This document shows positions 1 through 64,000 of a stretch of DNA of 64,000 bases, piece by piece. Within the stretch, counting starts at the first letter, position 1. Each line of letters begins with the position of its first letter. The position numbers and the translations under genes were made by a program. The notes under the pieces are model-generated. The model was not told the DNA's origin. It saw nothing but the letters and a program-made list of their open reading frames with translations, and made no database searches. This DNA is from Holophagales bacterium (GTDB taxonomy: Bacteria; Acidobacteriota; Thermoanaerobaculia; Multivoradales; UBA5704), in assembly GCA_031390755.1 (NCBI GenBank), contig JANMTS010000035.1, positions 28,758-92,757 on the forward strand, in the 5' to 3' direction.

Positions 1-414
1 CGTGGGCCGGCCGTAGTCGTCTCCCACCAGGAAGCAGCCGATCCGCCCGATGGCATAGCCCAGGGCGAGCGCGAGGGACGCGACATCGGCCAGGCCCCAG
101 CGGAACAGGTTCCGCTTGTACATCGTGAACAGCACCGCCGCCGCGCCGAGCAGGAAGCCGCCGTACCAGACCAGCCCCGAGCGGTCGAACAGCAGGTGCC
201 AGTCCTTGTTGAGGATGGCGTAGTAGGCCTTGGCGCCGACGATCCCGCCCACACCCGCGGCGAAGACCAGCGCGCTGGCGTCCTCGTCGTCGCCGATCCC
301 CAGGCGGCGCATGCCGGAGAGGAGCTGGACGTAACTGCCGAGGAACGCGAAGACCAGCAGAACCCCAAAGGGGCTGATGGCAAAGGAACCGATGCGGAAA
401 AGCTCCTGGATCAT
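1..414 (-). CDS. lgt: Prolipoprotein diacylglyceryl transferase Lgt, N-terminal part (3' end beyond window start)
   Basis: Manual minus-strand translation from ATG at 414..412 gives MIQELFRIGSFAISPFGVLLVFAFLGSY...GLVWYGGFLLGAAAVLF...LGYAIGRIGCFLVGDDYG. It is hydrophobic, and the IGPF..YG N-terminus and GR(I/W)GxF(L/M)NxxxYG motif are typical of Lgt. It has no stop inside the window, so it is absent from the ORF track. Confidence 0.6.
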   Translation of the reverse strand, partial: MIQELFRIGSFAISPFGVLLVFAFLGSYVQLLSGMRRLGIGDDEDASALVFAAGVGGIVGAKAYYAILNKDWHLLFDRSGLVWYGGFLLGAAAVLFTMYKRNLFRWGLADVASLALALGYAIGRIGCFLVGDDYGRPT

Positions 415-440
415 AGGCGGCGGAATCCTAGCACGCCTGC

Positions 441-1358
441 CTAGGATCGCGGGTGAAAGCGGTCGTAGAGGCTCTTCAGGCGTTCCTGATGGATGTGGGT
501 GTAGATCTGGGTGGTGGAGATGTCGGCGTGGCCGAGCATGGCCTGGACCGCGCGGAGATCGGCGCCGTGCTCCAGAAGGTGGGTCGCGAAGCTGTGCCGC
601 AGCACGTGGGGAGACAGGTCGCGGATTCCCGTCTTGACGCCGTAGGCCTTGAGGTTCTTCCAGAAGCCCATGCGGGTCATGCCATGGCCGACGGAGTTCA
701 CGAACACCGTCTGGTGCCGCCCCTCCGCCAGGTCCGGCCGCACGTCGCGCAGGTAGCGCTTCACCCAGTGCTCGGCCTGCTCCCCCACCGGCACGACGCG
801 CTCCTTGCTCCCCTTCCCGAACGCCACCAGGAAGCCGACGTCCAGGCGGAGCTGCGGGATCTGAAGCCCCACCAGCTCGCTGACCCGCAGGCCCGTGGCG
901 TACAGAAGCTCCAGCATGGCGCGGTCGCGGAGGCCGAGCGGCGTCGCTACGTCGGGCGCGGCCAAAAGAGACTCGATCTGGGCCTCGGTGAGAACCTTGG
1001 GCAGCGTCTTGAACAGCTTGGGAGGAAGAAGGTTGACGGCTGGGTCGTCGGCACGCTCTTCGGTGTCGACGAGATGCGTGTAGAAGCCGCGGATGGCGGA
1101 GAGCGCCCGCGTCATCGAGCGCGGCGCGAGGCCCTGCCGCCGGAGGTCACGCATGTGGGCGGCGAGGGCGGCGGCGTCCGCCGTGAGGAGGTCCGCGCCA
1201 CCCTTGAGGGCCAGCGACTCGCCGAGACGGGTCAGGTCGTTGCGGTAGCCGTCGACCGTGTTCTTCGAGAGACCGCGTTCGACGGAAAGACCCTCCAGGT
1301 AGAGCCGGAGGGCCCGTTTCCAGGGGGGCTGGGGAGCTGGGGGGGAGGCCTGAGACAT
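441..1358 (-). CDS. xerD: Tyrosine site-specific recombinase XerD (chromosome dimer resolution)
   Basis: 305-aa ORF. It has strong XerD-like blocks: LRDRAMLELLYATGLRVSELVGL and KLSPHVLRHSFATHLLEHGADLRAVQAMLGHADISTTQIYTH (the R..HxxR..Y catalytic region). The C-terminal ERLKSLYDRFHP is XerD-like. Confidence 0.8.
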   Translation of the reverse strand: MSQASPPAPQPPWKRALRLYLEGLSVERGLSKNTVDGYRNDLTRLGESLALKGGADLLTADAAALAAHMRDLRRQGLAPRSMTRALSAIRGFYTHLVDTEERADDPAVNLLPPKLFKTLPKVLTEAQIESLLAAPDVATPLGLRDRAMLELLYATGLRVSELVGLQIPQLRLDVGFLVAFGKGSKERVVPVGEQAEHWVKRYLRDVRPDLAEGRHQTVFVNSVGHGMTRMGFWKNLKAYGVKTGIRDLSPHVLRHSFATHLLEHGADLRAVQAMLGHADISTTQIYTHIHQERLKSLYDRFHPRS

Positions 1359-1377
1359 TCTTCGATCGCCGGCGCGC

Positions 1378-1436
1378 TTTTCCCTCTCTCCCCCGGCACG
1401 GGGGAGAGGGCCGGGGAGAGGGGGAATGGGATCAAA
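1378..1436. repeat. REP-like element family 1 (hairpin ccctctctcccccg/cgggggagaggg followed by GGGGAATGGGATCAAAAC); intergenic between leuA-like stop and xerD start
   Basis: Inverted repeat seen directly. A near-identical 3' half (GGGGAGAATGGGATCAATCC) recurs at 44665..44720 in another convergent intergenic spacer. Confidence 0.5.
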
Positions 1437-2664
1437 ACCTTTTGCAGATGGCCAGAACTTCCGCCTCTTCGAGTGTGCAGTCCGCGGCCTTGGCGTGCTG
1501 GAAGATCGCCTGCACCAGCTCGGGGCCGGCCGCGATCCCCCGCTCCTGGAGCCAGTACAGCACGTTCGACTCGCCGCTCATCGGGCCGATCTCGATGATC
1601 TGGTGTCCGCCGATCAGGCTCGCCGGCACCGACGAGTAGATCCGGTCCGCCAGCCACTCCTCGCCACGCGCGCGGGCCTTGATGATCGCCGCCGCGTGGA
1701 CACCCGTGCCGGTGCGGAAGGCATCGCGGCCCACCACCGGATAGTTGTCCGGCAGCGGCACGCCGGTCTTGTCGGCCACCAGCTGGCAGTACTCCTTGAG
1801 CTTGGTCAGATCGCGGTCGATCCACCCCAGGAGCTGCATGTTGACCAGCAGCACGTCGATCGGGCAGTTGCCCACCCGCTCGCCGATGCCCACGGCCGTG
1901 CCGTGGAGACGGTCGGCGCCGGCCTCGGCCGCAGCCAGGGCGTTGATGACCGACAGGCCGCGGTCCTTGTGACCGTGCCAGTCGACCTTCACGTCTTCCC
2001 CCGTGGCATCGACCACGCTGCGGATGAAGCGGATCACGGCGCGCGCCCCGTTCGGCGTGGAGTGACCGACGGTGTCGGCCACGCACACCCGGCGGGCGCC
2101 GGCTTCCACGGCCTCGGTGTAGAGGCGGCGCAGATCGTCCGGCTTGGCGCGGGTCGTGTCTTCGGTGACGTACATCACCGGCAGCCCCTCCCCCACCGCG
2201 TACTCAACGGCCTCGCGGGTCAGGCGGAGCATCTTGTCGAGCGTCCACCCTTCCGCGTACTGGCGGATCGGGGACGAGCCGATGAAGCAGGAGGCCTCGA
2301 TGGCGAGGCCGGTCCTCTGCGCGATCTCCACGATCGGCTTGATGTCCGCGATCACGGTGCGGGCGGCGCAGTTGGGGAAGATCGGCAGCTTCTGATCCAC
2401 GATCTCGCGGGCGAGCCGCTCGACGTCCCGGACCACGTGCGGACCGGCGCCTGGCAGCCCGAGGTCGGCCGACTCGATGCCCAGATCCGCCATGAGGTGG
2501 AGCATGCGCAGCTTGTCCTCGATGACGGGCGAGCGGACGGACGGCGATTGCAGCCCGTCGCGCAGCGTCTCGTCGTCGAGCTCCACCCGGCCGCGGCCCG
2601 GCCGGAGGTCCGGCCCTTCGGCCCGGTTCCAGTCGTAGATCAGCTCAGACTCACTGGGTTGCAT
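1432..2664 (-). CDS. 2-isopropylmalate synthase / homocitrate synthase family protein (DRE-TIM metallolyase, LeuA-like, short form without the C-terminal regulatory domain)
   Basis: 410 aa. Motifs LDDETLRDGLQ, HGHKDRGLSVINALAAAEAGADRLHGTAVGIGERVGNCPIDVLL (HxH metal site plus GERxGN), N-terminus YDWNRAEGP as in actinobacterial-type LeuA. Lies immediately downstream of the leuB-like gene. Confidence 0.7.
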   Translation of the reverse strand: MQPSESELIYDWNRAEGPDLRPGRGRVELDDETLRDGLQSPSVRSPVIEDKLRMLHLMADLGIESADLGLPGAGPHVVRDVERLAREIVDQKLPIFPNCAARTVIADIKPIVEIAQRTGLAIEASCFIGSSPIRQYAEGWTLDKMLRLTREAVEYAVGEGLPVMYVTEDTTRAKPDDLRRLYTEAVEAGARRVCVADTVGHSTPNGARAVIRFIRSVVDATGEDVKVDWHGHKDRGLSVINALAAAEAGADRLHGTAVGIGERVGNCPIDVLLVNMQLLGWIDRDLTKLKEYCQLVADKTGVPLPDNYPVVGRDAFRTGTGVHAAAIIKARARGEEWLADRIYSSVPASLIGGHQIIEIGPMSGESNVLYWLQERGIAAGPELVQAIFQHAKAADCTLEEAEVLAICKRF

Positions 2665-2696
2665 CTCTCTAACCTCCGCTCGGCTCGGGTGTCGGC

Positions 2697-3782
2697 CTAT
2701 TTTACCGCCACAGCCCGCGCGATCAGGTCGCCGACCTGCGAGGTCGTGAGAGAGCCGCCCAGATCGGGAGTGGTCTGCCCCTCTTCAAAGGTCCTGGTCA
2801 TGGCGTCGTCCACGGCCTTCGCCGCGGCTTCATGCCCCAGGTAGTCCAGCATCAGGGCCGCCGAGAGGATGGCGCCGGCGGGGTTCGCCTTGCCGGTGCC
2901 GGCGTACTTCGGAGCCGAGCCGTGGACCGGCTCGAACATCGAGGTCTGTCCGGGATGGAGGTTAGCCGACGCCGCCACGCCCAGGCCGCCCTGGAGGGCT
3001 GCGCCGAGGTCGGTGACGATGTCGCCGAACATGTTGTTGGTCACGATGACGTCGAAGCTCTGCGGGCTCTTGACCATTTGCATGGTCAGCGCGTCGACGA
3101 ACAGGTGGCGCGATTCGATCTGCGGGTACTCGGCGCCGACCTCGGCGAACACGCGCTGCCACAGGTCGTGGCCATAGCGCATGACGTTCGACTTGTCGCT
3201 CATGCACACCTCGCGGCGGCCGTGCGACACGGCGTACTCGAAGGCGGCGCGGATGATCCGCTCCACGCCCTTGCGGGTGTGGATCTCTTCCTGGACGGCG
3301 ACCTCGTCGGCGGTGCCCTTCTTGAAATTGCCGCCCACGTTCACGTAGGCGCCTTCGGTGTTCTCGCGGAAGACCACGAAGTCGATGTCCTTCTTGGTGC
3401 GGTCCTTGAGCGGGCAGAGGCGGTCGGCGTAGAGCTTGACCGGCCGGAGGTTGATGTAGAGGTCGAGTCCGAAGCGGATGCCGAGGAGGATGTCCGCGGC
3501 GTGCTTCATGTCCGGCACCCGGGGATCCCCGTAGGCGCCGATGAAGATGGAAGCGTAGTTTTGACGGAAATCCTCAAGCGCACCGGCCGGCAGCGTCTCG
3601 CCCGTGGCGAGGTAGCGGTCGGCGTCCCAGTCCAGATGGACCAGCTCGAGAGGAAGGCTCCAGGTCTCGGCGGCAGCCTCGAGAACCTTGACCGCTTCCA
3701 CGGTCACGTCCTTGCCGGTGCCGTCACCAGGCAGGACCGCAATGCGCTGCGGCCGGCGATCTTTGGGGTGGACGATGCTCAT
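2697..3782 (-). CDS. 3-isopropylmalate dehydrogenase family protein (LeuB / tartrate dehydrogenase-like beta-decarboxylating dehydrogenase)
   Basis: True start is the internal ATG at 3782..3780 (MSIVHPKDRRPQRIAVLPGDGTGKDV...). Motifs NMFGDIVTDLGAALQGGLGVAASANL and SAPKYAGTGKANP are present. The 679-aa ORF in the track is a spurious N-terminal extension. A 4-bp ATGA overlap joins it to the upstream gene. Confidence 0.75.
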   Translation of the reverse strand: MSIVHPKDRRPQRIAVLPGDGTGKDVTVEAVKVLEAAAETWSLPLELVHLDWDADRYLATGETLPAGALEDFRQNYASIFIGAYGDPRVPDMKHAADILLGIRFGLDLYINLRPVKLYADRLCPLKDRTKKDIDFVVFRENTEGAYVNVGGNFKKGTADEVAVQEEIHTRKGVERIIRAAFEYAVSHGRREVCMSDKSNVMRYGHDLWQRVFAEVGAEYPQIESRHLFVDALTMQMVKSPQSFDVIVTNNMFGDIVTDLGAALQGGLGVAASANLHPGQTSMFEPVHGSAPKYAGTGKANPAGAILSAALMLDYLGHEAAAKAVDDAMTRTFEEGQTTPDLGGSLTTSQVGDLIARAVAVK

Positions 3783-4714
3783 GCGGCGGATGCTAGCACG
3801 AGCCCGGGGCGTCCCTCGCCAGAGGAATCGTCCTCGCAACTCGTTCGCATCGTCCGCAACGATCTCAACGCGGCCTTCGTCCGCCAAGCCTCCACCACCC
3901 GCCCCGCCGCCGGCTGCGGCATCCCGCGCGACATCGTCATCTCCCGGGGAGCCGGCGCGAGGTCGAACACGAACGGGACCTCCGGGCACAGCCAGGCCGA
4001 GTGCAGGGCCGGCCACTGCAGCCCCTTCGCCGGTAGCCCCGGCAGGCCCGGCAGCCGGAACCACTGGGGCAGGCACGCCTCGCCGTCGATCTCGGCCCGC
4101 AGCGGCCAGACCTGCGCCGCCGGCCGCTTCATCTCGACCCGGCGCGCCGGACCGCCGTTGTTCTCTGCGTAGCCCCGCGGGCGGATCTGGAAGTACCGCA
4201 CGGTCTCTTCCCAGGAGCCCAGCCGCGGTCCGGTGATCGGCGAGGGGATGGCCGAGCCGTCGCGCCAGGCCCGGATGTCCAGGGCCCCTCCGCGCTCCAC
4301 CCGCCAGCGCCAGGGGCCGTCCCCCAGGTCGACCGACGGCCGCGGGAAGCGCAGCCGCGCCGAGGACGCCGGCTGGTGTCCCATCAGCCGGACCCCGGGA
4401 GCCATCCAGCCCGGCATCAGCATCCGCCGGAAGAGCACCGAGGGGACGCCGTCGGCATCCACGACATGGAGACGGAGGTTGAGTTGCGGAAAGCTGACCT
4501 GGAAGAGGGGCAGGGCGGAAAAGCGGATCGCGTCCTGGTGGAACAGGAGGGCCGAGGCGAACACCCAGTCCCGCCCCTCCCACGCATGAAGCTGATAGCG
4601 CAGCGGCGCCGGAGGCGCAGGCAGAATCTCCAAGGGGAGAGCCCAGTTCAGGTACAGGCAGTCTCGCACCATCATCCTCAGCCTCATCGAAGTCGCCGCC
4701 CCTCGCGGAACCAT
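3779..4714 (-). CDS. Conserved hypothetical protein (DUF2071/COG3361-like), translationally coupled to the leuB-like gene
   Basis: 311-aa ORF with protein-like composition (..LYLNWALPLEILP..LHAWEGRDWVFASALLFHQDAIRF..). Its stop TGA overlaps the leuB-like ATG (ATGA). The family assignment is from memory only. Confidence 0.45.
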   Translation of the reverse strand: MVPRGAATSMRLRMMVRDCLYLNWALPLEILPAPPAPLRYQLHAWEGRDWVFASALLFHQDAIRFSALPLFQVSFPQLNLRLHVVDADGVPSVLFRRMLMPGWMAPGVRLMGHQPASSARLRFPRPSVDLGDGPWRWRVERGGALDIRAWRDGSAIPSPITGPRLGSWEETVRYFQIRPRGYAENNGGPARRVEMKRPAAQVWPLRAEIDGEACLPQWFRLPGLPGLPAKGLQWPALHSAWLCPEVPFVFDLAPAPREMTMSRGMPQPAAGRVVEAWRTKAALRSLRTMRTSCEDDSSGEGRPGLVLASAA

Positions 4715-4793
4715 AGCACGGCCGGGAAGGGGCCATCGGAGCCGTCTGTTAAAGTGGACGGCCGGACAACGTCACCGTCATGGAGGTTTTCCT

Positions 4794-6479
4794 TTGAAAG
4801 TACGGAACAGATGGATTCAACGAGGGTTGACACCGCTTCTCGCGCTGGCGCTCCCCGCCGGGCTCGCCGCCCAGACGAGCCCGACGGTCGGCAACACCGC
4901 GGTCGAGCGCGCCACCCAGACGATCAACCGCCACGCCATCGAGGGGCCGATCCGCTTCCTCGCCGACGATCTGCTCGAAGGCCGCGGGCCCGCCAGCCGG
5001 GGCGACAGCCTGACCCAGCTCTATCTCGCCAGCACGCTCCAGACCCTCGGCTACGAGCCGGGCGGCGAGAACGGCACCTACTTTCAGTCCTTCGACATCG
5101 TGGGGATGGACTCGACGGTGCCCGACACCTGGGGGTTCAGCAAGGGCGGCCAGAGCGTCTCCCTCAAGAAGTGGGACGAGTTCATCGCCGCCAGCGGAGT
5201 GCAAAAGGACCAGTCCGTGCTCAAGGACGCGGAGCTCGTCTTCGTGGGTTACGGCATCCAGGCTCCGGAGTACCAATGGGACGACTTCAAGGGCATGAAC
5301 CTCAAGGGCAAGATCCTGGTCATGCTCAACAACGATCCCGACTGGGATCCCAAGCTCTTCGAAGGCAACCGCCGGCTCTACTACGGCCGTTGGACCTACA
5401 AGTACGAGAGCGCGGCCCGGCAGGGCGCTGCCGGCGCCATCATCATCCACACGACTCCTTCGGCTGGCTATGGCTGGCAGGTGATCCAGACCTCCTGGAC
5501 CGGCGAGCAGTTCGAGCTGCCCGCGGAAAACGAGCCGAGGCTCCAGGTCGCGGCCTGGACGACCGAGGACGCGGCGCGGCAGCTCGCCAAGCTGGGCGGC
5601 CAGGATCTCGACGCCCTGATCAAGCAGGCCCGGAGCCGTGACTTCAAGCCCGTGCCGCTCGGCGTGACCAGCTCCCTCACGCTCCAGAACAAGATCTCGC
5701 GCAAGAAGACCGGTAACGTGGCGGGCCTCCTGCGCGGCAGCGATCCCAAGCTCAAGGACGAGGTCGTCATCTACACCGCCCACCACGACCACCTCGGTAT
5801 CGGCGAGCCGGACAAGGCCGGCGACGCCATCTACAACGGCGCCCTGGACAACGCCGCCGGCTCCGCGCTGATCCTGGCCATCGCCAAGGGCTTCGCGGCG
5901 CTGCCGGAGCCGCCGAAGCGGTCGATCCTCATCCTCTTCGTGGCTGCCGAGGAGCAGGGGCTGCTCGGCTCCGGCTACTACGCCCGGCATCCGACCTTCC
6001 CCCCAGGGAAGATCGCGGCGAACGTGAACTTCGACGGCGGCAACATCTGGGGTCGTTCGGAGGAGCTGGCCTTCATCGGCCTGGGCAAGTCGTCCCTGGA
6101 CTCGATCGTGAAGTCTCTGGCGGCGAAGCAGGGCCGCGCCGTGGTCGGAGACCAGTTTCCGGACAAGGGCTTCTTCTACCGTTCCGACCAGCTGAGCTTC
6201 GCGCGGATCGGCGTGCCGGCGATCTACTTCGACACCGGCACGAAGTTCCGGGACCGTCCGGCGGACTGGGGCAAGGAGACCCTGGAGGCCTGGGAGGCCG
6301 CCAACTACCACCAGCCGAGCGACCAGCTGACCGCGGACTGGAACTTCGACGGCATGATCGAGGACGCCCACCTGGGCTTCCTGGCCGGCCTGGAGATCGC
6401 AAACGCGGCCCAGCTTCCGACCTGGACTCCCGGCGACGAGTTCGAGGCCGCCCGCAAGGCAGCGCTCGGCGGGAAGTGA
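4794..6479 (+). CDS. Secreted M28-family aminopeptidase with PA domain
   Basis: 561 aa with an N-terminal signal peptide (LLALALPAGLAAQ). Motifs HHDHLG, NGALDNAAGSALILAIAK and FVAAEEQGLLGS (Zn ligands of M28), plus the PA-domain region KGKILVMLNNDPD. Confidence 0.8.
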   Translation: MKVRNRWIQRGLTPLLALALPAGLAAQTSPTVGNTAVERATQTINRHAIEGPIRFLADDLLEGRGPASRGDSLTQLYLASTLQTLGYEPGGENGTYFQSFDIVGMDSTVPDTWGFSKGGQSVSLKKWDEFIAASGVQKDQSVLKDAELVFVGYGIQAPEYQWDDFKGMNLKGKILVMLNNDPDWDPKLFEGNRRLYYGRWTYKYESAARQGAAGAIIIHTTPSAGYGWQVIQTSWTGEQFELPAENEPRLQVAAWTTEDAARQLAKLGGQDLDALIKQARSRDFKPVPLGVTSSLTLQNKISRKKTGNVAGLLRGSDPKLKDEVVIYTAHHDHLGIGEPDKAGDAIYNGALDNAAGSALILAIAKGFAALPEPPKRSILILFVAAEEQGLLGSGYYARHPTFPPGKIAANVNFDGGNIWGRSEELAFIGLGKSSLDSIVKSLAAKQGRAVVGDQFPDKGFFYRSDQLSFARIGVPAIYFDTGTKFRDRPADWGKETLEAWEAANYHQPSDQLTADWNFDGMIEDAHLGFLAGLEIANAAQLPTWTPGDEFEAARKAALGGK

Positions 6480-6550
6480 GATTTCGCCGCGGGACCAAAC
6501 ATTCCCCCGCGGCCCGTGTCTACAGACATTGGCATAGCGCCAACGCCTCG

Positions 6551-6593
6551 CCGGGAGAAGGGGGACGACCTCCCCTCCCGGCCCTTTTTTTGT
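6551..6593 (+). terminator. Putative rho-independent terminator after the M28 peptidase gene (GC hairpin ccgggagaaggggg..tcccctcccgg followed by T7)
   Basis: Hairpin plus ccctttttttg seen in sequence. It lies between convergent genes (ends 6479 and 6594). Confidence 0.45.
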
Positions 6594-8396
6594 CTACGGG
6601 ATCGACTGGATTTCGCGGACGATCCGGAAGCCGGTGTTCTTGTTGTTGCGGTCACGCCCGCGAGGGCTTCTGGTCGAGGGCTGACAGTTTACCGGGGAGG
6701 AATCGAAAGCGCCTCCTGCCCTGATGGGCTCGCCCTGACCGCCCATCAAGCCAAGGCTCGGTGGCTGGTCGACCCACTCCCACACGTTGCCGAGCATGTC
6801 GTAAAGACCCCAATCGCTATTGCGGAAGGTGCCGGTCGGAGCGAGCTCGCTGTAGTCGTCGCCACGCAGGCAGTTCCCTCCTTCGCCATCCCCTGGGCCA
6901 CGGGCGGCGTATTCCCATTCCTCTTTCGTGGGGAGCCTGTACGCATTCGTCTGCTCCAACGCGTTCAACCTGCGGAAGAAATCCTTCGTCTCTACATAGG
7001 TCACGCTCCCCATCGGCAGGTCGTCTCCGCGCGGCTCCATGTCCTTCGCCGTGTTGGTCCCCATGATCTCCTCCCACTGCTTCTGGCTCACTTCGGTAGT
7101 TCCCATGCAAAAGGGCCTCGGGATGGTAACTTCGATCGGCGGCTCACCTTTCTTGCCGGAGCCCATCAGAAACTTTCCTGCCGGGATCCATGCCATTTCC
7201 ATGTCGACACCTACAGGAGACGGGCAATGGTTCTTCCAGGGAGCCCACATCCAGATACCAATCGAGAGGGCCAGAACCGACACGGCGAAGCCGATTCTTG
7301 CCCAGGGAATGGGTGGCCGAAAAAGCCGTCCGTCGGCAGCCCCTAGAAACAGGACAGGGATCGCCCAGTCCAGATCCTTTCCATTTCGCCGGACGTAAAG
7401 CGATCGGCGCGCTTCAGTCACAGCACGGTCCACAGGAGAACCTTTCGCCAACTCGCGGTAGAACCGCGACGCAAAAACAACGGCTGAATCGTCAGGAATT
7501 CTGGCTTGCATGGCCACCACAGCCGGTATCTCTTCTCTAATGAGGTTCTGTGCAACTCCCGAGAAGCGGTCGTCTCGACCTGCGCAGGCCCCTTCGCAAG
7601 CATTGAGGATCACCAGCCTCATGGAGGGGTGGGCCCGGAGCACGAAGGCAAGCGTTGCTCCAGACACAGCCACCGAGGGTTCCTCGCTGTCGCGGAGCAG
7701 GAGAACGCCTTCTCCCGTCGGTGCGAGGGAGCCGTGCCCCATGAAATGGAGCACGTGGAAGACGCCCTGAGCCAGAGCTTCGGCAAGCTCAGAGAGCGTC
7801 GGATTGTCAAGGCGTTTGATGTCCAGCTTTCTCCTCTGGGCAAGTGGAGCGAGACCCTGCCTGATCTCATCCCACTCGGTCTCCACGTCGAGTGGAACCT
7901 GAGATGCCACGTTTGAAACGACGACGAGGATACTCAGGGGGCCGGCCATTCGGACCGTGTCGACAGGTTTTGGAGATCCCAGGTACCGTACGATCGGGCT
8001 TCGTCTCCTCAAAGCGAGGAAGTCCCGTGAATCGTGCAACAGCTCGACAGGCCAATCGGACGTATCCGCGGCGCCCGAGCGAAATCGAAGACGCAGGCCC
8101 TGGCCTCTCTTGAGCCCATGCAGGGCGAGAGCTCGAAGCAGCGCAACATCTCCTGAAAAGACCGAGTCGAAGAGCCTCCTGCCAACTCTCTGAGCTGTTA
8201 CAGCTCCAGATTTGGGGTCAGAGAAGGCCAATCGGACCTGATCTAGCTCTTCCGCAGAGAGGGGATTGGTGATCACCGCGGACTTCTCCACTCCATCAGG
8301 AAGATGTCCTTGAACGCGATACCCAAGGCCCGCAGGGTTGTGGGCGATGGAAAGAAAAAGATCCGCATACCTCCAGACGAGCCGCTTCTCAACCAT
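6594..8396 (-). CDS. CHAT-domain (caspase-like clan CD) protein fused through a TM helix to a C-terminal FGE-sulfatase (formylglycine-generating-enzyme / SUMF1-like) domain
   Basis: 600 aa. Has the CHAT His/Cys dyad context VLHFMGHGSL ... MRLVILNACEGACAG and a hydrophobic helix IGFAVSVLALSIGIWMWAPW. The C-terminal FGE-fold motifs are MAWIPAGKFLMGS, YRLPTKEEWEYAARG, GNVWEWV and GGAF. An 8-nt overlap joins it to the upstream ORF. Confidence 0.75.
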   Translation of the reverse strand: MVEKRLVWRYADLFLSIAHNPAGLGYRVQGHLPDGVEKSAVITNPLSAEELDQVRLAFSDPKSGAVTAQRVGRRLFDSVFSGDVALLRALALHGLKRGQGLRLRFRSGAADTSDWPVELLHDSRDFLALRRRSPIVRYLGSPKPVDTVRMAGPLSILVVVSNVASQVPLDVETEWDEIRQGLAPLAQRRKLDIKRLDNPTLSELAEALAQGVFHVLHFMGHGSLAPTGEGVLLLRDSEEPSVAVSGATLAFVLRAHPSMRLVILNACEGACAGRDDRFSGVAQNLIREEIPAVVAMQARIPDDSAVVFASRFYRELAKGSPVDRAVTEARRSLYVRRNGKDLDWAIPVLFLGAADGRLFRPPIPWARIGFAVSVLALSIGIWMWAPWKNHCPSPVGVDMEMAWIPAGKFLMGSGKKGEPPIEVTIPRPFCMGTTEVSQKQWEEIMGTNTAKDMEPRGDDLPMGSVTYVETKDFFRRLNALEQTNAYRLPTKEEWEYAARGPGDGEGGNCLRGDDYSELAPTGTFRNSDWGLYDMLGNVWEWVDQPPSLGLMGGQGEPIRAGGAFDSSPVNCQPSTRSPRGRDRNNKNTGFRIVREIQSIP

Positions 8397-9300
8397 CGTT
8401 CAGGCTCCACAGGACCGCTTCCCAGAAGTCCCGGACCATCGCGTTTTCGACGACCTCGACCTCCTCGCTGACCGACAGGAGAACCTCCCGGGCCTCCCGG
8501 TGGCGGCCACAGGTGCATAGCGCCGAGGCCGCACGTGCCGCGCACTCGACTCGATCGTCCACCTTGACGGCACAGCTCATCGCGGCGCGGAAGGACTCGG
8601 CCGCGGCCTCCCGCTCCCCCGCCTCTTCCTCCCGATGCCCGAGCCACATGCGAATCTCCAGAGCCAGCGCCCGCAGCGCATCCTGGGGAACCCGCTCCGA
8701 AGCCCGCATCGCTTCCGTCAGCGTGGCTGCCTTCCGGACTAGAGCGATGCACCGCCGACGGCGCTCGGGCTTCTCGTCCAGCAGAAGCATCACATTGCCC
8801 AGCTTGAACCGCAGCAGGATCGCCTCGTAGAGCGAAAACGTATCCTTCCCTGCCGTCGCTTCATGAGCCAGCGCGTAGAGGGCCGCCGCCTGGGGCAGGC
8901 TCCTGTCAGTCTCGAAAACCGCTTCGGCCAGCAGAAACGAATGCCGGCGGATGCGGTCGCGCTCGCCGGGAGGAAGGCCAAGCTGGTCGAGCCGTTCCCG
9001 CGCCGCGCCCTCCAAGAGATCCCGGAGCCGCGACAGATCGGAAGACTCCAGGTCCAACAGCTGATCGCCTTCGAGGTTCAAACGCTCCAGCACGGCTTCA
9101 GCCAGCTCCGAGCCCGACGCGTGGTTGGCCAGAGCGTCCCAGTAACCGTGCTCCATCTCCGTATCGGGAACCCGGCGCGGCCCGAGCCAGGCTCTCAGCG
9201 CTTTCAGCGTGCCGGTCATGTCTCCCGAGAGGAGACGGTCCCAGTCAGGAGAGGAGGCTGTGTGGAAGCCCTCCTGATGGTGGCCCTTTCCGTTCTGCAT
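8389..9300 (-). CDS. Hypothetical all-alpha (TPR-like?) protein inside the CHAT/peptidase operon
   Basis: 303-aa ORF with no recognisable motif. It is directly adjacent (no gap) to the upstream peptidase gene and overlaps the downstream CHAT-FGE gene. Confidence 0.5.
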   Translation of the reverse strand: MQNGKGHHQEGFHTASSPDWDRLLSGDMTGTLKALRAWLGPRRVPDTEMEHGYWDALANHASGSELAEAVLERLNLEGDQLLDLESSDLSRLRDLLEGAARERLDQLGLPPGERDRIRRHSFLLAEAVFETDRSLPQAAALYALAHEATAGKDTFSLYEAILLRFKLGNVMLLLDEKPERRRRCIALVRKAATLTEAMRASERVPQDALRALALEIRMWLGHREEEAGEREAAAESFRAAMSCAVKVDDRVECAARAASALCTCGRHREAREVLLSVSEEVEVVENAMVRDFWEAVLWSLNDG

Positions 9301-10743
9301 TCAATCGAGGCTCCGCAGCATGCGCTTCTTCTTCCCGGCCGTGCGCAGCCTCACTGCGGGATCGCCGACGACGACGTAGTTTCGAGCGTCCTGGCTCTCA
9401 ATCCAGAGCTCGGCGAGGGCCTTTCGGTCCAGAGTGTCTTCAAGAAAGGCCTTCTTGAGTAGCTCTCCCAGAACCGTCGAGATGTCGGAGAATCGCTGGT
9501 TGAGCGGCTCCATGGCCCAGCCAACCCGGCCTCCACCAAGCAGCCGATTCATGGTCTCGACGAACGGGAGGATCTGTGAGCCCGTATCGCGCCAGAGAAA
9601 AGACTGCTGCCACACCTGCTCCACGTGGCCGATGACGGCCAGGGCTCCGCCATCCGGGTGGCTGAGCAGACGCTGCGCCAGGCTCGACACAAAGGGCTTC
9701 GGCGACACTGCCCGCATGTCTTCGACTCTGGAGGCAAAGTCATTGTTGACCGGAGTACCCGCGCTGTTGCAGGCAAACAGAAAGGCGATGAGGCCCAGCA
9801 AGCGGGCAGGCCCGTCAAGGTCAGCGGCCGAAAAGACATGCTCCGGCCCGGCAGCTTCCGTACACGGCCAGTCTTGGCATACGAGGGCGCCCTGGTGACT
9901 CCGTTGGCGAACATGTCCGTTCTTGTAGTAGACACCGTGACCAGCCGAGAACAGGAGATCCGGCGTCTCGTCTCCTCCGAGAAGTCGCCGCAGTCGCTCT
10001 TTGGTAGCCTTCTCTGCCAGGTAGGTCTCACACTGACAGCCAGGCTTGCCATCAAGCTCTTCGATCAGCGGCTTCAGCAATCGCTCATTGCTGACCTCGG
10101 TCCCCGCGTCCTGACAGGGGCCAAAAAAGGCGACCTTTGGACTCGGCTTGAACTCGTCCTCGGCTGCAACAACTGCCGCAGCGTAGGCAGCGAAAGCCTC
10201 TGGCGTCTCGAAGTGAACCCGCCCCACGGCATGGTGGTGATCGAGCCCATATTGGAATTCGAAGGGGATGTCCTCCGGACTGCCCACCAGAAGCAGGTAA
10301 TAGGGAACCTTCTTCGGATCGACTCTGCCGGGGCCAGCTCCCATGCGGGCGAGAAAATCCAGTTTGTCCTCGCCGCGGACATAACCCTTCTCGCCTGCGT
10401 AGATCTTGTAGAGAGAGCCTGCCTGTTCTCTGCGAAGCTTGAGCAGGGGCTCAAGAGCGTCGAGGCTCTCGGAGGCGAAGCGATCGGAGCCGGACACGAC
10501 GACGCCCCATCCGGCCTGGCTCAGATCGTTGGCGTCGACTCCGTCCTTGAGCTCGCGAACACGCCGCTTCTTCGACTTCGCGAGCCGCTCTAAGAGGATC
10601 TCCTCAACCTCGCGGGGGGAAACCGGTCGGCCGGTGTCTCCATCAATGCCACCCGCGCCGAGATTTGTCCTTGTGATCATCCGTGCACCTCCTGCGCAGG
10701 TCGCGGCAGGCGGGCCTTCACCCGCCTGCCAGCGGTTGGTCAC
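9301..10743 (-). CDS. Gingipain-like (peptidase C25-like) clan-CD cysteine peptidase, cytoplasmic (no signal peptide)
   Basis: 480 aa from GTG at 10743 (possible later start at MITRTNLG). Sequence blocks resemble the gingipain catalytic domain: YYLLLVGSPEDIPFEF (cf. YVLLIGDHKDIP), LLFSAGHGVYYKNGH (catalytic His) and LIAFLFACNSAGTP (catalytic Cys). GTGA overlap with the upstream small ORF. Confidence 0.6.
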   Translation of the reverse strand: MTNRWQAGEGPPAATCAGGARMITRTNLGAGGIDGDTGRPVSPREVEEILLERLAKSKKRRVRELKDGVDANDLSQAGWGVVVSGSDRFASESLDALEPLLKLRREQAGSLYKIYAGEKGYVRGEDKLDFLARMGAGPGRVDPKKVPYYLLLVGSPEDIPFEFQYGLDHHHAVGRVHFETPEAFAAYAAAVVAAEDEFKPSPKVAFFGPCQDAGTEVSNERLLKPLIEELDGKPGCQCETYLAEKATKERLRRLLGGDETPDLLFSAGHGVYYKNGHVRQRSHQGALVCQDWPCTEAAGPEHVFSAADLDGPARLLGLIAFLFACNSAGTPVNNDFASRVEDMRAVSPKPFVSSLAQRLLSHPDGGALAVIGHVEQVWQQSFLWRDTGSQILPFVETMNRLLGGGRVGWAMEPLNQRFSDISTVLGELLKKAFLEDTLDRKALAELWIESQDARNYVVVGDPAVRLRTAGKKKRMLRSLD

Positions 10744-10955
10744 TTGCCTTCGGTGGGATAACTCTGATTGCCCTTCGTGGTGGCGTCATCCTGAGCCGGA
10801 GCGGGTACTGCGCCAGCGACGGGATAGCTCTGGTTTCCCTTCCCTGTGCCGTCATCTTGGGCGGGTGCGGGATCTTCCCCCGGCGTGGGGTAGCTCTTGT
10901 TTCCCTTGGCCGTGACGTCACTCTGCGGATCCAACTGCGTGGTCTTGCCCTCCAT
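10740..10955 (-). CDS. Small hydrophilic tandem-repeat protein (3 x about 22-aa repeat KGN[KQ]SYP..PAPAQDD..), first gene of the peptidase operon
   Basis: 71 aa: MEGKTTQLDPQSDVTAKGNKSYPTPGEDPAPAQDDGTGKGNQSYPVAGAVPAPAQDDATTKGNQSYPTEGK. The DNA shows a 66-bp tandem repeat x3. Its stop overlaps the peptidase GTG start. Confidence 0.45.
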   Translation of the reverse strand: MEGKTTQLDPQSDVTAKGNKSYPTPGEDPAPAQDDGTGKGNQSYPVAGAVPAPAQDDATTKGNQSYPTEGK

Positions 10956-11117
10956 TGGGATCTCCTTTCAAGCATGGCGGATGCGATTCAGTCGCCCCGG
11001 TCATTCGAATAGACACCAGCTGCAGATAATTGTTGGGGGGCTGACAAACCTGGAGCGCCGCATCAACGCTCGTAGCGGGTGTCGGCGGTGTGGCAGGAGT
11101 CGTCGCTTGGAGGAATT

Positions 11118-13394
11118 TCAGTAAGGCTCGCCCTGCAGCAAGAACGCGGCCCAGGCCTTGGGCAAGCTTAGCTGGGACGATCTTTCGCCACGCAGGGACA
11201 ATTGAGCAGCCCGGAGCGCCTCTGAGGGCGGGAGCTTCTCGACCAGCATCTGATGATAAAACCGCTCCATCAATTCCTTCGTCCAGTCGTCCCGGACATT
11301 CCATAGACTGACCACAACTCGCTTGGCCCCGGCATGGAGGAAGGCCCGCGTCATTCCCATCGGCCCCTCGCCTCGCACCCTGGGGCCCAGGCCGCTTCCA
11401 CAGGCGCTCAGGACGACCAATTCCGCAGGAAATTTGAGCTTGTAGATCTCCGAAGCTCGAAGCAGGCCCTCCTGCAACACTCCCCGGTGGTCGTAGCGAG
11501 ACAGCACGAGCCCGCTGAAGTCAGGGTGGTCGTTGTAGATGTGATGCGTGCTGATGTGCAGGATCTGGTAGAGCGACAGGGACGGATCCATGGCCGTAGC
11601 ACGGTTGGCCTCGAATCCAATCGCCAGAAATCGGTCGGAGGGCGGAACCAACTTGAGGATGGCGTCAGCCTCGTCAGCCGTATCGGGCAGTCGTGACAAA
11701 CTGCCATAGTCCAACTCTCCCACCAGCCCCCGACTCTGGCTTCGAGAGTCTATTTTGACGCCGTTCAACCTCCGGTCGTCCCGGTTGAAGACGGCGTCCG
11801 TCAGCAACGCCAGTTGTTTGGGTGCCGGCTGCCGGCCCGAGAGGTTCCGTCGCATCTCCACTTGATAGGAGGCTGAGGGCACGTAACTGATGATGTGTCG
11901 ATCGATCAGTTCGCCCCGAGTCGAGGGCAGCGCGGCAAATGGGATCTGATGCAGGGCACCGTCTGCTCGAACCAGGAGTCGCTTGCGGAGCAAGGGCTCT
12001 GCGGCAGCCGGAAGGATGGCGAGGGCCAGTTCCCTGGCCTTCCAACCACGGTTCCTGTCACTCGACAGCTCTCTCCACGTCTCCGCGGCCAGGCCTTCGA
12101 TGACGTTCCGGCCTTTCTTCAGGTCGAAGGCATCGATCCGGTCCGGATTGACCACCCACAGGTAGCTGCCACGCTCTCCGAGCGAATACGAGAGGAGAGT
12201 CGTCTCCTTGTCCAGAAGCTTTCGCTGAATCTCCTGGAGACGGCTCCCCTCTTCTCTACCAAAATCGTCCAATAGAGACCGTGAGTGCGACAGGTCGCTG
12301 ATCTCGAAGGCCTTCACGGCTCGACTGACATCCCGGTCGCGCCGATAGAGCTCCATGAAGAGTGTGACATAGAGGTCGTAGTACTTCTGCCGGAAGGAGA
12401 AGAAGCCGACCCGCGCCCCGACGTCTTCAAGGCCTGTGCGGCTTGCCTCAACTAGATCGATCGATCGCTTCAGCGAGGCCAGGGCATCCTCATATCGCCC
12501 GAGGTCGCGGAGGACCTCGGCTCGGCCGAAGAGCATAGACGCCTGGGCCAGAGGCTCCGGAACGGATTCAAGAAGCCTATAGGCTTCGTCAAATAGACGA
12601 AGGGCCTCGGATTCTCTCCCCTGGACATCCTCCAGATGAGCAAGATCCGCCAGGGAGAAAGCCTCCCAGCGAAGGCTCCCGGCTCGTCTTGCTGTGGATG
12701 CAGCCTCCTCCAAACCCTGTCTTGCCAGGGTCATCTTGCCTTGATCTCGGTAGACATTTCCGCGTCGCTGGAGGGTGCGAGCCCGGTCTTCCTGGTCCTG
12801 AGCCACTCTCAAGCCGTTCTCATAAGCCCACAAAGCTTTATCCAGCTTGTCGAGATCGTGGTACGCGAGACCCAAGCCATCGTAAACCATGCCCAGCACG
12901 TCCCGCCGAGATTCCACCTGGCTGAGCTTTCGAGCCTGCTCGTAGTACTTCAGGGCTTCTTCACTCAAACCGACCGTCAAGAGAAGTTGCCCGAGATCGC
13001 AGTTCGTCAGCGCCTGTTCAGAGGGTTCGTTTACCGAGGGCCAGATTTGAAGCGCTCGTCGATATTCGGTGAACGCAGTCTGAAGCTCGCCGCGATAGAA
13101 GGCGAGCGAGCCGTACCCATTGTGGGCCATTGCCAGCCCTCCCTGATCCCCTGCGGCCTCGGCCAACCTGAAGGCACGATCGTAGTGATCCTTTGCCTGT
13201 CTGGCGTCGACCTCTTCCAGCCGACGACCTGCCGCAATCTCTTTTCGGACTTCCGAGCTGCGGATCGGCCTCTTCGAGGTCGCCGGGCGTGAGGCAGGTG
13301 AGGGAGGAGTCCGAGAGTAGGGCTCGACGGGGGCGGTCGCCAAGCACGCCAGCAGCACTCCCGCAAGCGTGAATTTACAGCGGTTAAAGAGCAT
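11118..13394 (-). CDS. Secreted TPR-repeat protein with C-terminal CHAT domain
   Basis: 758 aa with a signal peptide (LAGVLLACLATAPVEP) and multiple TPR-like repeats (..ALKYYEQARKL.., ..ALWAYENGLRV..). The C-terminal CHAT region has LYQILHISTHHIY (His) and ELVVLSACGSGLG (Cys). Confidence 0.75.
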   Translation of the reverse strand: MLFNRCKFTLAGVLLACLATAPVEPYSRTPPSPASRPATSKRPIRSSEVRKEIAAGRRLEEVDARQAKDHYDRAFRLAEAAGDQGGLAMAHNGYGSLAFYRGELQTAFTEYRRALQIWPSVNEPSEQALTNCDLGQLLLTVGLSEEALKYYEQARKLSQVESRRDVLGMVYDGLGLAYHDLDKLDKALWAYENGLRVAQDQEDRARTLQRRGNVYRDQGKMTLARQGLEEAASTARRAGSLRWEAFSLADLAHLEDVQGRESEALRLFDEAYRLLESVPEPLAQASMLFGRAEVLRDLGRYEDALASLKRSIDLVEASRTGLEDVGARVGFFSFRQKYYDLYVTLFMELYRRDRDVSRAVKAFEISDLSHSRSLLDDFGREEGSRLQEIQRKLLDKETTLLSYSLGERGSYLWVVNPDRIDAFDLKKGRNVIEGLAAETWRELSSDRNRGWKARELALAILPAAAEPLLRKRLLVRADGALHQIPFAALPSTRGELIDRHIISYVPSASYQVEMRRNLSGRQPAPKQLALLTDAVFNRDDRRLNGVKIDSRSQSRGLVGELDYGSLSRLPDTADEADAILKLVPPSDRFLAIGFEANRATAMDPSLSLYQILHISTHHIYNDHPDFSGLVLSRYDHRGVLQEGLLRASEIYKLKFPAELVVLSACGSGLGPRVRGEGPMGMTRAFLHAGAKRVVVSLWNVRDDWTKELMERFYHQMLVEKLPPSEALRAAQLSLRGERSSQLSLPKAWAAFLLQGEPY

Positions 13395-14184
13395 TGATCT
13401 CGAAAGGCTTCTCGCTGATTAAGTGTTCTCCTGGATCATTCGCGAGCCGGCCGTAGGTCTTTGCCAGATAACGCCCTGCGGGAAGGGTTCCGCCAGGGAT
13501 GACGAATGAACCACTTGGCGAAGAGTTACCCTTGAAAGAGGTTCTCCAGACCTCGCGTTCACCTTGCAGGATCCGCCCTTCAAACAGGGCGTACTCATCC
13601 TTGGCATAAGATTGAACTGTGATGGCAACGTTTCCAGGGAAGAGATCCAAGTCCTCCTCTGACAATCCTCCTCGGGTCGGCGTAGTATCCAGCACATTGA
13701 TGGCCCCACCCTCGACCGTAGACCTTGGGGTGAGATTCAATCCACACAGGAGCCCTAGCCCCCCGGCTACAACCAAGGCAGCCGCTTGAGCCCAAAGGCG
13801 AGCCTTACGCCTCGATGGCGCTTCTGGGGATGGAGCCGTCACGGGAGCGCGGAACGGTAGCACCGCCGCAGCCTGCTCTTCCACCTCTCTCCTCTCCGCC
13901 GCCAGCTTCGCCTTCAACGCCTGCCAGTCCTCCTCCACCTCCGCATCGGTAAGCTCCGGCACTCCCGCAGGCGGGGCCAGGGTGGCGAAGCCGGCCAGAT
14001 CGAGGAGGAGGTCGCTGCAGTGCCGGCAGAGCGCCAGGTGCTGGCGGACGCGGGCTTCGGCCTCCGTGGGGAGGGAGCCTTCGTGGTAGGCGGTCAGCTC
14101 CCGGGGGGTGGCGTGCTCGGTGCTGCGCTCACGTTCCGCAAGGTGGCGGATCGCAGCGTTGAGGGATGGTTTTTCTTGGCTCAC
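13384..14184 (-). CDS. Anti-sigma factor (zf-HC2 putative zinc-finger, single TM)
   Basis: Motif HLALCRHCSDLL (zf-HC2) and a TM segment LWAQAAALVVAGGLGLLCGL. A likely GTG start at 14184 overlaps the sigma-factor stop. Its 3' end overlaps the TPR-CHAT start by 11 nt. Confidence 0.6.
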   Translation of the reverse strand: MSQEKPSLNAAIRHLAERERSTEHATPRELTAYHEGSLPTEAEARVRQHLALCRHCSDLLLDLAGFATLAPPAGVPELTDAEVEEDWQALKAKLAAERREVEEQAAAVLPFRAPVTAPSPEAPSRRKARLWAQAAALVVAGGLGLLCGLNLTPRSTVEGGAINVLDTTPTRGGLSEEDLDLFPGNVAITVQSYAKDEYALFEGRILQGEREVWRTSFKGNSSPSGSFVIPGGTLPAGRYLAKTYGRLANDPGEHLISEKPFEINAL

Positions 14185-14185
14185 G

Positions 14186-14770
14186 TCAATACTCTTCACT
14201 TGTAAAATAATTTCCCAGCCGGTCCCGGAGGTGCTGCCTTGCTTGATACAAGTGCGCCTTGACGGTCTCAATGGAGACGCTCATCTCCTCCGCGATCTCA
14301 CGATACTTCAAATCGCCGTCCACGCGCAGGAACACAGCCTTCTTCATCTGCGGCGGAAGCTCCGCCAGGGCGTCGCGAAGAAGCTTCTCCCGCTCGCGCC
14401 CCAGGATGGCCTCCAGCGGATCGTTTTCGCCTTCGCCGTCCAGGGCCACCGTTCCCGCTTCGGACTCCTCCAGGGGGATCTCCTCCCGGTCCCTCTTCAG
14501 GGTCCCTTGAGTCCGAAGCTGGTTCTTGTAGAGATTCGCCGCGATCTGGAACAGCCAGGTTTCGATGCTGCTGTCCCCGCGGAAGCTCTCTCTATTTCTA
14601 TAGACCCGAAGAAATGTCTCTTGGGCGAGGTCGCGGCTCTCATCCACCGAAAATCCCCGGCGGAGAAAGAAGGAGACGACCGGGCGGTGGTATCGCCGGA
14701 AGAGATCCTCAGCCACTACACCTGGAGTGTTGTCGTCGGATCCGAGGTCGTCCGTCATAACCATCGACAC
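14186..14770 (-). CDS. ECF-family RNA polymerase sigma-70 factor
   Basis: 194 aa with region 2 (FLRVYRNRESFRGDSSIETWLFQIAANLYKN) and region 4 (LPPQMKKAVFLRVDGDLKYREIAEEMSVSIETVKAHLYQARQHLR). Confidence 0.85.
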   Translation of the reverse strand: MSMVMTDDLGSDDNTPGVVAEDLFRRYHRPVVSFFLRRGFSVDESRDLAQETFLRVYRNRESFRGDSSIETWLFQIAANLYKNQLRTQGTLKRDREEIPLEESEAGTVALDGEGENDPLEAILGREREKLLRDALAELPPQMKKAVFLRVDGDLKYREIAEEMSVSIETVKAHLYQARQHLRDRLGNYFTSEEY

Positions 14771-14788
14771 CTCTTCGTCAACTCAGAC

Positions 14789-14818
14789 GCCCTCTCCTCC
14801 AGGGTTGAAGGAGAGGGC
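14789..14818 (-). terminator. Putative terminator hairpin downstream of the yceI-like gene (gccctctcctcc..ggagagggc), no U-tract
   Basis: Inverted repeat seen 19 bp after the YceI stop. It also lies just upstream of the ECF sigma gene. Confidence 0.3.
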
Positions 14819-14836
14819 TGAAGCGAGGAAAGGGAG

Positions 14837-15436
14837 CTACTTCTTGGCCGGGGCCGGGCCGTCGGCTTCGATCGAGATGGTGACCTTCACCTCGTCGCCC
14901 AGGATGGCGCCGCCGGTGTCGAGCGCCCGGTTCCAGGTGATGCCGTATTCCTTGCGGTCGACCTTGAAGGTGGTCTCGAAGCCGGCCTTCTCACCGCCCT
15001 GCGGAGTCTTCACCGTGCCGAGCACGTCGACCGGGATCGTCACCTTCTTGGTGACGCCCTTGATGGTCAGGTCGCCCGTGACTTCCAGGGTGTCTGCGTC
15101 CTTGGCCTTGACGGAGGTGCTGGTGAAGCTCCAGACGGGATTCTTCTCGACGCCGAAGAAGTCATCGCCGCGCAGGTGGTTGTCCCGGTCGCCGTTGCCG
15201 GTGTCGACCGACTTGGCCTGGACCTGGAAGCTGACGCTCGACGCCGCCGGATTGGCCTTGTCGTACTTGATGGTGCCGCTGAAGTCCGAGAAGCGGCCGG
15301 AGACGTTCGACACGAAGTGACGGATGGTGAAGTTCACGCCGCTGTGGCCGGCGTCGACCTTGTAGGTCTCGGCTGCCGCGAGGGCCGGCAGAAGAAGCGT
15401 CAGGGAAAGGGCTTGAAGAAGAGCTTTGCACCGCAT
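14837..15436 (-). CDS. YceI-family periplasmic polyisoprenoid-binding protein
   Basis: 199 aa with a signal peptide (LLLPALAAA). YceI-like blocks: YKVDAGHSGVNFTIRHFVSNVSGRF and GDLTIKGVTKKVTIPVD. Confidence 0.75.
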   Translation of the reverse strand: MRCKALLQALSLTLLLPALAAAETYKVDAGHSGVNFTIRHFVSNVSGRFSDFSGTIKYDKANPAASSVSFQVQAKSVDTGNGDRDNHLRGDDFFGVEKNPVWSFTSTSVKAKDADTLEVTGDLTIKGVTKKVTIPVDVLGTVKTPQGGEKAGFETTFKVDRKEYGITWNRALDTGGAILGDEVKVTISIEADGPAPAKK

Positions 15437-15505
15437 GGTTTCAATCCTCCAGAAGATCGTTTTTCGGGCAACAACGTTATCAGACGAATGCCTTGGACAA
15501 GTACT

Positions 15506-18253
15506 TTAGACGGATAGGGCGTACGGCGCCTCGGGGTCGACCCCCAGCTCCGCGATGGCCCGCTGTACGGTGGCGGCGTCGACCTCTCCCCGCCGGGCCA
15601 GCTCGGACAGGGCCGCGACGGTCAAGGACTCGGCGTCCACCTCGAAGAAGCGGCGCAGGGCCTCGCGCGTGTCGCTGCGGCCGAAGCCGTCGGTGCCCAG
15701 AGGGAGGAAACGCCCGGGCAGCCAGCGCGCGATCTGGTCGGGGACCAGCTTCATGTAGTCGGACACCGCCAGGATCGGCCGGTCGTCCCCTTCGAAGAGC
15801 GAGACCACGTACGGCTTGCGCGGCTCCTGGTCCGGATGGAGACGGTTCCAGCGCTCGGTCTCCAGGGCCTCGCGGCGCACCTCCTTGTAGCTGGTGGCGC
15901 TCCAGACGTCCGCCGCGACGCCGTAGCGCTCGGCCAGGATCGCCTGCGCCCTCAGGGCCTCGCGGTGCAGCGAGCCGCTGCCCAGGAGGTGGACCCGCGG
16001 GCGCCTGTCTCCGCCTTCAGTCCCTTCCGCCCCGTCAGGTCCGGCTGGCCCGGCTGACCCGGCAAGGGGGGGACCGCTGAAGTGGTAGAGCCCCTTGAGA
16101 ATCCCCTCCTTCGCGCCCTCGGGCATCGGCGGCATGGGGTAGTTCTCGTTGGCGAGGGTGATGTAGTAGAAGATGTCCTCCCGGTCCTTGTACATGCGCC
16201 GGAGGCCGTCCTCCAGGATCACGGCCAGCTCGAAGGCGTAGGCCGGATCGAACGCCACGAGGTTCGGCACGACGCTCGCCAGCACGTGGCTGTGACCGTC
16301 CTCGTGCTGAAGGCCCTCGCCGTTGAGCGTGGTGCGGCCGGCCGTGGCGCCGAGCAGGAAGCCCCGGGTCCGCTGGTCCGCGGCGGCCCAGATGAGGTCG
16401 CCCACGCGCTGGAACCCGAACATCGAGTAGAAGATGAAGAACGGGATGGCGTCGATGCCGTGGGTGGCGTACGAGGTGCCGGCGGCGATGAACGACGCCA
16501 TCGAGCCCGCCTCGGTGATGCCCTCCTCCAGGATCTGGCCGTCCGTGGACTCCTTGTAGTAGAGCAGCACGTCCTTGTCGACCGGCTCGTAGAGCTGGCC
16601 GACGTGGGAGTAGATGCCGACCTGCCGGAACAGGGACTCCATGCCGAAGGTGCGCGCCTCGTCCGGCACGATCGGCACGACCTGCTTGCCGATCACCGGG
16701 TCCTTGATGAGCTGGGTCAGCATCTGGACGAACACCATGGTGGTCGAGACCTCGCGGTCGACGCCGGAGTGGTAGCGCTCCCAGATGGAGGCCTCGGGCT
16801 GCGGCAGCGGCTCCTTGCGCACGCGCCGGCTGGGCACCGGGCCGCCGAGGGCGTGGCGCCGCTCCATGAGGTACTGGATCTCCTCGCTCTTCTCGTCCGG
16901 CCGGTAGAACGGGATGTCCGGCAGGTTCTCGTCCAGGATCGGGATGTCGAAGCGGTCCCGGAAAAGCTTGATCTCGGCCTCGGAGAGCTTCTTCTGCTGG
17001 TGCGAGATGTTGCGCCCTTCGCCGGCCAGGCCGAGGCCGTAGCCCTTGACGGTCTTGGCCAGGATGACGGTCGGCGAGCCGGTGTGCTCCACCGCGGCCT
17101 TGAACGCGGCGTAAACCTTGGCCGGATCGTGGCCGCCGCGGCGCAGGGCGTGGATCTGGTCGTCCGAATAGTTTTTCACCAGCTCGAGCAGCTCGGGATA
17201 GCGGCCGAAGAACTCGCGGCGCACGTACGAGCCGTTCTCGACGGTGTACTTCTGAAACTCGCCGTCGAGCGTCTCGTTCATGCGCTGGATCAGCAGGCCG
17301 GTGTTGTCGGCCTCGATGATCGGATCCCAGTCCGAGCCCCAGATGACCTTGATGACGTTCCAGCCGGCGCCGCGGAAGTTGGTCTCCAGCTCCTGGATGA
17401 TCTTGCCGTTGCCGCGGACGGGGCCGTCGAGGCGCTGCAGGTTGCAGTTGACGACGAAGATCAGGTTGTCAAGCTTCTCGCGGGCCGCCAGGCTGATGGC
17501 GCCGAGCGATTCCGGCTCGTCGGTCTCGCCGTCTCCGAGGAAGGCCCAGACCTTGCGGTTCTGCGGATCGCGGAGGCCGCGGTCGCGCAGGTAGCGGTTG
17601 AACTTCGCCTGGTAGATGGCGGAGATGGGGCCCAGGCCCATGGAGACGGTCGGGAACTCCCAGAAGTCCTGCATGAGCCACGGATGCGGGTAGGAGGACA
17701 GGCCTCCCCCGGCCGCCAGCTCGCGGCGGAACGCCTCCAGCTGCCCGACGGAGATGCGCCCTTCGAGGAAGGCGTTGGCGTAGAGGCCCGGCGCGCCGTG
17801 ACCCTGGAAGTAGATGACGTCGCCTTCGAAGCCGCTCTCGCCGCGGCCGCGGAAGAAGTGGTGCCAGCCGACCTGGTAGAGCGTCGCGGACGAGGCGAAG
17901 GTGGAGATGTGGCCGCCCAGGCCGGGATAGTGCTTGTTGGCGCGCACGACCATGGCCATGGCGTTCCAGCGCACGAGGCTCTTGATGCGGCGCTCGATGG
18001 CGCGGTCGCCGCCGTAGGCCGGCTCTTCGCTCTTGGGGATCGTATTGATGTAGGGCGTGTTGCCCGTGAACGGGAGGGTGACGTCCTTCTCGAAGCCCTT
18101 TTCCAGCAGCTTCTTGAGCAGGTACTGGGCGCGCTCGTGCCCTTCGATCTCGATGACCTGCTCGAAGGCGGTCAGCCACTCCTCGGTTTCCTGAACATCC
18201 GTGTCCTTGCCACCCGTATACCAGTTGAGTGGCGTGCTGAACTGCTCGCTCAT
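15506..18253 (-). CDS. aceE: Pyruvate dehydrogenase E1 component (homodimeric type)
   Basis: 915 aa with an AceE-typical N-terminus (..DVQETEEWLTAFEQVIEIEGHERAQYLLKKLLEK..) and the TPP-binding GDGETDEPES. Confidence 0.9.
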   Translation of the reverse strand: MSEQFSTPLNWYTGGKDTDVQETEEWLTAFEQVIEIEGHERAQYLLKKLLEKGFEKDVTLPFTGNTPYINTIPKSEEPAYGGDRAIERRIKSLVRWNAMAMVVRANKHYPGLGGHISTFASSATLYQVGWHHFFRGRGESGFEGDVIYFQGHGAPGLYANAFLEGRISVGQLEAFRRELAAGGGLSSYPHPWLMQDFWEFPTVSMGLGPISAIYQAKFNRYLRDRGLRDPQNRKVWAFLGDGETDEPESLGAISLAAREKLDNLIFVVNCNLQRLDGPVRGNGKIIQELETNFRGAGWNVIKVIWGSDWDPIIEADNTGLLIQRMNETLDGEFQKYTVENGSYVRREFFGRYPELLELVKNYSDDQIHALRRGGHDPAKVYAAFKAAVEHTGSPTVILAKTVKGYGLGLAGEGRNISHQQKKLSEAEIKLFRDRFDIPILDENLPDIPFYRPDEKSEEIQYLMERRHALGGPVPSRRVRKEPLPQPEASIWERYHSGVDREVSTTMVFVQMLTQLIKDPVIGKQVVPIVPDEARTFGMESLFRQVGIYSHVGQLYEPVDKDVLLYYKESTDGQILEEGITEAGSMASFIAAGTSYATHGIDAIPFFIFYSMFGFQRVGDLIWAAADQRTRGFLLGATAGRTTLNGEGLQHEDGHSHVLASVVPNLVAFDPAYAFELAVILEDGLRRMYKDREDIFYYITLANENYPMPPMPEGAKEGILKGLYHFSGPPLAGSAGPAGPDGAEGTEGGDRRPRVHLLGSGSLHREALRAQAILAERYGVAADVWSATSYKEVRREALETERWNRLHPDQEPRKPYVVSLFEGDDRPILAVSDYMKLVPDQIARWLPGRFLPLGTDGFGRSDTREALRRFFEVDAESLTVAALSELARRGEVDAATVQRAIAELGVDPEAPYALSV

Positions 18254-18306
18254 GCTCGCGTGACCTCCTGCCCGGGGCGTCTTCCCCCGGTCGACCCCTT
18301 AGATTG

Positions 18307-21300
18307 TCATGTCTGCGCCGCGGCGCCAAGGAGCGAAGCGCTCTCGGGACCCAACGCGGGGGTCGACTCGGGAGCGAGCTCGCGGGCGAGGTTGTCGACC
18401 TTCTCCACGTAGCGGGGGACGTTCAGGCGGACGAACGCGCGGCGGGCTTCGGCCAGGTGGGAGGCCGCTTCCGGGGTCGCCTCTCCGGCGAGCATGGCGA
18501 GGTCGAGCCGGGTCCGCGCCACCTCGAACGGCACCTGGAGGGCCTCGAACCGCTCCAGGGCTTCCCGCAGATGCTCCCCCGCTTCTCCGGGGCGCCCCTG
18601 GACGCGGGTGATCTCGCCGAGAATCCTCTGCGCCAGGCCGACGCCGTACCAGAAGGAGGCCTCGCGGGTCACCGCCAGGGCCTGGGCCGCGAGCGCGGCA
18701 GCTTCGTCGGTCTTCCCCTCGCGCAGGCGGGCTTCGGCCAGGAACGCGGAGAACCAGCCCTGGAGCTGGCGCATGCCGGTGGCCTCGATGCGGCGGATCG
18801 ACTCCTCCAGGGTCTCGACGGCTTGAACGAGATCCCCTTTCTGGAGCCAGGAGTAGCCGAGGAAGCCGAGCGCGGCGGCGGTGTTGAGGGGATCCTGGGC
18901 GCGTTCGAGGCCCGCCCGGCAGAGCTCGACGCCGGCTTCCCAGTCTCCCAGCGAGGCATGGAAGTAGCCGGTGCTCCACGACGGGTCGAGGCGGGAGTCT
19001 TCGAGCGTCAGATAGATGTCGTGCGCGCGGGCCATGGCCGCGAGCGCCTGCTCGAAGCTGCCGAGAAGGTAGTGGTGGAAGCCGGCCACCCAGAACGCCT
19101 GGCCCTGCCACCAGCGGTCCTCGGTGCCTTCCAGCAGAGCCACCGCCTGGAGGCCGGAGACGATGCCCTCGGAGAACCGGCCGGCCCAGAACGCGTCCCG
19201 CGAGAGCACGTAGCAAGCCCGGCCCTCGGTGCCGGTCTCACCGGACCGCCGGGCCTCTTCGATGGCCAGCAGGGCGAACCGGGATGCCTCGGCCTGGTTG
19301 CCGAGATAGCTGTGGGTGTGGGCCAGCCAGAAGTGGAACTGGCCGCTCAGGGAGTCGTCGCCGAGCTTCTCGACGCGCTGGCAGTGGCTCGTGAGCAGCT
19401 CCAGCGTCTCGGGGAGCTGGGCCAGGGGGAGGAGCGAAGCCGCCAGCCGCAGGACCAGCTCGACGATCCGCCGCTCCCGGTGGTCTCGACGTCCCCCGGC
19501 GTCCCCGTCCGGCAGGCCGGCGGCGTGGCGGATGGCGTCCCGCAGCGCGCGCGCCGCCTCGGCGTGGGCATAGGTGGCCGCGGCCTGCTCGGCGAACAGC
19601 CCCAGGTAGAGGACGGCCCTCTCCTCCTCGCCGGCCTCGGACACGTGCCAGGCCAGCCGGTCGTAGACCTCCTCCAGCCGGCCGGCGTAGAGCTGCTCGA
19701 ACGCCCGGCCGGCCGCGGCGTGGAGCGCCCGGCGCCGGCTGGTGAGGAGTGTCTGGTAGACGGCCTCCTGGGTGAGCGCGTGCTTGAAGATGTAGATCGC
19801 CGTCTCGGAGGTCGGCTGCTCGTACAGGAACTCCCAGCGTTTCAGGTCGGTCAGCAGCGGCCCGAGGTTGCCGTCCTCCTCCCAGACCGCGGTCAGGAGC
19901 GCGAGCGACAGCTCCCGGCCCAGGACCGAAGCGGTCTGAAGCAGCCGCTTGTGGCCCTCAGGCAGCCGGTCGATGCGCGCCAGGAGAACGCCCTGGATGG
20001 TGTCCGGCACGGAGACGTTCGGGCTTTCGAGGACGGACCGGGTCAGCTCCTCCAGGAAGAACGGGTTGCCTTCGGCCTTGCTGAGCACGGTTGCCAGCAG
20101 GGCGCCGGACAGGGTCGACCGGTGGAGCACGGCCTGGATGATCTGCCGGCTCTCGCGCTCGGAGAGGCGCGGCAGGGAGATCTGGGTGGCGAAGGACTTC
20201 TCCATCCAGCGCGGCCGGTAGCCGGAGCGGTAGGTGACGAGCAGGAGCATTCGCGCCGCCACCAGGCCGTCGATGAGATATCCGAGGAACTCCTCGGACG
20301 TGGGATCGATCCAGTGGAGATCCTCGATCTCCAGGATCACCATCCGTCCCTGGCCAGTATTTCCGGCAGTACTGCCGGAAATACCACTGGAAGTACTGCC
20401 GGCATGGAGAATGGCCTGGCGCAGGATCTGGAACGTGCGGGTCTGGAGCGCCTGCGGGCTCAGCTCGGCGAGCCCCTCGGTGCCCTCGCGCACGCCGAGG
20501 AGCATCAGGAGGTAGGGCACGGACTCCTCCTGATGGAGTCCCGCCCGCTCCAGGCCCGCGCGCACCTTGGCCGCGACCTGGGCGGGTGAGTCGGCGTCGC
20601 CGATCTTCCACTCGCCGCGCAGCATGTAGAGGAGCGGCAGGTAGGGCATGCCGCTGCCGTAGGAGAGGCAGCGGCCGGTCAGGAAGAGCACATCCTCGCT
20701 CCAGAGCCGGCGCCGCAGCTCGTAGAGCAGTCTCGACTTGCCCGAGCCGGCCTCGCCGGCGATGCCGAGGATCTGCCCTTCCCCGCCGGACGCGCGCTCG
20801 CGCAGCTCGTCGAGCAGCGCCACCTCGCGGTTGCGGCCGACGAAGGGGGACAGCTCGGAGCCGCTCAGCACCGCCTGCTCGGACGGCCGCGAGCCGGCGC
20901 CCAGCACCTGATAGGCCTGGATGGGCTCGGCTTTGCCTTTCACGTGGGCCGGCGGCAGCGCGCGCAGCTCGACGCCTCCCTGGAGGAAGCGCATGGTGGT
21001 CTCGCTGACCAGCACGGTGCCGGGCTCTGCGATCTGCTGGAGCCGCGCCGCGAGGTTGGTGGTGTCGCCGACCGCCGTGTAGTCGCGGCGGAGATGGTCG
21101 CCGATGCCGCCGACCACGACCCAGCCGGTGTTGATGCCCATGCGCACCCGCACGTCGGACTCCTGGGGCTCGTCGCCCTGCGCCTCTCCCTGAAGAATCT
21201 CCAGCCGCTTGAGCAGCCCCAGCGCCGCAAGCACGGCCCGCCGGGCGTGGTCCTCGTGGGCGATCGGCGCGCCGAACAGGGCCATGAAGCCGTCGCCGAG

Positions 21301-21795
21301 GAACTGGTTGATCGTCCCCTCGTAGCGGTGGACCTCGCCGAGCGCGGTCTCGAAGAATTGATTGAGCAGGAGGTGCATGGCCTCGGGGCCGACGCGGTCG
21401 GCGAGCGCCGTGGAGCCCACGAGGTCGCAGAAGAGGACGGTGACCTGCTTGCGCTCGCCTTCGAGGGCCGCCTTGGTCTGGAGCCCGGCGAGATGCTGGG
21501 GCGTGTAGCCCTGGAGGACCGGGACCGGGCGCGACGGCTCGTCCGCCTGCGGCTTGTCGAGCAGGTTGGACGGGGCCGTAGCCATCGCCGGGGGCGGCGG
21601 GGTCAGCAGGGTCGGCGGGATCGGTGGTGCGGCCGGCGGCGGAAGCGACAGGGCACCGCCGCACTCGCCGCAGAAGCGGAAGCCGGGTGGGTTCTCCGCT
21701 CCACACTGCGGGCAGACCGGGGAGAGCTTCCCCCCGCACTGGCCGCAGAACTTCATGTTCGGCGGGCTGTCGAATTGGCAATTCGGACACTTCAT
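18307..21795 (-). CDS. Signal-transduction protein: double zinc-ribbon + class III adenylate/guanylate cyclase domain + AAA/STAND ATPase + TPR repeats
   Basis: 1162 aa. N-terminus MKCPNCQFD..CGQCGG..CPQCGAEN..CGECGG. Cyclase core VTVLFCDLVGSTALADRVGPEAM...GINTGWVVVG..IGDHLRRDYTAVGDTTNLAARL. P-loop GIAGEAGSGKSRLL. The C-terminal half is helical-repeat. Confidence 0.8.
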   Translation of the reverse strand: MKCPNCQFDSPPNMKFCGQCGGKLSPVCPQCGAENPPGFRFCGECGGALSLPPPAAPPIPPTLLTPPPPAMATAPSNLLDKPQADEPSRPVPVLQGYTPQHLAGLQTKAALEGERKQVTVLFCDLVGSTALADRVGPEAMHLLLNQFFETALGEVHRYEGTINQFLGDGFMALFGAPIAHEDHARRAVLAALGLLKRLEILQGEAQGDEPQESDVRVRMGINTGWVVVGGIGDHLRRDYTAVGDTTNLAARLQQIAEPGTVLVSETTMRFLQGGVELRALPPAHVKGKAEPIQAYQVLGAGSRPSEQAVLSGSELSPFVGRNREVALLDELRERASGGEGQILGIAGEAGSGKSRLLYELRRRLWSEDVLFLTGRCLSYGSGMPYLPLLYMLRGEWKIGDADSPAQVAAKVRAGLERAGLHQEESVPYLLMLLGVREGTEGLAELSPQALQTRTFQILRQAILHAGSTSSGISGSTAGNTGQGRMVILEIEDLHWIDPTSEEFLGYLIDGLVAARMLLLVTYRSGYRPRWMEKSFATQISLPRLSERESRQIIQAVLHRSTLSGALLATVLSKAEGNPFFLEELTRSVLESPNVSVPDTIQGVLLARIDRLPEGHKRLLQTASVLGRELSLALLTAVWEEDGNLGPLLTDLKRWEFLYEQPTSETAIYIFKHALTQEAVYQTLLTSRRRALHAAAGRAFEQLYAGRLEEVYDRLAWHVSEAGEEERAVLYLGLFAEQAAATYAHAEAARALRDAIRHAAGLPDGDAGGRRDHRERRIVELVLRLAASLLPLAQLPETLELLTSHCQRVEKLGDDSLSGQFHFWLAHTHSYLGNQAEASRFALLAIEEARRSGETGTEGRACYVLSRDAFWAGRFSEGIVSGLQAVALLEGTEDRWWQGQAFWVAGFHHYLLGSFEQALAAMARAHDIYLTLEDSRLDPSWSTGYFHASLGDWEAGVELCRAGLERAQDPLNTAAALGFLGYSWLQKGDLVQAVETLEESIRRIEATGMRQLQGWFSAFLAEARLREGKTDEAAALAAQALAVTREASFWYGVGLAQRILGEITRVQGRPGEAGEHLREALERFEALQVPFEVARTRLDLAMLAGEATPEAASHLAEARRAFVRLNVPRYVEKVDNLARELAPESTPALGPESASLLGAAAQT

Positions 21796-21840
21796 GACCG
21801 GATCTCTCGTCCGGTCCAGTCTACCAGTCCCCGCGCGCTC

Positions 21841-22197
21841 TCACCTCACCTCGCTCATGAGCGCCAGCGTGTTGCCCTCGCTGTCCTTGAGAAAGGTCAT
21901 CCAGAGCTCGTGGTCCGGCATCTTCGCCACGAGATGAGGCTCGTCGCGGAACTCTCCGCCCCGTTCCCGGATCGCCTCGCAGGCCGCCCGGATGTCGTCC
22001 ACCTTGTAATAGAGGATGGTCGACGGATGGTCGAATTCCGCCTCGGGCACCGTGATCATGAGCCGGACGCCCCCGCAGTCGAAGAACGAGAGGTTCGGGC
22101 CGGCCTGGAAAAGGAACGTCAGGCCGAGCACGTCGCGGTAGAAGGCCGTGGCCCGCTCGACGTCCTTGGCGTTGATGGCGATCTGTCCGATCTTCAT
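21841..22197 (-). CDS. Glyoxalase/VOC-family protein
   Basis: Internal start MKIGQIAINAKDVERATAFYRDVLGL (ATG 22197..22195), 118 aa. The longer 139-aa ORF extension runs into a repeat element. Confidence 0.6.
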   Translation of the reverse strand: MKIGQIAINAKDVERATAFYRDVLGLTFLFQAGPNLSFFDCGGVRLMITVPEAEFDHPSTILYYKVDDIRAACEAIRERGGEFRDEPHLVAKMPDHELWMTFLKDSEGNTLALMSEVR

Positions 22198-22268
22198 GGG
22201 GGCTCCTCTTGAATGTTGCGGATGATATCGGCTTCCCGGCAAGGAAGCCCTCAACTGCATTCCCTGTA

Positions 22269-22368
22269 CGTAGGGGCAACCCTTGTGGTTGCCCTCTTCG
22301 TGGCAGCTCCGGATGCGCAGCAGAGGGCGGCCACAAGAGCCGCCCCTACAGGAAGATCATGTCGTTTC
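22269..22368. repeat. REP/MITE-like palindromic element family 2, copy 1 (two tandem hairpins aggggcaacccttgtggttgccct ... agggcggccacaagagccgcccct)
   Basis: Seen directly. It is about 95 % identical to 23029..23125, and a shortened copy is at 56043..56100. It translates as ..RGNPCGCPLRG.. in the spurious ORFs. Confidence 0.7.
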
Positions 22369-22436
22369 GGGGGCATCCGGAGCCGCCGCGAAACCTCTAC
22401 GATCGGGCTGCGTACCGTCAACACAAGGAGACTCCC

Positions 22437-23015
22437 ATGACCAAGACGGTTGAGACAGCCCGGATCGAGACGATGGACCCACTCACGAGGCGGCGAATGC
22501 TGGGAGTCGGAGCCCTGCTGGCTGCCGGACTCGGAGGATCGTCCCTCTTCGCCCAGACCGCCGCTCCTGCGCCGACCGCCCCGGTCGCGCCGGCCGCGCC
22601 AGCCAAGAAGCCCGCCCCGGACCGCGGCCCCCGGCTGGATGCGGATCTGGTCAAGGAGTTCGTGGGTGCGGCCCACGGCAACCTGGAACGGACCAAGGAG
22701 ATGCTCGCGGCGCAGCCGGCGCTCGTGAACGCCACGTGGGACTGGGGCGGCGGCGACTGGGAGACCGGTCTGGGCGGCGCCTCCCACATGGGCAACCGCG
22801 AGATCGCCGAGTTTCTCCTCGCGCACAATGCCCGCATGGACGTCTTCTGCGCCGTGATGCTCGGCAAGGTCGATCTCGTGAAGGCGTTCCTGGCCGACAA
22901 CCCGAACGTGGTTCACCTGCCCGGACCGCACCGCATCTCCCTCCTCCGCCACGCCGAGGCCGGCAAGCAGGAGGCTCTGGTGGAGCTTCTCAAGGCTCAC
23001 GGCGCCAAGGCGTAG
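22437..23015 (+). CDS. TAT-secreted ankyrin-repeat protein
   Basis: Start ATG 22437 with an AAGGAG RBS at 22425..22430. Twin-arginine signal TRRRMLGVGALLAAG, Ala/Pro-rich linker, then ankyrin-like repeats (GGASHMGNREIAEFLLAHNARMD.., LLRHAEAGKQEALVELLKAHGAKA). Confidence 0.65.
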   Translation: MTKTVETARIETMDPLTRRRMLGVGALLAAGLGGSSLFAQTAAPAPTAPVAPAAPAKKPAPDRGPRLDADLVKEFVGAAHGNLERTKEMLAAQPALVNATWDWGGGDWETGLGGASHMGNREIAEFLLAHNARMDVFCAVMLGKVDLVKAFLADNPNVVHLPGPHRISLLRHAEAGKQEALVELLKAHGAKA

Positions 23016-23028
23016 GCCGGTCAAATGC

Positions 23029-23125
23029 GTAGGGGCAACCCTTGTGGTTGCCCTCTTCGTGGCGGCTCCGGATGCGCAGAGGGCGGCCACAAGAGCCGCC
23101 CCTACAGAAAGATCCTGTCGTTTCC
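23029..23125. repeat. REP/MITE-like palindromic element family 2, copy 2 (direct orientation relative to copy 1)
   Basis: Seen directly. Together with copy 1 it brackets the ankyrin gene. Confidence 0.7.
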
Positions 23126-23212
23126 AGTGAGACAGACAGGCCCGGCCGAGGGCGTCCCCCCGACCGGGCCTGTCGATTCCTTCCCGTCAATGCTTCCGAA
23201 ACTGCACCCGGC

Positions 23213-23611
23213 CTAGTCGGCCAGAGGCGGCACCGTTTCCACCAACTCGACCGGCGGCACCGGATCGGGCTTGCGGAGGGTGGGGCGCGACCGGCGGCGG
23301 CGCAGCGGGGCCACCTGGAACTGCACCAGGCGCTCGCTCTGCGTGCCGATCAGGCCCTTCGCCAGGCCGCGCAGACGCCGCGCCTGCTCGCGGCCGATCA
23401 CGATGCGCTCCAACAGCTCCTGCGTGGTCTGCTGGCGCTGCGCCGCACGCGAATCCTGCAACGCCTTGAGATCCCGGACCGCGTTGAGCGTCTGGGCCAG
23501 GAGCACCTGCACCGGCTGCGCCGGCGACATCACGTCCACATTGTCGGAATACGCCTGGAGCAGGAGCTCCCAATCGATGATGTTGTCGGCATACGACGTT
23601 CTCGTTCTCAT
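23213..23611 (-). CDS. Hypothetical protein
   Basis: ORF with protein-like composition. Chosen start is the internal ATG (MRTRTSYADNIIDWELLLQAY..), because the track's longer ORF starts at TTG. No recognised domain. Confidence 0.35.
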   Translation of the reverse strand: MRTRTSYADNIIDWELLLQAYSDNVDVMSPAQPVQVLLAQTLNAVRDLKALQDSRAAQRQQTTQELLERIVIGREQARRLRGLAKGLIGTQSERLVQFQVAPLRRRRSRPTLRKPDPVPPVELVETVPPLAD

Positions 23612-23993
23612 GGTCTTTCTTCTTTCTATGGGCTTATCGCGCCCACGGTTGTCCTTCAATGAACCTTGGTTCCGGTTTCCCGACCGGTCGACGTCACCTT
23701 TGTCGGTGTCTTGCGATCTCTGTCGAATGTCACGATGTATTCATGCTTGCCCTCCTTCTCCTCACGGACGGAAGCCTAAGACGGTCAATGACCGATGTCA
23801 AGAGGGAGATTTTTCGCTTTTTGACGAACCGATCCCGTACCGGGCTTTACCTGGCCCTACCTGGCCCTACCGGGCTATACGGAATTAGATGGAGCTTTAC
23901 GGAAATTGGCTGAAACTCGGAGCGGGGCGGTCGCCGTCCGGGTTGGCCGGCTTGCCGAAGGGTTCGGGGCGCCAGAGAGCTGGCTCTATTTCA

Positions 23994-24022
23994 TTGCAGT
24001 AACTTGCCACTCATGGCATATT
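23994..24022 (+). promoter_or_regulatory. Putative sigma70-like promoter for abiEi (-35 TTGCAG, 17-bp spacer, -10 CATATT) giving a leaderless or very short-leader transcript (ATG at 24029)
   Basis: Hexamers and spacing read directly. No experimental support. Confidence 0.3.
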
Positions 24023-24028
24023 GCTGCC

Positions 24029-24670
24029 ATGAAATTCGACCGACTGCTGGAGATCGTCGGCGAAGAGCCCGTCTTCGAGGCGGGGCTTCTTCTGGCGGGC
24101 GATGTCGACCCGGCCGATGTCCGCCGCCAGCTTTCCCGCTGGGAGGGTGCGGGCAAGCTGTTCCAGCTCCGCCGCGGTCTCTATGCCCTGGCTCCCCCGT
24201 ATCGGCGGGTTCTGCCCCATCCCTTCCTCGTCGCCAACCATCTGGTCCGCGGCTCCTACGTCAGTCTTCAGGCGGCCCTGGCCCACTACGGCCTGATTCC
24301 CGAGTCTGTGCCCGTGACCACCAGCGTGACCGCGGGCCGCCCCGGGCAGTGGGACACGCCTCTGGGAAGCTACCTCTACCGCCATCTCCGGCCCGATCTC
24401 CTGACCGGCTTCCGCCGGACGCCTCTCGCAGGCGGACAGGAGGCTCTCGTGGCCTCTCCCGAGAAGGCGCTTCTCGATCTTCTCTATCTGGAGCCGGACG
24501 CCGACACCGAGCCGTATCTGGCCGAGCTGCGTCTCCAGCATCTGGAGGGGTTGGATCTCGACGAGCTCCATCGCCTGGCGGAGCGGTTCGGAAAACCCAA
24601 GCTCTTGCGCGCCGCCGAGCGCGTGGCGCGACTGGCTGCTGTCGAGGCTGAGGAGTACGAGCCGCTGTGA
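24029..24670 (+). CDS. abiEi: Type IV toxin-antitoxin system AbiEi-family antitoxin (transcriptional regulator)
   Basis: 213 aa: MKFDRLLEIVGEEPVFEAGLLLAG..VRRQLSRWEGAGKLFQLRRGLYALAPPYRRVLPHPFLVANHLVRGSYVSLQAALAHYGLIPE. This is characteristic AbiEi/COG5340. A 4-bp overlap joins it to the downstream toxin. Confidence 0.8.
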   Translation: MKFDRLLEIVGEEPVFEAGLLLAGDVDPADVRRQLSRWEGAGKLFQLRRGLYALAPPYRRVLPHPFLVANHLVRGSYVSLQAALAHYGLIPESVPVTTSVTAGRPGQWDTPLGSYLYRHLRPDLLTGFRRTPLAGGQEALVASPEKALLDLLYLEPDADTEPYLAELRLQHLEGLDLDELHRLAERFGKPKLLRAAERVARLAAVEAEEYEPL

Positions 24671-25473
24671 GACGCGATCTGATCGATCTTCTGCGCGGCA
24701 GCGCGAGCCCCACCGAGAGCCGGAATCGCCTTCGCGAGCTGCTCCAGGCCCGGATTCTGTCGTCCCTCCAGCGCGCGGGAGCCATGGTGCCGCTCGCCTT
24801 CCAGGGCGGCACCGCCTTGCGGTTTCTCTACGGCATCGGCCGCTATTCGGAAGATCTGGACTTCGCCCTGGAGCGGCCTGACCGGGGTTACGACTTCCGC
24901 CCCTACCTCCAGAGGATTCAGGCCGATCTGCGGCAGGAGGGTTTCGAGACCGAAACCAAAGTGAACGACCAGAAAGTCATGCACAGCGCCTTCCTCGCCT
25001 TTCCGGGCCTGCTCTTCGAGGCCGACCTCTCCCCCCATTCCAACGAGAAGCTCTCGGTCAAGATCGAGGTCGACACGCGACCGCCGTCCGGAGCCGTTCT
25101 CGAAACCAGCGTGGTCCGCCGGCATGCGACGCTCCAGCTCCAGCATCACGACAAAGCCTCCCTGCTCGCCGGAAAGCTCCACGCGATCCTCCAGCGCCCT
25201 TATGTGAAGGGCCGGGATCTCTACGACCTGATCTGGTACTTGAGCGACCGTTCCTGGCCGGCCCCGAATCTCGCGCTGCTCAACAACGCCCTCGCGCAAA
25301 GCCAATGGACGGAGGGTCCCCTGACCCCGGAGACCTGGAAGGAGCGGGCCGCCGAGAGGCTTCAGGGAATCGACTGGGAGAGAGTCCTGGCCGATGTCCG
25401 GCCATTTCTCGAAGACGCGAGAGAGATCGAAATCCTCACGCGGGAGAATGCCTTGCGGCTGCTGAACGGGTGA
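24667..25473 (+). CDS. abiEii: Nucleotidyltransferase AbiEii/AbiGii-family toxin (DUF1814)
   Basis: 268 aa with the GT-type nucleotidyltransferase motif FQGGTALRFLYGIGRYSEDLDFAL. The operon arrangement with AbiEi is typical. Confidence 0.8.
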   Translation: MRRDLIDLLRGSASPTESRNRLRELLQARILSSLQRAGAMVPLAFQGGTALRFLYGIGRYSEDLDFALERPDRGYDFRPYLQRIQADLRQEGFETETKVNDQKVMHSAFLAFPGLLFEADLSPHSNEKLSVKIEVDTRPPSGAVLETSVVRRHATLQLQHHDKASLLAGKLHAILQRPYVKGRDLYDLIWYLSDRSWPAPNLALLNNALAQSQWTEGPLTPETWKERAAERLQGIDWERVLADVRPFLEDAREIEILTRENALRLLNG

Positions 25474-25556
25474 TTCGCCACACTGTTTGTCCCGAAGGGA
25501 CATAGGGATAAAGACTGGCAAGCCGTGTCCGTCCGTCGCCGCGCCTTGGCTCCTCC

Positions 25557-25823
25557 GTCGCAATCCCACCGTGCTGATCAGGGCATTTCCGACGATGGTT
25601 ACATCAACGGAAGGGGGTACGTCGCTTGGAGCGAGTCGCAATCCCACCGTGCTGACCAGGGCATTTCCGACTTTTCGGCTTTCTGGTTGCGAAGTTCGTT
25701 GCCGCGTTGAAGAAGTCGCAATCCCACCGTGCTGATCAGGGCATTTCCGACACGGTTGCGCATTGGATTCCCGTTACGCGTCAGGCGTCGCAATCCCACC
25801 GTGCTGATCAGGGCATTTCCGAC
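25557..25823. CRISPR. Orphan CRISPR mini-array: 4 x 37-bp repeats (GTCGCAATCCCACCGTGCTGATCAGGGCATTTCCGAC; repeat 2 has one SNP), 3 unique spacers of 41, 43 and 35 bp
   Basis: Repeats at 25557-25593, 25635-25671, 25715-25751 and 25787-25823, read directly. No cas genes are in the window. A lower-GC flank at 25824-26150 could be a leader. Confidence 0.65.
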
Positions 25824-26189
25824 TCCGGCCTCGCCAACCCACTGATTCCAAAGGGTCCAAACCGCCTGATTTTCTGACCCCTCGAAATCGCCCCCTCGAA
25901 GGGGCCTTTCCATGCCGTCGGGCGACTCTCGCTTTCCATCTCAAACCTCTCAGTCCATTCAAGATACCGGCCTGGTTCTGAAGTGCCCGCCAAAAGGGAA
26001 CATCGGCGCAGGCATGATTCTTGTCAGGTCCGGGCTCTCGCTTGTCAAAGAACGGCGCAATCTAATCCTACAGGGAGAGACACCTCTTGGGGAAGATTTG
26101 TTGGCCCAGCCACTTCCAGGGCTGAGGAGGGTTGGGGGTGGCCCACCGAACCGGGGTCGCGCGCCTGCGGCGCTTCTGACCCCGGCCTT

Positions 26190-26329
26190 CACACATCCAC
26201 CGCATCCGCAGCAAAGACGGAGCCCGCTGAGCCCGTGTCGAGAAGAACCCGATCCAGCCGAAGCTGCTGGCCGCCAAACCGAAGAGTCACTGTGATGTAA
26301 GGAAGCCCGCCTTCGATATGCAGCTTCAC
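26190..26329 (-). pseudogene. Remnant of a retropepsin-like (clan AA) aspartic protease gene (46 codons: VKLHIEGGLPYITVTLRFGGQQLRLDRVLLDTGSAGSVFAADAVDV, then stop)
   Basis: Manual translation. The DTGS active-site context is present but the ORF stops after 46 codons. Its GTG start overlaps the stop of the upstream 86-aa gene (GTGA). Confidence 0.35.
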
Positions 26330-26586
26330 GCCGCTCCCCGGATACCAAGCCAACGCAGCTCTTCGATCTCAAGCTCCACGCGGTCGGTGCTCAGGACATA
26401 GAGCTCGCGTTGTGGGGCCTTCTGATGGACTTCCATGTAGCCGTCCATCGCAGCCTTGCCGGTCGGAAATGTCGCGAGGACGGCGATGTCGTCAAGGATG
26501 CGGCGGTTGACCTCGGAGTGGGCGGCCGTCGCTTCGACCAGGAGCCATTGCCCGGGGAAATGCGCGCGGATTTCGGGCCACGTCAT
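26326..26586 (-). CDS. Small hypothetical protein (86 aa) upstream of the aspartic-protease remnant
   Basis: MTWPEIRAHFPGQWLLVEATAAHSEVNRRILDDIAVLATFPTGKAAMDGYMEVHQKAPQRELYVLSTDRVELEIEELRWLGIRGAA. Globular-looking composition. The upstream part of the track ORF (WRSSPAAW repeats) is the minisatellite read antisense and is rejected. Confidence 0.4.
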   Translation of the reverse strand: MTWPEIRAHFPGQWLLVEATAAHSEVNRRILDDIAVLATFPTGKAAMDGYMEVHQKAPQRELYVLSTDRVELEIEELRWLGIRGAA

Positions 26587-26787
26587 GCTTGCTCTCCTCT
26601 TGCTTCCATGGGCTTCATCGGCCTTCCACGGCCTGGAGCTAGTATAGCGGGCCGCAATCCCACCCGTGCGCCTGGAAGCCGGCTTGCCGCTCAAGGTTGC
26701 CTCCATCCGATGCCGCCTCGCGCCGGCGAGACGCCGGCGGTCCCAGGAGGGAGGCGCGCGGTAGGGGTTGGGAAGATCGCCGCACGG

Positions 26788-26845
26788 GTGGGGGTTCCCC
26801 CTCTCCCCCCGGAAGGGGGCCAGGGGGTGAGGATTCGAAGCGAAT
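26788..26845. repeat. REP-like element family 3 (..GGGGTTCCCCCTCTCCCCCCGGAAGGGGGCCAGGGGGTGAGGATTCGAAGC..)
   Basis: Related copies at 31776..31832 (inverted), 31897..31957 and 61731..61807. Confidence 0.55.
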
Positions 26846-26941
26846 CCCTTCCGTGAACGGTCTGGGCGTCGCGTGAGCCCTCGCCCCCGTCCCCGGGGCT
26901 GGGGATGAGGGCCGCAGGGCTCCGCCGCCCGATCTCCGGAC

Positions 26942-27205
26942 GACCGCCACCAAGCTCTGGACGACCGCCACACAGCTGGCGGTGACCGCCACACAGCTGG
27001 CGATGACCGCCACGCAGCTGGCGGTGACCGCCGCACAGCTGGCGATGACCGCCACGCAGCTGGCGATGACCGCCACGCAGCTGGCGATGACCGCCACGCA
27101 GCTGGCGATGACCGCCATCCAGCTGGCGGTGACCGCCACACGGTTGGCGGCGACCGCCACGCGGCTGGCGGTGACCGCCACGCGGCTGGCGGTGACCGCC
27201 ACGAA
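26942..27205. repeat. Minisatellite: about 12.5 tandem copies of a 21-bp unit GACCGCCAC(A/G)CAGCTGGCG(G/A)T
   Basis: Seen directly. In frame it would give heptads MTATQLA (+) or VAVTASR/WRSSPAA (-). Whether it is coding is unknown. Confidence 0.85.
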
Positions 27206-27289
27206 AGGCGCGACGGCCCAGAGATCGGGCGGCACGGCTCCCGCGCCGGTCCGGACGGCCCGCGGAGAGATCGGGGACGGCCGCGCGGA

Positions 27290-28153
27290 CTAACGCGCGG
27301 CCTGGGCGGAGTCGGCGACGGCCTGGATCACAGCGGCGGCGATCTCCACGCCCTTGTCGTCCGGGTCCAGCGCGGGATCGTAGGCCGTGAGACCGGCGGC
27401 GGCGATCCCCAGATGCCGGCCGGTGGTCCGCGCCACCTCCACCAGCTCGGCCACCGTCAGGCCGCCGGGGACGGCGTACTCGTTCGCCCGAAGCTCGGTG
27501 GGCTCGAGAACGTCGAGGTCGAAATGGAGGTAGGCCTGTTGCGCGCGGGCGGCGATGGGCTTCAGGGCGGCGCCAAGAGCGTTGCCGATTCCGCCTTCGG
27601 CTCGCACGCTCTCCACCTCCAGGCGGGTCAGGGGCGAGCCGGCGAGCACGTTCAGCTCTCCGAGATCCCACTCCCGGGCGCCCAGATGGATCAAGTTGCG
27701 CTCGTCGAGCGGCACGAAGCCCGGCAGTTGGTTGGTGAGGGTCCGCCAGGCGCGGCCCGCGGCGACGCTGATCGCCATGCCGTCGAAGAAGCCCGAGGGC
27801 GAGGTTTCGGGGGTGTTCAGGTCGCCGTGGGCGTCCATCCACACCACGGCGGAGGGGCCGACCCCGGCGAGCGAGCCCACGGCCGCGGCGTTGCAGTTGC
27901 CGGAGAGGACGATCGGCAGCCGGCCCTCGGCGCGGGCGGCGGCGGCGCGCTCGGCCACGGCGCGGTAGAGGCGCGGCGCCGAGGTGATCTCGGTCAGGAA
28001 CCCTTCGAGGCGCACCGGGGACAGCTCAGCCGGATGCCCGGCCCGCTCCAGACGGTCGAGCAGGCCGCGCTCCACCAGATGAAGAGGGCCGCGGCCCAGG
28101 CGCACGCCGTAGTGGCCCGAGTCGTAGGGCACCTGGATGAGGGTCAACTTCAT
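27290..28153 (-). CDS. Arginase/agmatinase/formiminoglutamase-family ureohydrolase
   Basis: Start MKLTLIQVPYDSG (ATG 28153..28151). Motifs SGNCNAAAVGS, WMDAHGDLNTPETSPSG and HFDLDVLEP (Mn-binding His/Asp blocks of the arginase fold). The 413-aa track ORF is a spurious extension. Confidence 0.75.
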   Translation of the reverse strand: MKLTLIQVPYDSGHYGVRLGRGPLHLVERGLLDRLERAGHPAELSPVRLEGFLTEITSAPRLYRAVAERAAAARAEGRLPIVLSGNCNAAAVGSLAGVGPSAVVWMDAHGDLNTPETSPSGFFDGMAISVAAGRAWRTLTNQLPGFVPLDERNLIHLGAREWDLGELNVLAGSPLTRLEVESVRAEGGIGNALGAALKPIAARAQQAYLHFDLDVLEPTELRANEYAVPGGLTVAELVEVARTTGRHLGIAAAGLTAYDPALDPDDKGVEIAAAVIQAVADSAQAAR

Positions 28154-28566
28154 GACCGGGCGGTCTCCTCGGTCGGCTTGTGCGGCGCATGCAGGGCGGC
28201 CGTGGCGCCCGCGGGGTCCTGAATGATGCAGTAGGTGCCGTTCGGCCCCATGCTCTTCGGCCCGACGATCACCTTGCCGCCCTTCTCCAGGCAGATCCGG
28301 ACGCTTTCGTCCAGGTCCGCGACCTTGAAGTAGACCAGCCAGACCGGCGGAATGCCGGCGTTGGAGCCGCGCGCGTGGCAGACGCCCGCGACGCCGGCTC
28401 CGCCCTCGTCCGGCAGGGTCATCACGTAGTCGTTGTACTCCCCCATGCTGAGGGCCTCGGGCTTCCAGCCGATGACCCCGGCGTAGAAATCGCGGACCTC
28501 GTCGGCGTTCGGAACGGTGAGATCGAACCAACCGGCCGTTCCAATCCCTGTGCTGACATCACTCAT
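28150..28566 (-). CDS. Glyoxalase/VOC-family protein
   Basis: 138 aa. ATGA overlap with the arginase-family gene. Confidence 0.6.
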   Translation of the reverse strand: MSDVSTGIGTAGWFDLTVPNADEVRDFYAGVIGWKPEALSMGEYNDYVMTLPDEGGAGVAGVCHARGSNAGIPPVWLVYFKVADLDESVRICLEKGGKVIVGPKSMGPNGTYCIIQDPAGATAALHAPHKPTEETARS

Positions 28567-28708
28567 GCGCTCTCCTCTCGTCGGTTGAGGGTAAATCTAT
28601 CCCAGTTCCGTTTCTTAAGAGGAGAGGCCGGGGCCGATTCCCCGGCCTGTAACAAGACTTGCAAAAATCCGCCTATGATTCGGAAGACGCAAACGCAGGA
28701 GAGCCCCG

Positions 28709-30178
28709 ATGCCCCTTACATTCAGGATTCGAGCCGTCCGCCTCCTTCTCATCACCTGCCTCGGGTGTCTTCCCGGGGCCGCCGCCGCGTTCGCCCAGCC
28801 TGATCTCTTTCCCCTCCGGGGGGAGGTGACCGGCTGGAATGGGCCGATCGCCGGAGCCACGCTCACCCTGGAGATGGAAGGCCTGCCGCCGAAGACGATC
28901 GTCACGGACGAGTCCGGCCTGTTCCTCTTCGAGGGGCTGCCCGCCGGGCCGTACCGCCTGAAGATCGTGGTTCCCGGGATCAACCCCTTCGAGCATGTCG
29001 GCGTCATCGACGCCCTGACGACCCGGGAGGAGCTCGTCGTCAATTGTCACCTCATCCGCGACGGCGGCCGCGGCACGGTGACGAGCCGGCCGCTGGCTGA
29101 GGCGACTCCAAGCTTCGAGGTTCTGCCGGTGCCGCCGCTCCAGCCGCGGGACGACGAGGGCTTCGCCGAGGTGGAGATCTTCTATGGCACGGACCGGAAG
29201 CTCCGCTCGGGCGACCCGGTGGAGACGCGCTTCGGACCGCAGCGGATGTCGTGGCCCGGCATCCACCTGGGCATCGGGCGGGTCAGCATCCCGCGCGACC
29301 ACCGGATGGGGCAGATCGAGCGGCCGTCCATCTGGAAGCTGGAATTCACGCCGGACCCGCGCGAGCACGTGGTGCTCCTCGGAGTCGAGCCGCTCAACAA
29401 GCAGACGTTCTATCAGCGCCTCCGGGGGAAGCTCGGGAAGTCGGGGGAGAAGGAGCTGATGGTCTTCGTCCACGGCTTCAACGTCTCGTTCCACGACGCG
29501 GCCCTGCGCACGGGCCAGCTCGCCTACGACCTCGGCCTGGACGGCGCGCCGGTCCTCTACAGCTGGCCGTCGATGGGATCGGTCAACAGCTACACGGTCG
29601 ACGAGGCTTCGGTGGAGTGGACGGTGCCGCACCTGGAAGGTTTCCTGCGCGATCTATCGGAGCGCTCGGGGGCGCGGTCGATCTATCTGATCGCGCACAG
29701 CATGGGGAACCGCGCGATGACCCGCGCTCTGGAGCGCATTGCGCTCAAGATGAAGGCCGGCGCGAAGGCGCCGTTCCACCAGATCGTGCTCACCGCGCCG
29801 GACGTGGACGCGGATGTCTTCGCGGACCTGGCGAAGAGCTTTCGCCGGACCGCCGAGCGGGTGACGCTCTACGCGTCGTCGAACGACGAGGCGCTCAAGG
29901 TTTCCAAGAAGATTCACGGCTACCCGCGGGCCGGGGAGACCACTCCGAACGTGCTGATCGTGCCGGGGGTGGACACGATCGACGTCTCCACCGTGGACAC
30001 GAGCTTCCTGGGCCACTCGTACTTCGGGGACAGCTGCTCGGTCATCGCCGACCTCACGACGCTGCTGCGGAAGCGCCAGCCGCCGGAACGGCGCACCGGG
30101 CTGACGAAGAAGCAGAAGGCGGCGAATCTGTCGTACTGGGCGTTTGCCGGGGCGGACGCGTGCCCGACGGCGCCGTAA
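28709..30178 (+). CDS. Secreted alpha/beta-hydrolase of DUF900 family with N-terminal carboxypeptidase-regulatory-like beta-sandwich domain (paralog 1)
   Basis: 489 aa with a signal peptide. GATLTLEMEGLPPKTIVTDESGLFLFEGLPAGPYRLKI (CarbopepD_reg-like). Hydrolase blocks FVHGFNVSF and LIAHSMGNRA (GxSxG). AGGAGA RBS 8 nt upstream. Confidence 0.65.
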   Translation: MPLTFRIRAVRLLLITCLGCLPGAAAAFAQPDLFPLRGEVTGWNGPIAGATLTLEMEGLPPKTIVTDESGLFLFEGLPAGPYRLKIVVPGINPFEHVGVIDALTTREELVVNCHLIRDGGRGTVTSRPLAEATPSFEVLPVPPLQPRDDEGFAEVEIFYGTDRKLRSGDPVETRFGPQRMSWPGIHLGIGRVSIPRDHRMGQIERPSIWKLEFTPDPREHVVLLGVEPLNKQTFYQRLRGKLGKSGEKELMVFVHGFNVSFHDAALRTGQLAYDLGLDGAPVLYSWPSMGSVNSYTVDEASVEWTVPHLEGFLRDLSERSGARSIYLIAHSMGNRAMTRALERIALKMKAGAKAPFHQIVLTAPDVDADVFADLAKSFRRTAERVTLYASSNDEALKVSKKIHGYPRAGETTPNVLIVPGVDTIDVSTVDTSFLGHSYFGDSCSVIADLTTLLRKRQPPERRTGLTKKQKAANLSYWAFAGADACPTAP

Positions 30179-30324
30179 GGGAAGGCGCTCTCCTTTCGTG
30201 GGTTGAGGGCAAATCTATCCCAATTCCGTTTCCTTCTACAGAGACCCGGGCCGGATTGCCTGGCTGTAACAAGCCTTGCGAAAATCCGCCTATGATTGAG
30301 ATGCCGTCATCGCAGGAGAGCCCC

Positions 30325-31764
30325 ATGACCATGAACCGAGCCTTCCGCCGTCTCCTTGTCGCCTGCCTCGGCAGCCTTCTTGGAACCGCCGCGTTCGCCC
30401 AGCCTGATCTCTTTCCCCTGCGGGGCCTGGTGACCGGCTGGGACGGACCGATCGCCGGAGCCACGCTCACCCTGGAGATGGAAGGGCTGCCGCCGAAGAC
30501 GATCGTCACGGACGAGTCCGGCCTGTTCCTCTTCGAGGGGCTGCCCGCCGGGCCGTACCGCCTGAAGATCCAGGTTCCGGAGGTCCGCCCCTTCGAGCAC
30601 ACCGGAGTCATCGACGCCCTGACGGCTCGCGAGGAGCTCATCGTCGATTGTCACCGCACTCGCGACGGCGGCAGCGGCACGGTGACGAGCCGGCCGCTGG
30701 CGCAGGCGGGGCCGATGGGCTTCCCCCAGGCTGACGACGACGAGGGTTTCGCCGAGGTGGAGATCTTCTACGGCACGGACCGGAAGCTGCGCCCCGACGG
30801 CCCGGTGGAGACGCGCTTCGGGCCGGAGCGGATGTCGATACCCGGCATCCATCTGGGCGTGGGCCGGGTCAGCATCCCGCGCGACCACCGGATGGGACAG
30901 ATCGAGCGGCCGTCCATCTGGAAGTTCGAGGTCACACCGGACCCGCGCAAGCACGTGGTGCTCCTCGGGATCGAGCCGCTCAGCAAGCAGAATTTCTATC
31001 AACGGCTCCAGGGGACGATCGGGAAGTCGGGGGAGAAGGAGCTGATGGTCTTCGTCCACGGCTTCAACGTCTCGTTCCACGACGCGGCCCTGCGCACGGG
31101 CCAGCTGGCCTACGACCTCGGGCTGGACGGTGCGCCGGTCCTCTACAGCTGGCCGTCGATGGGATCGGTCAAGAAATACACCGTCGACGAGGGCTCGGTG
31201 GAGTGGACGGTGCCGCACCTGGAGGGTTTCCTGCGCGAGCTGTCCGAGCGCTCGGGCGCGAAGTCGATCTATCTGATCGCGCACAGCATGGGAAACCGGG
31301 CGCTGACCCGCGCTCTGGAGCGCATTGCGCTCAAGATGAAGGCCGACGCGAAGGCGCCGTTCCGCCAGATCGTGCTGACCGCCCCGGACGTGGATGCTGG
31401 CGTGTTCGCGGACCTTGCGCAGAATTTTCGCCGGGCCGGCGAACGGGTGACGCTCTACGCGTCGTCGAACGACGAGGCGCTCAAGATCTCCAAGAGGGTC
31501 CACGGCTATCAGCGGGCCGGGGAGACGGCGCCGGACGTGCTGATCGTGCCGGGCGTGGACACGATCGACGTCTCCAGCGTGGACACGAGCTTCCTGGGTC
31601 ACTCGTACTTCGGGGACAACTGCTCGGTGATCGCGGACCTCATGAGGCTGCTGCGCAAGCGCGAGCCGCCGGAACGGCGCACCGGGCTGGCGAAGAAGCA
31701 AAAGGCGGCGAACCTGTCGTACTGGACGTTTGCCGGGGCGGGCGGGTGCCCGGCGACGCCGTAG
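30325..31764 (+). CDS. Secreted DUF900 alpha/beta-hydrolase, tandem paralog 2 (about 88 % aa identity to paralog 1)
   Basis: Start MTMNRAFRRLLVAC.. with the same AGGAGAGCCCC-ATG context as paralog 1. The 120-bp upstream regions are also duplicated (..GTTGAGGG(T/C)AAATCTATCCCA..TTCCGTTTC..TGTAACAAG(A/C)CTTGC(A/G)AAAATCCGCCTATGATT..). Confidence 0.65.
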   Translation: MTMNRAFRRLLVACLGSLLGTAAFAQPDLFPLRGLVTGWDGPIAGATLTLEMEGLPPKTIVTDESGLFLFEGLPAGPYRLKIQVPEVRPFEHTGVIDALTAREELIVDCHRTRDGGSGTVTSRPLAQAGPMGFPQADDDEGFAEVEIFYGTDRKLRPDGPVETRFGPERMSIPGIHLGVGRVSIPRDHRMGQIERPSIWKFEVTPDPRKHVVLLGIEPLSKQNFYQRLQGTIGKSGEKELMVFVHGFNVSFHDAALRTGQLAYDLGLDGAPVLYSWPSMGSVKKYTVDEGSVEWTVPHLEGFLRELSERSGAKSIYLIAHSMGNRALTRALERIALKMKADAKAPFRQIVLTAPDVDAGVFADLAQNFRRAGERVTLYASSNDEALKISKRVHGYQRAGETAPDVLIVPGVDTIDVSSVDTSFLGHSYFGDNCSVIADLMRLLRKREPPERRTGLAKKQKAANLSYWTFAGAGGCPATP

Positions 31765-31775
31765 GAAGGGGTACG

Positions 31776-31832
31776 CTTCGAATCCTCACCCCCTGGCCCC
31801 CTTTCCCGGGGGGAGAGGGGGAACCCCCTCCC
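31776..31832. repeat. REP-like element family 3 copy (inverted relative to the 26788 copy)
   Basis: The reverse complement matches 26788..26845 almost exactly. Confidence 0.55.
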
Positions 31833-31896
31833 GTTGGAATGAGAGGCCCGCCGCCTCTTCAGCTCTTCTTCTTGCTTTTGCTTTTGGGTGGTGGCG

Positions 31897-31957
31897 CCCC
31901 CTCTCCCGGGGCTTGGGGGGCTGGGAGATGGGAGAGGGGGTCGGGGGGTGAGGACTC
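31897..31957. repeat. REP-like element family 3, right-half variant (CCCTCTCCCGGGGCTTGGGGGGCTGGGAGATGGGAGAGGGGGTCGGGGGGTGAGGACTCC)
   Basis: Matches the right part of the 61731..61807 element. Confidence 0.55.
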
Positions 31958-32003
31958 CCTGCGACGCCCTCCCAGCCCGGAACGCCATGCTAAACTCGGC
32001 CCG

Positions 32004-32396
32004 ATGCGTAGGATCTTCGCCCTCCTGATGCTTCTCGTGCTCGGCTTCAGCCTGAGCGCGGGTGCGCATCCGTGCGGTGCCGAGACGGCTCCGGGCTCCG
32101 AGGCCCGGCCGGCGGCTCAGGAGGCTCCTCCCTGCCATGGGATGAAGATGCCAAAAGCGGCGCCTCCCGCGCACTCGGGCCCTCAGGCCGACACCGTGAG
32201 CGCGGGCGAAGGAAAGGGCTGCTGCGACCCGCGGCAGGCCGATCATCCCTGCGTCCATGCCTGCCACCTCGTGGCCGTGTCCTCGGCCTTGCCCGCGGCG
32301 TTCAGCGTGGTGCCGGTGGCCGCGGTCCAGGCGGTCTCCCCGGGGATTGCGCTGCGCAACCCGGCCCGTTCGATCGATCACATTCCCTTGTCGTAG
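32004..32396 (+). CDS. Small secreted Cys/His-rich putative metal-binding protein (first gene of copper-resistance-like cluster)
   Basis: 130 aa: signal/TM MRRIFALLMLLVLGFSLSAGA, then HPCG.., PPCHGMKMPK.., KGCCDPRQADHPCVHACH. The track ORF 31203.. is a spurious extension. Confidence 0.45.
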   Translation: MRRIFALLMLLVLGFSLSAGAHPCGAETAPGSEARPAAQEAPPCHGMKMPKAAPPAHSGPQADTVSAGEGKGCCDPRQADHPCVHACHLVAVSSALPAAFSVVPVAAVQAVSPGIALRNPARSIDHIPLS

Positions 32397-32501
32397 CTCC
32401 CGTTTCCGTTCAGTCCTGAGCTTTCCATCAACCCGCGCCGATAAGCGCGGCGGGCGGTGCCTTCGGGCTCCCCCGAGGACCGACAGAAGGAGCTACGTTT
32501 C

Positions 32502-33821
32502 ATGTCTGAAAGTCGACGCGATTTTCTGCGCCTCGGCGTGACCGGTGTCGCCACCGCCGCGGCCGGGCTGGTCGCCGCCCGCGCGCAAACGCCGCCCATA
32601 CCGCCCACGCCGCCGGTGGACCATTCCGGCCACGACATGGGCCAGATGGCCCCTCAGCCTGAAGCCAAGCCGGCGGCACCGGCGGCGTCCAAGCCCCGGA
32701 CAGCCGAGAGGCGGACCGGTCAACCCTCCTACATCCCCGTCGAGACCCCGGACATCCCGCGGATGCCCTGGCGCATGGACGGCAACGTCAAGGTCTTCCA
32801 CATCACCTGCGACGTGGTCAAGAGCCGCTTCGTGCCCTGGCGGGAGACCAACACCTGGGGCTACAACGGCTCCACACCCGGCCCCACGGTCGAGGCCGTG
32901 GAGGGCGACCGGGTGCGCTTCGTGGTGGAGAACCGCCTCCCCGAGGCCACCGTCATGCACTGGCACGGGCTGGAAGTTCCGATCGAGATGGACGGCGTCG
33001 AGGGCATCACCCAGGACTTCATCGCCCCGGGCGACAGGTTCGTCTACGAGTTCACGCTGCGGCAGAACGGCACGTTCTTCTACCACTCGCACCGGCCCAT
33101 GCAGCAGATGATGGGCATGATCGGCCTCTTCATCGTCCACCCGAAGACGGCCCACACGCCGCGCTGCGACCGCGACTTCGGGCTCATTCTTCAGGAGTGG
33201 GCCACGCTGCCGAGCAACACCACGCCCAACACGCTGGCGATGGAGTTCAACTGGCTGACGATCAACGGCAAGTCGGCGCCGTCCACCACGCCGATGCTGG
33301 TGCGGCTGGGCGAGCGGGTCCGCATCCGCTTCGTGAACCTCGGGATGGACCATCACCCGATGCACATGCACGGGCACACCTGGTACACCACCGGCACCGA
33401 GGGCGGGCGCATCCCGCGCGCGCTCTGGCGGCCGGGCAACACCGAGCTGATCGGCGTGGCCCAGGCGCGGGACGTGGAGTTCGTGGCCAACAACCCCGGG
33501 GACTGGATGCTCCACTGCCACCTCCCCCACCACATGATGAACACCATGGCCTCGATGGTCGGGCCGATGTCCGATCCGGCGCACCAGCACATGGGGCCGG
33601 TGGCTCCGAACGCGCGCGAGGTCCCGGGCTATCCCCAGGACATGTACATGGTGATGGACGACGCGATCAAGAAGCCCGAGGCCCACGGCCTGCGCCCCGG
33701 GTGGACGGGCGCCATGATGGGCATGATGACCCTCGTCCGGGTGCTCAAGCCGGAGATGTGGGACCGGATCCAGGAGCTCAAAACCGAGACGCTCAAGGCC
33801 CAGGCGCGAGGTGAGGGATGA
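32502..33821 (+). CDS. TAT-exported multicopper oxidase (CopA/CueO-like)
   Basis: TAT motif SRRDFLRLGVTGVATAAAG. Copper-site blocks HWHGLEV, HSHRPMQQMMGMIGLFIVHP, HPMHMHGHTWY, HCHLPHHMMNTM; Met-rich segments. Confidence 0.8.
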   Translation: MSESRRDFLRLGVTGVATAAAGLVAARAQTPPIPPTPPVDHSGHDMGQMAPQPEAKPAAPAASKPRTAERRTGQPSYIPVETPDIPRMPWRMDGNVKVFHITCDVVKSRFVPWRETNTWGYNGSTPGPTVEAVEGDRVRFVVENRLPEATVMHWHGLEVPIEMDGVEGITQDFIAPGDRFVYEFTLRQNGTFFYHSHRPMQQMMGMIGLFIVHPKTAHTPRCDRDFGLILQEWATLPSNTTPNTLAMEFNWLTINGKSAPSTTPMLVRLGERVRIRFVNLGMDHHPMHMHGHTWYTTGTEGGRIPRALWRPGNTELIGVAQARDVEFVANNPGDWMLHCHLPHHMMNTMASMVGPMSDPAHQHMGPVAPNAREVPGYPQDMYMVMDDAIKKPEAHGLRPGWTGAMMGMMTLVRVLKPEMWDRIQELKTETLKAQARGEG

Positions 33822-35224
33822 ACGCCCTGCGCAGCCTGATCCTGGGCGGGAGCTTCCTGCTCCTCGCCGGCGCCGCCCTTGCCCAGCACGAGCATCATCA
33901 GCCGGCTGCTCCCGTAGCGCCAGCAATGGAGACGCCGGCCGCGCCGGAACCCTACGCGCTGCCGGCTCCGGCGTCCGATCCGGGCCTGCCGGCGTACACG
34001 CTGGACGACCTCGAACGCCGCGCCCTGGAGCACAACCCGGCGCTCGCCCAGGCCGAGGCGATGGTCCGCGCTGCCGACGCCCGGGCGCGGCAGGCGGGGA
34101 TGTGGCCGAATCCGGTGATCGGCTACACCGCGGAGGACGTCCCCACCGGCGACCTGGACGCCGGCAGCCACGGCGTGTTCGTCTCTCAGGAGATCCCCCT
34201 GGGCGGCAAGCTGGGACTGAGCCGGCAGGTCCAGACGCGGGACGCGGAACGGGCGCGGATCGACGCGGAGGCCCGGCGGCTGGAGGTGCTGGCCGGGCTG
34301 CGCGGTCAGTACTACCGGGTGCTCGCGGCACAGCAGACCGTCCGGGTGCGGGAGCAGCTCTCGGCCCTGGCGCAGGAGACCGTCGACATCACCGGCCAGC
34401 TCTTCAACACGGGCCTGGCCGACTCGCCCGACCGGCTCGCGGCCGAGACCGAGTCGAGCCTCGCGGAAGCCGATCTCTCGGAAGCCCGCATCGATCTGGA
34501 CCAGAGTTGGGCCGCGCTGCGGGCCGCGGTGGGCGACGGGAGCCTGGAGCCCGGCGTGCTCCAGGGCGACCTCGCGGCGCTGCCGGAGCTCGACCGGCAG
34601 GAGTGGCTGGAGCGGGTGCTGGCGGAAAGCCCGCGCGCCCGACTGGCCACCGCCCAGGCCGGGAGAGCCCGGGCGGCGCTCGCCCGCGCCCGGGCCGAGC
34701 GGCTGCCGGACCTCGCGATCGAGGCCGGCGTGCGGAAGAACCGCGGCGGCCGGAGTGTTCTAGAGGATGGAGAGAAAGAAGCCTTCGCGGACATCGGCTT
34801 CCGGGTGCCGCTGTTCAACCGCAACCAGGGGGGCATCGCCGCCGCCGAGGCCGAGACGGCCGTCGCCGGCCTGGAGAGCGACCGGGCCCGGCTCGCCCTG
34901 GAGTCCAGCTTCGCCGGGACCTGGTCCCGCTATCGATCCGAGAGGCAGCGGGCCGAAGCCTTCAGAGACGGCATCCTCGATCGGGCGCGCACCGCCCACC
35001 GGCAGTACCTGGAGCAGTACCGACAGATGAACGCCAACTACTCGCAGGTCTTAAGCGCCCAGCAGACGCTCTTCCGCCTGGAAGAGGATTATGTGATGAC
35101 GCTGGAACGGGCTTGGCAGGCGGCCGTCTCCGTGCAGAGTCTTCTTGCAGCCGAGCTGGCAGCCGAGCCCTCCGGAATGAACGTCGAAGACAACCAGAGC
35201 GCGGCCTCCGAGCGCCGCCATTAA
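33818..35224 (+). CDS. TolC-family outer-membrane efflux protein (CusC-like)
   Basis: 468 aa with a signal peptide and TolC-type repeats (..LTLDDLERRALEHNPALAQAEA.., ..QQTLFRLEEDYV..). ATGA overlap with the oxidase gene. Confidence 0.7.
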   Translation: MNALRSLILGGSFLLLAGAALAQHEHHQPAAPVAPAMETPAAPEPYALPAPASDPGLPAYTLDDLERRALEHNPALAQAEAMVRAADARARQAGMWPNPVIGYTAEDVPTGDLDAGSHGVFVSQEIPLGGKLGLSRQVQTRDAERARIDAEARRLEVLAGLRGQYYRVLAAQQTVRVREQLSALAQETVDITGQLFNTGLADSPDRLAAETESSLAEADLSEARIDLDQSWAALRAAVGDGSLEPGVLQGDLAALPELDRQEWLERVLAESPRARLATAQAGRARAALARARAERLPDLAIEAGVRKNRGGRSVLEDGEKEAFADIGFRVPLFNRNQGGIAAAEAETAVAGLESDRARLALESSFAGTWSRYRSERQRAEAFRDGILDRARTAHRQYLEQYRQMNANYSQVLSAQQTLFRLEEDYVMTLERAWQAAVSVQSLLAAELAAEPSGMNVEDNQSAASERRH

Positions 35225-35239
35225 AGATTGGAGTTTCCC

Positions 35240-35776
35240 ATGTTGAAGCGACTCGCAACCCTGTCCGCCGCCGCGCTGCTCGCCACGTTCGCGGCCGTCC
35301 CCGTCCTCGCGCAGAGCCACGACCACAAAGCCCACGATGACCACGGCAAGGCGCACGGCAAGGCCGAGGCCGGGCAGTGCCCGCACCATAAGGCCGTCTC
35401 CGCGTCCATGAACCAGGCGATGGCCCTGCTCGACGCGGCCCTGGCCACGAAAGACCATTCCCAGATGACCGCCAAGGCCACCGAGGCCCGCAAGCAGCTC
35501 GCGAGCATGAAGGAGCACATGGCGAAGTGCGAGGCGATGTGCAAGGAGATGAGCTGCACGATGGACCACGGCGCCATGAACCACGGCGCCATGAACCAGC
35601 CGGCCGCCCAGCCGGTCAAGGACACGAAGGTGACCGACCTCGTCTGCGGCATGAAGATCGAAGCCGCCACCGCCGCCGCGAAGTCGGTCTACGCCGGCAA
35701 GACCTACTTCTTCTGCTCGATGGATGAGAAGGCGACGTTCGACAAGGATCCGGAGAGCTTCTTGAAGAAAAGCTGA
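35240..35776 (+). CDS. Secreted YHS-domain metal-binding protein (His/Met-rich)
   Basis: Start ATG 35240 with a GGAG RBS. Signal peptide. HDHKAHDDHGKAHGKAE, CPHHK. C-terminal YHS/TRASH motif DLVCGMKIEAATAAAKSVYAGKTYFFCSMDEKATF. Confidence 0.65.
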   Translation: MLKRLATLSAAALLATFAAVPVLAQSHDHKAHDDHGKAHGKAEAGQCPHHKAVSASMNQAMALLDAALATKDHSQMTAKATEARKQLASMKEHMAKCEAMCKEMSCTMDHGAMNHGAMNQPAAQPVKDTKVTDLVCGMKIEAATAAAKSVYAGKTYFFCSMDEKATFDKDPESFLKKS

Positions 35777-35820
35777 GGCTTGAAACTGCATCGGGGTGGG
35801 CCTCCGGGCTCACCCCGCCC

Positions 35821-36806
35821 CTATTGCGCCGCTGCCCCTGCCTCTCGAAACCGCCGCACCACCTCCGCCACCGGCAAGATCTCCTCGATCCCCTCCACGC
35901 TCCGGCCTGCCTGGAGATAGTCCTTGTAGGAGAACGAGCGCAGCGACGAGCGCTTCAGCTTCCAGAGGGATTGGAGCGAGTAGATCATCCTATCCAGTGC
36001 TTGGTTCTGCGGCCCTTGAGCATCCAGCGGCCGAGCGGGCCGGCCTTCGTGCCCAGCCTCTCGATGTAGGGCGTGCGGATCACCGAGACCGGCACGCCGG
36101 TCATGCGCTCGGTGAGGACGATGTCCGACTCCCGGGCCTTGAGAATGGCCTGCTTGTAGTCGGGGTGGGCCGTGCATTCCGCGGTGGCGATGAAGCGGGT
36201 GCCCATCTGGACTCCGGCATAGCCCATGCGCAGGGCGCTTACGAAGCCCTCCTCGTCGCCGATGCCGCCGGCGCAGACCACGGGCACGCCGAGATCGTGA
36301 AGCTCGGCGTAGAGCTCCTCGATCCCCTTGGTCCCGGCGTGGCCGCCGGCCCGGTTGTTCACCGCGATGAGGCCGTCGACTTGCGCTTCCAGCCCCTTCA
36401 TCGCCCAGCGGCGGTCGGTCACGTCGTGGTAGACGCGGCCGCCCGCGGCGTGGGCCTTCTCCACCACCCAGCGCGGGTTTCCGAGCGAGGTGACGAAGAA
36501 GCGGATGCCCTCTTCGATGGCCGTGTCCACGTAGCGCTGCATGCGCTCCTCGTAGACCTTGGAGGAGCGCTCGACGATCACGTTCATCCCCACCGGTTTC
36601 GTGGTGAGGCTGCGGATGAGCCGGATTCCGGCGCGCAGCTCGTGGCCGTGGACGTAGACGAGGGAGAGGGGCTGGAGGACGCCGATGGCCCCCGCCTCTG
36701 AGGCGGCGGCCACCAGCTCCGGGTTGCTGCAGGGGTACATCGCACCGCACACGATCGGCACCTCGATGCCGAGCTGCGCGGTGAGCGCAGTCTGGAGTTG
36801 GGACAT
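35821..36806 (-). pseudogene. Nitronate monooxygenase (NMO/2-nitropropane dioxygenase family) with an apparent -1 frameshift near 36005-36012 (C-run)
   Basis: N-terminal 273 aa lie in one frame (..IVCGAMYPCSNPELVAAASEAGAIGVL.., ..GGIGDEEGFVSALRMGYAGVQMGTRFIATAEC..) ending RWMLKGRRTKHWIG*. The protein-like C-terminus (QNQALDRMIYSLQSLWKLKRSSLRSFSYKDYLQAGRSVEGIEEILPVAEVVRRF) lies in the -1 frame. Restoring one C in ggcc(c)gcag rejoins them. It could also be a sequencing error. Confidence 0.6.
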
Positions 36807-36816
36807 GCGGAGGAGC

Positions 36817-37101
36817 TTACCGCTCTACCGTCACTCCGCGCCAGAAGGCGATGTAGTTCTTGATCGTCGAGGCCGCAGGCTTGGGGTCCGGATAGAACCA
36901 GGCGGCGTCCCGGTTCTCGTCGCCGTCCACCATCAGTGTGTAGTACCGGGCCGTCCCCTTCCAGCCGCAGCAGGTGGTCGTTCCGCTGGGCTTCAGGTGC
37001 TCGGGGCGGAGGGCATCCGGCGGAAAGTAGACGTTGCCTTCCATCACATGGTAGCGATCGGACTCGGCGATGACCTTCCCCTTCCAGAGAGCTCTGGGCA
37101 T
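36817..37101 (-). CDS. DUF427-domain protein (paralog 1)
   Basis: 94 aa with the conserved CCGWKGTARYY and AAWFYPDPKP blocks. Confidence 0.7.
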   Translation of the reverse strand: MPRALWKGKVIAESDRYHVMEGNVYFPPDALRPEHLKPSGTTTCCGWKGTARYYTLMVDGDENRDAAWFYPDPKPAASTIKNYIAFWRGVTVER

Positions 37102-37234
37102 GACACGTTCCTCCCTAAAACAATCATCAAAAAAGATAAGATCCCCGTAGCGGGGTGACTACTCTATAGGTGCAGCGAGGAGCCCAAACCGGGGCACCCG
37201 ACCTGGGAATACCCTCAAGAGGGAACACCTTAGA

Positions 37235-38536
37235 ATGCACACAATGAATCGTGAGCTTCTCCTCGAACGATACCGAGCCACCCGCAACCTGACGCTCGAC
37301 CTCTGCCGCCCTCTCCGCGCGGAGGACTACCGCATCCAGTCCATGCCGGACGTCAGCCCGCCGTGGTGGAATCTCGGCCATACCACCTGGTTCTTCGCCA
37401 AGAACGTCCTCGAGCCGTTCGGCCGCTATCTGCCGGAGGACGCCCGGCTCGAATTCGTCATGAACTCCTACTACGAGGCCCTCGGACCGCGCATCCAGCG
37501 CGACCACCGCGGCCTCGTCTCGCGGCCGACCAACGACGAGGTCTACCGCTTCCGCGAGTCGGTCGACGCCCGCATGGAGGAGCTGATCCGCGGCGCCTCC
37601 GAGGACGACCTGCCGCAGCTCGAATTCCTCGTCGTGACGGGCGTCCAGCACGAGCAGCAGCACCAGGAGCTGCTGGTCACCGAGATCAAGCACATCCTGG
37701 GCAGCAACGGTCCGGAGATGCGCGAGCCCTACCGGGAAGCAACGGCTGAGCCGCACAAGGCTCCAGAGGCCAGTTGGGTGTCGTTCGAGGGCGGGCTGCA
37801 GGAGATCGGCAACCTGGACGGCGGCTGGTGCTGGGACAACGAGGTGCCGATCCACAAGGCCTGGCTCGACGGCTTCCGCCTTCTCAACCGGCTGGTCACG
37901 AACCGGGACTACCTGGAGTTCATGGAGGACGGCGGTTACACCAATCCGCTCCTCTGGCTGTCGAACGGCTGGGCCAGGGTTCGCGAGCACGACTGGACCG
38001 CTCCGCTGTACTGGGAGAAGGATGGAAACGGCTGGCGGTCGTGGACGCTCTCCGGCACGCGCGCGGTTGATCCCGACGAGCCGGTCTGCCATGTGAGCTT
38101 CTACGAGGCCGAGGCCTATGCCCGCTGGAAGGGCGCGCGCCTGCCCACCGAGCGCGAGTGGGAGCACGCGTCGCGGGTCGCGGGGTTTCCCGGCAAAAGC
38201 GCTGGCAAGGACGCGGGCAAGGACGCCAACTTCCTCGACACCGGCGCCCTGCACCCCCGGGCTCCCCGCGGAGACGCCGACGGCTCGCTCGTCCAGATGG
38301 GCGGCGACGTCTGGGAGTGGACGACCAGCCACTACGAGCCCTATCCCGGCTACCGGCCGTTCGAAGGCGTCCTGATGGAGTACAACGGCAAATTCATGGA
38401 CAATCAGAGGGTGCTGCGCGGCGGCTCGTGCGCCACGCCGGCCAATCACATCCGCGCCAGCTACCGGAACTTCTGGCCCGCCGACGCCCGGTTCCAGTTC
38501 ACGGGCATCCGGCTGGCGAAGGACGGAGGCGAATAG
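37235..38536 (+). CDS. egtB: EgtB-like non-heme iron sulfoxide synthase (DinB_2 + FGE-sulfatase fold; ergothioneine/ovothiol-type)
   Basis: 433 aa. DinB-like N-terminal domain with NLGHTTWFF and VTGVQHEQQHQELL (His metal ligands). C-terminal FGE-like domain VSFYEAEAYARWKGARLPTEREWEHA, GDVWEWTTSHYEPYPGY, RGGSCATP. No egtD/egtC is adjacent. Confidence 0.65.
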   Translation: MHTMNRELLLERYRATRNLTLDLCRPLRAEDYRIQSMPDVSPPWWNLGHTTWFFAKNVLEPFGRYLPEDARLEFVMNSYYEALGPRIQRDHRGLVSRPTNDEVYRFRESVDARMEELIRGASEDDLPQLEFLVVTGVQHEQQHQELLVTEIKHILGSNGPEMREPYREATAEPHKAPEASWVSFEGGLQEIGNLDGGWCWDNEVPIHKAWLDGFRLLNRLVTNRDYLEFMEDGGYTNPLLWLSNGWARVREHDWTAPLYWEKDGNGWRSWTLSGTRAVDPDEPVCHVSFYEAEAYARWKGARLPTEREWEHASRVAGFPGKSAGKDAGKDANFLDTGALHPRAPRGDADGSLVQMGGDVWEWTTSHYEPYPGYRPFEGVLMEYNGKFMDNQRVLRGGSCATPANHIRASYRNFWPADARFQFTGIRLAKDGGE

Positions 38537-38598
38537 CGAGGCCAATAGCGAGGGAAACAGCGCGGTCTGTCCGTCTAGAGTCCCCAAGGGGGTAGCCG

Positions 38599-41451
38599 AT
38601 GCCCGATTCTCCGGAGCCGAAGTCGAAGCCGATCGCCATGGTGGAGGGCTCCGGCCCCCTGCTTTCGCTGTTCGACCGGGCCTATCCCAAGGCGCTCCGG
38701 GACGAGGAAGAGACGATCCTCAAGGCCCGCCGCAGGCAGGCCGGTCTCGGCGCCGATCCCGTCGATCCTGCGGGCCGGCTGGGTGTGGGCCTCTCGGGCG
38801 GCGGCATCCGGAGCGCCACCTTCTGCCTCGGCCTCTTCCAGGCCATGGCCCAGCGCTCCGGGCTGCTGCGCCGGATCGATTTCCTCTCCACCGTCTCCGG
38901 CGGCGGCTACTTCGGCACCTTCTACGGCCGCCTCCTCACCCGCGGCTTCGTCAAGGACGCCGACCACGCCGAGAAGATCCTCCGCGGCGAGGAGGACCCG
39001 GGCGTCCTCAAGTACCTCCGGGAGAACGGCCGCTATCTCTCCCCGAACGGCTCGGGCGACATGCTCCTGGGCGGCGCGGTGCTGCTGCGCAACTGGCTGT
39101 CGATCCACGTGGTGCTCGCGATCTCGGCCCTGGCACTCTGCCTCGGCCTTCAGGTGCCGCGCGCCCTGCCGGCCCTCGCCGGCATCGTGAAGCCTCTGGA
39201 ATCCATGGCGGCGGAGCTGCCGCTCTCCGCCTCGATCTGGTGGAGCCCCTACTCCATCCTCCCGCTGTTCGTCTTCCTGTTCGCGGCGATCCCGATCGGC
39301 TGGGCCTACTGGCTGGTGCGGCCCGTCGGCCAGTCGATGAGCGCGGGGACCGGACGGGAGTCGGTGTGGCCCTCCTGGCTGGCCTGCGTGGCGGCGCTGG
39401 CGCTGGGCATCGCGCTGCCCTACTTCAACCTGGATCTCAACATGCCGGTGGTCTGGCACGGCGTGGCCGCCGTAGCCGGGGCCACGATCGTGTGGCGTTT
39501 CCTGGCCTTTCTCCAGCGTGTCCGGGATCCCGCTGCCGTGCCGGACCCGGACGCAGGTGCCAGGCGCGACTCCCAGGCCGCGCGGGACTTCAAGGCCGAA
39601 GCGTCGAAGGACAAGGAAAGGGTGTCCTGGAAGCTGTTCGTCAATGCAACGATCCGCCACCGGCTGTCCCTCTGGGTAACCCGCGCCCTGCTGCTGTCCG
39701 CCGGGCTGTTCGCCGTGGCCCTGGTCGACACCCTGGGCCAGAGCCTGTACGTGACGCTCCGCAAGTCGGGCGCCGCCGGCCTCTCGCTCGCCGGGATCTT
39801 CGGCGCGCTCACGACCTTCGCGGGCTTCGCGCGGCGCATCGTCGTGATGTTTTCCGGCGGCAAGCGCGACCGTCCGCCGGTCCCCCTGAAGCTCGTGGCC
39901 ACGGTCGTGGCGCTGCTGCTGGCCGGTTTCTACCTGGTCACGATCGACGCGGCGGCGCACGCGATCGCCTGGACGTTCCACATTCCGCTCGACGCCCCGG
40001 AAGCGCTCCGGCCCGCCGCGGCCACGGCCGCCGAGCTCGGAGCCGTCAGGTATCCTCCGGCGGCCTTCGTGGGCTTCCTGGCCAGCCTGGGGCTGGCGTT
40101 CCTGTTCGGCAAGACGTTCTCGTTCATCAACAACTCGTCCCACAACCAGCTCTACTCCTCGCGCCTGTGCCGCGCCTACCTCGGAGCCTCCAACGAAGCC
40201 CGTTGGAAGCGCGGCCGGGGCGTGACAGAGGTTCTGCGGGACGACGACTGCGACGTCGCCACCTACTGGCCGCCGCTCGAAGCGAACGCAGCGCCGCTCC
40301 ACCTGATCAACGTCACGATCAACGAGACCGTGGACGGCCGGTCCCAGGTCCAGCAGCAGGACCGCAAGGGCACGGGCCTGGCGATCGGGCCTTGCGGCAT
40401 GAGCGCCGGCATCGAGCACCACGCGGTGATCGCCTTCGGCAAGCCGAAGAACACCGACCCCTTCGGCCAGCCGGTCAAGGTGTATCCCGAGATCAAGGAC
40501 GACAAGCGTCCTCCCTACCGCGTGTTCGAGTACAAGGGGGAGGACGGCAACGAGCGCTTCCGCGGCGAGCCGCTGCCCGTCGGCTCCTGGGTCGGCATCT
40601 CCGGCGCGGCGTTCTCGACCGGGACCGGCTACCGCACGAGCCTGGGGCTGAGCCTGCTCGCCGGCCTCGCCAACGTGCGGATCGGGCGCTGGTGGGATTC
40701 CGGGGTCCGGCGCGGAAAGCACTCGCACTCGCTCATGGCGACCCGCGTCGAGCGGTTCCTGGCGAAGATCTTCCCGGTCCAGATCTACCTGCTCGACGAA
40801 TTCTTCGCCCGCTTCCCGGGGACGGCTCGACAGTACTGGTATCTGTCGGACGGAGGGCACTTCGAGAACATGGGAGGCTACGAGCTGATCCGCCGGCGCC
40901 TGCCCCTGATCGTGATCGTGGACGCCGAACAGGATGCGGACGCCAACTTCGAGGGCATGGCGAGCCTGATCCTCAAGGCCCGGCTGGACTTCGCGGCGGA
41001 GATCGAGTTTCTTAGCGATACCCAGCTCGACGGCATAACCCGGCCCGAGATCCAGGCCATCCGGCGGCACCTGGGGCCGCTCGACAAGCTACGCCGCGGG
41101 CGCTGGGAGGACGGCAAGCTGGGCGAAGTCGACCGCGCGGGGTACTCTCTGGCCCACGCGGCGCTCGCCCGCGTCACCTACCGGTTCCCCGACCAGGAGT
41201 CGTGGCTGCTCTACATCAAGCCGACCCTGACCGGGGACGAGTCCGCCGATGTCCTCAACTATCACAAGGCCCATCCGGACTTCCCCCACGAATCGACGGG
41301 GGACCAGTTCTTCGACGAAGCGCAGTGGGAGAGCTATCGCAAGCTGGGAGAGCACATCGGGGCGCTGCTGGTCGCGGGGATGCCAGTCGTCCCGACGCCT
41401 CCGGCCGGGCCGGCACCCGCTACCAACCCTCCGTCCCCGGCTCACCCTTGA
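38599..41451 (+). CDS. Patatin-like phospholipase-family protein with a large polytopic membrane insertion between the catalytic Ser and Asp motifs
   Basis: 950 aa. Oxyanion-hole motif GLSGGGIRSATFCLG. Nucleophile motif STVSGGGYFG (GxSxG) near residue 110. About 8 hydrophobic helices span residues about 150-500. The Asp motif YLSDGGHFENMGGYELI comes near residue 755. Confidence 0.7.
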   Translation: MPDSPEPKSKPIAMVEGSGPLLSLFDRAYPKALRDEEETILKARRRQAGLGADPVDPAGRLGVGLSGGGIRSATFCLGLFQAMAQRSGLLRRIDFLSTVSGGGYFGTFYGRLLTRGFVKDADHAEKILRGEEDPGVLKYLRENGRYLSPNGSGDMLLGGAVLLRNWLSIHVVLAISALALCLGLQVPRALPALAGIVKPLESMAAELPLSASIWWSPYSILPLFVFLFAAIPIGWAYWLVRPVGQSMSAGTGRESVWPSWLACVAALALGIALPYFNLDLNMPVVWHGVAAVAGATIVWRFLAFLQRVRDPAAVPDPDAGARRDSQAARDFKAEASKDKERVSWKLFVNATIRHRLSLWVTRALLLSAGLFAVALVDTLGQSLYVTLRKSGAAGLSLAGIFGALTTFAGFARRIVVMFSGGKRDRPPVPLKLVATVVALLLAGFYLVTIDAAAHAIAWTFHIPLDAPEALRPAAATAAELGAVRYPPAAFVGFLASLGLAFLFGKTFSFINNSSHNQLYSSRLCRAYLGASNEARWKRGRGVTEVLRDDDCDVATYWPPLEANAAPLHLINVTINETVDGRSQVQQQDRKGTGLAIGPCGMSAGIEHHAVIAFGKPKNTDPFGQPVKVYPEIKDDKRPPYRVFEYKGEDGNERFRGEPLPVGSWVGISGAAFSTGTGYRTSLGLSLLAGLANVRIGRWWDSGVRRGKHSHSLMATRVERFLAKIFPVQIYLLDEFFARFPGTARQYWYLSDGGHFENMGGYELIRRRLPLIVIVDAEQDADANFEGMASLILKARLDFAAEIEFLSDTQLDGITRPEIQAIRRHLGPLDKLRRGRWEDGKLGEVDRAGYSLAHAALARVTYRFPDQESWLLYIKPTLTGDESADVLNYHKAHPDFPHESTGDQFFDEAQWESYRKLGEHIGALLVAGMPVVPTPPAGPAPATNPPSPAHP

Positions 41452-41932
41452 AAGGGCCGACGACGTCTTTCGTGATCCACCCCCCGTAGAAGCCGCCGGG
41501 CTGGGGGGTGACCCGCTCGCCGTCCACGAAGCAGGCCTCCATGAGGCCCGGGTAGAAGGCGACATGGTTCTGCAGCTCCTCGAACATCCGGGTGGGCTGC
41601 TCATAGAACCAGGCCGCCGACTTGACGCGGACGCCGTTCACGTCGATGTCGTAGTAGTGGGTCAACCCCTTCCACTCGCACCAGCTCGCATCCTCGTTCT
41701 CCCGGAAGAATTCCTTGCGGATGTCCTCCGGCGGGATGTACCAGACGGGCGGGTGGCTCGTCTCCAGCACGCGCCTGGCCCGGCGCGTCTCGGCGATCAG
41801 CACGCCGTTGAACCAGACCTGGACGTGGCGGGAGCTGGCCTCGGTCCGCGGCGGACGGGGGTAGTCCCAGACGGATTCCTGGCCTGGCGCGGGCTCGATG
41901 GGGACGGGAACGGGGATCGGCTGGTGTCTCAT
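41420..41932 (-). CDS. DUF427-domain protein (paralog 2)
   Basis: 170 aa with WCEWKGLTHYYDI and AAWFYEQP. Its 3' end overlaps the patatin gene 3' end by 32 nt (convergent). Confidence 0.7.
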   Translation of the reverse strand: MRHQPIPVPVPIEPAPGQESVWDYPRPPRTEASSRHVQVWFNGVLIAETRRARRVLETSHPPVWYIPPEDIRKEFFRENEDASWCEWKGLTHYYDIDVNGVRVKSAAWFYEQPTRMFEELQNHVAFYPGLMEACFVDGERVTPQPGGFYGGWITKDVVGPFKGEPGTEGW

Positions 41933-43083
41933 GGGACGCCGATTCTATGGGAAGTCGAGGAGAGGTCGAGGAGAGGAAGACCGCAGTCGTCGCACGAGCC
42001 CGCCTCGGTCGACTCCGTGCCGCAGACGGGGCACCACGCCGCGGCCCCGGGGTCCTTCCGGGGCGGCGCTGCCAGGGCCTCCGCTTCGCTGACCTCGAAG
42101 CGCGCGAGCAGAGCCAGCGTCGCCTCGCGCCGGGCTTCCCAGTACCTGCGCCAGTACCGGCTCCAGTCCCCTTCCCCGCGTTCGGCGGCCACGGCCGCGC
42201 CGTGAAGCTCGGCCCGCGCCATGGCCACGAAATCGCCTTTCTTCAGGAGGAGCGCCGCGGCGACCAGGGGATCGACGCCCACGAACAGATCGCGCGACAG
42301 GGCGGCCAAAGCCCGGACCGCAGCCACCGGCGAGAACATCATGTGGAGCAGCGAAGGCCGGCGCGGGAGAATCCCCTGCCGGCAAAGATCCGTGCCGATC
42401 CTCGTGGTGGCCACGAGCACGGCCCCGTACAGCAGGAAGATGCCGGTCAGCAGCGGCAGAAGGAGGCGATCCGGACGGGGATGGACGTAGAGGACCGCCG
42501 GCAGAAGAAGAAGCAGCAGCACGAACAGCCCCCAGCCGAGGATGCGGAGAAACTCGGTCGTCTCCCGGAGCTTTCCGAGACGGGTTTCCGCGGAGGCGGC
42601 GTCGAAGGCTTTTGCGCGGTGTCGGTCGAGCCGTTGGCTCCGGGCCGCGGGCGCCAGGGGCCGAAGCTCCGCCAGCAGCTCGGTGAAGTCCTGGGCATGC
42701 GCCCTGGACGGAAACTTCAGCCTGCCCGCCCCCGGCTGATCCCGCAGAGCCCGCAGATGGACGGTGCCCTCCTCCAACTCCGTCGACGCCTTCTCGTAGC
42801 CGAGGCGGACCCAGCGGCCGGGATCGTAGAGGGCGCCGCGAGAGGCCTCCGCGTCGGGCACGTGGAGAGCGTCCTCCGTCGCGATGACGACCGGCCCGGG
42901 GACGGAGACGGCGAAGTCGAACGGCAGGAAGCCGGCCAGGCGGACGCCGCGGCCCTCGGCCTTGCGCCATCCCCAGGGCCAGCGCACGAACAGCAGGTTT
43001 CGCGCGCCGACCCAGGCGAGGCCCTCGGCGAGATAGAGGATGACGAGGACCGGGAGCAGGTCCTTGAGAACGGCCAGCAGCAT
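41929..43083 (-). CDS. Hypothetical integral membrane protein with C-terminal zinc-ribbon (CPVCG..CDDCG)
   Basis: 384 aa with several hydrophobic segments. The alternative-frame ORF 41945..42970 is rejected as Arg/Gly-rich GC noise. Confidence 0.5.
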   Translation of the reverse strand: MLLAVLKDLLPVLVILYLAEGLAWVGARNLLFVRWPWGWRKAEGRGVRLAGFLPFDFAVSVPGPVVIATEDALHVPDAEASRGALYDPGRWVRLGYEKASTELEEGTVHLRALRDQPGAGRLKFPSRAHAQDFTELLAELRPLAPAARSQRLDRHRAKAFDAASAETRLGKLRETTEFLRILGWGLFVLLLLLLPAVLYVHPRPDRLLLPLLTGIFLLYGAVLVATTRIGTDLCRQGILPRRPSLLHMMFSPVAAVRALAALSRDLFVGVDPLVAAALLLKKGDFVAMARAELHGAAVAAERGEGDWSRYWRRYWEARREATLALLARFEVSEAEALAAPPRKDPGAAAWCPVCGTESTEAGSCDDCGLPLLDLSSTSHRIGVP

Positions 43084-43117
43084 GACCAGCAGTATGAAGT
43101 GTCGCGCTACGACGGCG

Positions 43118-44020
43118 CTACGGCGCGATCGGGGTCTCCGAGTCCTGGCTCCTGCCGCCGAACAGGCGCTTGATCCCGGCTCCCAGCGCGGCGACGGCGA
43201 GCACCACGAGCTTCCAGCCCTTCGCCAGGAACTTGCCGATCACGGCAAAGAGACCCATCTTCGCTGCTGCCGCGCCGGCGCCGCCGGCCACCAGGGCGGT
43301 GAGGCCGTACTCGGCGACCTTGTCGCCGGGCAGCCATTCCGCGTACCGGCCGCCCTGATCGAAAGAGAACCCGGCGAGCAGCGACTGCACGTGCGGCAGG
43401 TCCGCGGCCAGCGCCTGCGGGTCGGTCACCAGCGTCGCGGAGACATAACCCCGGCGGCCGAGGAGGCGGACGTCGTAGTTGACCAGTGCCGACTCCCCGC
43501 CCTTGCCTTCGATGGCCCAGACCAGGTTGTTCGTGCGGCTATCATAGTGCGGCTTCTCGAACCAGCCGGTCACGTGAACCGGATCGGAGCCCATCTTCTG
43601 GCGCTCCTCGTTGGCGGCCTCGGTTCCTTCCTGGATCGACTTCAGGAGAGCGTCCGCGTCGATCTCGTCCTTCTCGTCGACCTAGACGTAGCCGACCTCC
43701 TGGAACTCGAACACCAGGAACCAGCTCTTCGACTCCTCGGCCGGAGCGATCAGGCCGATCTCGGTGTCGGTCGGCGGGTTGCCGGTCATCTCCATGATCT
43801 TCTTGGTCTCCGCCTTGTCGGCGAAGAGGTAACCCTCGGGGACCTTGATCGTGGCCAGGCCGTTTCCGAGCTGGGCGGTGGTGGGCCCGGGGATCCACTG
43901 GATCGGCTGGCCGGGATCTTCCGAGGTTTCCTGGGCGGACACCCCTGCCGTGAGGCCCCCAACCAGGACCGCCAGGATGACGAGGACGACAGGCAGACAA
44001 CGCAGCATTCTGAGGCTCAT
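43118..44020 (-). pseudogene. Membrane-anchored protein (DUF2167/COG4929-like?) interrupted by an in-frame TAG at 43682..43684
   Basis: The two track ORFs (43682..44074 and 43118..43594) are in the same frame. Read-through gives ..FEFQEVGYV*VDEKDEIDADALLKSIQEGTEAANEERQKMGSDPVHVTGWF.. There is an N-terminal signal/TM and a C-terminal TM (LFAVIGKFLAKGWKLVVLAVAALGA). A single AAG/CAG to TAG change would explain it. Pseudogene versus error is unresolved. Confidence 0.5.
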
Positions 44021-44185
44021 GAATACATCTCCTATGTTCGGGGACGAAGGCCCTTTCCTCGGAGTGTCGAACAACCGGAATTGATTTCGCTCATCCTAGC
44101 ATGCGGGTTCCGGCCGGGGCTCTCATGAAATAATCCGCGCGAACCCGCCGGCACCGGCAGGGATCGGCCCGAAAAGGAGCGGCAC

Positions 44186-44584
44186 GTGAGCAAGCGCAGA
44201 AATGTCCAGAGCGGCGCGCCCTGGGAGTCGGTCGTCGGATACTCGCGGGCCGTGCGGGTCGGCCCCTTCATCCACGTCGCGGGAACCACCGGCCTCGACC
44301 AGTCCGGCCAGATCAGCGCCCCCACCGACGCCTACGCCCAGACCGTCCAGGCGATCAAGAACATCGAGACCGCCCTGGAGAAGGCCGGCGCCACGCTCGC
44401 CCACGTGGTCCGCACGCGGATCTACGTCACCAACATGGACGACTGGCAGAAAGTCGGAGAGGCCCACGGCGCCTTCTTCCGGGACATCCGCCCCGCCTGC
44501 ACCCTGGTCGAGGTCAGCCGCCTGATCTCGCCCGACATGCTGGTGGAGATCGAAGCCGACGCCGTCCTCGACGAGCTCGTCTGA
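44186..44584 (+). CDS. ridA: RidA/YjgF-family reactive-intermediate deaminase
   Basis: 132 aa with typical blocks [41 protein letters not shown] and [11 protein letters not shown]. Confidence 0.75.
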
Positions 44585-44664
44585 TCGGCTCACGGCGGCC
44601 CCGGGAAACCATGCAGACCCCGGCGCTCCCGCATCGACCTGCTCGACGAGATCCAGAGCGAAGG

Positions 44665-44720
44665 CTCCCTCCCCTCGCCGCGCGAGGGGAGGGTTGGGGA
44701 GGGGAGAATGGGATCAATCC
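44665..44720. repeat. REP-like element family 1 copy (hairpin ctcccctcg..cgaggggag + GGGGAGAATGGGATCAATCC)
   Basis: Lies in the convergent spacer between ridA and the PHP-LTD gene. It shares its 3' half with the 1378..1436 element. Confidence 0.5.
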
Positions 44721-44725
44721 GCCCG

Positions 44726-47017
44726 TCAGTTGTCGTTGTGCAGCTCGATGAACTCGTAGACGAAGTTGTTCGTCCCCGTCGCGTCCGAGAACTCGTTGAT
44801 CACCACGCCCTTGGCGCAGCCGGCTCCGGCCCCGGTTCCCGGCGTGCCGGTCGTGGAGGCCGTCACCGTCCAGCTTGAAGCCAGGTTCGCCGCGAGGCAG
44901 GGATCCTTGCGCTTCACCGAGCTGCCGCCGCTCGACCCCATGGCGATCGTGCGGCCGTCGATGAGCGTGCTCGAAGCGTTGTAAAGGTCATAGGTCTCGG
45001 AACCGTTGATCACCGGCATCGTGTCCGCGGCGTTGAGATAGAGCACGCCCGCGGGCAGCGTTCCCCAGAACGTCTCGAACGCCGCTTTCGTCGCATTGCG
45101 GCCGATCACCAGGTAGCCGCCGGCCGGGATCGTCGTCCCCGTCGGGATCGTGTAGTTGAACGTGGAGTTGAGCTGCGACACGCGCCAGCCGGCCACGCTC
45201 ACGCTTCCGCCTCCCCCGCCGGGACCGTAGGTGATCCACATCGGCGCCGACCAGAGATCGTGACCGTCGGCCTGCACGGCGTGGACATAGTAGTAATAGG
45301 TTCCCGAGGTCAACGTTTCCGTGAACGACAGCGTGGAAGCCGACGCGGTCCGGTACGCCGACGCCGGCACGCCGCCGCCGATCTGTCCGCGCCAGACCTC
45401 GATCGTCGAGACCGACTCCGCGCCGGGATCGTAGACCGCGGCGCGCAGCGTCAACGAGCCGCCCGAGGCGCTGAAGATGTCGCCCATGACGTGGCCGTCG
45501 CTCGACGTGAAGACGAGCTGGGCGTTCGAATCTTCCGTCGCGTAGAAGTGCCGGGCCTTGTGGGCCTGCATCAGCTTGAGCTTGGTGAGCACCGGCGTCG
45601 CGACGTTCGGAACCAGATAGACCGTGCGGTTGGGGATGCCCACGCCGTAGTTGTTGCAGTGGGAGTCGTGATCCGCCACCGGACCGAGATGGAAACCCTT
45701 GTTCAGGGCCTCCCGCCAGCGCGGCGAGTAGTCGGTGCTGGCCACGTTCGCATTCGCGCAGTCCGTGGCCGTGCTGAAGGCGAGGCCGCTGCGCACCGCG
45801 ATCCCCTGCAGGGCGGCGTCGGCGTCGGCGTTGAAGGCGTAGTTGTCGAACTCGCCCGTGGACGGATGGCAGAGGATGCCGAGGGCTCCCGCGGACGACG
45901 GATTCTCCACCGAACGCTTGTACATCGTGAGATAGCCGTACCGCTTGGGAGTGAACGTGTCGAAATAGCAGTTCGATCCGGCCGTGCACTCCGCGTTCGG
46001 ACCGTTGCAGGTGGTGCAGGTCTCCCAGCCGAAGAGCTTGGGCGTCTCGATCAGGGTCACGTGGCCCTGATCGGCGTTCGTGCTCACGCCCCACTCCATC
46101 CCGTAGAGCCCGACGAAGACGTCGTTGACCGTCGCCGTGTTGGCGGCGGCACGGCCGTCGGCATACCGCTGCTTGACCTTCGCCTCGGTCACCGGCGGGT
46201 TGTTCGTGGCGAGCGCATCGTTGATCAGATGGTTGTGCTCGTTGATGAGCCAGTAGTCGAGACCGGCGGAGTTGCGGGCATAGCTGTACACGGCGGCCGG
46301 ATCGGAGGTGCCGCTGCCGTAGGAGTTGCCGGACGAGCAGCCGGTCGTGGGATGGCCGCCGTCCGACCAGTTCGAGTGGCTGTGGGTGGAGCCGTAATAG
46401 TAGTTGTAGCCGAAGCCGCTCTCGATCGGCGTGTTCTGCTGCGCCTGGCACGAGCCCAGGGCGGTGCTCTGGCGCAGGCGGATGCTCTCGTCCTCGGTGA
46501 GCGAATAGTTCACGATCACGTCGTCCGTGGAGGCGTGCGCCTCCGAGATGCCGGTCATGGATCGCAGATCCTCATAGCTGCGCATGGGCAGGGCGAGGCG
46601 GATGCGGTCCGGAGCGAAGCGGCCGAGAAAGCTGTACCGGTACTTGCCCGGCGGGACGAGGCCGCCCTGCTCGTCGCGGCCGTCCCACGAGAACTCCGCC
46701 ACGGCCTGGCCGCTCTCGTCGATCCTCGCGGCGCCGCTCTCCGCGCGCACCAGCTCGCCGGCCTCGCTGCGGATCTCCAGCCGCCAGAAGGCCCGGCCGA
46801 AGTCGCCGAACGCGGCGGCCCGCTGATTCGAGAGGACCGCATAGAGACGGACCTTTCCGAGGTCGCCCTCCAGCGAGGGAGAGAATTGATAGGTATCGGC
46901 TCCGAGGAAGGCGATGAAATTCGCATCGCATTCGTCGTACTCGGCGGCGCGCACCGGCGCCACGGCCAGGACGGCCAGCAACACGGCAGGCAATAGAAAC
47001 ACTGCAGATCGATTCAT
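44726..47017 (-). CDS. Secreted PHP-domain (polymerase/histidinol phosphatase-like metallo-phosphoesterase) protein with C-terminal lamin-tail domain (LTD)
   Basis: 763 aa with a signal peptide. PHP signature YYGSTHSHSNWSDGGHP. Many Cys. C-terminal LTD motif GVVINEFSDATGTNNFVYEFIELHN. Confidence 0.6.
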   Translation of the reverse strand: MNRSAVFLLPAVLLAVLAVAPVRAAEYDECDANFIAFLGADTYQFSPSLEGDLGKVRLYAVLSNQRAAAFGDFGRAFWRLEIRSEAGELVRAESGAARIDESGQAVAEFSWDGRDEQGGLVPPGKYRYSFLGRFAPDRIRLALPMRSYEDLRSMTGISEAHASTDDVIVNYSLTEDESIRLRQSTALGSCQAQQNTPIESGFGYNYYYGSTHSHSNWSDGGHPTTGCSSGNSYGSGTSDPAAVYSYARNSAGLDYWLINEHNHLINDALATNNPPVTEAKVKQRYADGRAAANTATVNDVFVGLYGMEWGVSTNADQGHVTLIETPKLFGWETCTTCNGPNAECTAGSNCYFDTFTPKRYGYLTMYKRSVENPSSAGALGILCHPSTGEFDNYAFNADADAALQGIAVRSGLAFSTATDCANANVASTDYSPRWREALNKGFHLGPVADHDSHCNNYGVGIPNRTVYLVPNVATPVLTKLKLMQAHKARHFYATEDSNAQLVFTSSDGHVMGDIFSASGGSLTLRAAVYDPGAESVSTIEVWRGQIGGGVPASAYRTASASTLSFTETLTSGTYYYYVHAVQADGHDLWSAPMWITYGPGGGGGSVSVAGWRVSQLNSTFNYTIPTGTTIPAGGYLVIGRNATKAAFETFWGTLPAGVLYLNAADTMPVINGSETYDLYNASSTLIDGRTIAMGSSGGSSVKRKDPCLAANLASSWTVTASTTGTPGTGAGAGCAKGVVINEFSDATGTNNFVYEFIELHNDN

Positions 47018-47173
47018 GGGGATCTCCTCTGTCTTCCAGGTCCCGGAAAGGGCTTCCTACTCTCCAATGTGCCCGGCGGGCTGTTTTGAGAGCTGCCCTG
47101 CGGTTCCAGCTTGGTGACGGAAGGATGACGAATCGTGCCGTGATATCGTCGCTCTGCAAAGGAGGCGCACGTA

Positions 47174-47713
47174 ATGGAGGCGCACTCAATGGAGGAATGG
47201 CCCTTGAAGAGACACCAACTTCTGTTTCTGGCCGCCCTGCTCGGCGTCCTGATCACCTCGCCGGCGTTCGCCGCCGACCACCGGATCGGCTTCGGTATCC
47301 ACCACTGGCAGACGGTCGACGACCTTGCGGACGACGGCCTCGAGGATCTCGACGAGAGCGGAACCTCCGGTATCGCCTCGTATCAATACATGCCCGAGGG
47401 GCTTTTCTCGTTCGAGCTCGACCTGGAGTATTTCGCCGACGGGTTCGGCGGCTCGACCGAAGCGGCCCTGTCGCCGCAGGTCTACGTGCTGGTCGGCCAC
47501 GGCCTCTATGCGGGGGTCGGCGTCGGAGCCATCTTTTCGGACGGTGAGTCCTCGGATCCGTTCTATGCCGCGAAGGTGGGAACGAACATCTCGATCCTGC
47601 CCCGGCTGAGCCTGGACATCAACGCCAACTATCGATTCGACGACTGGAGCCTGATCGACGAGGCCGATACGGACACGGTCACGTTCGGCGCGCTGGTGCG
47701 GATCCGTCTCTGA
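47174..47713 (+). CDS. Putative outer-membrane beta-barrel protein (OmpW/OmpA-like small porin family)
   Basis: 179 aa with a signal peptide LLFLAALLGVLITSPAFAAD and alternating hydrophobic beta-strand-like pattern. C-terminal VTFGALVRIRL. Confidence 0.45.
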   Translation: MEAHSMEEWPLKRHQLLFLAALLGVLITSPAFAADHRIGFGIHHWQTVDDLADDGLEDLDESGTSGIASYQYMPEGLFSFELDLEYFADGFGGSTEAALSPQVYVLVGHGLYAGVGVGAIFSDGESSDPFYAAKVGTNISILPRLSLDINANYRFDDWSLIDEADTDTVTFGALVRIRL

Positions 47714-47769
47714 CAGTTGTCCCCCGACGATCCTCGACGGTCCTCGATGTCCTCGACGATCCTCGATGG

Positions 47770-48060
47770 TCAGCCGCCGCTCACGGCGGGCAGGATGACG
47801 ATCTCGGCGCCGTCGCGCACGGCGGCGCCGAGCCCTCCGAGATCGCGAATGCTCTCGCCGTCGACGAAGATGTTGACGTGAGGCCGCACCTCTCCAAGCT
47901 CGTTCAGAACCCGGTCCCGCACTCCCGGGTATTGCTCCCCGAGACGGGCGAGCGCGTCCGCCACGGAGCCCACCGTGCCCGGAATGCCCTCCACGCTGAC
48001 TCGGTCGTGTCCTCCGGCAAGCTCGCGGAGGGGGGCTGGAATCACGAAGGCGCAGGCCAT
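47770..48060 (-). CDS. ThiS/MoaD-family ubiquitin-like sulfur-carrier protein (C-terminal Gly-Gly)
   Basis: 96 aa ending ..AEIVILPAVSGG. Start ATG 48060..48058 immediately follows the stop of the upstream BNR gene. Confidence 0.6.
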   Translation of the reverse strand: MACAFVIPAPLRELAGGHDRVSVEGIPGTVGSVADALARLGEQYPGVRDRVLNELGEVRPHVNIFVDGESIRDLGGLGAAVRDGAEIVILPAVSGG

Positions 48061-48062
48061 GG

Positions 48063-49181
48063 CTAGACCACCGCCACCTTGACCGAGACGATCGGCGGAA
48101 GCCCGTCGCACAGCTCGGACCAGCTCTCTCCCTCGTCGGCCGAGCCGAACAGCTTGCCGCTCCGCGTTCCGAAGTAGACCCCGGCCGGCTGGAGCGAGTC
48201 GACGGCCATCGCGTCGCGCAGAACCGTCTCGTACGCATCCTGCTGCGGCAGGCCCTCGGACATCGCTTCCCATCCCTTGCCGGCGTCCCGCGTCCGATAG
48301 ACGCGCAGCTTGCCGCCGGGCGTGCAGCGGAACGTGTCGGATTCGAGCGGCACGATCCAGGCGCAATCCGGATCTTCCGGATGAATGCCCAGGGCGAAGC
48401 CGAAGTCGGAGGGCACGCCGTTCGCGATGTCCGTCCAACTCGCGCCGCGGTCGTCGCTCCGGTACAGGCCCCAGTGGTTCTGGAGGAACATCCGGTCGGG
48501 CTGCCGCTTCGACTGGACCACCTTGTGAACGCACTGGCCGAACTCCGGATTCTTGTCCGGCAGGAAGTCGGCCCGCACTCCGTGGTTCGACGGCCGCCAG
48601 TTGGCGCCGCCGTCCTCCGTCACGTACACGCCGCCCGTGGAGATGGCGATCGTCATGCGGTCGAGGTCTTCCGGATCGAGCAGGAGCGTGTGCAGGCAGA
48701 GCCCTCCCCCGCCGGGCTGCCAGCGCGGCCGGTGAGGATGATTCCAGAGTCCTTCCATCAGCGACCAGGAATCGCCGGCATCGCGCGAGACGAAGAGGGC
48801 CGCCGGCTCGACGCCGCAGTACAGGGTATCGGGCTCGGACTCGCGGCCGGGGACGAGCTGCCAGATCTGCCGGAGGGCCGTTTCGGTGCCCTCGGGAAAT
48901 TTCACGTTCGCCTCCTCGGGCAGCGTCCAGTTGACGCCGAAGTCGTCGCTCGACTGGATCACCCCGCCCCAGTGCATACTGGTCGGCGCGGCCCAGAGGC
49001 GGTGGCGCCCGGCGCGGCCGTCGTAATTCATGGAGTAGACGGCGCTACCCGGAAAGTAGGGTCCACCCAGCTCCCACTTTCCCCGCTCGCGGTTTGCGCA
49101 AAGGACGAAGGCCCCCTTCATCGTTCCGACGAGCAGAAGAAGGTCGCCATTCTGGGGGGTGACGTGACGAATGTCCGGCAT
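48063..49181 (-). CDS. BNR/Asp-box repeat beta-propeller protein (sialidase/xyloglucanase-like fold), function unknown
   Basis: 372 aa with repeated S-x-D-x-G-x-x-W motifs: SSDDFGVNW, SRDAGDSW, TEDGGANW, SDDRGASW, TRDAGKGW, SADEGESW. Confidence 0.6.
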   Translation of the reverse strand: MPDIRHVTPQNGDLLLLVGTMKGAFVLCANRERGKWELGGPYFPGSAVYSMNYDGRAGRHRLWAAPTSMHWGGVIQSSDDFGVNWTLPEEANVKFPEGTETALRQIWQLVPGRESEPDTLYCGVEPAALFVSRDAGDSWSLMEGLWNHPHRPRWQPGGGGLCLHTLLLDPEDLDRMTIAISTGGVYVTEDGGANWRPSNHGVRADFLPDKNPEFGQCVHKVVQSKRQPDRMFLQNHWGLYRSDDRGASWTDIANGVPSDFGFALGIHPEDPDCAWIVPLESDTFRCTPGGKLRVYRTRDAGKGWEAMSEGLPQQDAYETVLRDAMAVDSLQPAGVYFGTRSGKLFGSADEGESWSELCDGLPPIVSVKVAVV

Positions 49182-49290
49182 CGGGATCTCCTATGATGGC
49201 TCAGCTCCCCCATCGTATCGGGGATCGATTTCATCCTGCAAGTGCGAGCCTGCGCCTCGATTTCGGGAGCGCTTCGACGCGACGCGGCCC

Positions 49291-50430
49291 TCACGCGGAC
49301 CAGCGGATCTCCCGGGCCGGCGCGTCCTCTTCGACGAACCGGAGCAATGCCTCCCCTTCTCTCTCCAGCTCCTCGATCGCACCGCTGTCGAGCGGGCTGA
49401 ACGGCTCCAGGATCAGGGCAGCGGACTTCTTCTTGCGTTCGACCTTCCAGGTGCCGGCCACGAAGCCGTCGACGAGGAACGTGGCCCTCACCTGGAGGTT
49501 CTTGAGGGTGACGCGGGGACGGTGCTCGTCGGCGATCACCCGCGTGCGGTCGTCGTGGCCGAGCACGAGGTTGTCGAACTCCGGCAGGAAGCGCACCGGA
49601 GCCGGCGTGTCTTCTGAACCCTCCAAGTACCGGGGGGCGTCCGGCAGATCGAACAGCTCGCGCTTGCGCTCGTCCCGGAAGGTGACGAGCTCAGACCGGA
49701 GATCCTCGAACACCGGCTTCAGCGCCGGCAAACCCGACCAGACCTGGGCATCGCGAGGCGTCGCCGGGCCGAACGCGGCGAGATAGCGGCGGACGAGAGC
49801 GTGCGCGGGCGTCTCGTCGACCGGGACCGGTTTCCCGAGCCAGGAATCGGCCAGCGCGAAGTCCGCGGCCGCGGGAAATCCCCAGGCGTCGTCCGTCGGG
49901 ACCTGAACGAGCGGAAGATGCATGCGGATCGCATAGGCCATGGCCCGCTCGTCGGCCGTCACGTTCCTGGCTTTCAGCCCGGCCCTCAGATGATCCCGCA
50001 GAGCGTCGAACGTGGCCGGAGCGCTGCCGAAGAACGCGCGCGCCTCCGCCTGAAGGGCCTCAAGATCGAGATCCTGCGACCGCTCGCGGAGAATCGCCTG
50101 CATGCCCTTGGTGAGCATCGGCTGGAGCGTGCCCCGCAGATCCACGTAGTCGGAGGCTGTCATGAGATGAAGCGTGCCGCGCATCGCCGTCGCGCGAAGG
50201 ATCTCGCGCTTGCGAAGCGCCTCGAGAAGGTCGGCGCGCCGAAAGCCTTCGATGCGCGTCCAGAGGCCGACGAACGGAGGGCGCGCCAGCTGCGCCTGAA
50301 GGCCGACGAGCCGTTCGATCACGGCGGCGGGAGTCCAGGCCTCGCGCGCAAGCAGCATCTGCCGGGCGAGCAGGGCGCGATTGAGCTGGCGGATCGTGAG
50401 CGTGGGTGGCGTGGCGGCGGTCATGGCCAC
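49291..50430 (-). CDS. Winged-helix DNA-binding YcaQ/AlkZ-family protein (DUF1006; putative interstrand-crosslink DNA glycosylase)
   Basis: 379 aa. N-terminus LTIRQLNRALLARQMLLAR..TPAAVIERLVGLQAQ and further YcaQ-like blocks. Confidence 0.6.
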   Translation of the reverse strand: MAMTAATPPTLTIRQLNRALLARQMLLAREAWTPAAVIERLVGLQAQLARPPFVGLWTRIEGFRRADLLEALRKREILRATAMRGTLHLMTASDYVDLRGTLQPMLTKGMQAILRERSQDLDLEALQAEARAFFGSAPATFDALRDHLRAGLKARNVTADERAMAYAIRMHLPLVQVPTDDAWGFPAAADFALADSWLGKPVPVDETPAHALVRRYLAAFGPATPRDAQVWSGLPALKPVFEDLRSELVTFRDERKRELFDLPDAPRYLEGSEDTPAPVRFLPEFDNLVLGHDDRTRVIADEHRPRVTLKNLQVRATFLVDGFVAGTWKVERKKKSAALILEPFSPLDSGAIEELEREGEALLRFVEEDAPAREIRWSA

Positions 50431-50784
50431 CCGAGCCTATCGCAGCCTCAGGCGTTCGTCCCCCACGATCGTTCAGCGCCTCGACGAAGCGGTGTTCGAC
50501 CAGAGCGGCGAGGCGAAGACCCGCATCCAGGTGCGCGTCCTTCACTTCGAGAGCGTCCAGCCGGTCAAGACCGCGTGCGGCGAACTTCCTCCTCTCCAGG
50601 ATGGAGCGAGTCGATGTGGCGGTGGTCGGAGCCCAACGGAACCGTCGAAGGGGGCCGTATCGATCGATTCCACCGGGCGTCCGCGGGGTTTTCAAGACCC
50701 GCACCGGCCGGAACCTCTCGACGGCCCCCCAACAACTGGAATGCTGAAGGGCTCAGCTTACAAAGAGGATTAAGCGCTTCGCGC

Positions 50785-51318
50785 TCAGGCCTTCTTGCCG
50801 CCGGGGATGCGCAGGCGCTGGCCGGGATAGATCTCGTCGGCGTCCTTGAGCATCGGCTTGTTGGCCTCGAAGATCTCCGGATACCGGTTGGCGTTGCCGT
50901 AGTGCTCCTTGGCGATCTTCGACAGCGTATCGCCCGACTTCACTTCGTAGTAGACGGCTTCGTCGGCGGCCTGCGCCGCGGCGTCGACCTTCAGCTGGTC
51001 GTCGACGCTGCCGATGCCCTCGGTGTTGCCGACGAGCAGGACGATCTTCTCCCGCTCTTCCTGGCTCTTCGCGGTGCCCGTGAGGGTGACCTTCTCGCCG
51101 TCGACGTCGACGGCGAAATTCTCGACCTTGAAGCCCATGCCCTCCACGACCTTCGTCAGGGCCTGGCTCCGGCGGCGCTCGTGAAGCTCCTTGACCTGCT
51201 CCGGCGTCGGCCCTCCCTGAGCGTGCGGAGCCGCCTGCGGAGCCTGGCCCTGCACCTTGTCGTCGTCTCCGAGCCCGAGCTTTTTTCCAACGCTCTTCAC
51301 AAATGAAATCAGTCCCAT
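50785..51318 (-). CDS. BON + LysM domain protein (Kbp/YgaU-like)
   Basis: 177 aa with MGLISFVKSVGKKLG (YgaU-like N-terminus). BON segment ..FKVENFAVDVDGEKVTLTGTAKSQEEREKIVLLVGN... C-terminal LysM YEVKSGDTLSKIAKEHYGNANRYPEIFEANKPMLKDADEIYPGQRLRIP. Confidence 0.8.
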   Translation of the reverse strand: MGLISFVKSVGKKLGLGDDDKVQGQAPQAAPHAQGGPTPEQVKELHERRRSQALTKVVEGMGFKVENFAVDVDGEKVTLTGTAKSQEEREKIVLLVGNTEGIGSVDDQLKVDAAAQAADEAVYYEVKSGDTLSKIAKEHYGNANRYPEIFEANKPMLKDADEIYPGQRLRIPGGKKA

Positions 51319-51441
51319 CTCTCACTCTCCTTTTTCTCGGGTGATCGTGTCTCGGGCCGCAGGTCGCGGCCCGCGTTCGTCATCTTGCTGCTTGAACGGC
51401 GTTGCAAGAGGCTTGCCCACCAGAGACAGGTTCGTGACAAG

Positions 51442-52122
51442 TCAGGAATCTTCGCGCGCCCTGACCTCTTTCGCCAGCCTCTCCACGACCTGGTCGATCG
51501 ACAGGTCGGAGGTGTCGACCCGGGTGTAGGTGGCGTCGCAGGTGAGAGGGGAATCCTCGCGGGACCGGTCGCGCCGGTCGCGGCGCTCGATCTCGTCGAG
51601 CACGGCCGCATAGGAAAGATCCCGGCCCGCCGCCTTCAGCTCGTCGTGGCGGCGCCGGCCGCGGATGTCGATCCGGGCGTCGAGGAAGAACTTGTGGGGC
51701 GTGCCCGGGAAGACGCGGGTACCGATGTCCCGGCCGTCGAGGACGCCGCCCCAGTGGCCGGCCGCCTCCCGCTGCAGGGCCACGAGGCGGCTCCGGACGC
51801 CGGGATGGGCGGCGATGGTCGAGGCCGCCTCCCCCACCTCCGGCGTGCGGATGAAGGCTTCGACCGGCTCGCCGTCGACGAGCACGTCGAAGCGGCCGTC
51901 GTCCTGGCGGCGCAGCCCGACCTCGGTCTCCCCCGCGAGCGCTTCGACGGCGGCCCGGTCGGACGGGTCGAGCCCGCGGCGCAGGACGTGGAGGGCGATG
52001 GCGCGGTACATGGCGCCGGTGTCGAGAAAGGGCACGCCGAGCTGCTTCGCGAGGCGGCGCGCCGTGCTGCTCTTGCCGACGCCGGAGGGTCCGTCGATCG
52101 CGACGATCAGCGGTCCTGTCAT
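51442..52122 (-). CDS. cmk: Cytidylate kinase
   Basis: 226 aa. P-loop IVAIDGPSGVGKSSTARRLA, DTGAMYRAIA. Start ATG 52122..52120 overlaps the rluB stop (ATGA). The 451-aa track ORF is a spurious extension through the RluB tail. Confidence 0.85.
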   Translation of the reverse strand: MTGPLIVAIDGPSGVGKSSTARRLAKQLGVPFLDTGAMYRAIALHVLRRGLDPSDRAAVEALAGETEVGLRRQDDGRFDVLVDGEPVEAFIRTPEVGEAASTIAAHPGVRSRLVALQREAAGHWGGVLDGRDIGTRVFPGTPHKFFLDARIDIRGRRRHDELKAAGRDLSYAAVLDEIERRDRRDRSREDSPLTCDATYTRVDTSDLSIDQVVERLAKEVRAREDS

Positions 52123-53375
52123 CGCGGGGATCGACCCCTCGGCGTCCTGGGCCCGCCCGGTCCGCGCGGTGCGGCGCCGGGCCTCCGGGCGGCCGGAGCC
52201 TTCCCGGAAGGAGCCCTCTTCGACGGGGCTCCCTTGGACGGGACTCCCTTCGACGGGGCACCCTTGGACGGAGCGCCCTTCGAGGGCGCCCCCTTTGCGG
52301 GAACTCCCCTGGACGGGGCCCGCTTCGCGGGAGGCCTCTGGGAGGGCGCCCTCGTCAGCGGTGCGGGTCTCGCGGGAGGTCTCCTTGCAGGAGCCGCCGG
52401 AGCCGGAGCCTTGGCCGCGGGGGCCTCCTCCGGGGGAGCCGCAGTCTTCTTCGCAGGCTTCACGGGGGCTTTTGCGGCCGGGCCGCGGGTGGTGGACGGG
52501 ACGGACGGGCGGCGCGGGGCGGGCGCGGTACTCGCGGCGGCGGTGCCGGTGCCGTCCGTCGCCGTCGCCGGCTTCGCGGCCCGCTCCTTCTTCTCCTTGG
52601 CCTCTTTCGGATCGCGCGCGGTTTTCAAGAGCGCCTGGACCTCGCGGTCGGTCAGCTCGCGGATGGAGCCGGGCGGCAGGTCGGGGTCCCGCAGCGGGCC
52701 GATGGCGACCCGCCGCAGCTTGTGGACGGGGTGGCCGACCTGCTGGAACATCTCGCGGATCTGGCGCGTCCGGCCCTCGGTGAGCTGGACGACCCACCAG
52801 GAGTTCTCGCCGCCCTCGTCGTCGTCCCGGACGGGACGGCGGCGATGCGCGACGGGCGAATGCCGCGGCGTGATCTTCGCCGGCGCGGTCTTCTTGCCTT
52901 CGAGGTAGACGCCGGTGCGCAGGCGTTCGAGCGTCTCTTCATCCGGCCGGCCCTTCACCTTGACCTCGTAGATCTTGACGCTGCCGTAGCGCGGATGGGC
53001 CACGCGCTGGGCGAACTCGCCGTCGTCGGTGAGCAGGAGCAGGCCCTCGGTGCCGAAGTCGAGCCGGCCGACCGGGACCAGCGCCTTGCGGAAGGCCGGC
53101 GGGATGAACTCGATCACCGTCGGCCGGCCCTCGGGGTCGGAGAGCGTGGACATCACGTTCTTCGGCTTGTTGAGCAGCAGATAGCGGTGCTCGCCGGTGT
53201 GCGGCTGGATGCGGCGGCCCTCGACCTTGATGGCGTCGTTCTCGGGATCGGCCTTCTCGCCGAGGGTGGCGACGCGGCCGTTCACGCTCACGAGGCCCTG
53301 CTCGATCATCTCCTCGGCCTTGCGGCGCGAGGCGATGCCGGCCCGGGCGATGATCTTCTGCAGACGTTCTTCCAT
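52119..53375 (-). CDS. rluB: 23S rRNA pseudouridine synthase RluB with long Lys/Pro/Ala-rich repetitive C-terminal tail
   Basis: S4 domain IIARAGIASRRKAEEMIEQGLVSVNGRV. Catalytic VGRLDFGTEGLLLLTDDGEF. The about 150-aa tail contains (GAPSK)n, encoded by a 15-bp tandem DNA repeat at about 52215..52300. Confidence 0.85.
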   Translation of the reverse strand: MEERLQKIIARAGIASRRKAEEMIEQGLVSVNGRVATLGEKADPENDAIKVEGRRIQPHTGEHRYLLLNKPKNVMSTLSDPEGRPTVIEFIPPAFRKALVPVGRLDFGTEGLLLLTDDGEFAQRVAHPRYGSVKIYEVKVKGRPDEETLERLRTGVYLEGKKTAPAKITPRHSPVAHRRRPVRDDDEGGENSWWVVQLTEGRTRQIREMFQQVGHPVHKLRRVAIGPLRDPDLPPGSIRELTDREVQALLKTARDPKEAKEKKERAAKPATATDGTGTAAASTAPAPRRPSVPSTTRGPAAKAPVKPAKKTAAPPEEAPAAKAPAPAAPARRPPARPAPLTRAPSQRPPAKRAPSRGVPAKGAPSKGAPSKGAPSKGVPSKGAPSKRAPSGKAPAARRPGAAPRGPGGPRTPRGRSPR

Positions 53376-53411
53376 GATGCGGTCTCTCTTTCTCGACTCG
53401 AGGGGCTGGGG

Positions 53412-54161
53412 CTAGTCCGGCTCGCCGGAATCGGCCGCCTCTTCGAGCGCCGCCACTTCGCGCTGGAAGGTTTCTTCACGGTCCACCAGGAGGGACTCGT
53501 CGATCGGCTGCGGCAGGAAGGCTTCCATGGTCTCGGCGCTCACCGGGGTGATGGCGTCGCCGCCCCCGCCGGCCGTGGCGCCGAAGGTCTCCTCGAACTC
53601 TTCGAGCGGCGGCAGATCCTTGAGGGTGTTCAGGCCGAAGTGGACCAGGAACTCCTTGGTGGTGCCGTAGAGGAACGGCTTGCCCACCACCTCCTTGCGG
53701 CCGGTGATGCGCACGAGCCGGCGCTCCAGAAGCGTCTTGAGGACGCCCGCGGCGCTGACGCCGCGCAGCTCCTGGATCTCGGGCGCGGTGACCGGCTGGC
53801 GGTAGGCGATGATCGCCATGGTCTCCAGCGCGGCCATGGAGAGCTTGCTGCCGCCGGAGACGTCGAAGAAGCGGCGGAGCCAGCCGGCCACTTCCGGACG
53901 GGTGGCGAGACGGACGCCGCCGGCCACGTCCTCGACGAGGATGCCGCGGCCTTCCGTCGACTCCTCCGCACCCTCCCCGGAGCTCTCGGAGCTGCCGGCC
54001 CCGTAGCCGGCATAGCGGGCGAGCACGGTCTCCAGGGCCTCCGGAACCTGCGGCCGGTCCTCCTCGTCGAAGAGATCCACCAGCTTCTGCCGCGGCACCG
54101 GCTCCGAGGAGACGAACAGGATCGCCTCCAGGATCGCCTCCATTTCACGTCTCTCGATCAT
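53412..54161 (-). CDS. scpB: Segregation and condensation protein B
   Basis: 249 aa with winged-helix blocks ILEAILFVSSEPV and MAALETMAIIAYRQPVTAPEIQELRGV. Confidence 0.85.
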   Translation of the reverse strand: MIERREMEAILEAILFVSSEPVPRQKLVDLFDEEDRPQVPEALETVLARYAGYGAGSSESSGEGAEESTEGRGILVEDVAGGVRLATRPEVAGWLRRFFDVSGGSKLSMAALETMAIIAYRQPVTAPEIQELRGVSAAGVLKTLLERRLVRITGRKEVVGKPFLYGTTKEFLVHFGLNTLKDLPPLEEFEETFGATAGGGGDAITPVSAETMEAFLPQPIDESLLVDREETFQREVAALEEAADSGEPD

Positions 54162-54985
54162 CCCGAGATCGCCTCCCGATCCAGAGTGCTCGTCTCGCGG
54201 GTGGTGCGATAGAGGAGGATGTCGCCGCTCTCCGTCTGGTGGATGCGCACGAGGTTCAGGCGCGCCAGCTCCAGCACGGCGAGGAAGGCGGACACGGCCT
54301 CGGACCGGCAGGAGCGCGTGCGCAGGTCGTCGACGAGGTCGAACGGCCGGGCCGCGTCGAGCAGGCCGAGCAGGCGGTCGAACTGGCTGCGGACCGAGAA
54401 CGCCTCCAGGGTGAGCTGGAGCGGCGGCGGATGCTCCCGATCGTAGCGCACCAGCGCCTGGCGCAGCGCGCCGACCAGATCGAAGAGCGAGATGTCGCCC
54501 AGCTCGATCGTGCCGTCGTCCTCCGGCGCCTGGGGCAGCGGCTGGGGCTTGCGCGTCCAGATGCCCATGCGCAGCCGGTCGACCTCCGCGAAGGACTGGG
54601 CGATCTCCTTGAGCCGCCGGTATTCGAGGAGGCGCTGGACCAGCTCCTGCCGCGGGTCTTCCTCGGGCTCGCCCTCGGCCTTGGCCGGCCGCGGCAGCAG
54701 CATCTTGGACTTGAGGTGGATGAGGAGCGCCGCCTCGTAGATGTACTCGCCCGCCACGTCGAGGTTCAGCTCACCCATGAGCGCCAGGTAGGCGTGGAAC
54801 TGGTCGCAGATGGTCGCCACCGGGATGTCGGTGATCTCCACCCGGTTGAGCTTGATCAGGTGCAGCAGGAGATCGAGCGGCCCCTCGAACACCGGCAGGT
54901 GGACGCGCCACGTCTCCGGCAGCAGGGCCGAGACCTCGAACGAGCCCTGCCCGTTGCCTGAACCGTCTGAACCGTCTGAGCTCAT
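54158..54985 (-). CDS. scpA: Segregation and condensation protein A
   Basis: Start MSSDGSDGSG.. (275 aa). ScpA block FEGPLDLLLHLIKLNRVEITDIPVATICDQF. ATGA overlaps at both ends. The 395-aa track ORF is a spurious extension. Confidence 0.85.
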   Translation of the reverse strand: MSSDGSDGSGNGQGSFEVSALLPETWRVHLPVFEGPLDLLLHLIKLNRVEITDIPVATICDQFHAYLALMGELNLDVAGEYIYEAALLIHLKSKMLLPRPAKAEGEPEEDPRQELVQRLLEYRRLKEIAQSFAEVDRLRMGIWTRKPQPLPQAPEDDGTIELGDISLFDLVGALRQALVRYDREHPPPLQLTLEAFSVRSQFDRLLGLLDAARPFDLVDDLRTRSCRSEAVSAFLAVLELARLNLVRIHQTESGDILLYRTTRETSTLDREAISG

Positions 54986-55995
54986 CCGTGGACCTTCTGC
55001 AGGAGCTTCCGGTAGTCCAGCCCCATGGCGGAGCGCGCCAGCTCCATGGTCTCGCCGGCCTGCTCGCGGGCGCGGCGGGAGCCGTCGAGGAGAATGTCCC
55101 AGACGGTGTCGCGGTCCAGCTGGCGGCGGCGCTCGCGCATCGGCTCCAGGAGCTCGTTGATGATGCCGGCGAGCAGCTTCTTGTCGTCCACGCAGCCGAT
55201 CTCGGCGGCCTTGCACTGGTGCCAGACCCGCTCCTTCACGTCGTCGGGGGACATCAGCTTGTGGAACTCGTAGAGGTTGCAGACCTCCGGCCGGCCCGGG
55301 TCCTTGCGCATGATGCGCTCCGGGTCGGTGAACATCTGCTTGCACTTGTTGAGCACCACGTCCGCCGGGTCGGAGAGGTTGATCGCGTTGCCGTACGATT
55401 TGGACATCTTGCGGCCGTCGATGCCGGGCACCTTGGGCGTCGGCGTGAACAGCGCCTTGGGCTCGGGGAACGTGTCGCCGTAGAGCGAGTTGAAGCGGCG
55501 GACGATCTCGCGCGCCAGCTCCAGGTGGCTCGACTGGTCCTCCCCCACCGGCACGAAGTGGGCGCGGTAGACGGCGACGTCCACGGTCTGGAGCACGGGG
55601 TAGCCCAGAAAGCCGTAGTTCGACAGATCCTTGTTCTCGATGTTCTGGGCCTGTTCCTTGTAGGTCGGAACGCGCTCCAGCCAGCCGATCGGCGTGATCA
55701 TCGAGAACAGCAGGTGCAACTCGGCGTGCTCGGGCACGAGCGACTGCACGAAGATCACGGACTGCTGCGGATCGAGTCCGGCGGCGAGCCAGTCGGTGAC
55801 CATGTCGACGGTGTTCTGCGCCACCTGGGACGGGTCGGCGTAGTCGCTCGTCAGGGCGTGCCAGTCCGCCGCCATGTAGAGGCAGTGGTAGCGGCTCTGG
55901 AGGTCGATCCAGTTCTTGAGGGCCCCGAAGTAGTTGCCCAGGTGGATCTTGCCCGTCGAGCGCATGCCCGAGAGCACGGTCTGCTGTTGCGTCAC
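54982..55995 (-). CDS. trpS: Tryptophanyl-tRNA synthetase
   Basis: GTG start at 55995 with a GGAGAG RBS 5 nt upstream (an ATG at MRSTGKIHLGNY is also possible). HIGH-type motif TGKIHLGNY and KMSKS motif KMSKSYGN. Confidence 0.85.
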   Translation of the reverse strand: MTQQQTVLSGMRSTGKIHLGNYFGALKNWIDLQSRYHCLYMAADWHALTSDYADPSQVAQNTVDMVTDWLAAGLDPQQSVIFVQSLVPEHAELHLLFSMITPIGWLERVPTYKEQAQNIENKDLSNYGFLGYPVLQTVDVAVYRAHFVPVGEDQSSHLELAREIVRRFNSLYGDTFPEPKALFTPTPKVPGIDGRKMSKSYGNAINLSDPADVVLNKCKQMFTDPERIMRKDPGRPEVCNLYEFHKLMSPDDVKERVWHQCKAAEIGCVDDKKLLAGIINELLEPMRERRRQLDRDTVWDILLDGSRRAREQAGETMELARSAMGLDYRKLLQKVHG

Positions 55996-56042
55996 GGTCT
56001 CTCCTCTATCCCTTCCTGGCCTCTCGCCTGGTCTGGCAAAAT

Positions 56043-56100
56043 CCGTAGGGGCAACCCTTGTGGTTGCCCTCCAGAGGGCGGCCACAAGGGCCGCCCCTCC
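56043..56100. repeat. REP/MITE-like element family 2, shortened copy 3 (central 25 bp deleted)
   Basis: ccgtaggggcaacccttgtggttgccct + ccagagggcggccacaagggccgcccctcc, seen directly. Confidence 0.6.
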
Positions 56101-56101
56101 A

Positions 56102-56617
56102 TTACGCCCTGGCCGCCCGGGGGGCTTTCTTCACAGCCGGGGCCAGCCGGCGGTCGATGTCGGCCATCAGCCGCTCGTTGGCTTCGAGCACGCCCTTCTC
56201 AATCCACAGGGTCCGCAGCTGGGCGGCGAGCGCGGCCCAGAAGAGGACGTGGTGGATCCACACCGGCAGTGTGCCGGTGGCCGCGCCGCCGCCGAGGATG
56301 AAGGTCGCCATGGCGAGGCCCATCGCTAGCATCAGCGGCGGATAGGACTTGTTCTTGTAGGCCTTGGTCTGCTCGATCAGGTCGGGATCGAGCCTGTTCT
56401 CGTTGACCGCGTCCTTGATCGCCTTGCCGGTGCCGATCAGGTAGAACATGATCCAGCAGTGGGAGAACAGGAGCAGCAGGCAGGAGGCGAGGGCCACGAG
56501 CACGTGGCGCGACATCTCGGAGCCCACCGGGCTCACGAGCAGGTAGCCCAGGACGGCGGTCGCGGCCAGCCCGAGGGTGGCCATGAAGCCGACGATGAGG
56601 AGAGCGCGGCCCATCAT
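56102..56617 (-). CDS. Small integral membrane protein (4 predicted TM helices), function unknown
   Basis: Start MMGRALLIVGFMATLGLAATAVLGYLLV (171 aa). 4-nt overlap with the upstream GT4 gene. The 421-aa track ORF is a spurious extension. Confidence 0.5.
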   Translation of the reverse strand: MMGRALLIVGFMATLGLAATAVLGYLLVSPVGSEMSRHVLVALASCLLLLFSHCWIMFYLIGTGKAIKDAVNENRLDPDLIEQTKAYKNKSYPPLMLAMGLAMATFILGGGAATGTLPVWIHHVLFWAALAAQLRTLWIEKGVLEANERLMADIDRRLAPAVKKAPRAARA

Positions 56618-57851
56618 GGCCGGGTCTCCGAGCTCGGTGGCTTCGGTGGGTTCGGTTCGATTGCGTGTCGCATCTCTTCGTCTCCCGATTCGCCGAGCAC
56701 CACCCGCCGCCAGGAGGCGACGGCGTTGCGCGGCCTGTACCTCTCGTCCACGCGGCGCCGGCCTTCCGCGCCGCGGCGCCGCGCCTCGTCCGGCCGCGCC
56801 AGAACCTCCTCCAGCACCGCGGTCAGGGCGCCGGGGTTCTCCTGCGGCACGAGCCAGCCGGTGCGGCCGTCCTCGACCACCTCGGGGATCCCGCTCACCG
56901 CGCTCGCCACCACCGGCAGCCCGGCGGCCATGGCTTCGAGCACCACGAGCGGCATGCCCTCGTAGGTCGAGGGCACGACCAGCGCCGCGGCGCCCTGGAA
57001 CAGCTCGCGCACCCGGGCGGCTTCGCAGCGCCCCAGGAAGCGGATCTCGGTCCCGGGCGTCTGCCGGCGCACCTCGCCGGCCTTGAGCTCGAGCGCGGCC
57101 CGGTGCTCGCCGTCGCCCGCGATCAGCAGGCGCATGCCGGGCCGGAGGGCTTCCAGCAGCACCTCCACGCCCTTGCGGATGCGCAGCCGCCCGACGAACA
57201 GGAGATATCCCGGAAGCTCGCCCCCCCCGGCCGGAACGTCGATCGCCACGCCTCCGGTCGCGTTGGGCAGCACGGACGCGGCGCCGACCCGGTAGTCGCG
57301 GCACACCTCGGCGGCGGTGGCCGCGCTCGGCGCCAGGATCAGGTCCGCCGCCTGCGCGGAGATCCATCCCAGGAGGATCTGGAGCGGCGCCTTGAGCCAG
57401 CGGAAGCGGCGCTCGACCGCCCCGGGACGCCCCATCACCCGGCCGTCCGCCGCCACCAGGGGGCGCACGGCCCGAAGCTCTTCGACGTAGCTCACCTGGA
57501 GCAGGGCCACGAGGAGGGGCCGGGGATCGGGGCGCGGCGGCAGGCTCCTCCAGAGCCGGACCAGCAGCGCCGCGAAGCCGCCGTCCGATTCGTGGACCTG
57601 CACCACATGGGGCCGGAAGCGCCGGAGCGCCCGCCAGACCGCCGGCACCGCCAGCAGCGGAAACAGCAGCTTGGGACCCGGAGCCTGGCCCGGGCCGCGG
57701 CCCAGAATTTCCACCACGCAGCCGGTTTCCCGCAGACCGGCCGCCAACTGTAACACCTGTTCGCCGACGCCGGAAACGTCCCGCGGCGGCAGGGTGTTGG
57801 CGACGAGAAGCACGCGCAGGGGCGGCGCGGCGGGGTTCGGGCCTGGAGAGA

Positions 57852-57855
<4 letters not shown>
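56614..57855 (-). CDS. Family 4 glycosyltransferase (GT4, GT-B fold)
   Basis: 413 aa with a C-terminal EX7E-type region VVPSTYEGMPLVVLEAMAAGLPVVASAVSGIPEVVEDGRTGWLV. Confidence 0.75.
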
Positions 57856-59897
<2,042 letters not shown>

Positions 59898-59923
59898 AGG
59901 GGCCGACAGCTCCAGAGCCAGGG

Positions 59924-60742
59924 TCAGGGCACCTGGAACTTGAGGGCGACCACGCCGCAGCGCACCTCGTCGCCGGGCTTGATCTCGGACGGCACCCCCG
60001 TCTCCAGCCGGGCGCCGTTGACGAACGTGCTGTTCATCGTGCCGATCTCCTCGCCGACGAAGAACTTGTTGCCGCGGCGGTAGATCTTGGCGTGGCGGCG
60101 GCTGATCGACCGCTGGGTGTCCACCGGCGAGAGGTCGACATCCGGATAGATGCCGGTGACCGCGTCCTTGCGGCCGATGGTGGTCTCGGGGCCGGTCGAG
60201 AGCGGGAACTCCATGCCCGAGGAGGCATGGATGAGCTTCTCGGGGCCGTCGGCCTGCGCCTGCACGGCCATGCGCGGCATCTCCCGGGAGACGCTGGAGA
60301 CAGCCTCGCGGTTGGTGGTCGACGACCGCAGCAGCTCGTCGGTCTCGCGCAGCCGGCGGGCCAGCTTGCGCATCATCCGCACCGCGACCTCGGGGTTGCT
60401 GCGCAGCATCTGGTCGAAGGTGGAGCCGTTGATCTGGAGGAGCTTGACCTCGGTGACCGCGCGGGCCGAGGCGGCGCGCGGCAGGTCTTCCAGGATGGAC
60501 ATCTCGCCGAAGAAGTCGCCCTTCTCCAGCACCGAGAGGAGCGTCTCGTTGCTGCCCGAGCCGCTCAGGATCTCCACCTTGCCCTCGTGGATGATGTACA
60601 TCTCGGTGCCGAGCTCGCCCTCGCGGAAGACGAAATCGCCGTCCTTGTGCTCGATGAGGTAGCCGGCGGAGGTCTTCCGCACGGCTCCCGGAGGCTGAGA
60701 GGCCGGCGCGCCGCCAGTCGTCTTGAAGACGGGATTGCTCAT
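59924..60742 (-). CDS. Cyclic-nucleotide-binding (cNMP/CAP-like) + FHA domain signalling protein
   Basis: Start MSNPVFKTTGG (ATG 60742..60740). cNMP block FREGELGTEMYIIHEGKVEIL..GDFFGEMSIL..RAASARAVT. FHA block TTIGRKDAVTGIYPDVDLSPVDTQRSISRRHAKIYRRGNKFFVGEEIGTMNSTFVNGARL. Confidence 0.7.
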   Translation of the reverse strand: MSNPVFKTTGGAPASQPPGAVRKTSAGYLIEHKDGDFVFREGELGTEMYIIHEGKVEILSGSGSNETLLSVLEKGDFFGEMSILEDLPRAASARAVTEVKLLQINGSTFDQMLRSNPEVAVRMMRKLARRLRETDELLRSSTTNREAVSSVSREMPRMAVQAQADGPEKLIHASSGMEFPLSTGPETTIGRKDAVTGIYPDVDLSPVDTQRSISRRHAKIYRRGNKFFVGEEIGTMNSTFVNGARLETGVPSEIKPGDEVRCGVVALKFQVP

Positions 60743-60765
60743 ATGTTGGTTGATCCCATTCTCGC

Positions 60766-61677
60766 TCAGGAACCGATTTCCATCTGGAGGCGACCGGCCT
60801 GGAGGCGGGCTCGCAGCCCCAGAGGAAGCGTCCAGTTCTGCGGCACGTGGCCCATGGGAAGCCCCCACGCCAGGGGATGCGGCCAGCCAGGAAGGCACTC
60901 CCGAATCACTGCCGGCCATCCGGCCGCCTCGGCGCCCTTCCCCGTCACATGGCCGATCATCATGCCCGCTATCTTATCGAGATTACCCGACAGCCGGAGG
61001 TGGGTCAACATTCGGTCGATCCGGTACGGAGCCTCCTGAACGTCCTCCCACACCACCACCGCGCCCTCCAGGTCCGGAAACCAGGGCGTCCCGACCGTGG
61101 CGGCAAGCAGGCTCAGACACCCGCCGACGAGCGGCCCCTCGACCACCGTCCCCTTCGCCGGCTCCCGGAGCCATCCCTCGAACGGCATCTCCACCGGATA
61201 GCGTCCGGCGAGCGCTCCGAGCAGCGACGCCTCCTCCTCCGGCTCCAATCCGCGCGCCAGCTCGCCGCCCACCAGGGGGCCATGGAACGCCACGAGGCCG
61301 AGCCGACGCACGACCTCATTCAGGAAGGGGGTGAGATCCGAATAGCCGACGTACGCCCGGGGGACTCGGGCCAGCAGCTCCCAGTCCAGCCCGGGAAGGA
61401 TGCGAGGCACGCCGTAACCGCCGCGAGTGAAGAAGATCGCCCGCAGGCTCGGATCGGCCGCCAGCCGGTGAAACGCGGCCAGCCGCTCCAAGTCACCGCC
61501 GGCCAGATAACCCTGGCGGGAGAGGACGTTGTCCGCCAGCACCGGCTCGAAGCCGAGCCGCCGAAGCGATTCGAGACCGGCCTCCAGCTTCTCCGGATCG
61601 ACCGGACCGGACAGCGCGGCAATTCCGATGCGGTCGCCGGGACCGCACGGAGGGGGTAACTCAGGAGTGGAGATCAA
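60766..61677 (-). CDS. ldcA: LD-carboxypeptidase (muramoyltetrapeptide carboxypeptidase, peptidase S66)
   Basis: 303 aa. IGIAALSGPVD, VGYSDLTPFLN (catalytic Ser context), WEDVQEAPYRIDRMLTHLRLSG, MGHV. Confidence 0.75.
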   Translation of the reverse strand: MISTPELPPPCGPGDRIGIAALSGPVDPEKLEAGLESLRRLGFEPVLADNVLSRQGYLAGGDLERLAAFHRLAADPSLRAIFFTRGGYGVPRILPGLDWELLARVPRAYVGYSDLTPFLNEVVRRLGLVAFHGPLVGGELARGLEPEEEASLLGALAGRYPVEMPFEGWLREPAKGTVVEGPLVGGCLSLLAATVGTPWFPDLEGAVVVWEDVQEAPYRIDRMLTHLRLSGNLDKIAGMMIGHVTGKGAEAAGWPAVIRECLPGWPHPLAWGLPMGHVPQNWTLPLGLRARLQAGRLQMEIGS

Positions 61678-61730
61678 AGGCCGGAGAGCTCCATGGGAGG
61701 ATGTTTTGAAAGCCCGGCTTCACCGCGCGG

Positions 61731-61807
61731 AGTCCTCACCCCCTGGCCCCCTCTCCCGGGGTTGGGGGGCTGGGAGATGGGAGAGGGGGTCGGGGGGTGA
61801 GGATTCC
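61731..61807. repeat. REP-like element family 3, full-length copy with terminal inverted repeats (TCCTCACCCC...GGGGTGAGGA)
   Basis: Seen directly. Confidence 0.55.
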
Positions 61808-61818
61808 ATGGGAGGCCC

Positions 61819-61896
61819 GTTCCAGTTTAGCAGCAACCTGCCTGCCTGGAGGGGCACTCGGACGTGGAGTCAAATGCCGGAGAGCTCCATAAGCCG
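61819..61896. repeat. 78-bp direct repeat, copy 1 (GTTCCAGTTTAGCAGCAACCTGCCTGCCTGGAGGGGCACTCGGACGTGGAGTCAAATGCCGGAGAGCTCCATAAGCCG), duplicate of the rnpB 3' end and flank
   Basis: Copy 2 at 62438..62516 differs by one substitution and one 1-bp indel. Copy 2 overlaps the 3' end of rnpB. Confidence 0.8.
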
Positions 61897-61916
61897 TATC
61901 GCGTAGCCTCCGAGGA

Positions 61917-62213
61917 TCAACTCCGTCCCCACCAGTAGAACGGGCGCCGGCTCTGGTGCATGACCGCCAGGATGCGAATCTCCCCGGGGTGGAGCGTGAA
62001 GAGAATGCTGTAGGGGAACCTGCGAACGAGCTTGCGGCGGATGGCTCCGCGGAGAACCGGAGCCAATTCAGGCTGCTCGCGCAACTCGGTGAGGGCCATG
62101 TCCATGGCATCCAGGAAGGCGACTCGAAGCGTGGGAGACTCCAGGCCGTAGAAGTTGGCGGCCTCTTGAGCTTCGCTGCGGGCCTGCTCGTTGAACGAGA
62201 CGGCCCAGGTCAC
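61917..62213 (-). CDS. RelE/ParE-family type II toxin
   Basis: 98 aa: ..LRGAIRRKLVRRFPYSILFTLHPGEIRILAVMHQSRRP.. 4-nt overlap with the upstream antitoxin. Confidence 0.7.
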   Translation of the reverse strand: MTWAVSFNEQARSEAQEAANFYGLESPTLRVAFLDAMDMALTELREQPELAPVLRGAIRRKLVRRFPYSILFTLHPGEIRILAVMHQSRRPFYWWGRS

Positions 62214-62434
62214 CCGACCGTCGACCTCAGCTCGCGCATCACCTGCTCGGCCGGAATCCCCTTGACCTCGCCGGCTTCCCAGGCCTGCTCACGGCGCTCC
62301 GCCTCGTCGAGCCACAACGCCTCGACCTCCTCCTTGGACAGCTCGTCCAGGCTCCGGAGCAGAACCTCCGCAAGCCGCGCACGGGTAGGCGGATCCAGCT
62401 TCAGGACTTCGCTTTCCAACTCGGTGGGCTTCAT
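62210..62434 (-). CDS. Putative addiction-module antitoxin (TIGR02574-like) paired with the RelE/ParE toxin
   Basis: Start MKPTELESEVLKLDPPTRARLAEVLLRSLDE.. (74 aa). ATG 62434..62432 lies 3 nt from direct-repeat copy 2. Confidence 0.6.
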   Translation of the reverse strand: MKPTELESEVLKLDPPTRARLAEVLLRSLDELSKEEVEALWLDEAERREQAWEAGEVKGIPAEQVMRELRSTVG

Positions 62435-62437
62435 GGC

Positions 62438-62516
62438 GTTCCAGTTTAGCAGCAACCTGCCTGCATGGAGGGGCACTCGGGACGTGGAGTCAAATGCCGG
62501 AGAGCTCCATAAGCCG
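62438..62516. repeat. 78-bp direct repeat, copy 2 (covers the rnpB 3' end and its downstream flank)
   Basis: See copy 1. Confidence 0.8.
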
Positions 62517-62910
62517 AGTTCTGTATCTCCGGCCGAAGCCGGATAGCTGTCATTCCTCTGGGACCGGCGTTGCCACCGGCCTCCAGCAACCTACCCGGGA
62601 GTTGGCCCCGGACCCGAAGGTCCGAGGGCGGGACGGGCAGCCCGACTACCACTCCCCTATTTGGTCTTGCGCCGCATGGGGTTTTCCGTGCCTTCGCCGT
62701 CGCCGACGAAGCGGTGCGCTCTTACCGCACCATTTCACCCTTACCGGGACCCGCGCCCCGAGGGACGAAGGCTCCGGCGGTATCTTTTCTGTTTCACTTT
62801 CCGTCGCGTCGCCGCGCCTCGCCGTTAGCGAGCATGCTGCCCGTCGGAGCTCGGACTTTCCTCTCCAGGCCGTCCCGAAGGACGCTTGGAGCGACCGCCT
62901 GGACCTCTCC
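62499..62910 (-). ncRNA. rnpB: RNase P RNA, bacterial type A
   Basis: The reverse complement contains the universally conserved blocks GGAGAGGAAAGTCCGAGCTCCGAC (P4 5' strand), AAGGGTGAAATGGTGCGGTAAGAGCGCACC (P10-P12 region) and ACAGAACTCGGCTTATGGAGCTCTCC (P4 3' strand plus P1 closing). The ends are approximate (+/-10 nt). Confidence 0.85.
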
Positions 62911-62959
62911 GGCGGGCACATCTTACCCCAACCCGAGCCGTCCCCACCGCCCGCCGTCC

Positions 62960-63230
62960 CGAATTCTGATGCGACAAACAAGGTTGCCGCTGCGACAAAC
63001 AGGATTTTGCAGCGACAAACCCGTGAGTCACATCAGAATACCCGTGAGTCGCAGCAGAAATCTTGTTTGTCGCAGCAGAATACCCGACTTTGGATGCGAC
63101 AAACAGGAATTCTGCTGCGACTCGGATGTGAGTTGATGCGACAGACGGGTTTTTTGCTGCGACTCAGTGGAATTTTGATGTGACAAACAGGGCTGTCGAT
63201 GTGAGTTGCGGGCAGTTGGATGCGAAATGG
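62960..63230. repeat. Cluster of degenerate direct and inverted repeats built on the motif (GA)TGCGACAAACA(GG); the last three form an about 42-bp tandem unit. Located 50-320 bp upstream of the rnpB 5' end
   Basis: Motif copies at about 62966, 62991, 63011, 63066 (inverted, GTTTGTCGCAGCAG), 63093, 63135 and 63177. The companion motif TGCTGCGACTC recurs at 63110 and 63157. The ORFs over it are low-complexity and rejected. Confidence 0.6.
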
Positions 63231-63304
63231 AGGCTTGTTGCAACAAGATTCCCGGAGGCACGGGTTGGGGCCGCTCAACGCCCGGCCCCACCCGCCATCG
63301 CCGG

Positions 63305-63576
63305 TCAGTCCCGGCCGTTCGGGTCGAGCGACGGGCCTTCGTCCGTTCGGGCCAAGCCATCCGGGTCGAGCGAACCGCCCGTGTCCGGCTTGCCGTTCGG
63401 ATCGAGCGACGAGCCCGTTTCCGCCCAGAGGCCGGTCAGGAAGCTCCACAGGCCGGGCAGCCAGCGGTCCAGGGAGACTCTTTCGCGGGAGGGACCGGCA
63501 GCTCCGGCCAGGGCCGGGGTGAGGAGGAGAAGCAGGAGGAGGGCGCAGGCGGCGCGGCGGGCGTGGATACGGAGCA
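63305..63576 (-). CDS. Small secreted protein with SLDP(N/D)G repeats
   Basis: Signal peptide MLRIHARRAACALLLLLLLTPALAGAAG. Three copies of the G(S)SLDPNG-type motif (DNA repeat gttcgggtcgagcga x3). Weak call. Confidence 0.3.
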
Positions 63577-63905
63577 TCGGGACATCCCCTTTCGGGACGG
63601 CGTCCGGCCCGGACCGGCGTGGCCCGTCGGGCCGTCCCCGGCCGCCTAGCATCGCACCCGCCGAGGAAACGATCCATCGAAGCATCATTTTCATGGCTCG
63701 AAAGACATGATCTCGACGGCGCCCGCGCTCCGTGTCCCGTTCCGGCCCGGCTGCGGCATCTCTCCTCTTGAAGAAACAGCTCAACGTGGACGACACTAGA
63801 GGAGACGACCGACATGCAGAAGAGCCGCCCGGCCCGCTGGAGAAGGGCCACGACGAAGACTCTCGACTTTCGCCGCCGAGGCGAGGATGCCTTCCGGAGG
63901 GATGA

Positions 63906-64000
63906 ATGAACGAAGACAACCGATGGGCCGACCCTGTGCGGCTCGGGCGAGCCCTGGCGGCGTTGCGCAACTCGCTCAATTGGACGCAGGCCCGGCTGGC
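63906..64000 (+). CDS. Putative XRE-family helix-turn-helix regulator, N-terminal part (runs off window end)
   Basis: MNEDNRWADPVRLGRALAALRNSLNWTQARLA. HTH-like (LGxxLxxLRxxxxxTQxxLA). Only 31 codons are visible. Confidence 0.3.
   Translation, partial: MNEDNRWADPVRLGRALAALRNSLNWTQARL

Follow-up and report, generated by a model that had tools for sequence, protein, structure and literature searches.

In Myxococcus xanthus, the ECF sigma factor DdvS is paired with DdvA, a transmembrane anti-sigma factor with a periplasmic TPR-CHAT part, which carries a His/Cys dyad and was proposed to act as a site-1 protease on the juxtamembrane linker (PMC11506125). A second system, the SAVED-CHAT to PCaspase cascade, belongs to a type III-B CRISPR locus of Haliangium ochraceum (PDB 8tl0; bioRxiv 10.1101/2023.06.23.546230). 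Furthermore, in the caspase/CHAT-STAND NTP-dependent conflict systems and FGE (FGS)-sensor defence modules, CHAT or caspase domains are fused to variable sensors including FGS, and some caspase systems (EACC2) are accompanied by an ECF sigma factor and TPR proteins (PMC7159879, PMC8195603, PMC12642450). A word search did not find 'gingipain' or 'C25' in PMC7159879 and PMC12642450, and a literature search on CATASP and on gingipain/CHAT returned nothing relevant.

Here we analysed a window of 64,000 nucleotides from a Holophagales bacterium, an acidobacterium of soil type, in which seven co-directional genes on the minus strand (6594-14770) had been singled out from the sequence alone as a candidate protease-based signalling or conflict system. 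All seven ORFs are present, and an independent gene caller predicted the same genes on the same contig. The domain assignments of this sequence-only reading were each upheld. When searched with PADLOC for anti-phage defence systems, the component set matched no described system; only generic TPR and CHAT-domain matches were obtained, and a SAVED_CHAT match covered the CHAT part only. The lack of precedent claimed for the whole combination is weaker than was implied, as DdvS/DdvA and the SAVED-CHAT to PCaspase cascade are close precedents.

The seven-gene arrangement goes far beyond what chance would give. The gene order is identical in L001-L004, L007, L061 and L082-L092, and synteny is kept in about 20 loci. 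In a second architecture, a convergent sigma/anti-sigma/TPR-CHAT set adjoins a C25-like peptidase, a secreted protein and a multi-TM CHAT protein. Co-location in other genomes, on which the original proposal depended, is therefore found in many genomes, and rearranged variants retain the same partners. We give an even chance to the reading that Acidobacteriota of the Holophagae/Thermoanaerobaculia type carry in this locus a two-layer protease signalling module, chromosomally fixed but hypervariable in its alleles, in which a split DdvA-like sensor transcriptionally arms a CHAT-receptor/gingipain-like unit. All protease-substrate assignments below are inferred by us, and the biological role may lie in conflict/defence or in peptide signalling.

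The first gene (14186..14764, minus strand; gene-caller start 14764) encodes a sigma factor of 192 aa. It contains only Sigma70 regions 2 and 4 (Pfam Sigma70_r2, 55 bits; Sigma70_r4_2, 57 bits) in about 190 aa, as expected for ECF (group 4) sigma factors, and scores 96.8 bits against NCBIfam sigma70-ECF TIGR02937 (cut-off 42.9). The anti-sigma gene (13384..14184, minus strand) begins 1 nt past the sigma stop codon. Its product shows the features of single-pass ZAS anti-sigma factors: an N-terminal HxxxCxxC motif, one TM helix (130-153, by hydropathy) and a gene directly downstream of sigma. The zf-HC2 domain scores 22.8 bits (cut-off 22.2), and the motif HLALCRHC is kept in 14 aligned orthologs. 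Past the TM helix, the ortholog alignment shows that a [TV]RG[GA] motif is conserved in the periplasmic linker, which leads into a beta domain of about 90 aa. A 'KGNSSPSGSF' stretch in the anti-sigma factor of the window, considered for its likeness to the peptide repeats described below, is not conserved among orthologs and was dismissed as a coincidence.

The third gene (11118..13394, minus strand) encodes a TPR-CHAT protease (CHAT PF12770, E=8e-57, 193 bits; TPR_12) and overlaps the anti-sigma gene by the 11 nt originally noted. Judged by eye its N-terminus is signal-like, and the protein is probably secreted. Both the gene 3 and the gene 7 CHAT domains pass the Pfam threshold and carry a His...Cys dyad, as clan CD peptidases do. 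The gene 3 motifs H.(S/A)TH and LSAC are present in most orthologs; for the CHAT proteins of both genes, few of the orthologs examined lacked a dyad motif, and these cases are compatible with the narrow search patterns used.

Like DdvS/DdvA, the locus thus combines an ECF sigma factor, a ZAS cytoplasmic anti-sigma domain, a single TM helix and a periplasmic TPR-CHAT part with a His/Cys dyad, and the sigma factor would drive an adjacent output cluster. It does not belong to the DdvA type proper, since the ZAS and TPR-CHAT parts are encoded by two overlapping genes instead of one polypeptide, although they may work similarly. In contrast to DdvA, the anti-sigma factor has its own small beta ectodomain and the TPR-CHAT protein is separate and secreted. 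In the split-sensor reading, the sigma factor would be held by the anti-sigma factor, and the translationally coupled TPR-CHAT protein would act on the periplasmic part of the latter, with the [TV]RGG linker as the candidate site. Cleavage could then lead to regulated proteolysis and sigma release. A sequence match between the TPR-CHAT protein and DdvA was undetectable in the PDB search, which counts against this reading. If the model holds, a split form in Acidobacteriota would be added to the DdvA idea that a caspase-like protease can both sense the signal and serve as site-1 protease for an anti-sigma factor, DdvA itself having been known only from Myxococcota and one Comamonas.

The 162-bp gap downstream of the TPR-CHAT gene had been proposed to carry an ECF-dependent promoter. 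Indeed, an AACAA-N13-GTGTCT motif is conserved there with fixed spacing in every orthologous locus. This putative promoter, P1 (AACAA-N13-GTGTCT(A); 11011..11034, minus strand), lies about 55-80 nt upstream of the start codon of the peptide gene. It is the only zero-mismatch occurrence in the window, and L001-4, 7, 17, 29, 32, 61, 82, 83, 85, 87 and 89-92 share its position and spacing. A second candidate with one mismatch, P2 (AACAT-N13-GTGTCTA; 6498..6522, plus strand), is convergent with the operon; it is found at the same place in L082, L083, L085, L087 and L088, and as variants in the remaining loci. The common fixed-spacing motif of P1 and P2 is kept across loci despite protein identities of only 40-60% between them. 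This phylogenetic footprint argues for both as promoters, which free sigma would fire. In L092, the same motif precedes a PIN-domain gene.

Upstream of the sigma gene, most loci contain a sigma70-like TTGACG...TAGGAT. An autoregulatory ECF motif with the P1/P2 spacing was not found there, neither in the window nor in the other loci; the window and L082 contain an AAC-N15-GTCT box, whose spacing is wrong. With sigma70-like promoters ahead of the sigma operon, the sensor would therefore be constitutive and the output inducible. The transcript from P1 would carry the repeat peptide gene, the hairpin and the genes for the gingipain-fold peptidase, the TPR-like adaptor and the CHAT-TM-FGE receptor. 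Together with the P2 product, this output would differ from the CBASS/CRISPR output of DdvS/DdvA.

P2 is followed by a predicted, unannotated sRNA of about 65 nt (6528..6592, plus strand). Its 5′ part, UUGGCAUAGCGCCAACGCCUCG, is invariant and precedes a terminator hairpin with a U-run; in our model, the sRNA would act in trans. We found 15 copies in 12 loci. The terminator stem (10 G-C and 5 A-U pairs) shows one compensatory pair, and the fold energy is -30.3 kcal/mol (z=-2.6). A simple terminator scan missed it because of an internal loop in the stem. An Rfam covariance-model search of 6300-6800 gave no relevant match at E<=1, placing the sRNA in no Rfam family; as far as Rfam and local searches show, it is a regulatory RNA that has not been described, from a phylum that has received little study. 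In a target search with RNAduplex over the window and 11 orthologous loci, only its own antisense strand rose above the shuffled-seed background, and the target is presumably located elsewhere in the genome. This putative sigma-dependent sRNA had been overlooked in the sequence-only reading.

In enterobacteria, sigma-E drives the sRNAs MicA, RybB and MicL. The sRNA described here resembles them in its short length, ECF-type promoter, conserved 5′ seed, intrinsic terminator and position near the regulon, but it has no sequence or Rfam relationship with them and comes from a different phylum. Closest among solved structures to our sigma factor are also proteins of the RpoE/AlgU type (sigma-H/AlgU-like and E. 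coli sigma-E in the PDB). Together with a housekeeping neighbourhood that is conserved and includes a periplasmic YceI protein, this would fit a general RpoE-type envelope-stress response, in which the TPR-CHAT protein replaces DegS as site-1 protease, the sRNA lowers mRNAs of envelope proteins and the operon serves envelope or protein quality control. We consider such a response improbable: the output proteases are predicted to be cytoplasmic, an autoregulatory ECF motif was not found ahead of sigma, and a difference of 40-55% between genomes with 93-97% identical flanks is unexpected for a housekeeping sensor.

This divergence is confined to a cassette (6650..13990) that reaches from the TM/periplasmic half of the anti-sigma gene through the CHAT-FGE gene. 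When compared with the near-identical genome L082 (flanks 93-97% nucleotide identity), sliding-window identity falls to 43-75% in the cassette, with 75-87% for the helical gene, but amounts to 89-97% beyond it. The GC content of the cassette is also lower, 0.60-0.63 versus about 0.68. Exactly the sensing and protease parts diverge sharply, which points to an arms-race or recognition function; by analogy, a sharp difference of these parts between close relatives resembles immune or self-recognition loci. Allele classes are mosaic across loci, with a breakpoint in the anti-sigma gene at the domain boundary. The mosaic had been missed in the sequence-only reading; if the split-sensor model holds, it is a natural experiment for mapping specificity determinants.

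The first gene behind P1 (10740..10955, minus strand) was called by the gene caller and has a strong AAGGAG Shine-Dalgarno sequence. It encodes an acidic, Cys-free peptide of 71 aa, whose composition suggests disorder, with three KGN(K/Q)SYP repeats. Among orthologs, the number of K-x(2-5)-small-[YF] repeats ranges from 1 to 6, and each Tyr unit has a Lys 2-6 residues upstream; examples of units are K|GAYGVTTR| and K|GTQSYAK|. The GTGA overlap read between this gene and the C25 gene is not supported: ATG 10680, with AGGAGG ahead of it, is a better start for C25 and leaves a 59-nt spacer between the genes. Directly 3′ of the peptide stop codon, this spacer contains a GC-rich hairpin (GGCAGGCGGG-loop-CCCGCCTGCC; 10705..10730, minus strand), present in 10 of 10 loci folded, with a different sequence in L089, L083 and L007. 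The hairpin probably serves as an attenuator or stabilises the mRNA. In the favoured two-layer model, the abundant Lys...Tyr repeat peptide would either be cut after Lys as a dedicated substrate or act as a pseudosubstrate brake.

The same features would suit a pherotype-like (kin or quorum) peptide signal, a reading we regard as unlikely. There, the gingipain-like peptidase would cut the precursor after Lys/Arg into Tyr-core peptides, which enter the periplasm by an unknown exporter or kin lysis and bind the TPR domain of the TPR-CHAT protein; the anti-sigma factor would be cut and sigma would auto-induce the peptide operon. In comQXP and agr, variable peptide, processing and sensing parts are likewise set against a conserved cytoplasmic transducer, and here the peptide, the putative processing enzyme and the sensing half of the receptor vary whereas the sigma factor and the anti-sigma N-domain are conserved. 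The range of 1 to 6 repeats, the putative sigma-dependent promoter directly ahead of the peptide gene, the hairpin behind it, as in precursor-peptide operons, and the chromosomally fixed locus are consistent with this, and in the few informative recombinants the peptide class tracks the TPR-CHAT class. However, neither a signal sequence in the peptide nor an exporter in the cluster was found, and Mantel tests for the covarying partner of the peptide gave correlations with all system genes (r 0.37-0.58), none of which stands out, so that TPR-CHAT is not favoured over C25. A peptide signal would also leave the CHAT-TM-FGE receptor and the sRNA without a role. A further version is a polymorphic auto-inducing peptide-recognition (pherotype/kin-discrimination) system of undescribed kind: the cytoplasmic gingipain-fold protease would excise Tyr-core peptides from the multi-copy precursor, the periplasmic TPR-CHAT protein would be the allele-specific receptor cutting the anti-sigma factor, and the second CHAT receptor and the sRNA would execute the response. 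We hold this version to be quite unlikely.

The gene following the hairpin (9301..10680, minus strand) encodes a cysteine peptidase of 459 aa with the gingipain catalytic fold and a His248/Cys304 dyad. Identity to the gingipains RgpB/Kgp (MEROPS C25) is 14-16%, and unlike these the protein is predicted to be cytoplasmic, without a detected N-terminal hydrophobic signal segment. The catalytic fold accounts for the 459-residue model; the window copy, with a non-hydrophobic N-terminus and no extra domains, has the fold of the family but is not a gingipain proper, which is a secreted virulence protease with signal peptide, prodomain, Ig-like domain and T9SS C-terminal domain. A g7-like CHAT gene lies within 10 kb in 55 of 80 loci of the C25-like family, and in 38 of the 50 with full flanks. 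This cytoplasmic gingipain-fold family pairs with sensor-coupled CHAT proteins in Acidobacteriota, Chloroflexota, Cyanobacteria and on plasmids. As in CHAT-STAND conflict systems, a CHAT fused to nSTAND1-WD40 is found beside the homolog in Nostoc, and plasmid copies adjoin CHAT and ATP-binding proteins. The repeat peptide is absent ahead of C25-like genes outside the ECF-linked clade, cyanobacterial loci having a different conserved protein upstream; that the pair outside Acidobacteria lacks such a peptide also speaks against the pherotype reading. If the two-layer model holds, it would provide the first functional context for this family of more than 4,500 members.

The last two genes are coupled as had been described, the helical gene directly adjoining the C25 gene and overlapping the CHAT-FGE gene by 8 nt. 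The final gene (6594..8396, minus strand) encodes a membrane protein with a cytoplasmic CHAT domain (E=9e-25, 88 bits; dyad GHG/NAC), a TM helix (363-386) and an extracytoplasmic FGE/SUMF2-like domain (FGE-sulfatase, E=7e-26, 92 bits) without the Cys pair. A catalytic formylglycine-generating enzyme was rejected, as the C-x4-C stretch near the C-terminus has one Cys only. The best solved match is the non-catalytic SUMF2, and without the catalytic Cys pair the domain is therefore a binding module and not an enzyme. This outward-facing domain, the lack of a recognisable modifying enzyme, exporter or immunity gene in the cluster and the lack of RiPP matches in Pfam or NCBIfam make a RiPP-type biosynthetic cluster very improbable, where modification of the repeat peptide (e.g. 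at Tyr or Lys) and its proteolytic maturation would yield a natural product, even though a multi-core acidic precursor-like peptide, an attenuator hairpin and then peptidases would suit one.

In the two-layer model, the FGE/lectin-like ectodomain would sense a second extracytoplasmic cue. [quoted passage not shown] The best solved sequence relative of the gene 7 CHAT is 8tl0. Both systems encode, alongside a sensor-coupled CHAT, a further protease of clan CD, a small regulator or substrate (PCi there) and a sigma factor. The sensor is SAVED with cA3 there and an extracytoplasmic FGE-like domain across a TM helix here, the second protease has a C14 versus a gingipain (C25) fold, and sigma is a known substrate there whereas here it is upstream of the proteases and likely their regulator. 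Pfam found no SAVED or C14 domain in the cluster, which excludes membership. If the model holds, the locus would exemplify, in bacteria, how transcriptional priming can precede caspase-type proteolysis that a receptor triggers.

The original framing as conflict or signalling is compatible with the hypervariable cassette and the family-wide pairing. The cluster lacks CRISPR and CBASS genes and, in contrast to CHAT-STAND systems, an NTPase, and is chromosomally fixed instead of being a mobile island. In every genome seen, it sits at the same conserved housekeeping locus, and comparison of orthologous loci revealed no mobile-element genes within or immediately flanking it. Such a location is atypical for defence islands, and this counts against the model, as do the lack of an obvious toxic effector in the cluster besides the proteases and a PADLOC match that stays at the level of the CHAT domain. 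A C25-like homolog was not found in the phage collection.

The product of the helical gene (8389..9300, minus strand; 303 aa) is all-alpha and TPR-like, and its N-terminal MxNGK tail is invariant; its TPR nature had been overlooked. It is likely the adaptor for the CHAT protein encoded by the next gene. A metagenome scan with this protein yielded at least 8 loci, and a helical-CHAT fusion exists in L097.

Seven co-directional open reading frames had been proposed for the minus strand at 6594-14770, and all seven are present in the window. The same genes, including the one encoding only 71 aa, were predicted by a gene caller on L081, an independent assembly of the same contig. The domain assignments of the sequence-only reading were supported by a Pfam search of the seven products. 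In gene order, the cluster encodes a sigma factor (Sigma70_r2 and r4_2), an anti-sigma factor (zf-HC2), a protein combining TPR repeats with CHAT (gene 3; CHAT E=8e-57), the 71-aa peptide, a protein with a weak C-terminal Peptidase_C25 match (gene 5; 26.8 bits against a cut-off of 23), a helical protein and a CHAT-FGE protein (gene 7; CHAT E=9e-25, FGE-sulfatase E=7e-26), while the 71-aa and 303-aa products gave no Pfam match. Hydropathy predicted a single TM helix in the anti-sigma factor (130-153) and in CHAT-FGE (363-386), whereas no such helix was predicted for the peptide or for the C25-like and helical proteins. Most or all of the orthologs checked carry the dyad motifs of the three proteases. 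The 11-nt, 0-nt and 8-nt gene junctions agree with the earlier description. The GTGA junction described between the peptide and C25 genes found no support, as the C25 start lies at ATG 10680 both in the database protein and in the gene prediction; this start is preceded by an AGGAGG box and leaves a spacer of 59 nt.

That the cluster genes belong together was borne out by conserved synteny in other genomes. We surveyed gene neighbourhoods across the C25-like family (80 species-representative loci) and found a gene-7-like CHAT within 10 kb in 55 of them, 49 on the same strand; among the 50 loci with full flanks the count was 38. An ECF sigma factor was also present in 16 of the loci. In Nostoc, the partner of the C25-like protein is a CHAT-nSTAND1-WD40 giant, and on Sinorhizobium and Planktothrix plasmids a 'C25 family cysteine peptidase' adjoins CHAT, ATP-binding or WD40 proteins. 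The partnership is also kept in a second acidobacterial architecture that is arranged differently: sigma, anti-sigma and a 1184-aa TPR-CHAT face a convergent set made up of C25, a secreted protein and a multi-TM CHAT. The full seven-gene order was found in the related loci L001-L004, L007, L061 and L082-L092. In the loci examined, this form always lies between aceE-yceI and M28-DUF2071-isocitrate/isopropylmalate dehydrogenase-HMGL, and because the flanks are always the same we conclude that it is inherited at one chromosomal site. This fixed location among housekeeping genes makes a classical mobile defence island less likely.

Within this conserved setting, the cluster itself is highly variable. 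Between the window and the near-identical genome L082, yceI, sigma, the first ~90 anti-sigma codons and the M28 side show 93-97% nucleotide identity. From ~13990 to ~6650, spanning the anti-sigma periplasmic half through CHAT-FGE (the cassette), identity falls to 43-75%, with 75-87% in the helical gene. At the protein level, C25 is 51% identical, TPR-CHAT and CHAT-FGE 61% each, helical 86% and sigma 93%, and the window C25 is nearer to its counterpart in L087 (64%), a more distant genome, than to that of L082. L089 and L001 carry common alleles of the helical protein (87%) and CHAT-FGE (84%), but differ in sigma (61%), TPR-CHAT (41%) and C25 (48%). Similarly, L085 has C25 in common with L001-4 (84-87%), but neither TPR-CHAT (48%) nor the peptide type. 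Since identities are thus mosaic among the window, L082, L087, L089, L001-4 and L085, the cassette consists, as judged from these comparisons, of old alleles that recombine within a conserved locus. It (6000-14000) is also poorer in GC than its flanks, at 0.60-0.63 versus 0.67-0.72 in most of the window. The hypervariability speaks against the cluster serving a generic stress response, which we regard as improbable; a pherotype-like signalling locus is somewhat less so, but still unlikely.

Alignment of the regions upstream of the peptide gene revealed in every locus an ECF-type promoter motif with fixed spacing, AACAA-N13-GTGTCT(A/T) (P1). In the window P1 lies at 11011-11034 (minus strand), the only place in the 64 kb where the motif matches exactly. 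Allowing one mismatch gives a chance expectation of 0.16 matches, and a single one was found (P2), at 6498-6521 on the plus strand just past the M28 stop codon. P2 is at the same place in L082, L083, L085, L087 and L088, with variants elsewhere. It precedes an unannotated unit of ~65 nt that is convergent to the operon 3′ end (6498-6592, plus strand, including the promoter) and consists of an invariant UUGGCAUAGCGCCAA(A)CGCCUCG, a hairpin with one compensatory pair and a U-run. We found 15 copies in 12 loci, with two copies in some genomes (L001, L089, L095), and the 5′ seed is invariant across the 12. The unit matched no Rfam family, and no target was found locally. We interpret it, from its sequence features, as a putative sigma-dependent sRNA, and infer that P1 and P2 both depend on the sigma factor. 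Upstream of sigma itself, most loci have a sigma70-like promoter and not the P1/P2 motif. L092 (10743-11306) has an inserted PIN-domain gene (VapC-like) with a P1-type motif 70 nt ahead of it and a small ORF after it, and therefore the sigma regulon may recruit a toxin-like gene.

The 16 peptide orthologs are acidic proteins of 47-131 aa without signal sequences, and all but one lack Cys. Each contains one to six repeat units, in which a Lys stands 2-6 residues ahead of a small residue and Tyr/Phe; with few exceptions the aromatic residues are confined to these units, the last of which sits at the C-terminus. Examples are K followed by GAYGVTTR (L083) or by GTQSYAK (L087, L091). Cuts after Lys or Arg, a specificity taken solely from the gingipain fold, would free such units. 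Directly 3′ of the peptide stop codon, within the spacer, lies a 10-bp GC hairpin (10705-10730, minus strand). It recurs in all 10 orthologous loci folded, although its sequence differs in L089, L083 and L007. In L001-type loci C25 has a long 'N-terminal extension' ORF that includes the hairpin, and translation of this extension is therefore improbable. A further short hairpin was observed in the leader of the peptide mRNA, downstream of P1 (~10960-11005, minus strand), and in orthologous 5′UTRs. It reads GCGACTGAATCGC in the window and GGCGAGCGGATCGCC in L003, L004 and L061, with different sequences in L082 and L083, and may be a conserved structural element.

The C25-like protein was modelled with a pLDDT of 86 (AlphaFold2, 25-sequence alignment); His248 of its dyad is invariant and Cys304 nearly so. 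The family is large (>4,500 matches, mostly unnamed) and extends over Acidobacteriota, Chloroflexota, Cyanobacteria, Planctomycetota and others. The anti-sigma linker carries a conserved [TV]RG[GA] motif, a candidate cleavage site. Most ECF-linked C25-like orthologs end in KKR(V/M)(L/M)RG(G), as seen in their alignment; the window protein reads KKRMLRSLD (~9301-9330). This tail recalls the linker [TV]RGG, and the two could represent a shared CHAT recognition or docking motif. Should CHAT cut the C25-like protein, candidate sites would be the tail (KKRVLRG) and a conserved N-terminal G(I/V)DGxTG.

The helical family is tiny (68 proteins) and tightly conserved (identity of at least 47%). The model is an all-alpha TPR-like solenoid (pLDDT 88). 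Its N-terminus (9286-9300) reads M-x-N-G-K, invariant in the alignment though disordered in the model, which looks like a short linear motif and is possibly a protease site with Lys at P1 (the cleavage-site position). In the distant relative L097 (1111-3777), an 888-aa protein fuses a helical-homologous region to a C-terminal CHAT. This fusion and the 8-nt gene overlap speak for the helical protein being a TPR arm that has become detached from the gene-7 CHAT. The best match of the gene-7 FGE domain is the non-catalytic SUMF2, and a single Cys takes the place of FGE's Cys pair; we read the domain as a probable ligand-binding ectodomain.

Each element of the cluster has precedents. The regulatory half parallels DdvS/DdvA (PMC11506125), although TPR-CHAT is detached here. 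For the output half, the counterparts are the SAVED-CHAT to PCaspase cascade (bioRxiv 10.1101/2023.06.23.546230), with the gene-7 CHAT being most similar to 8tl0, and protease modules with FGE sensors (PMC12642450, PMC8195603). Because of these parallels we favour a two-layer protease signalling model, to which we give an even chance. A constitutive envelope sensor would release sigma, which would arm the membrane-receptor CHAT/gingipain-like unit and the sRNA. The abundant peptide, armed together with this unit, would act as substrate or brake. What the analysis shows directly is the gene content, the folds and dyads, the synteny, the footprints of the promoters and the sRNA, and the mosaic of alleles; all cleavage relationships in this scheme, like the biological role, are what we infer. 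In the literature searched, we found no description of this combination of parts, of the cytoplasmic gingipain-fold partner family, of a split TPR/CHAT receptor with an FGE ectodomain, or of the repeat peptide or the sRNA.

In nearly all loci yceI (14837-15436, minus strand, in the window), encoding a YceI-like periplasmic protein, is directly upstream of sigma. In L061, 4 nt separate its end from the start of sigma, and in the window the intergenic stretch contains a hairpin, CCCTCTCC...GGAGAGGG; yceI may be co-transcribed with the sensor genes. About 4 kb upstream of sigma, L001, L002 and L003 have another TPR-CHAT gene, a paralog that lacks a sigma/anti-sigma pair of its own. Between CHAT-FGE and the sRNA, L088 carries a Methyltransf_23 gene (3746-4435) and L089 a gene for a 254-aa protein without Pfam match (9819-10583), and insertions seem to be tolerated at this end of the cassette.

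What the first reader, a model, noticed from the sequence alone, without database searches (positions are those of the whole stretch)
6594..8396. CHAT protease fused to an extracytoplasmic FGE-sulfatase-fold domain through one TM helix
The topology is an N-terminal cytoplasmic CHAT domain (HG..C dyad present), a single hydrophobic helix (IGFAVSVLALSIGIWMWAPW), then an FGE/SUMF1-like domain with the hallmark YRLPTEAEWEYAARG and GNVWEWV blocks. FGE-fold domains fused to kinases or caspases are thought to act as ligand sensors or peptide-modifying modules. This fusion would couple an extracellular sensing or modifying domain to an intracellular protease, which is unusual.
Basis: partly seen in the sequence, partly recalled or inferred. 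Interest (0 to 1): 0.6.

Follow-up and report, generated by a model that had tools for sequence, protein, structure and literature searches.

The report
Membrane caspase-like protease with outside sensor
This gene encodes a caspase-like (CHAT) protease on the inner face of the membrane, joined by one membrane helix to an outward-facing domain that has the fold of a sulfatase-maturing enzyme but lacks its catalytic cysteine pair, so it is probably a ligand sensor; the design is common in environmental bacteria, and its gene neighbourhood is more interesting than the fusion.

Summary
Window 6594..8396 (minus strand) is a 600-aa ORF with three parts: CHAT (His221/Cys267 invariant in 43/43 homologues), one conserved hydrophobic helix (res 365-387), and an FGE-sulfatase-fold domain (res 400-594).

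Four indirect lines support an N-in/C-out topology, but no topology predictor was available: conservation of the helix, positive-inside charge bias, two co-varying Cys pairs found only in the C-terminal half, and a confident AF2 helix.

The FGE-like domain is not a formylglycine-generating enzyme. Human Cys336 aligns to Ser566 and is never Cys in the family. It is also not EgtB-like, because it has no DinB domain. It most resembles non-catalytic binding modules (PvdO, TvpA). "Sensing" is therefore favoured over "modifying".

The fusion is not unusual. At least 59 clusters at 50% identity share CHAT-TM-FGE. Caspase+FGE fusions were described in 2012, and HetF is CHAT-TM-TPR.

Apparently undescribed is the conserved Thermoanaerobaculia/Holophagales locus: ECF sigma, anti-sigma, secreted TPR-CHAT, repeat peptide, C25-like protease, TPR-like partner, CHAT-TM-FGE. 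Its envelope-exposed genes are deeply diverged between otherwise near-identical genomes.

Verdict: new variant of a known kind; moderate interest.

The parts
6594..8396 (-). CHAT-TM-FGE gene (600 aa), the finding itself
   Evidence: ORF list and translation; Pfam; AF2 mean pLDDT 88.9
8061..8396 (-). N-terminal beta/alpha subdomain (res 1-112) that precedes the Pfam CHAT match and is conserved together with it
   Evidence: AF2 strands 9-42 and helices 48-93, pLDDT >85; aligned in CHAT relatives that carry other C-terminal domains
7350..8060 (-). CHAT caspase-like protease domain (res 113-349); catalytic His221 at nt 7734-7736 and Cys267 at nt 7596-7598
   Evidence: Pfam; H217/H221/G222/C267 invariant in 43/43; Foldseek hits to SAVED-CHAT 8tl0, Csx29 8eey, separase and DdvA 8rot
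7236..7304 (-). Single predicted transmembrane helix (res 365-387)
   Evidence: KD 1.78; AF2 helix 365-384; hydrophobic segment present in 41/43 homologues; flanking K+R 3.07 on the N side against 1.86 on the C side
6615..7199 (-). FGE-sulfatase-fold (C-type-lectin-like) domain, res 400-594, predicted periplasmic and non-catalytic; conserved Cys391, 430, 509, 571
   Evidence: Pfam; Foldseek hits to PvdO 5hha, TvpA 2y3c and human FGE 1y1h; alignment with human FGE; Cys co-variation
8389..9300 (-). h303: 303-aa all-helical TPR-like protein, translationally coupled to the target (8-nt overlap) and always immediately upstream of it
   Evidence: AF2 pLDDT 89.9, 16 helices; Foldseek hits to LGN/Pins and Rap TPR proteins; 68 clusters of constant length; adjacency in L002, L003, L005, L089, L090, L091
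9301..10680 (-). C25-like (gingipain-type, clan CD) protease, 459 aa, no signal peptide; putative dyad motifs SAGHG and FACNSAG
   Evidence: Weak Pfam Peptidase_C25 hit (26.8 bits, cut-off 23); gene call; orthologues in L002-L008 and L012
10740..10955 (-). Small hydrophilic ORF (71 aa) with three KGN[KQ]SYPxxG repeats
   Evidence: Gene call; the equivalent ORF in 7 loci carries 2-6 KG-x-x-[SA]-Y repeats
11118..13394 (-). TPR-CHAT protein (758 aa) with a hydrophobic N-terminus (signal peptide or lipobox-like LLAC), predicted periplasmic
   Evidence: Pfam CHAT E 8e-57 plus TPRs; N-terminal hydrophobic segment; compare the periplasmic TPR-CHAT of DdvA
13384..14184 (-). Anti-sigma factor (zf-HC2 N-terminus, one TM, short periplasmic tail)
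   Evidence: Pfam zf-HC2; TM segment KD 1.85; NCBIfam anti-sigma hits
14186..14764 (-). ECF sigma-70 factor
   Evidence: Sigma70_r2/r4; NCBIfam sigma70-ECF 96.8 bits, cut-off 42.9

Best explanation
The gene encodes a single-pass (N-in/C-out) membrane protease. An active caspase-like CHAT domain (His221/Cys267) sits in the cytoplasm. One helix crosses the inner membrane. A compact, disulfide-stabilised domain with the FGE/C-type-lectin fold is exposed in the periplasm. That outer domain has lost what makes FGE or EgtB an enzyme, so it is most likely a ligand-binding sensor, like the FGE-fold modules of PvdO, TvpA and the FGS sensors of bacterial conflict systems.

Inferred mechanism: ligand binding outside changes the oligomeric or conformational state of the protein and switches on the cytoplasmic CHAT protease, which cleaves a cytoplasmic target. 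The translationally coupled TPR-like protein encoded just upstream probably supplies in trans the TPR scaffold that is fused to CHAT in separase, craspase and DdvA, and would recruit or gate the substrate. In this lineage the protein belongs to a seven-gene locus, and its output may feed that locus's ECF sigma/anti-sigma switch or its C25-like protease and repeat peptide.

Shown here: domain composition, conserved dyad, conserved helix, loss of the FGE Cys pair, absence of a DinB domain, and conserved gene order. Inferred: topology, ligand gating, the role of the TPR partner, and the substrate.
For: Domains and dyad.

Topology: a hydrophobic segment in 41/43 homologues; positive-inside bias with the N flank richer in K+R in 31/43, equal in 7 and poorer in 5; AF2 helix 365-384 between two confidently folded domains; four conserved Cys only in the C-terminal half, with C391/C430 lost together in the same 7 sequences and C509/C571 kept in 41/43, which fits two extracytoplasmic disulfides. 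FGE-fold proteins such as PvdO and PorK/GldK, named in the Foldseek and NCBIfam hit lists, are known to be periplasmic (established knowledge, not tested here).

Non-catalytic FGE fold: human C336 aligns to S566 and is never Cys in the family; a stretch of about 46 residues of human FGE has no counterpart in the alignment; no DinB domain, whereas the window's genuine EgtB-type gene at 37235..38536 has DinB_2+FGE.

Sensor-effector grammar: the same CHAT module (37-43% identity) is fused in other proteins to TIR, SIR2, EAD1/EAD7, nSTAND1, trypsin, CBM9 and FHA. The literature treats FGE/C-type-lectin domains as sensors attached to proteases (PMC7159879; PMC10907252; PMC12642450; PMC13581612).

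Partner: h303 is TPR-like and lies immediately upstream in every locus examined. Twelve contig lengths are shared between the two homologue lists.

Precedents for a CHAT-sigma connection: DdvA; craspase structures with Csx29/Csx30 are among the fold hits.
Against: No experimental or dedicated topology prediction was possible, and the query's own helix is only moderately hydrophobic (simple Hessa-scale sum about +2.4 kcal/mol including the terminal Pro). No ligand, substrate or cleavage site is known. The sigma/anti-sigma link is not universal: distant CHAT-FGE loci (L007, L008) and a standalone Caldilineaceae gene (L016) lack it. Soluble CHAT-FGE variants without a helix exist, so membrane insertion is not essential to the pairing. 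One retained Cys (C571) aligns with catalytic C341 of FGE, so some thiol chemistry cannot be strictly excluded.
Confidence: 0.6

Rival explanations
1. The periplasmic FGE-fold domain is a working enzyme (an oxidase or peptide-modifying module, as in FGE, EgtB or PvdO-type chemistry), and the protein couples extracytoplasmic modification with cytoplasmic proteolysis. For example, it could mature the repeat peptide encoded in the locus.
For: The Pfam FGE-sulfatase match is strong. One Cys (C571) aligns with catalytic C341 of human FGE and is kept in 41/43 homologues. NCBI names homologues 'SUMF1/EgtB/PvdO family nonheme iron enzyme', and NCBIfam describes PvdO as a dihydropyoverdine dehydrogenase. 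A small multi-repeat peptide is encoded in the same locus.
Against: The second catalytic Cys (C336) is Ser566 and is never Cys in 43 homologues. C571 co-varies with C509 like a disulfide partner. There is no DinB iron domain. The repeat peptide has no Cys, no CxPxR-type motif and no signal peptide, so it would not reach the periplasm unaided. All NCBIfam enzyme models score far below their cut-offs.
Confidence: 0.08
2. The hydrophobic segment is not a membrane helix, and both domains are cytoplasmic, as in most DGR-type CHAT/caspase-C-type-lectin proteins. The FGE-fold domain would then sense an intracellular (for example phage) molecule.
For: Soluble CHAT-FGE relatives exist (P0081, P0099, P0101 with EAD1, L016). 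Most cyanobacterial C-type-lectin variable proteins are predicted cytosolic (PMC7517822). The query's helix has modest hydrophobicity.
Against: A 19-23-residue hydrophobic stretch sits at the same position in 41/43 homologues despite only 30% sequence identity there. There is a positive-inside bias. Four conserved paired Cys occur only downstream of the helix. AF2 models the segment as an isolated helix.
Confidence: 0.06
3. Role-level alternative: the protein is mainly an anti-phage or abortive-infection (or kin-discrimination) receptor whose CHAT domain kills or arrests the cell when the periplasmic domain detects an invader. It would not be a regulator of the ECF sigma switch.
For: The CHAT module clusters with conflict-system CHATs fused to TIR, SIR2, EADs and nSTAND. 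PADLOC SAVED_CHAT hits the protease part. The envelope-exposed genes of the locus are deep alleles between near-identical genomes (dS 1.5-2.7 against 0.2-0.26 in flanks), which suggests an arms race. GC dips across the module.
Against: No known defence system is recognised. The locus sits at one fixed, vertically inherited chromosomal site next to housekeeping genes in all the lineages sampled, unlike typical mobile defence islands. dN/dS is 0.13-0.19, which indicates purifying selection.
Confidence: 0.25

Closest known systems
Metacaspase/orthocaspase (Peptidase_C14)-FGE-sulfatase fusions (Asplund-Samuelsson et al. 2012, PMC3501461)
   Same: A clan-CD caspase-like protease lies N-terminal to an FGE-sulfatase-fold domain. 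Cyanobacterial variants have TM helices between the two domains. Function is uncharacterised.
   Different: The protease here is CHAT (PF12770), not C14. There is one helix rather than a pair. The organism is an acidobacterial lineage, and the gene has dedicated partners in its locus.
FGS/C-type-lectin sensor domains of bacterial conflict systems and DGR variable proteins (TvpA 2y3c; Kaur et al. 2020 PMC7159879; Doré et al. 2024 PMC10907252)
   Same: A C-terminal non-catalytic FGE-fold module, always placed C-terminal to an effector such as CHAT or caspase, and proposed to bind invader ligands. Some are predicted periplasmic. The fold matches TvpA.
   Different: No template-repeat copy was found in the 64-kb window. 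The C-terminal region that would correspond to a variable region is conserved between the window protein and P0001. No vWA-MoxR or STAND partner was seen among the locus genes or the other window ORFs scanned against Pfam.
HetF of Anabaena (CHAT-TM-TPR divisome protein, PMC8406250)
   Same: N-terminal CHAT, one TM helix, C-terminal non-protease domain. It is the best NCBIfam hit for the protease part.
   Different: The score is 89.7 against a cut-off of 1200, so this is not an equivalog. The C-terminal domain is FGE-fold rather than TPR, and the TPR-like protein is a separate polypeptide.
DdvS/DdvA of Myxococcus xanthus (ECF sigma plus anti-sigma with periplasmic TPR-CHAT, PMC11506125; PDB 8rot)
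   Same: An ECF sigma, a zinc anti-sigma domain, one TM and a periplasmic TPR-CHAT at one locus. The CHAT fold matches.
   Different: Here the anti-sigma factor and the TPR-CHAT are separate genes. The target protein has the opposite arrangement (CHAT inside, sensor outside). No CBASS or CRISPR-Cas genes are adjacent.
Human FGE/SUMF1 and bacterial FGEs (1y1e, 5nxl)
   Same: The fold and the RLPTxxEWEY / GNxWEW motifs.
   Different: The Cys336/Cys341 pair is not retained (S566/C571), and a stretch of about 46 residues has no counterpart in the alignment. It is not a catalytic FGE.
Craspase Csx29 (TPR-CHAT) and separase
   Same: The CHAT fold, and the use of a TPR scaffold to position the substrate. 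Csx29 appears in complex with Csx30 among the fold hits. That Csx30 cleavage controls a sigma-factor regulator is my recollection of the craspase literature, not something tested or read here.
   Different: Those proteins are soluble and cytoplasmic with a fused TPR, and are gated by RNA or securin. Here the protease is membrane-anchored, the TPR is in trans, and gating is presumed to come from a periplasmic domain.

Membership tests
CHAT / clan CD caspase-like peptidases (PF12770) | Profile match above the curated threshold | tested here: met
   88.2 bits against a cut-off of 24, res 113-349
CHAT / clan CD caspase-like peptidases (PF12770) | His-Cys catalytic dyad (His-Gly ... Cys) | tested here: met
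   H221-G222 and C267 invariant in 43/43 homologues
CHAT / clan CD caspase-like peptidases (PF12770) | Caspase/separase-type fold | tested here: met
   AF2 model matches SAVED-CHAT 8tl0 (E 3e-13), Csx29 8eey, separase 5fc3 and DdvA 8rot
CHAT / clan CD caspase-like peptidases (PF12770) | Proteolytic activity | not testable with these tools
   Needs biochemistry
Formylglycine-generating enzyme (SUMF1-type) | FGE-sulfatase fold / PF03781 match | tested here: met
   91.9 bits against a cut-off of 23.3; Foldseek to 1y1h E 5e-11
Formylglycine-generating enzyme (SUMF1-type) | Catalytic Cu(I)-binding cysteine pair (human Cys336 and Cys341) | tested here: not met
   MAFFT alignment with the human sequence, itself verified 100% against 1Y1E. 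C336 aligns to S566, which is S/I/M/A/Y in the family and never Cys. C341 aligns to C571.
EgtB/OvoA sulfoxide synthases | N-terminal DinB-like domain carrying the iron-binding His triad | tested here: not met
   No DinB match, and only about 12 residues lie between the helix and the FGE fold. The window's real EgtB-type gene (37235..38536) has DinB_2+FGE. The EgtB NCBIfam model scores 26 against a cut-off of 360.
DGR variable proteins (C-type-lectin/FGE fold with a variable region) | Template repeat matching the 3' variable region, and a nearby reverse transcriptase | tested here: not met
   No repeat of the gene's 3' 700 nt in the 64-kb window apart from a 40-nt match to the EgtB gene. A reverse transcriptase was not searched for systematically.
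HetF (NCBIfam NF045509) | Equivalog-level profile score | tested here: not met
   89.7 bits against a cut-off of 1200; only the CHAT-TM-X layout is shared
SAVED-CHAT (CBASS / type III CRISPR effector) | SAVED cyclic-oligonucleotide sensor fused to CHAT | tested here: not met
   The PADLOC SAVED_CHAT hit covers only the protease part (res 178-353), and Pfam finds no SAVED domain
Single-pass N-in/C-out membrane proteins | One membrane-spanning helix with positive-inside flanks | tested here: inconclusive
   Consistent by hydropathy, conservation, charge bias, AF2 helix and Cys pattern, but no dedicated predictor or experiment

The most novel reading that the evidence does not exclude
The seven-gene locus (ECF sigma, anti-sigma, secreted TPR-CHAT, multi-repeat KG..SY peptide, cytoplasmic C25-like protease, TPR-like adaptor, CHAT-TM-FGE) would be an undescribed trans-envelope proteolytic cascade. 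It would use three clan-CD proteases in three compartments. Its periplasm-exposed components would be swapped as deeply diverged alleles between otherwise near-identical genomes, which is the signature of a self/non-self or phage-recognition locus fixed in the core genome of Thermoanaerobaculia/Holophagales.
Probability: 0.3. Interest if true: 0.7.

Novelty: new variant of a known kind. Interest (0 to 1): 0.42.

Why it matters
Caspase-like proteases fused to FGE-fold sensor domains are widespread in bacteria, yet none has a known ligand, substrate or demonstrated topology. This family offers a compact case that could be tested. It has an apparently active CHAT domain, one helix, a small disulfide-bonded outer domain, an obligate TPR-like partner, and candidate substrates encoded in the same locus. 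If the periplasmic domain does gate a cytoplasmic caspase-like protease, it would be a bacterial analogue of receptor-driven caspase activation across a membrane. The allele-like divergence of the envelope-exposed genes suggests that what is sensed varies between strains.

Tried and rejected
- **DGR diversification: rejected.** Repeat finding over the whole window and sensitive blastn of the gene's 3' 700 nt found no template-repeat-like copy. The only hit, 40 nt at 38302-38340, is the GNxWEW-coding region of the window's EgtB-type gene.
- **Known defence systems: none recognised.** PADLOC gave only a CHAT-part hit to SAVED_CHAT and a weak BovA hit. Nothing was found for h303 or the C25-like protein.
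- **NCBIfam naming: no model reached its cut-off**.
- **Promoter/terminator scan of 6200-15600:** counts were at shuffle level and uninformative.
- **PDB sequence searches:** noise only for the C25-like protein; only generic TPR matches for the TPR-CHAT neighbour.
- **Genome-contig scan with the family alignment:** it returned mostly single-domain matches. Only the Holophagales MAG (L009) and a Caldilineaceae MAG (L016) were near full length.
- **Foldseek against afdb50:** the library was unavailable.
- **Disulfide geometry:** it could not be measured because model coordinates are not exposed. Co-variation was used instead.
- **Literature:** a search for 'CHAT domain' plus 'FGE-sulfatase' in one paper returned nothing. 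Broader searches found the relevant work.
Full report
**1. What is there**

Window 6594..8396 is a 600-aa ORF on the minus strand. Pfam finds CHAT (PF12770, res 113-349, E 8.6e-25) and FGE-sulfatase (PF03781, res 400-594, E 6.6e-26), both far above their curated cut-offs.

Between them lies the quoted stretch IGFAVSVLALSIGIWMWAPW (res 368-387). It is the most hydrophobic 19-mer in the protein (Kyte-Doolittle 1.78).

GNVWEWV is exact. The ATG overlaps the stop codon of the upstream gene by 8 nt, and homologues start at the same position.

**2. Protease half**

In an alignment of 43 full-length homologues (A1), H217, H221, G222 and C267 are invariant.

An AlphaFold2 model built on that alignment has mean pLDDT 88.9. 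Its N-terminal 360 residues match SAVED-CHAT (8tl0, E 3e-13), Csx29 of craspase (8eey), separase and the periplasmic CHAT of the anti-sigma factor DdvA (8rot). All sequence-level signs point to an active clan-CD protease.

The same CHAT module (37-43% identity over res ~1-360) occurs in other proteins fused to TIR plus EAD7, EAD1 plus FGE-sulfatase, nSTAND1, SIR2, CBM9, RDD, trypsin and FHA. This is the variable-partner pattern described for bacterial conflict systems (PMC7159879).

**3. Helix and topology**

No TMHMM-type predictor was available, so the evidence is indirect.

- A hydrophobic segment occupies the same alignment position in 41 of 43 homologues, although that region is only 30% identical between the closest pair.
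- Flanking K+R average 3.07 on the N side and 1.86 on the C side. The N side is richer in 31 sequences, equal in 7 and poorer in 5.
- AF2 models res 365-384 as a lone helix between two confidently folded domains.
- The C-terminal half carries exactly four Cys in 33 of 43 sequences. C391 and C430 are missing together in the same seven distant members, while C509 and C571 are kept in 41-43 of 43. This is the pattern expected of two disulfides and hence of an oxidising compartment.
- A 365-residue folded N-terminal domain without a signal peptide can only stay in the cytoplasm.

N-in/C-out is therefore the best reading. The query's helix is only moderately hydrophobic, so I keep this as a strong inference rather than a demonstration.

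**4. FGE-fold half**

I then aligned it with the family.

- Catalytic Cys336 aligns with Ser566, which is S/I/M/A/Y in the family and never Cys.
- Cys341 aligns with C571, the residue that behaves as the disulfide partner of C509.
- About 46 residues of human FGE (res ~150-195) have no counterpart in the family.
- There is no DinB-like domain, and only about 12 residues separate the helix from the first strand. The window contains a canonical EgtB-type gene with DinB_2+FGE at 37235..38536 as an internal contrast.
- All NCBIfam enzyme models (PvdO, EgtB, OvoA) score far below their cut-offs.
- Structurally the domain is closest to PvdO, to the DGR variable protein TvpA, and then to human FGE.
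- No template-repeat-like copy exists in the window.

The domain is thus an FGE-fold, C-type-lectin-like module without the known catalytic apparatus. A binding or sensing role is favoured, and the "modifying" option is disfavoured.

**5. How common the fusion is**

- Among the best 120 clusters at 90% identity, about 60 carry both Pfam domains. Most are from Thermoanaerobaculia/Acidobacteriota MAGs, with others from Limisphaerales and Caldilineaceae.
- An exhaustive HMMER search of 1.84 billion representatives gave 5,615 hits at E<=1e-30. Among the 142 newly returned top representatives (50% identity clusters), simple motif rules find at least 73 with both the CHAT dyad and the GNxWEW motif. 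Of these, 59 have a hydrophobic linker with KD>=1.6.
- Soluble variants also exist: P0101 with EAD1, and L016, a standalone Caldilineaceae gene.
- Caspase(C14)+FGE-sulfatase fusions were catalogued in 2012 as 4.9% of prokaryotic metacaspases, with TM-containing cyanobacterial variants (PMC3501461).
- CHAT+C-type-lectin proteins are DGR targets (PMC7517822, PMC10907252).
- Proteases fused to FGE sensors are noted in Pepco systems (PMC12642450), and FGE-sulfatase-like sensors in STAND receptors (PMC13581612).
- HetF, the founding CHAT protein, is CHAT-TM-TPR (PMC8406250).

The fusion is therefore not unusual, although none of these proteins has been characterised functionally.

**6. Neighbourhood**

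The gene is the last of a co-directional cluster on the minus strand:

- YceI (14837..15436)
- ECF sigma (14186..14764)
- zf-HC2 anti-sigma with one TM (13384..14184)
- TPR-CHAT with a signal-peptide-like N-terminus (11118..13394)
- a 71-aa hydrophilic ORF (10740..10955)
- a 459-aa C25-like clan-CD protease with HG and FACNS motifs (9301..10680)
- a 303-aa protein, h303 (8389..9300)
- the target

The same order, at the same chromosomal site between PDH-E1/YceI and an M28 peptidase/Iso_dh, recurs in L002, L003/L009 (Holophagales MAG), L005, L089 and L091. A fragmented form is present in L090.

More distant CHAT-FGE genes (L007, L008) still sit beside TPR-CHAT and C25-like genes but lack the sigma pair.

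h303 forms a tight family: 68 clusters, 47-86% identity, length 301-306 aa. Twelve contig lengths are shared with the CHAT-FGE list. Its AF2 model (pLDDT 89.9) is an all-helical TPR-like solenoid that matches LGN/Pins and Rap receptors.

Because TPRs are fused to CHAT in separase, craspase and DdvA, I read h303 plus the target as a split TPR-CHAT. This is an inference.

The upstream trio of sigma, anti-sigma and secreted TPR-CHAT resembles a split version of DdvS/DdvA (PMC11506125).

**7. An unexpected pattern**

Between the window and its closest relative (L002), nucleotide identity changes sharply along the locus:

- 91-95% through YceI, the sigma gene and the first ~290 nt of the anti-sigma gene
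- 48-66% from there through the TPR-CHAT, the small ORF and the C25-like gene
- 75-84% in h303
- 57-73% in the target
- 89% again just past the target's 3' end

Synonymous divergence is 0.20-0.26 in the flanks, 1.5 in the target and 2.6-2.7 in the TPR-CHAT and C25-like genes. dN/dS is only 0.13-0.19 in those three genes and 0.55 in the anti-sigma gene.

A second pair (L003 against L005) shows flanking genes at 83-93% amino-acid identity, but the target at 45%, TPR-CHAT at 46% and anti-sigma at 50%. GC content dips to 0.60-0.63 exactly over 6-14 kb.

The envelope-exposed proteins thus behave as old, purified alleles exchanged within a conserved frame, not as merely fast-evolving genes. This rests on only two genome pairs and is suggestive, not proven.

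The small ORF carries 2-6 tandem KG-x-x-[SA]-Y repeats in all seven loci. It could be a multi-site substrate or a peptide precursor for the adjacent gingipain-like protease.

**8. Mechanism and verdict**

Most likely (about 0.6) the protein is a ligand-gated transmembrane protease. Its periplasmic non-catalytic FGE-fold sensor would control a cytoplasmic CHAT domain that works with the TPR-like partner. The target is unidentified and is probably encoded in the locus.

Whether the output is control of the ECF sigma switch (precedents: DdvA, and craspase as I recall it from the literature) or a defence or cell-death response cannot be decided here.

Rivals are a catalytic outer domain (about 0.08) and a fully cytoplasmic protein (about 0.06).

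What is new is this acidobacterial variant and its locus. Novelty: new variant of a known kind. Interest is about 0.4, rising to about 0.7 if the locus proves to be a three-compartment protease cascade with allelic recognition components.

Noticed in passing
window 10740-10955 (-); equivalents in L002 4963-5115, L003 7477-7644, L005 7349-7627, L089 7190-7585, L090 7429-7593, L091 7408-7575: A small hydrophilic ORF just upstream of the C25-like protease gene carries 2-6 tandem repeats of a KG-x-x-[SA]-Y motif (KGNQSYP three times in the window). Copy number varies between loci. It has no signal peptide and no Cys. It could be a multi-site protease substrate or a multi-core peptide precursor.
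   Followed up: partly
window ~6600-13900 compared with L002; L003 compared with L005: Mosaic divergence. Flanking genes are 91-95% identical at the nucleotide level (dS 0.2-0.26). The anti-sigma C-terminal part, TPR-CHAT, C25-like gene and CHAT-TM-FGE are 48-73% identical (dS 0.8-2.7) with dN/dS of 0.13-0.19 in the last three and 0.55 in the anti-sigma gene. The break lies inside the anti-sigma gene after its sigma-binding domain. GC dips to 0.60-0.63 over the same span. This suggests allelic exchange of the envelope-exposed components.
   Followed up: partly
window 25545-25823: Four copies of a 37-nt repeat, GTCGCAATCCCACCGTGCTGA(T/C)CAGGGCATTTCCGAC, with 35-43-nt unique spacers: a CRISPR-like mini-array. 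It lies next to an AbiEi/AbiEii toxin-antitoxin pair (23906..24670, 24667..25473). No cas genes appeared among the neighbouring ORFs scanned.
   Followed up: partly
window 37235-38536 (+): A canonical EgtB-type gene (DinB_2 + FGE-sulfatase, 433 aa). It is the organism's genuine FGE-fold enzyme and served as an internal contrast for the target's truncated domain.
   Followed up: partly
window 18307-21795 (-): A 1162-aa protein with double zinc ribbon, adenylate/guanylate cyclase, AAA_16 (STAND-like) and TPR domains. It is a large signalling NTPase next to the PDH E1 gene.
   Followed up: no
window 28567-31035: A tandem duplication of about 1.6 kb (80-92% identity) that includes a DUF900 alpha/beta-hydrolase gene with a CarboxypepD_reg domain (28709..30178) and its upstream region.
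   Followed up: no
window 26876-27260; 52176-52370; 62967-63217: Three short-period tandem repeat arrays: 21 nt in about 13 or more copies, 15 nt in about 9 copies (inside an ORF), and 21-nt TGATGCGACAAACAGG-type repeats near the window end (iteron-like).
   Followed up: no
window 22269-22368, 23028-23124, 56044-56119: A repeated palindromic element of about 100 nt (CGTAGGGGCAACCCTTGTGGTTGCCC...GGGCGGCCACAAGAGCCGCCCC), 96-98% identical between two copies. It looks like a REP/MITE-type intergenic repeat.
   Followed up: no
L090 (ERZ25039503 contig_31101) 4290-11793: In this MAG the same locus appears fragmented: anti-sigma split into 102 + 99 aa, TPR-CHAT cut to 473 aa, and CHAT-FGE split into 170 + 416 aa. 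This is either pseudogenisation of the system or frameshift errors in the assembly.
   Followed up: no
L007 3318-5369 and 19257-21542; L008 13203-21062: The distant CHAT-FGE loci sit in clusters rich in other clan-CD proteases (Peptidase_C14, CHAT-NACHT, CHAT-C25, several TPR-CHATs), next to OmpA and CsgG-like genes. These look like protease islands.
   Followed up: no

Follow-up and report, generated by a model that had tools for sequence, protein, structure and literature searches.

The window analyzed here, a stretch of 64,000 nucleotides, contains a small gene (10955..10740, reverse strand) that is a real protein-coding gene, is under purifying selection at the protein level and is strictly linked to a cassette of peptidase genes (Table 1). 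As judged from comparisons with related loci, the conserved entity in its product is a short K..Y motif rather than the 22-aa unit or the DNA repeat. We propose that the small protein may be a multivalent linear-motif ligand that serves the cassette peptidases either as their dedicated substrate or as a “safety catch” of the pseudosubstrate kind, a tentative reading to which we give just short of an even chance of being right. The functional tie of the small ORF to the cassette is in itself well supported by gene order, because all 12 loci keep the motif ORF at the same position while the DNA repeat is not conserved.

Table 1. Features of the small-gene locus, with positions given relative to the window.
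Feature	Position	Strand	Description
ECF-type promoter-like element CAACAA-N-GTGTCTA (AAC-N15-GTGTCTA)	11010..11035	-	-35 AAC at about 11034-11032; -10 GTGTCTA at 11016-11010
Predicted 5' leader, about 48 nt	10956..11003	-	5'-proximal hairpin; unpaired Shine-Dalgarno AAGGAG at 10967-10962, 6 nt before ATG
Small repeat protein gene	10740..10955	-	71 aa, acidic, predicted disordered, ATG start
Repeat unit 1	10848..10913	-	Residues 15-36, TAKGNKSYPTPGEDPAPAQDDG
Repeat unit 2	10782..10847	-	Residues 37-58, TGKGNQSYPVAGAVPAPAQDDA
Partial repeat unit 3	10743..10781	-	Residues 59-71, TTKGNQSYPTEGK
GC-rich hairpin GGCAGGCGGG-tgaa-…CCCGCCTGCC	10702..10734	-	Begins 5 nt past the small-gene stop, before the peptidase gene
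Gingipain-fold (C25-like, clan CD) Cys peptidase	9301..10680	-	459 aa, predicted cytoplasmic; His248 (GHG) and Cys304 (FAC)
TPR-like all-alpha solenoid, lineage-specific	8389..9300	-	303 aa; AF2 pLDDT 89
CHAT-TM-FGE protein	6594..8396	-	Pfam CHAT 8.6e-25, FGE-sulfatase 6.6e-26; TM residues 368-386
Upstream regulatory module (ECF sigma, zf-HC2 anti-sigma, TPR-CHAT)	11118..14770	-	Pfam matches, TM prediction
ECF sigma gene	14186..14770	-	Pfam
zf-HC2 anti-sigma	13384..14271	-	295 aa, one TM helix
TPR-CHAT protein	11118..13394	-	758 aa, signal-peptide-like N-terminus

The product of the small gene, MEGKTTQLDPQSDVTAKGNKSYPTPGEDPAPAQDDGTGKGNQSYPVAGAVPAPAQDDATTKGNQSYPTEGK, carries three K-G-N-(K/Q)-S-Y-P motifs, the last of which is located at the C-terminus (…YPTEGK-stop). 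In the preliminary description, it was presented as three repeats of about 22 aa, encoded by three copies of a 66-bp unit. The unit length and the period were recovered, with Tandem Repeats Finder reporting a period of 66 bp in 10755..10907 (2.3 copies, 76% matches, score 157) and two complete 22-aa units present in the protein. However, the third unit is a partial one of 13 aa, and the protein thus contains about 2.6 copies rather than three. The same description also inferred selection on the protein from silent and near-silent variation between the copies, and this was confirmed. The differences between units 1 and 2 are mostly synonymous (pS 0.65, pN 0.17), and in the KGNQSYP and PAPAQDD motifs almost every change is silent. 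Furthermore, dN/dS is about 0.13–0.2 in the frame of the ORF, both between repeats and against an ortholog, as compared to 0.6–2.7 in the two remaining frames on the same strand. Likewise, two 20-aa units in one of the orthologous loci (L020) have the same protein sequence with differences at 6 synonymous sites.

No signal peptide, TM segment or hydrophobic N-terminal segment was identified in the 71-aa protein by hydropathy analysis (the maximum over 19 residues is -0.24, and only 5 of the 71 residues are I, L, V, F, M, W or C), in agreement with its earlier characterization as hydrophilic and free of such segments. Its composition is highly hydrophilic, of low complexity and rich in Gly, Pro, Asp and Lys. 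By charge and hydropathy, all 12 members of the family classify as disordered, with Pro plus Gly accounting for 12–31% of the residues.

Positional orthologs with the K..Y motif were found directly upstream of the peptidase gene in all 12 related acidobacterial loci, in agreement with the earlier placing of the small ORF at the head of the peptidase operon. The peptidases of these loci are only 47–66% identical to one another, and gene callers independently predict the small ORF, which ranges from 47 to 131 aa, in 11 of the loci. The host lineage is associated with soil and sediment, according to the source names. The orthologous loci were reached by exact-protein look-ups; when the peptidase was used to scan genomes and metagenomes, most of the loci retrieved were distant ones without the small ORF. 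Among the distant peptidase homologs for which upstream sequence was available, the small ORF was absent. Small ORFs of this kind beside C25/CHAT genes, which the preliminary description proposed to look for in other genomes, are found in the related loci but not beside the distant homologs.

The conserved part of the small protein consists solely of the motif K-x(2-4)-Y-x-x-(E/G), in which the K and the Y are invariant (with Y replaced by F in two units of L020) and the K-to-Y spacing is 3 to 5 residues. A copy of the motif is kept at the C-terminus in nearly all members, the C-termini themselves reading …EGK, …VEG, …EGGD or …EAE. The 22-aa repeat described originally is not the conserved unit. 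Since most members have two copies of the motif, the three-repeat form in the window represents a local expansion. Three copies are also present in L021, where no DNA tandem repeat could be detected, whereas six copies of a different unit of 60 bp were identified in L020 and a single clear copy in L001. The copy-number differences arose by independent expansions of the 66-bp and 60-bp units. The preliminary description had made its case depend on the ORF being conserved and not the DNA repeat alone, and this is what was observed in the 12 loci.

With the 71-aa protein as the query, P0001 was the only match among 5.8 billion proteins in a word-indexed search, and profile searching of 1.84 billion representatives contributed P0004 alone; the four additional profile-search matches (P0002, P0003, P0005 and P0006) are unrelated repeat proteins. 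No match to the small protein was obtained in Pfam (E up to 10, covering the window protein and P0001), NCBIfam or PADLOC, and no paralogs were identified elsewhere within the 64-kb window. The small protein thus appears to be a partner type without known relatives.

The 459-aa peptidase can be assigned to C25/clan CD by its profile, its predicted gingipain-like fold and its His-Gly … Ala-Cys dyad. It matches Pfam Peptidase_C25 (PF01364) at 26.8 bits, above the cut-off of 23, and the best PDB matches of its AF2 model (pLDDT 89.4) in Foldseek are RgpB (E 4e-9) and Kgp (2e-7), followed by separase (5u1t), SAVED-CHAT and Craspase. The residues H248 and C304 are nearly invariant in an alignment of 50 peptidase sequences. 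A profile of the peptidase family failed to reach the gingipain sequences in PDB, and there is no sequence-level alignment to the gingipains. The enzyme has no hydrophobic segment, and the cytoplasmic gingipain-like enzymes of this type number more than 4000 uncharacterized homologs. None of the peptidase homologs carries the K..Y motif as a fusion, and Rosetta-stone support for an interaction is therefore absent.

It had been suggested that the stop codon of the small ORF overlaps with a GTG start codon of the peptidase gene. The sequence GTGA is indeed present (GTG at 10743..10741 and TGA at 10742..10740), but the peptidase is most unlikely to begin at this GTG. Its start is placed by gene callers at the ATG at 10680, which is preceded by an AGGAGG Shine-Dalgarno sequence, and the same order of stop codon, GC-rich hairpin, Shine-Dalgarno sequence and ATG is found in most of the 12 loci, the exceptions being L017 and L021, in which the called starts are located elsewhere. 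With the peptidase beginning at this ATG, the two genes are about 59 nt apart and the hairpin is located between them.

The gene for the 303-aa TPR protein always adjoins the peptidase gene in the orthologous loci. Its family comprises 68 homolog clusters from a single lineage, all of which are at least 47% identical and 255–306 aa long, and it shows no homology to the extensions that longer peptidase homologs carry at their C-terminus. The best PDB matches of the 303-aa model are peptide-binding TPR domains of the LGN/Pins type, and also, weakly (E about 1e-2), RapH/Rap. In every complete locus, the gene for the CHAT-TM-FGE protein occupies the corresponding position, with the CHAT domain predicted to be cytoplasmic and the FGE-sulfatase-type domain periplasmic; with the exception of the latter domain, the cassette proteins are all predicted to be cytoplasmic. 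Wherever the sequence of a locus extends sufficiently in the upstream direction, the small ORF is preceded by genes for the ECF sigma factor, the anti-sigma factor and the TPR-CHAT protein, these being fragmented in L019 and L022. The locus lies between aceE/yceI and DUF2071/Iso_dh in a part of the chromosome that is inherited vertically, and the cassette may therefore serve in a housekeeping response to stress and not in a conflict system.

The spacing between AAC and GTGTCT in the promoter-like element is identical (15 nt) upstream of the small ORF in all 12 orthologous loci, and no sigma-70-type promoter was found in this upstream region. Each orthologous locus carries a second conserved copy of the AAC-N15-GTGTCTA motif. 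The upstream region of the sigma gene itself lacks the motif, and autoregulation by way of it was not found. A third match in the window, at 26102 on the reverse strand, has a 16-nt spacer and no downstream gene and was judged to be due to chance. The putative transcription start was placed from the position of the -10 element. All loci share the Shine-Dalgarno sequence (A)AAGGAG, and each leader folds with a hairpin at the 5' end that leaves this sequence free; a strong Shine-Dalgarno sequence in combination with a stabilizing 5' hairpin suggests a high protein output.

The hairpin behind the stop codon has a minimum free energy of -31.7 kcal/mol (z = -3.7) in the window, and hairpins were identified at the same position in all 10 loci that were folded (dG -21 to -32). 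Since the stems have four different sequences, it is the structure of the hairpin that is conserved and not its sequence. The distance from the stop codon to the hairpin is 2–15 nt across loci. A pyrimidine- or T-rich tract follows in most loci but not in the window, where the U-tract is absent and a simple terminator scan does not call the hairpin. We infer that it acts as an attenuator or mRNA stabilizer. A candidate sRNA of 65 nt showed no base-pairing with the translation-initiation region of the small ORF beyond that of shuffled controls, and Rfam returned only a spurious sub-threshold match, bxd_2.

Since the small gene is always the first in the peptidase cassette of a single lineage, its product is likely to be a dedicated partner of the cassette. 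In the mechanism that we envisage, the cassette would be transcribed from its own ECF-type promoter, which would most likely be served by the adjacent ECF sigma factor, to judge from adjacency only. The periplasmic TPR-CHAT protease could act on the anti-sigma factor and free the sigma factor, in what would be a split DdvA-like switch. The promoter would then drive production of the motif protein, the TPR protein, two peptidase domains in the cytoplasm and the candidate sRNA. As the first product of the four-gene cassette, the small protein would probably also be the most abundant. The hairpin behind its stop codon probably stabilizes or partly terminates a short transcript, and because of this the small protein may be in stoichiometric excess over the enzymes. 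The K..Y motifs could dock, in an extended form, onto the groove of the TPR protein and/or the active-site cleft of the clan-CD peptidases. The small protein may be bound and cleaved by the peptidases or inhibit them, either as a dedicated substrate or as a pseudosubstrate that restrains the cytoplasmic peptidases until it has been consumed. Correlations of pairwise identities (in the style of a mirror-tree analysis) between the small protein and each of its neighbors are weak and uninformative.

We also considered the possibility that there is no gene at all and that the ORF arises incidentally from a tandem repeat in GC-rich DNA between genes. Spurious ORFs are abundant in high-GC genomes, several of them overlap with the small ORF, and the exact 71-aa window protein is missing from a collection of 15 billion proteins. 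However, the frame-specific selection, the conserved Shine-Dalgarno sequence and the retention of the ORF in 12 loci, some of which have no DNA tandem repeat, together with the independent gene calls in 11, effectively refute this explanation. If the gene is real, its peptide could still lack a function in trans and serve as a leader ORF, the translation of which governs the post-stop hairpin and hence the read-through into the peptidase genes. The stop codon does lie within the footprint of a terminating ribosome from the hairpin, and T- or pyrimidine-rich tracts follow it in several loci, but there is no U-tract in the window and the ORF is far longer than typical leader peptides. Moreover, the selection acts on specific motif residues, whole units have been kept through synonymous change, the motif has expanded independently, and the initiation signals point to a high output of protein, all of which makes a leader function improbable in our view. 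A bulk protectant is slightly less improbable. According to this explanation, the small protein is an ECF-induced, LEA- or YciG-like disordered hydrophilin that happens to share a transcript with the peptidases, as would fit its composition, the alternative-sigma-type promoter and the occurrence of the host lineage in soil and sediment. Hydrophilins are, however, usually widespread and present in multiple copies, whereas homologs of the small protein are extremely rare among 1.8–5.8 billion proteins and it has no paralogs in the window. Neither the window protein nor P0001 matches the KGG/YciG, CsbD or LEA profiles in Pfam at E up to 10, the place directly upstream of the peptidase is strictly kept in all 12 loci, and a sharp K..Y motif with C-terminal placement would not be expected of a bulk protectant.

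Yet another explanation, also unlikely but to our minds marginally more plausible than the protectant, is that the small protein is a multi-core precursor, each unit of which is cut out by the peptidase to yield short peptides that act as an intracellular or exported signal read by the TPR protein, as in Rap/Phr, or as a RiPP-like product. The tandem units in 2 to 6 copies are precursor-like, the peptidase is encoded immediately downstream, the adjacent TPR solenoid is weakly Rap-like in fold, and a hairpin behind a precursor-like gene would yield an excess of its transcript. On the other hand, the LGN-type TPRs match the 303-aa protein better than Rap, a signal peptide is missing from the small protein, and the conserved neighborhood encodes neither an exporter or importer nor a modifying enzyme. 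The RiPP-like precursor suggested in the preliminary description is unsupported. No radical SAM (rSAM), YcaO, LanM or P450 modification enzymes were found; the Pfam and NCBIfam neighbors are only peptidase, TPR, CHAT, FGE, sigma and anti-sigma genes, and the orthologous loci carry the same set. Nor is there a defined core peptide of the kind conserved in RiPP precursors, only the K and the Y with their variable spacing of 3 to 5 residues. The pro-domain delivered in trans, proposed in the same context, fares no better, since the small protein is predicted to be disordered whereas gingipain pro-domains are folded.

A more speculative idea, which we regard as a long shot, is that the small protein is a “poly-unit” precursor that resembles polyubiquitin, from which the gingipain-fold enzyme would excise the K..Y units as a transpeptidase, for use as tags on targets or as an intracellular messenger for the TPR protein. 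C25-type PorU and the clan-CD ligases of the legumain type act as transpeptidases. The small proteins lack the C-terminal GGQ/GGE or GG of Pup and ubiquitin-like modifiers, and no gene of the PafA/Dop or E1/E2 ligase families was identified in the locus. If correct, this idea would imply a new bacterial system for peptide tagging or peptide second messengers under the control of an ECF sigma factor.

Bacterial caspase-like proteases (CHAT, gingipain-fold and PCaspase) are emerging as regulated switches in cell fate and defense. The partners of bacterial clan-CD proteases in the literature cited here are folded effectors, proteins related to sigma factors, and inhibitors. The family of the small protein, with about a dozen recognizable members and an invariant core of two residues (K and Y), would add a different type of partner, namely a disordered and multivalent protein with short linear motifs. 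Control by disordered motifs is known from the eukaryotes, as in securin and the caspase decoys, but is not seen among the bacterial clan-CD partners of the cited literature. The locus in the window could represent a compact circuit in which the TPR-CHAT protein acts through the anti-sigma factor, the ECF sigma factor and the AAC-N15-GTGTCTA element on the cassette and the candidate sRNA.

The comparison with known systems brings out several partial analogies. Like the Rap-Phr (RRNPP) systems, the cassette has a gene for a cytoplasmic TPR protein beside a small precursor-like gene, and Rap is among the fold matches. Phr precursors are secreted by means of a signal peptide and then re-imported. 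The window protein lacks such a secretion signal, no Opp or exporter gene is linked to it, and the similarity in fold to Rap is slight (E about 1e-2).

Small effectors activated by site-specific proteolysis (Pepco/Trypco, EACC1 and CATASP) are encoded beside caspase- or trypsin-like proteases, which are themselves often fused to an FGE-type sensor domain (PMC7159879; 10.1101/2025.11.14.688446), and protease-effector modules include protease-FGE fusions (10.1101/2025.11.14.688446). The cassette resembles these in its small gene adjoining a caspase-like protease, located immediately 5' of the peptidase gene in 12 of 12 loci as in EACC1, and in its FGE-type domain. EACC1 has a TM helix and Pepco is a beta-barrel pore (PMC7159879; 10.1101/2025.11.14.688446). 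[quoted passage not shown]

The upstream module is reminiscent of DdvA in Myxococcus xanthus, a single polypeptide in which a cytoplasmic zinc anti-sigma domain is joined through a TM helix to a periplasmic TPR-CHAT part, and the partner of which is the ECF sigma factor DdvS (PMC11506125, PMC6061681). The genes directly upstream of the cassette likewise encode an ECF sigma factor, a zinc-finger anti-sigma factor that has one TM helix, and a TPR-CHAT protein of the periplasm, and form a plausible switch for its promoter. In the window, this full set of domains is divided between two neighboring genes (295 aa and 758 aa), so the module is a functional analog rather than a strict member. The active site of DdvA is incomplete (PMC11506125), whereas the TPR-CHAT protein in the window appears to retain both the His and the Cys. 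The regulon also differs, as it would consist of the peptidase cassette and the candidate sRNA rather than CBASS or CRISPR.

With securin and separase the likeness is one of analogy only: the peptidase model matches the separase-securin structure 5u1t, and a TPR solenoid is encoded alongside. Securin is natively disordered, extends along the TPR-like helical region of separase and places a pseudosubstrate in the active site. Intrinsic disorder is predicted for all 12 members of the small-protein family, as would fit securin-like pseudosubstrates, a functional class and not one of homology. There is no sequence relationship, the TPR protein and the protease are separate polypeptides, and there are 2 to 6 copies of the motif.

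[quoted passage not shown] A folded structure of the CI-2 inhibitor type is predicted for PCi (10.1101/2023.06.23.546230). By contrast, the window protein is predicted to be disordered, is repetitive and shows no homology to PCi, with no Pfam match to the CI-2 (potato inhibitor I) family at E up to 10. The cassette in the window also lacks a CRISPR/SAVED sensor, is under ECF sigma/anti-sigma control and has a C25 rather than a C14 peptidase. The two systems nevertheless share a pair of clan-CD proteases, one of which is a CHAT protease and the other caspase- or gingipain-like, together with a sigma factor and a small protein encoded in the same operon. What we propose for the window protein follows PCi in its logic, namely that protease activity is tuned or reported by a small partner.

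The preliminary description had presented the small protein as three tandem repeats of about 22 residues. The tandem repeat was confirmed, with about 2.6 copies rather than three: the 71-aa protein consists of two full 22-aa units, T-x-K-G-N-(K/Q)-S-Y-P-x4-5-P-A-P-A-Q-D-D-x, and ends in a partial third unit of 13 aa. A Shine-Dalgarno sequence, AAGGAG, lies 6 nt 5' of the ATG, and substitutions cluster at third codon positions of the small-ORF frame, both between repeat units (R1 versus R2: pS 0.65, pN 0.17) and between the window and its closest orthologue, in locus L006 (pS 0.58, pN 0.19). The latter values correspond to a dN/dS of about 0.2, against ratios of 0.6 and 2.7 for the other two frames of the identical DNA. 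Differences between copies of the KGNQSYP and PAPAQDD segments are nearly all silent. The near-silent variation and protein-level selection that had been read from the repeat are thus borne out, and it is extremely improbable that the small ORF is not a gene. The protein is strongly hydrophilic (maximum 19-residue hydropathy -0.24; 5 of 71 residues hydrophobic; 25% Pro or Gly) and, as described before, neither a signal peptide nor a transmembrane segment was found in the hydropathy and transmembrane analysis.

Coordinates of features in the window
Feature	Position	Strand	Remark
Small ORF	10955..10740	-	ATG start, 71 aa
Tandem repeat	10755..10907		66-bp period, 2.3 copies, score 157 (Tandem Repeats Finder)
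Gingipain-like peptidase	9301..10680	-	
AAC-N15-GTGTCTA promoter-like motif	11035..11010	-	conserved in 12 loci
TPR-CHAT-to-promoter intergenic region	11040..11117	-	
Second promoter motif and candidate sRNA	6498..6592	+	between M28 stop (6479) and CHAT-FGE stop (6594)
CRISPR-like array	25557..25823		four repeat copies

Word-indexed and exhaustive protein searches returned only two true relatives of the small protein (P0001 and P0004), and further loci were reached by taking close homologues of the neighboring peptidase and of the 303-aa protein and looking up their contigs. Homologous small ORFs beside the peptidase, for which a search had been suggested, stand in the matching position at every locus examined in the lineage (12 distinct loci), and gene callers had called them independently in 11 of these. 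They encode 71 aa in the window, 50 aa in L001 and L006, 53 aa in L012 (=L013), 52 aa in L014 (=L015), 55 aa in L016, L017 (=L018) and L022, 54 aa in L019, 131 aa in L020, 92 aa in L021 and 47 aa in L023. No such small ORF was seen upstream of distant peptidase homologues for which upstream sequence exists (32-49% identity; Chloroflexi, Alphaproteobacteria and others). Searches of Pfam (with E values up to 10), NCBIfam and PADLOC gave no match for any of the 12 small proteins, and the family is new, with no described counterpart. In L022 (ENA ERZ25039516, contig_16119) most genes of the locus are fragmented, with the sigma, peptidase and CHAT-FGE genes each in two pieces, and the small ORF is intact; the splitting probably reflects assembly frameshift errors rather than pseudogenization.

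What the orthologues share is not the 22-aa unit, which is not kept, but a short motif, K-x(2-4)-Y-x-x-(E/G/A), with Gly or polar residues usually before it and acidic ones after it (for example KGNQSYP, KGTQSYA, KGAYGV, GKSGYP, KTNYPV and KGDGSYD). In nearly all members its last copy forms the extreme C-terminus (…YPTEGK, …YSVEG, …YSAEGGD, …YDAEGE, …YPVEAE). Most members have two copies, L001 only one clear copy, the window and L021 three (in L021 despite the lack of a detectable DNA tandem repeat), and L020 six, where the repeated unit is another one, of 60 bp. The two copies in most members and the different unit in L020 indicate that the three-repeat form of the window arose by local expansion from an ancestor with two motifs. 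Units 2 and 4 of L020 are identical over 20 residues with six synonymous and zero non-synonymous differences, and the peptide motif is the target of selection. The balance of charge and hydropathy predicts disorder for all 12 small proteins.

All 12 loci have AAC-N15-GTGTCT(A) upstream of the small ORF, always with a spacer of 15 nt, about 55-65 nt 5' of the ATG in 11 of them and 43 nt in L020. Promoters of ECF sigma factors combine an AAC-containing -35 with a GTC-containing -10 element, and the geometry here is the same; no sigma-70-type promoter was found upstream of the small ORF in the window. By adjacency, the neighboring ECF sigma factor probably serves the cassette promoter. The motif is absent from the sigma gene's own upstream region, so the factor appears not to be autoregulated from a promoter of this type; in L014, L016, L017, L021 and L022 the sigma gene is preceded by another element, also conserved (…GCCAACnCTTG…N…GCTAGGAT…). 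In an alignment with L006 and L001, the window has about 70 nt more between the TPR-CHAT gene and the promoter motif. A second AAC-N15-GTGTCTA copy occurs in seven loci (window, L006, L012, L016, L017, L020 and L021), just beyond the convergent M28 peptidase gene, and this second conserved site supports the reading of the motif as a regulon promoter. In these loci a conserved stretch of 25 nt and then a strong terminator come after the motif; in the window the stretch reads aTTGGCATAGCGCCAACGCCTCG and the terminator CCGGGAG…CTCCCGGCCCTTTTTTT. This candidate sRNA, about 65 nt long and presumably ECF-dependent, has no Rfam match, and its pairing with the small-ORF initiation region does not exceed that of shuffled controls.

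Each predicted leader folds into a 5' hairpin with the Shine-Dalgarno sequence unpaired. A second hairpin, stable and GC-rich, begins 2-15 nt past the small-ORF stop in all 10 loci folded (dG -21 to -32 kcal/mol, z -1.4 to -5.3); its stems have four different sequences across loci, which argues that the structure is conserved. A pyrimidine- or T-rich tract follows it in most loci, not in the window, where a simple terminator scan did not call the hairpin. It may act as a stabilizer or partial terminator that raises the output of the small gene over that of the enzymes. The GTGA overlap proposed as the peptidase start is present in the sequence, but gene callers start at the ATG at 10680 (459 aa), preceded by the Shine-Dalgarno sequence AGGAGG, and the overlapping GTG is not likely to be the start. 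The order stop, hairpin, Shine-Dalgarno, ATG is common to most orthologous loci; in L017 and L021 the callers place the start elsewhere.

Downstream of the small ORF lie the genes for the peptidase, the 303-aa protein and a 600-aa protein. The 459-aa peptidase has a weak, above-threshold match to Peptidase_C25 (Pfam), and the structures closest to its AF2 model (pLDDT 89.4) are gingipain R (E 4e-9) and gingipain K, followed by separase, SAVED-CHAT and the Craspase TPR-CHAT; His248 (GHG) and Cys304 (FAC) are nearly invariant in 50 homologues. It is 54% identical to that of L006 (5177..6523), well below the sigma factor (93%), the TPR protein (86%) and the small protein (72%), and nearer that of L014 (66%), a pattern that suggests accelerated evolution or recombinational replacement. 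The family, with more than 4000 members, is architecturally diverse and uncharacterized: distant homologues occur as tandem duplicates in L003 (10..4079) and fused to a long N-terminal extension in L005 (4345..7383; 1012 aa), and many others carry C-terminal extensions of 150-300 aa.

The 303-aa protein matches no sequence family. It is modeled (pLDDT 89) as a TPR-like solenoid, for which the peptide-binding TPRs of LGN/Pins are the nearest structures; the resemblance to Rap proteins is weaker. Its 68 homologue clusters, all at least 47% identical, are confined to the lineage of the small ORF, and the two have the same distribution. The 600-aa protein combines CHAT, one transmembrane helix and an FGE-sulfatase domain, and the upstream genes encode the ECF sigma factor, a zf-HC2 anti-sigma factor with one transmembrane helix and a 758-aa TPR-CHAT protein with a signal-peptide-like N-terminus. 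[quoted passage not shown] The conserved chromosomal order (PDH-E1, YceI, block, M28, DUF2071, Iso_dh) indicates that the block is vertically inherited and not a mobile island. Elsewhere in the window, a small CRISPR-like array repeats a 37-nt sequence, GTCGCAATCCCACCGTGCTGATCAGGGCATTTCCGAC, at a spacing of 72-80 nt.

The most economical explanation for a disordered protein that repeats a linear motif and is encoded together with a TPR solenoid and clan-CD proteases is that it is a ligand of theirs. We tentatively favor this reading, at somewhat less than even chances, in which the small protein would be either a dedicated substrate or a securin-like pseudosubstrate restraining the cytoplasmic proteases; a co-evolution analysis of the eight complete loci gave no informative signal. 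The earlier proposal of a cognate partner or precursor is partly supported: the partnership with the peptidases is likely, given the linkage in 12 of 12 loci, and a RiPP is not. A multi-core precursor of a signaling peptide or RiPP is unlikely, as the protein lacks both a secretion signal and a conserved core peptide, and neither an exporter nor a modifying enzyme is encoded in the conserved neighborhood. About as unlikely is an ECF-induced hydrophilin unrelated to the peptidases, which is at odds with the strict linkage to the peptidase, with how rare homologues are and with how sharply the motif is defined.

We also considered a cis-acting leader ORF controlling the hairpin, which the distance from stop to hairpin would fit; residue-level selection, lengths of 47-131 aa and the motif expansions do not, and we hold it to be slightly less probable still. 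The small protein might also be a precursor similar to polyubiquitin, from which the gingipain-fold enzyme, acting as a transpeptidase, would release a tag or messenger; this reading has a low probability and would be exciting if true.

The small protein probably belongs to a known class, that of small partners encoded together with bacterial caspase-like proteases. A pore-forming effector of the EACC1 or Pepco type was ruled out because there is no hydrophobic segment, and a folded CI-2-type inhibitor was rejected, given the predicted disorder and the lack of a Pfam match. In DdvA/DdvS, a single protein joins a zinc anti-sigma factor to a periplasmic TPR-CHAT and is the proposed trigger of ECF sigma release (PMC11506125), and the upstream trio of the window is a split version of this system. 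The cassette also broadly resembles modules that pair a protease with an adjacent partner and that site-specific cleavage unlocks; some of these contain protease-FGE fusions (10.1101/2025.11.14.688446; PMC7159879). The closest described logic is that of the SAVED-CHAT, PCaspase, PCi and sigma cascade of Haliangium, in which a small co-encoded protein is both substrate and inhibitor of the caspase-like enzyme (10.1101/2023.06.23.546230).
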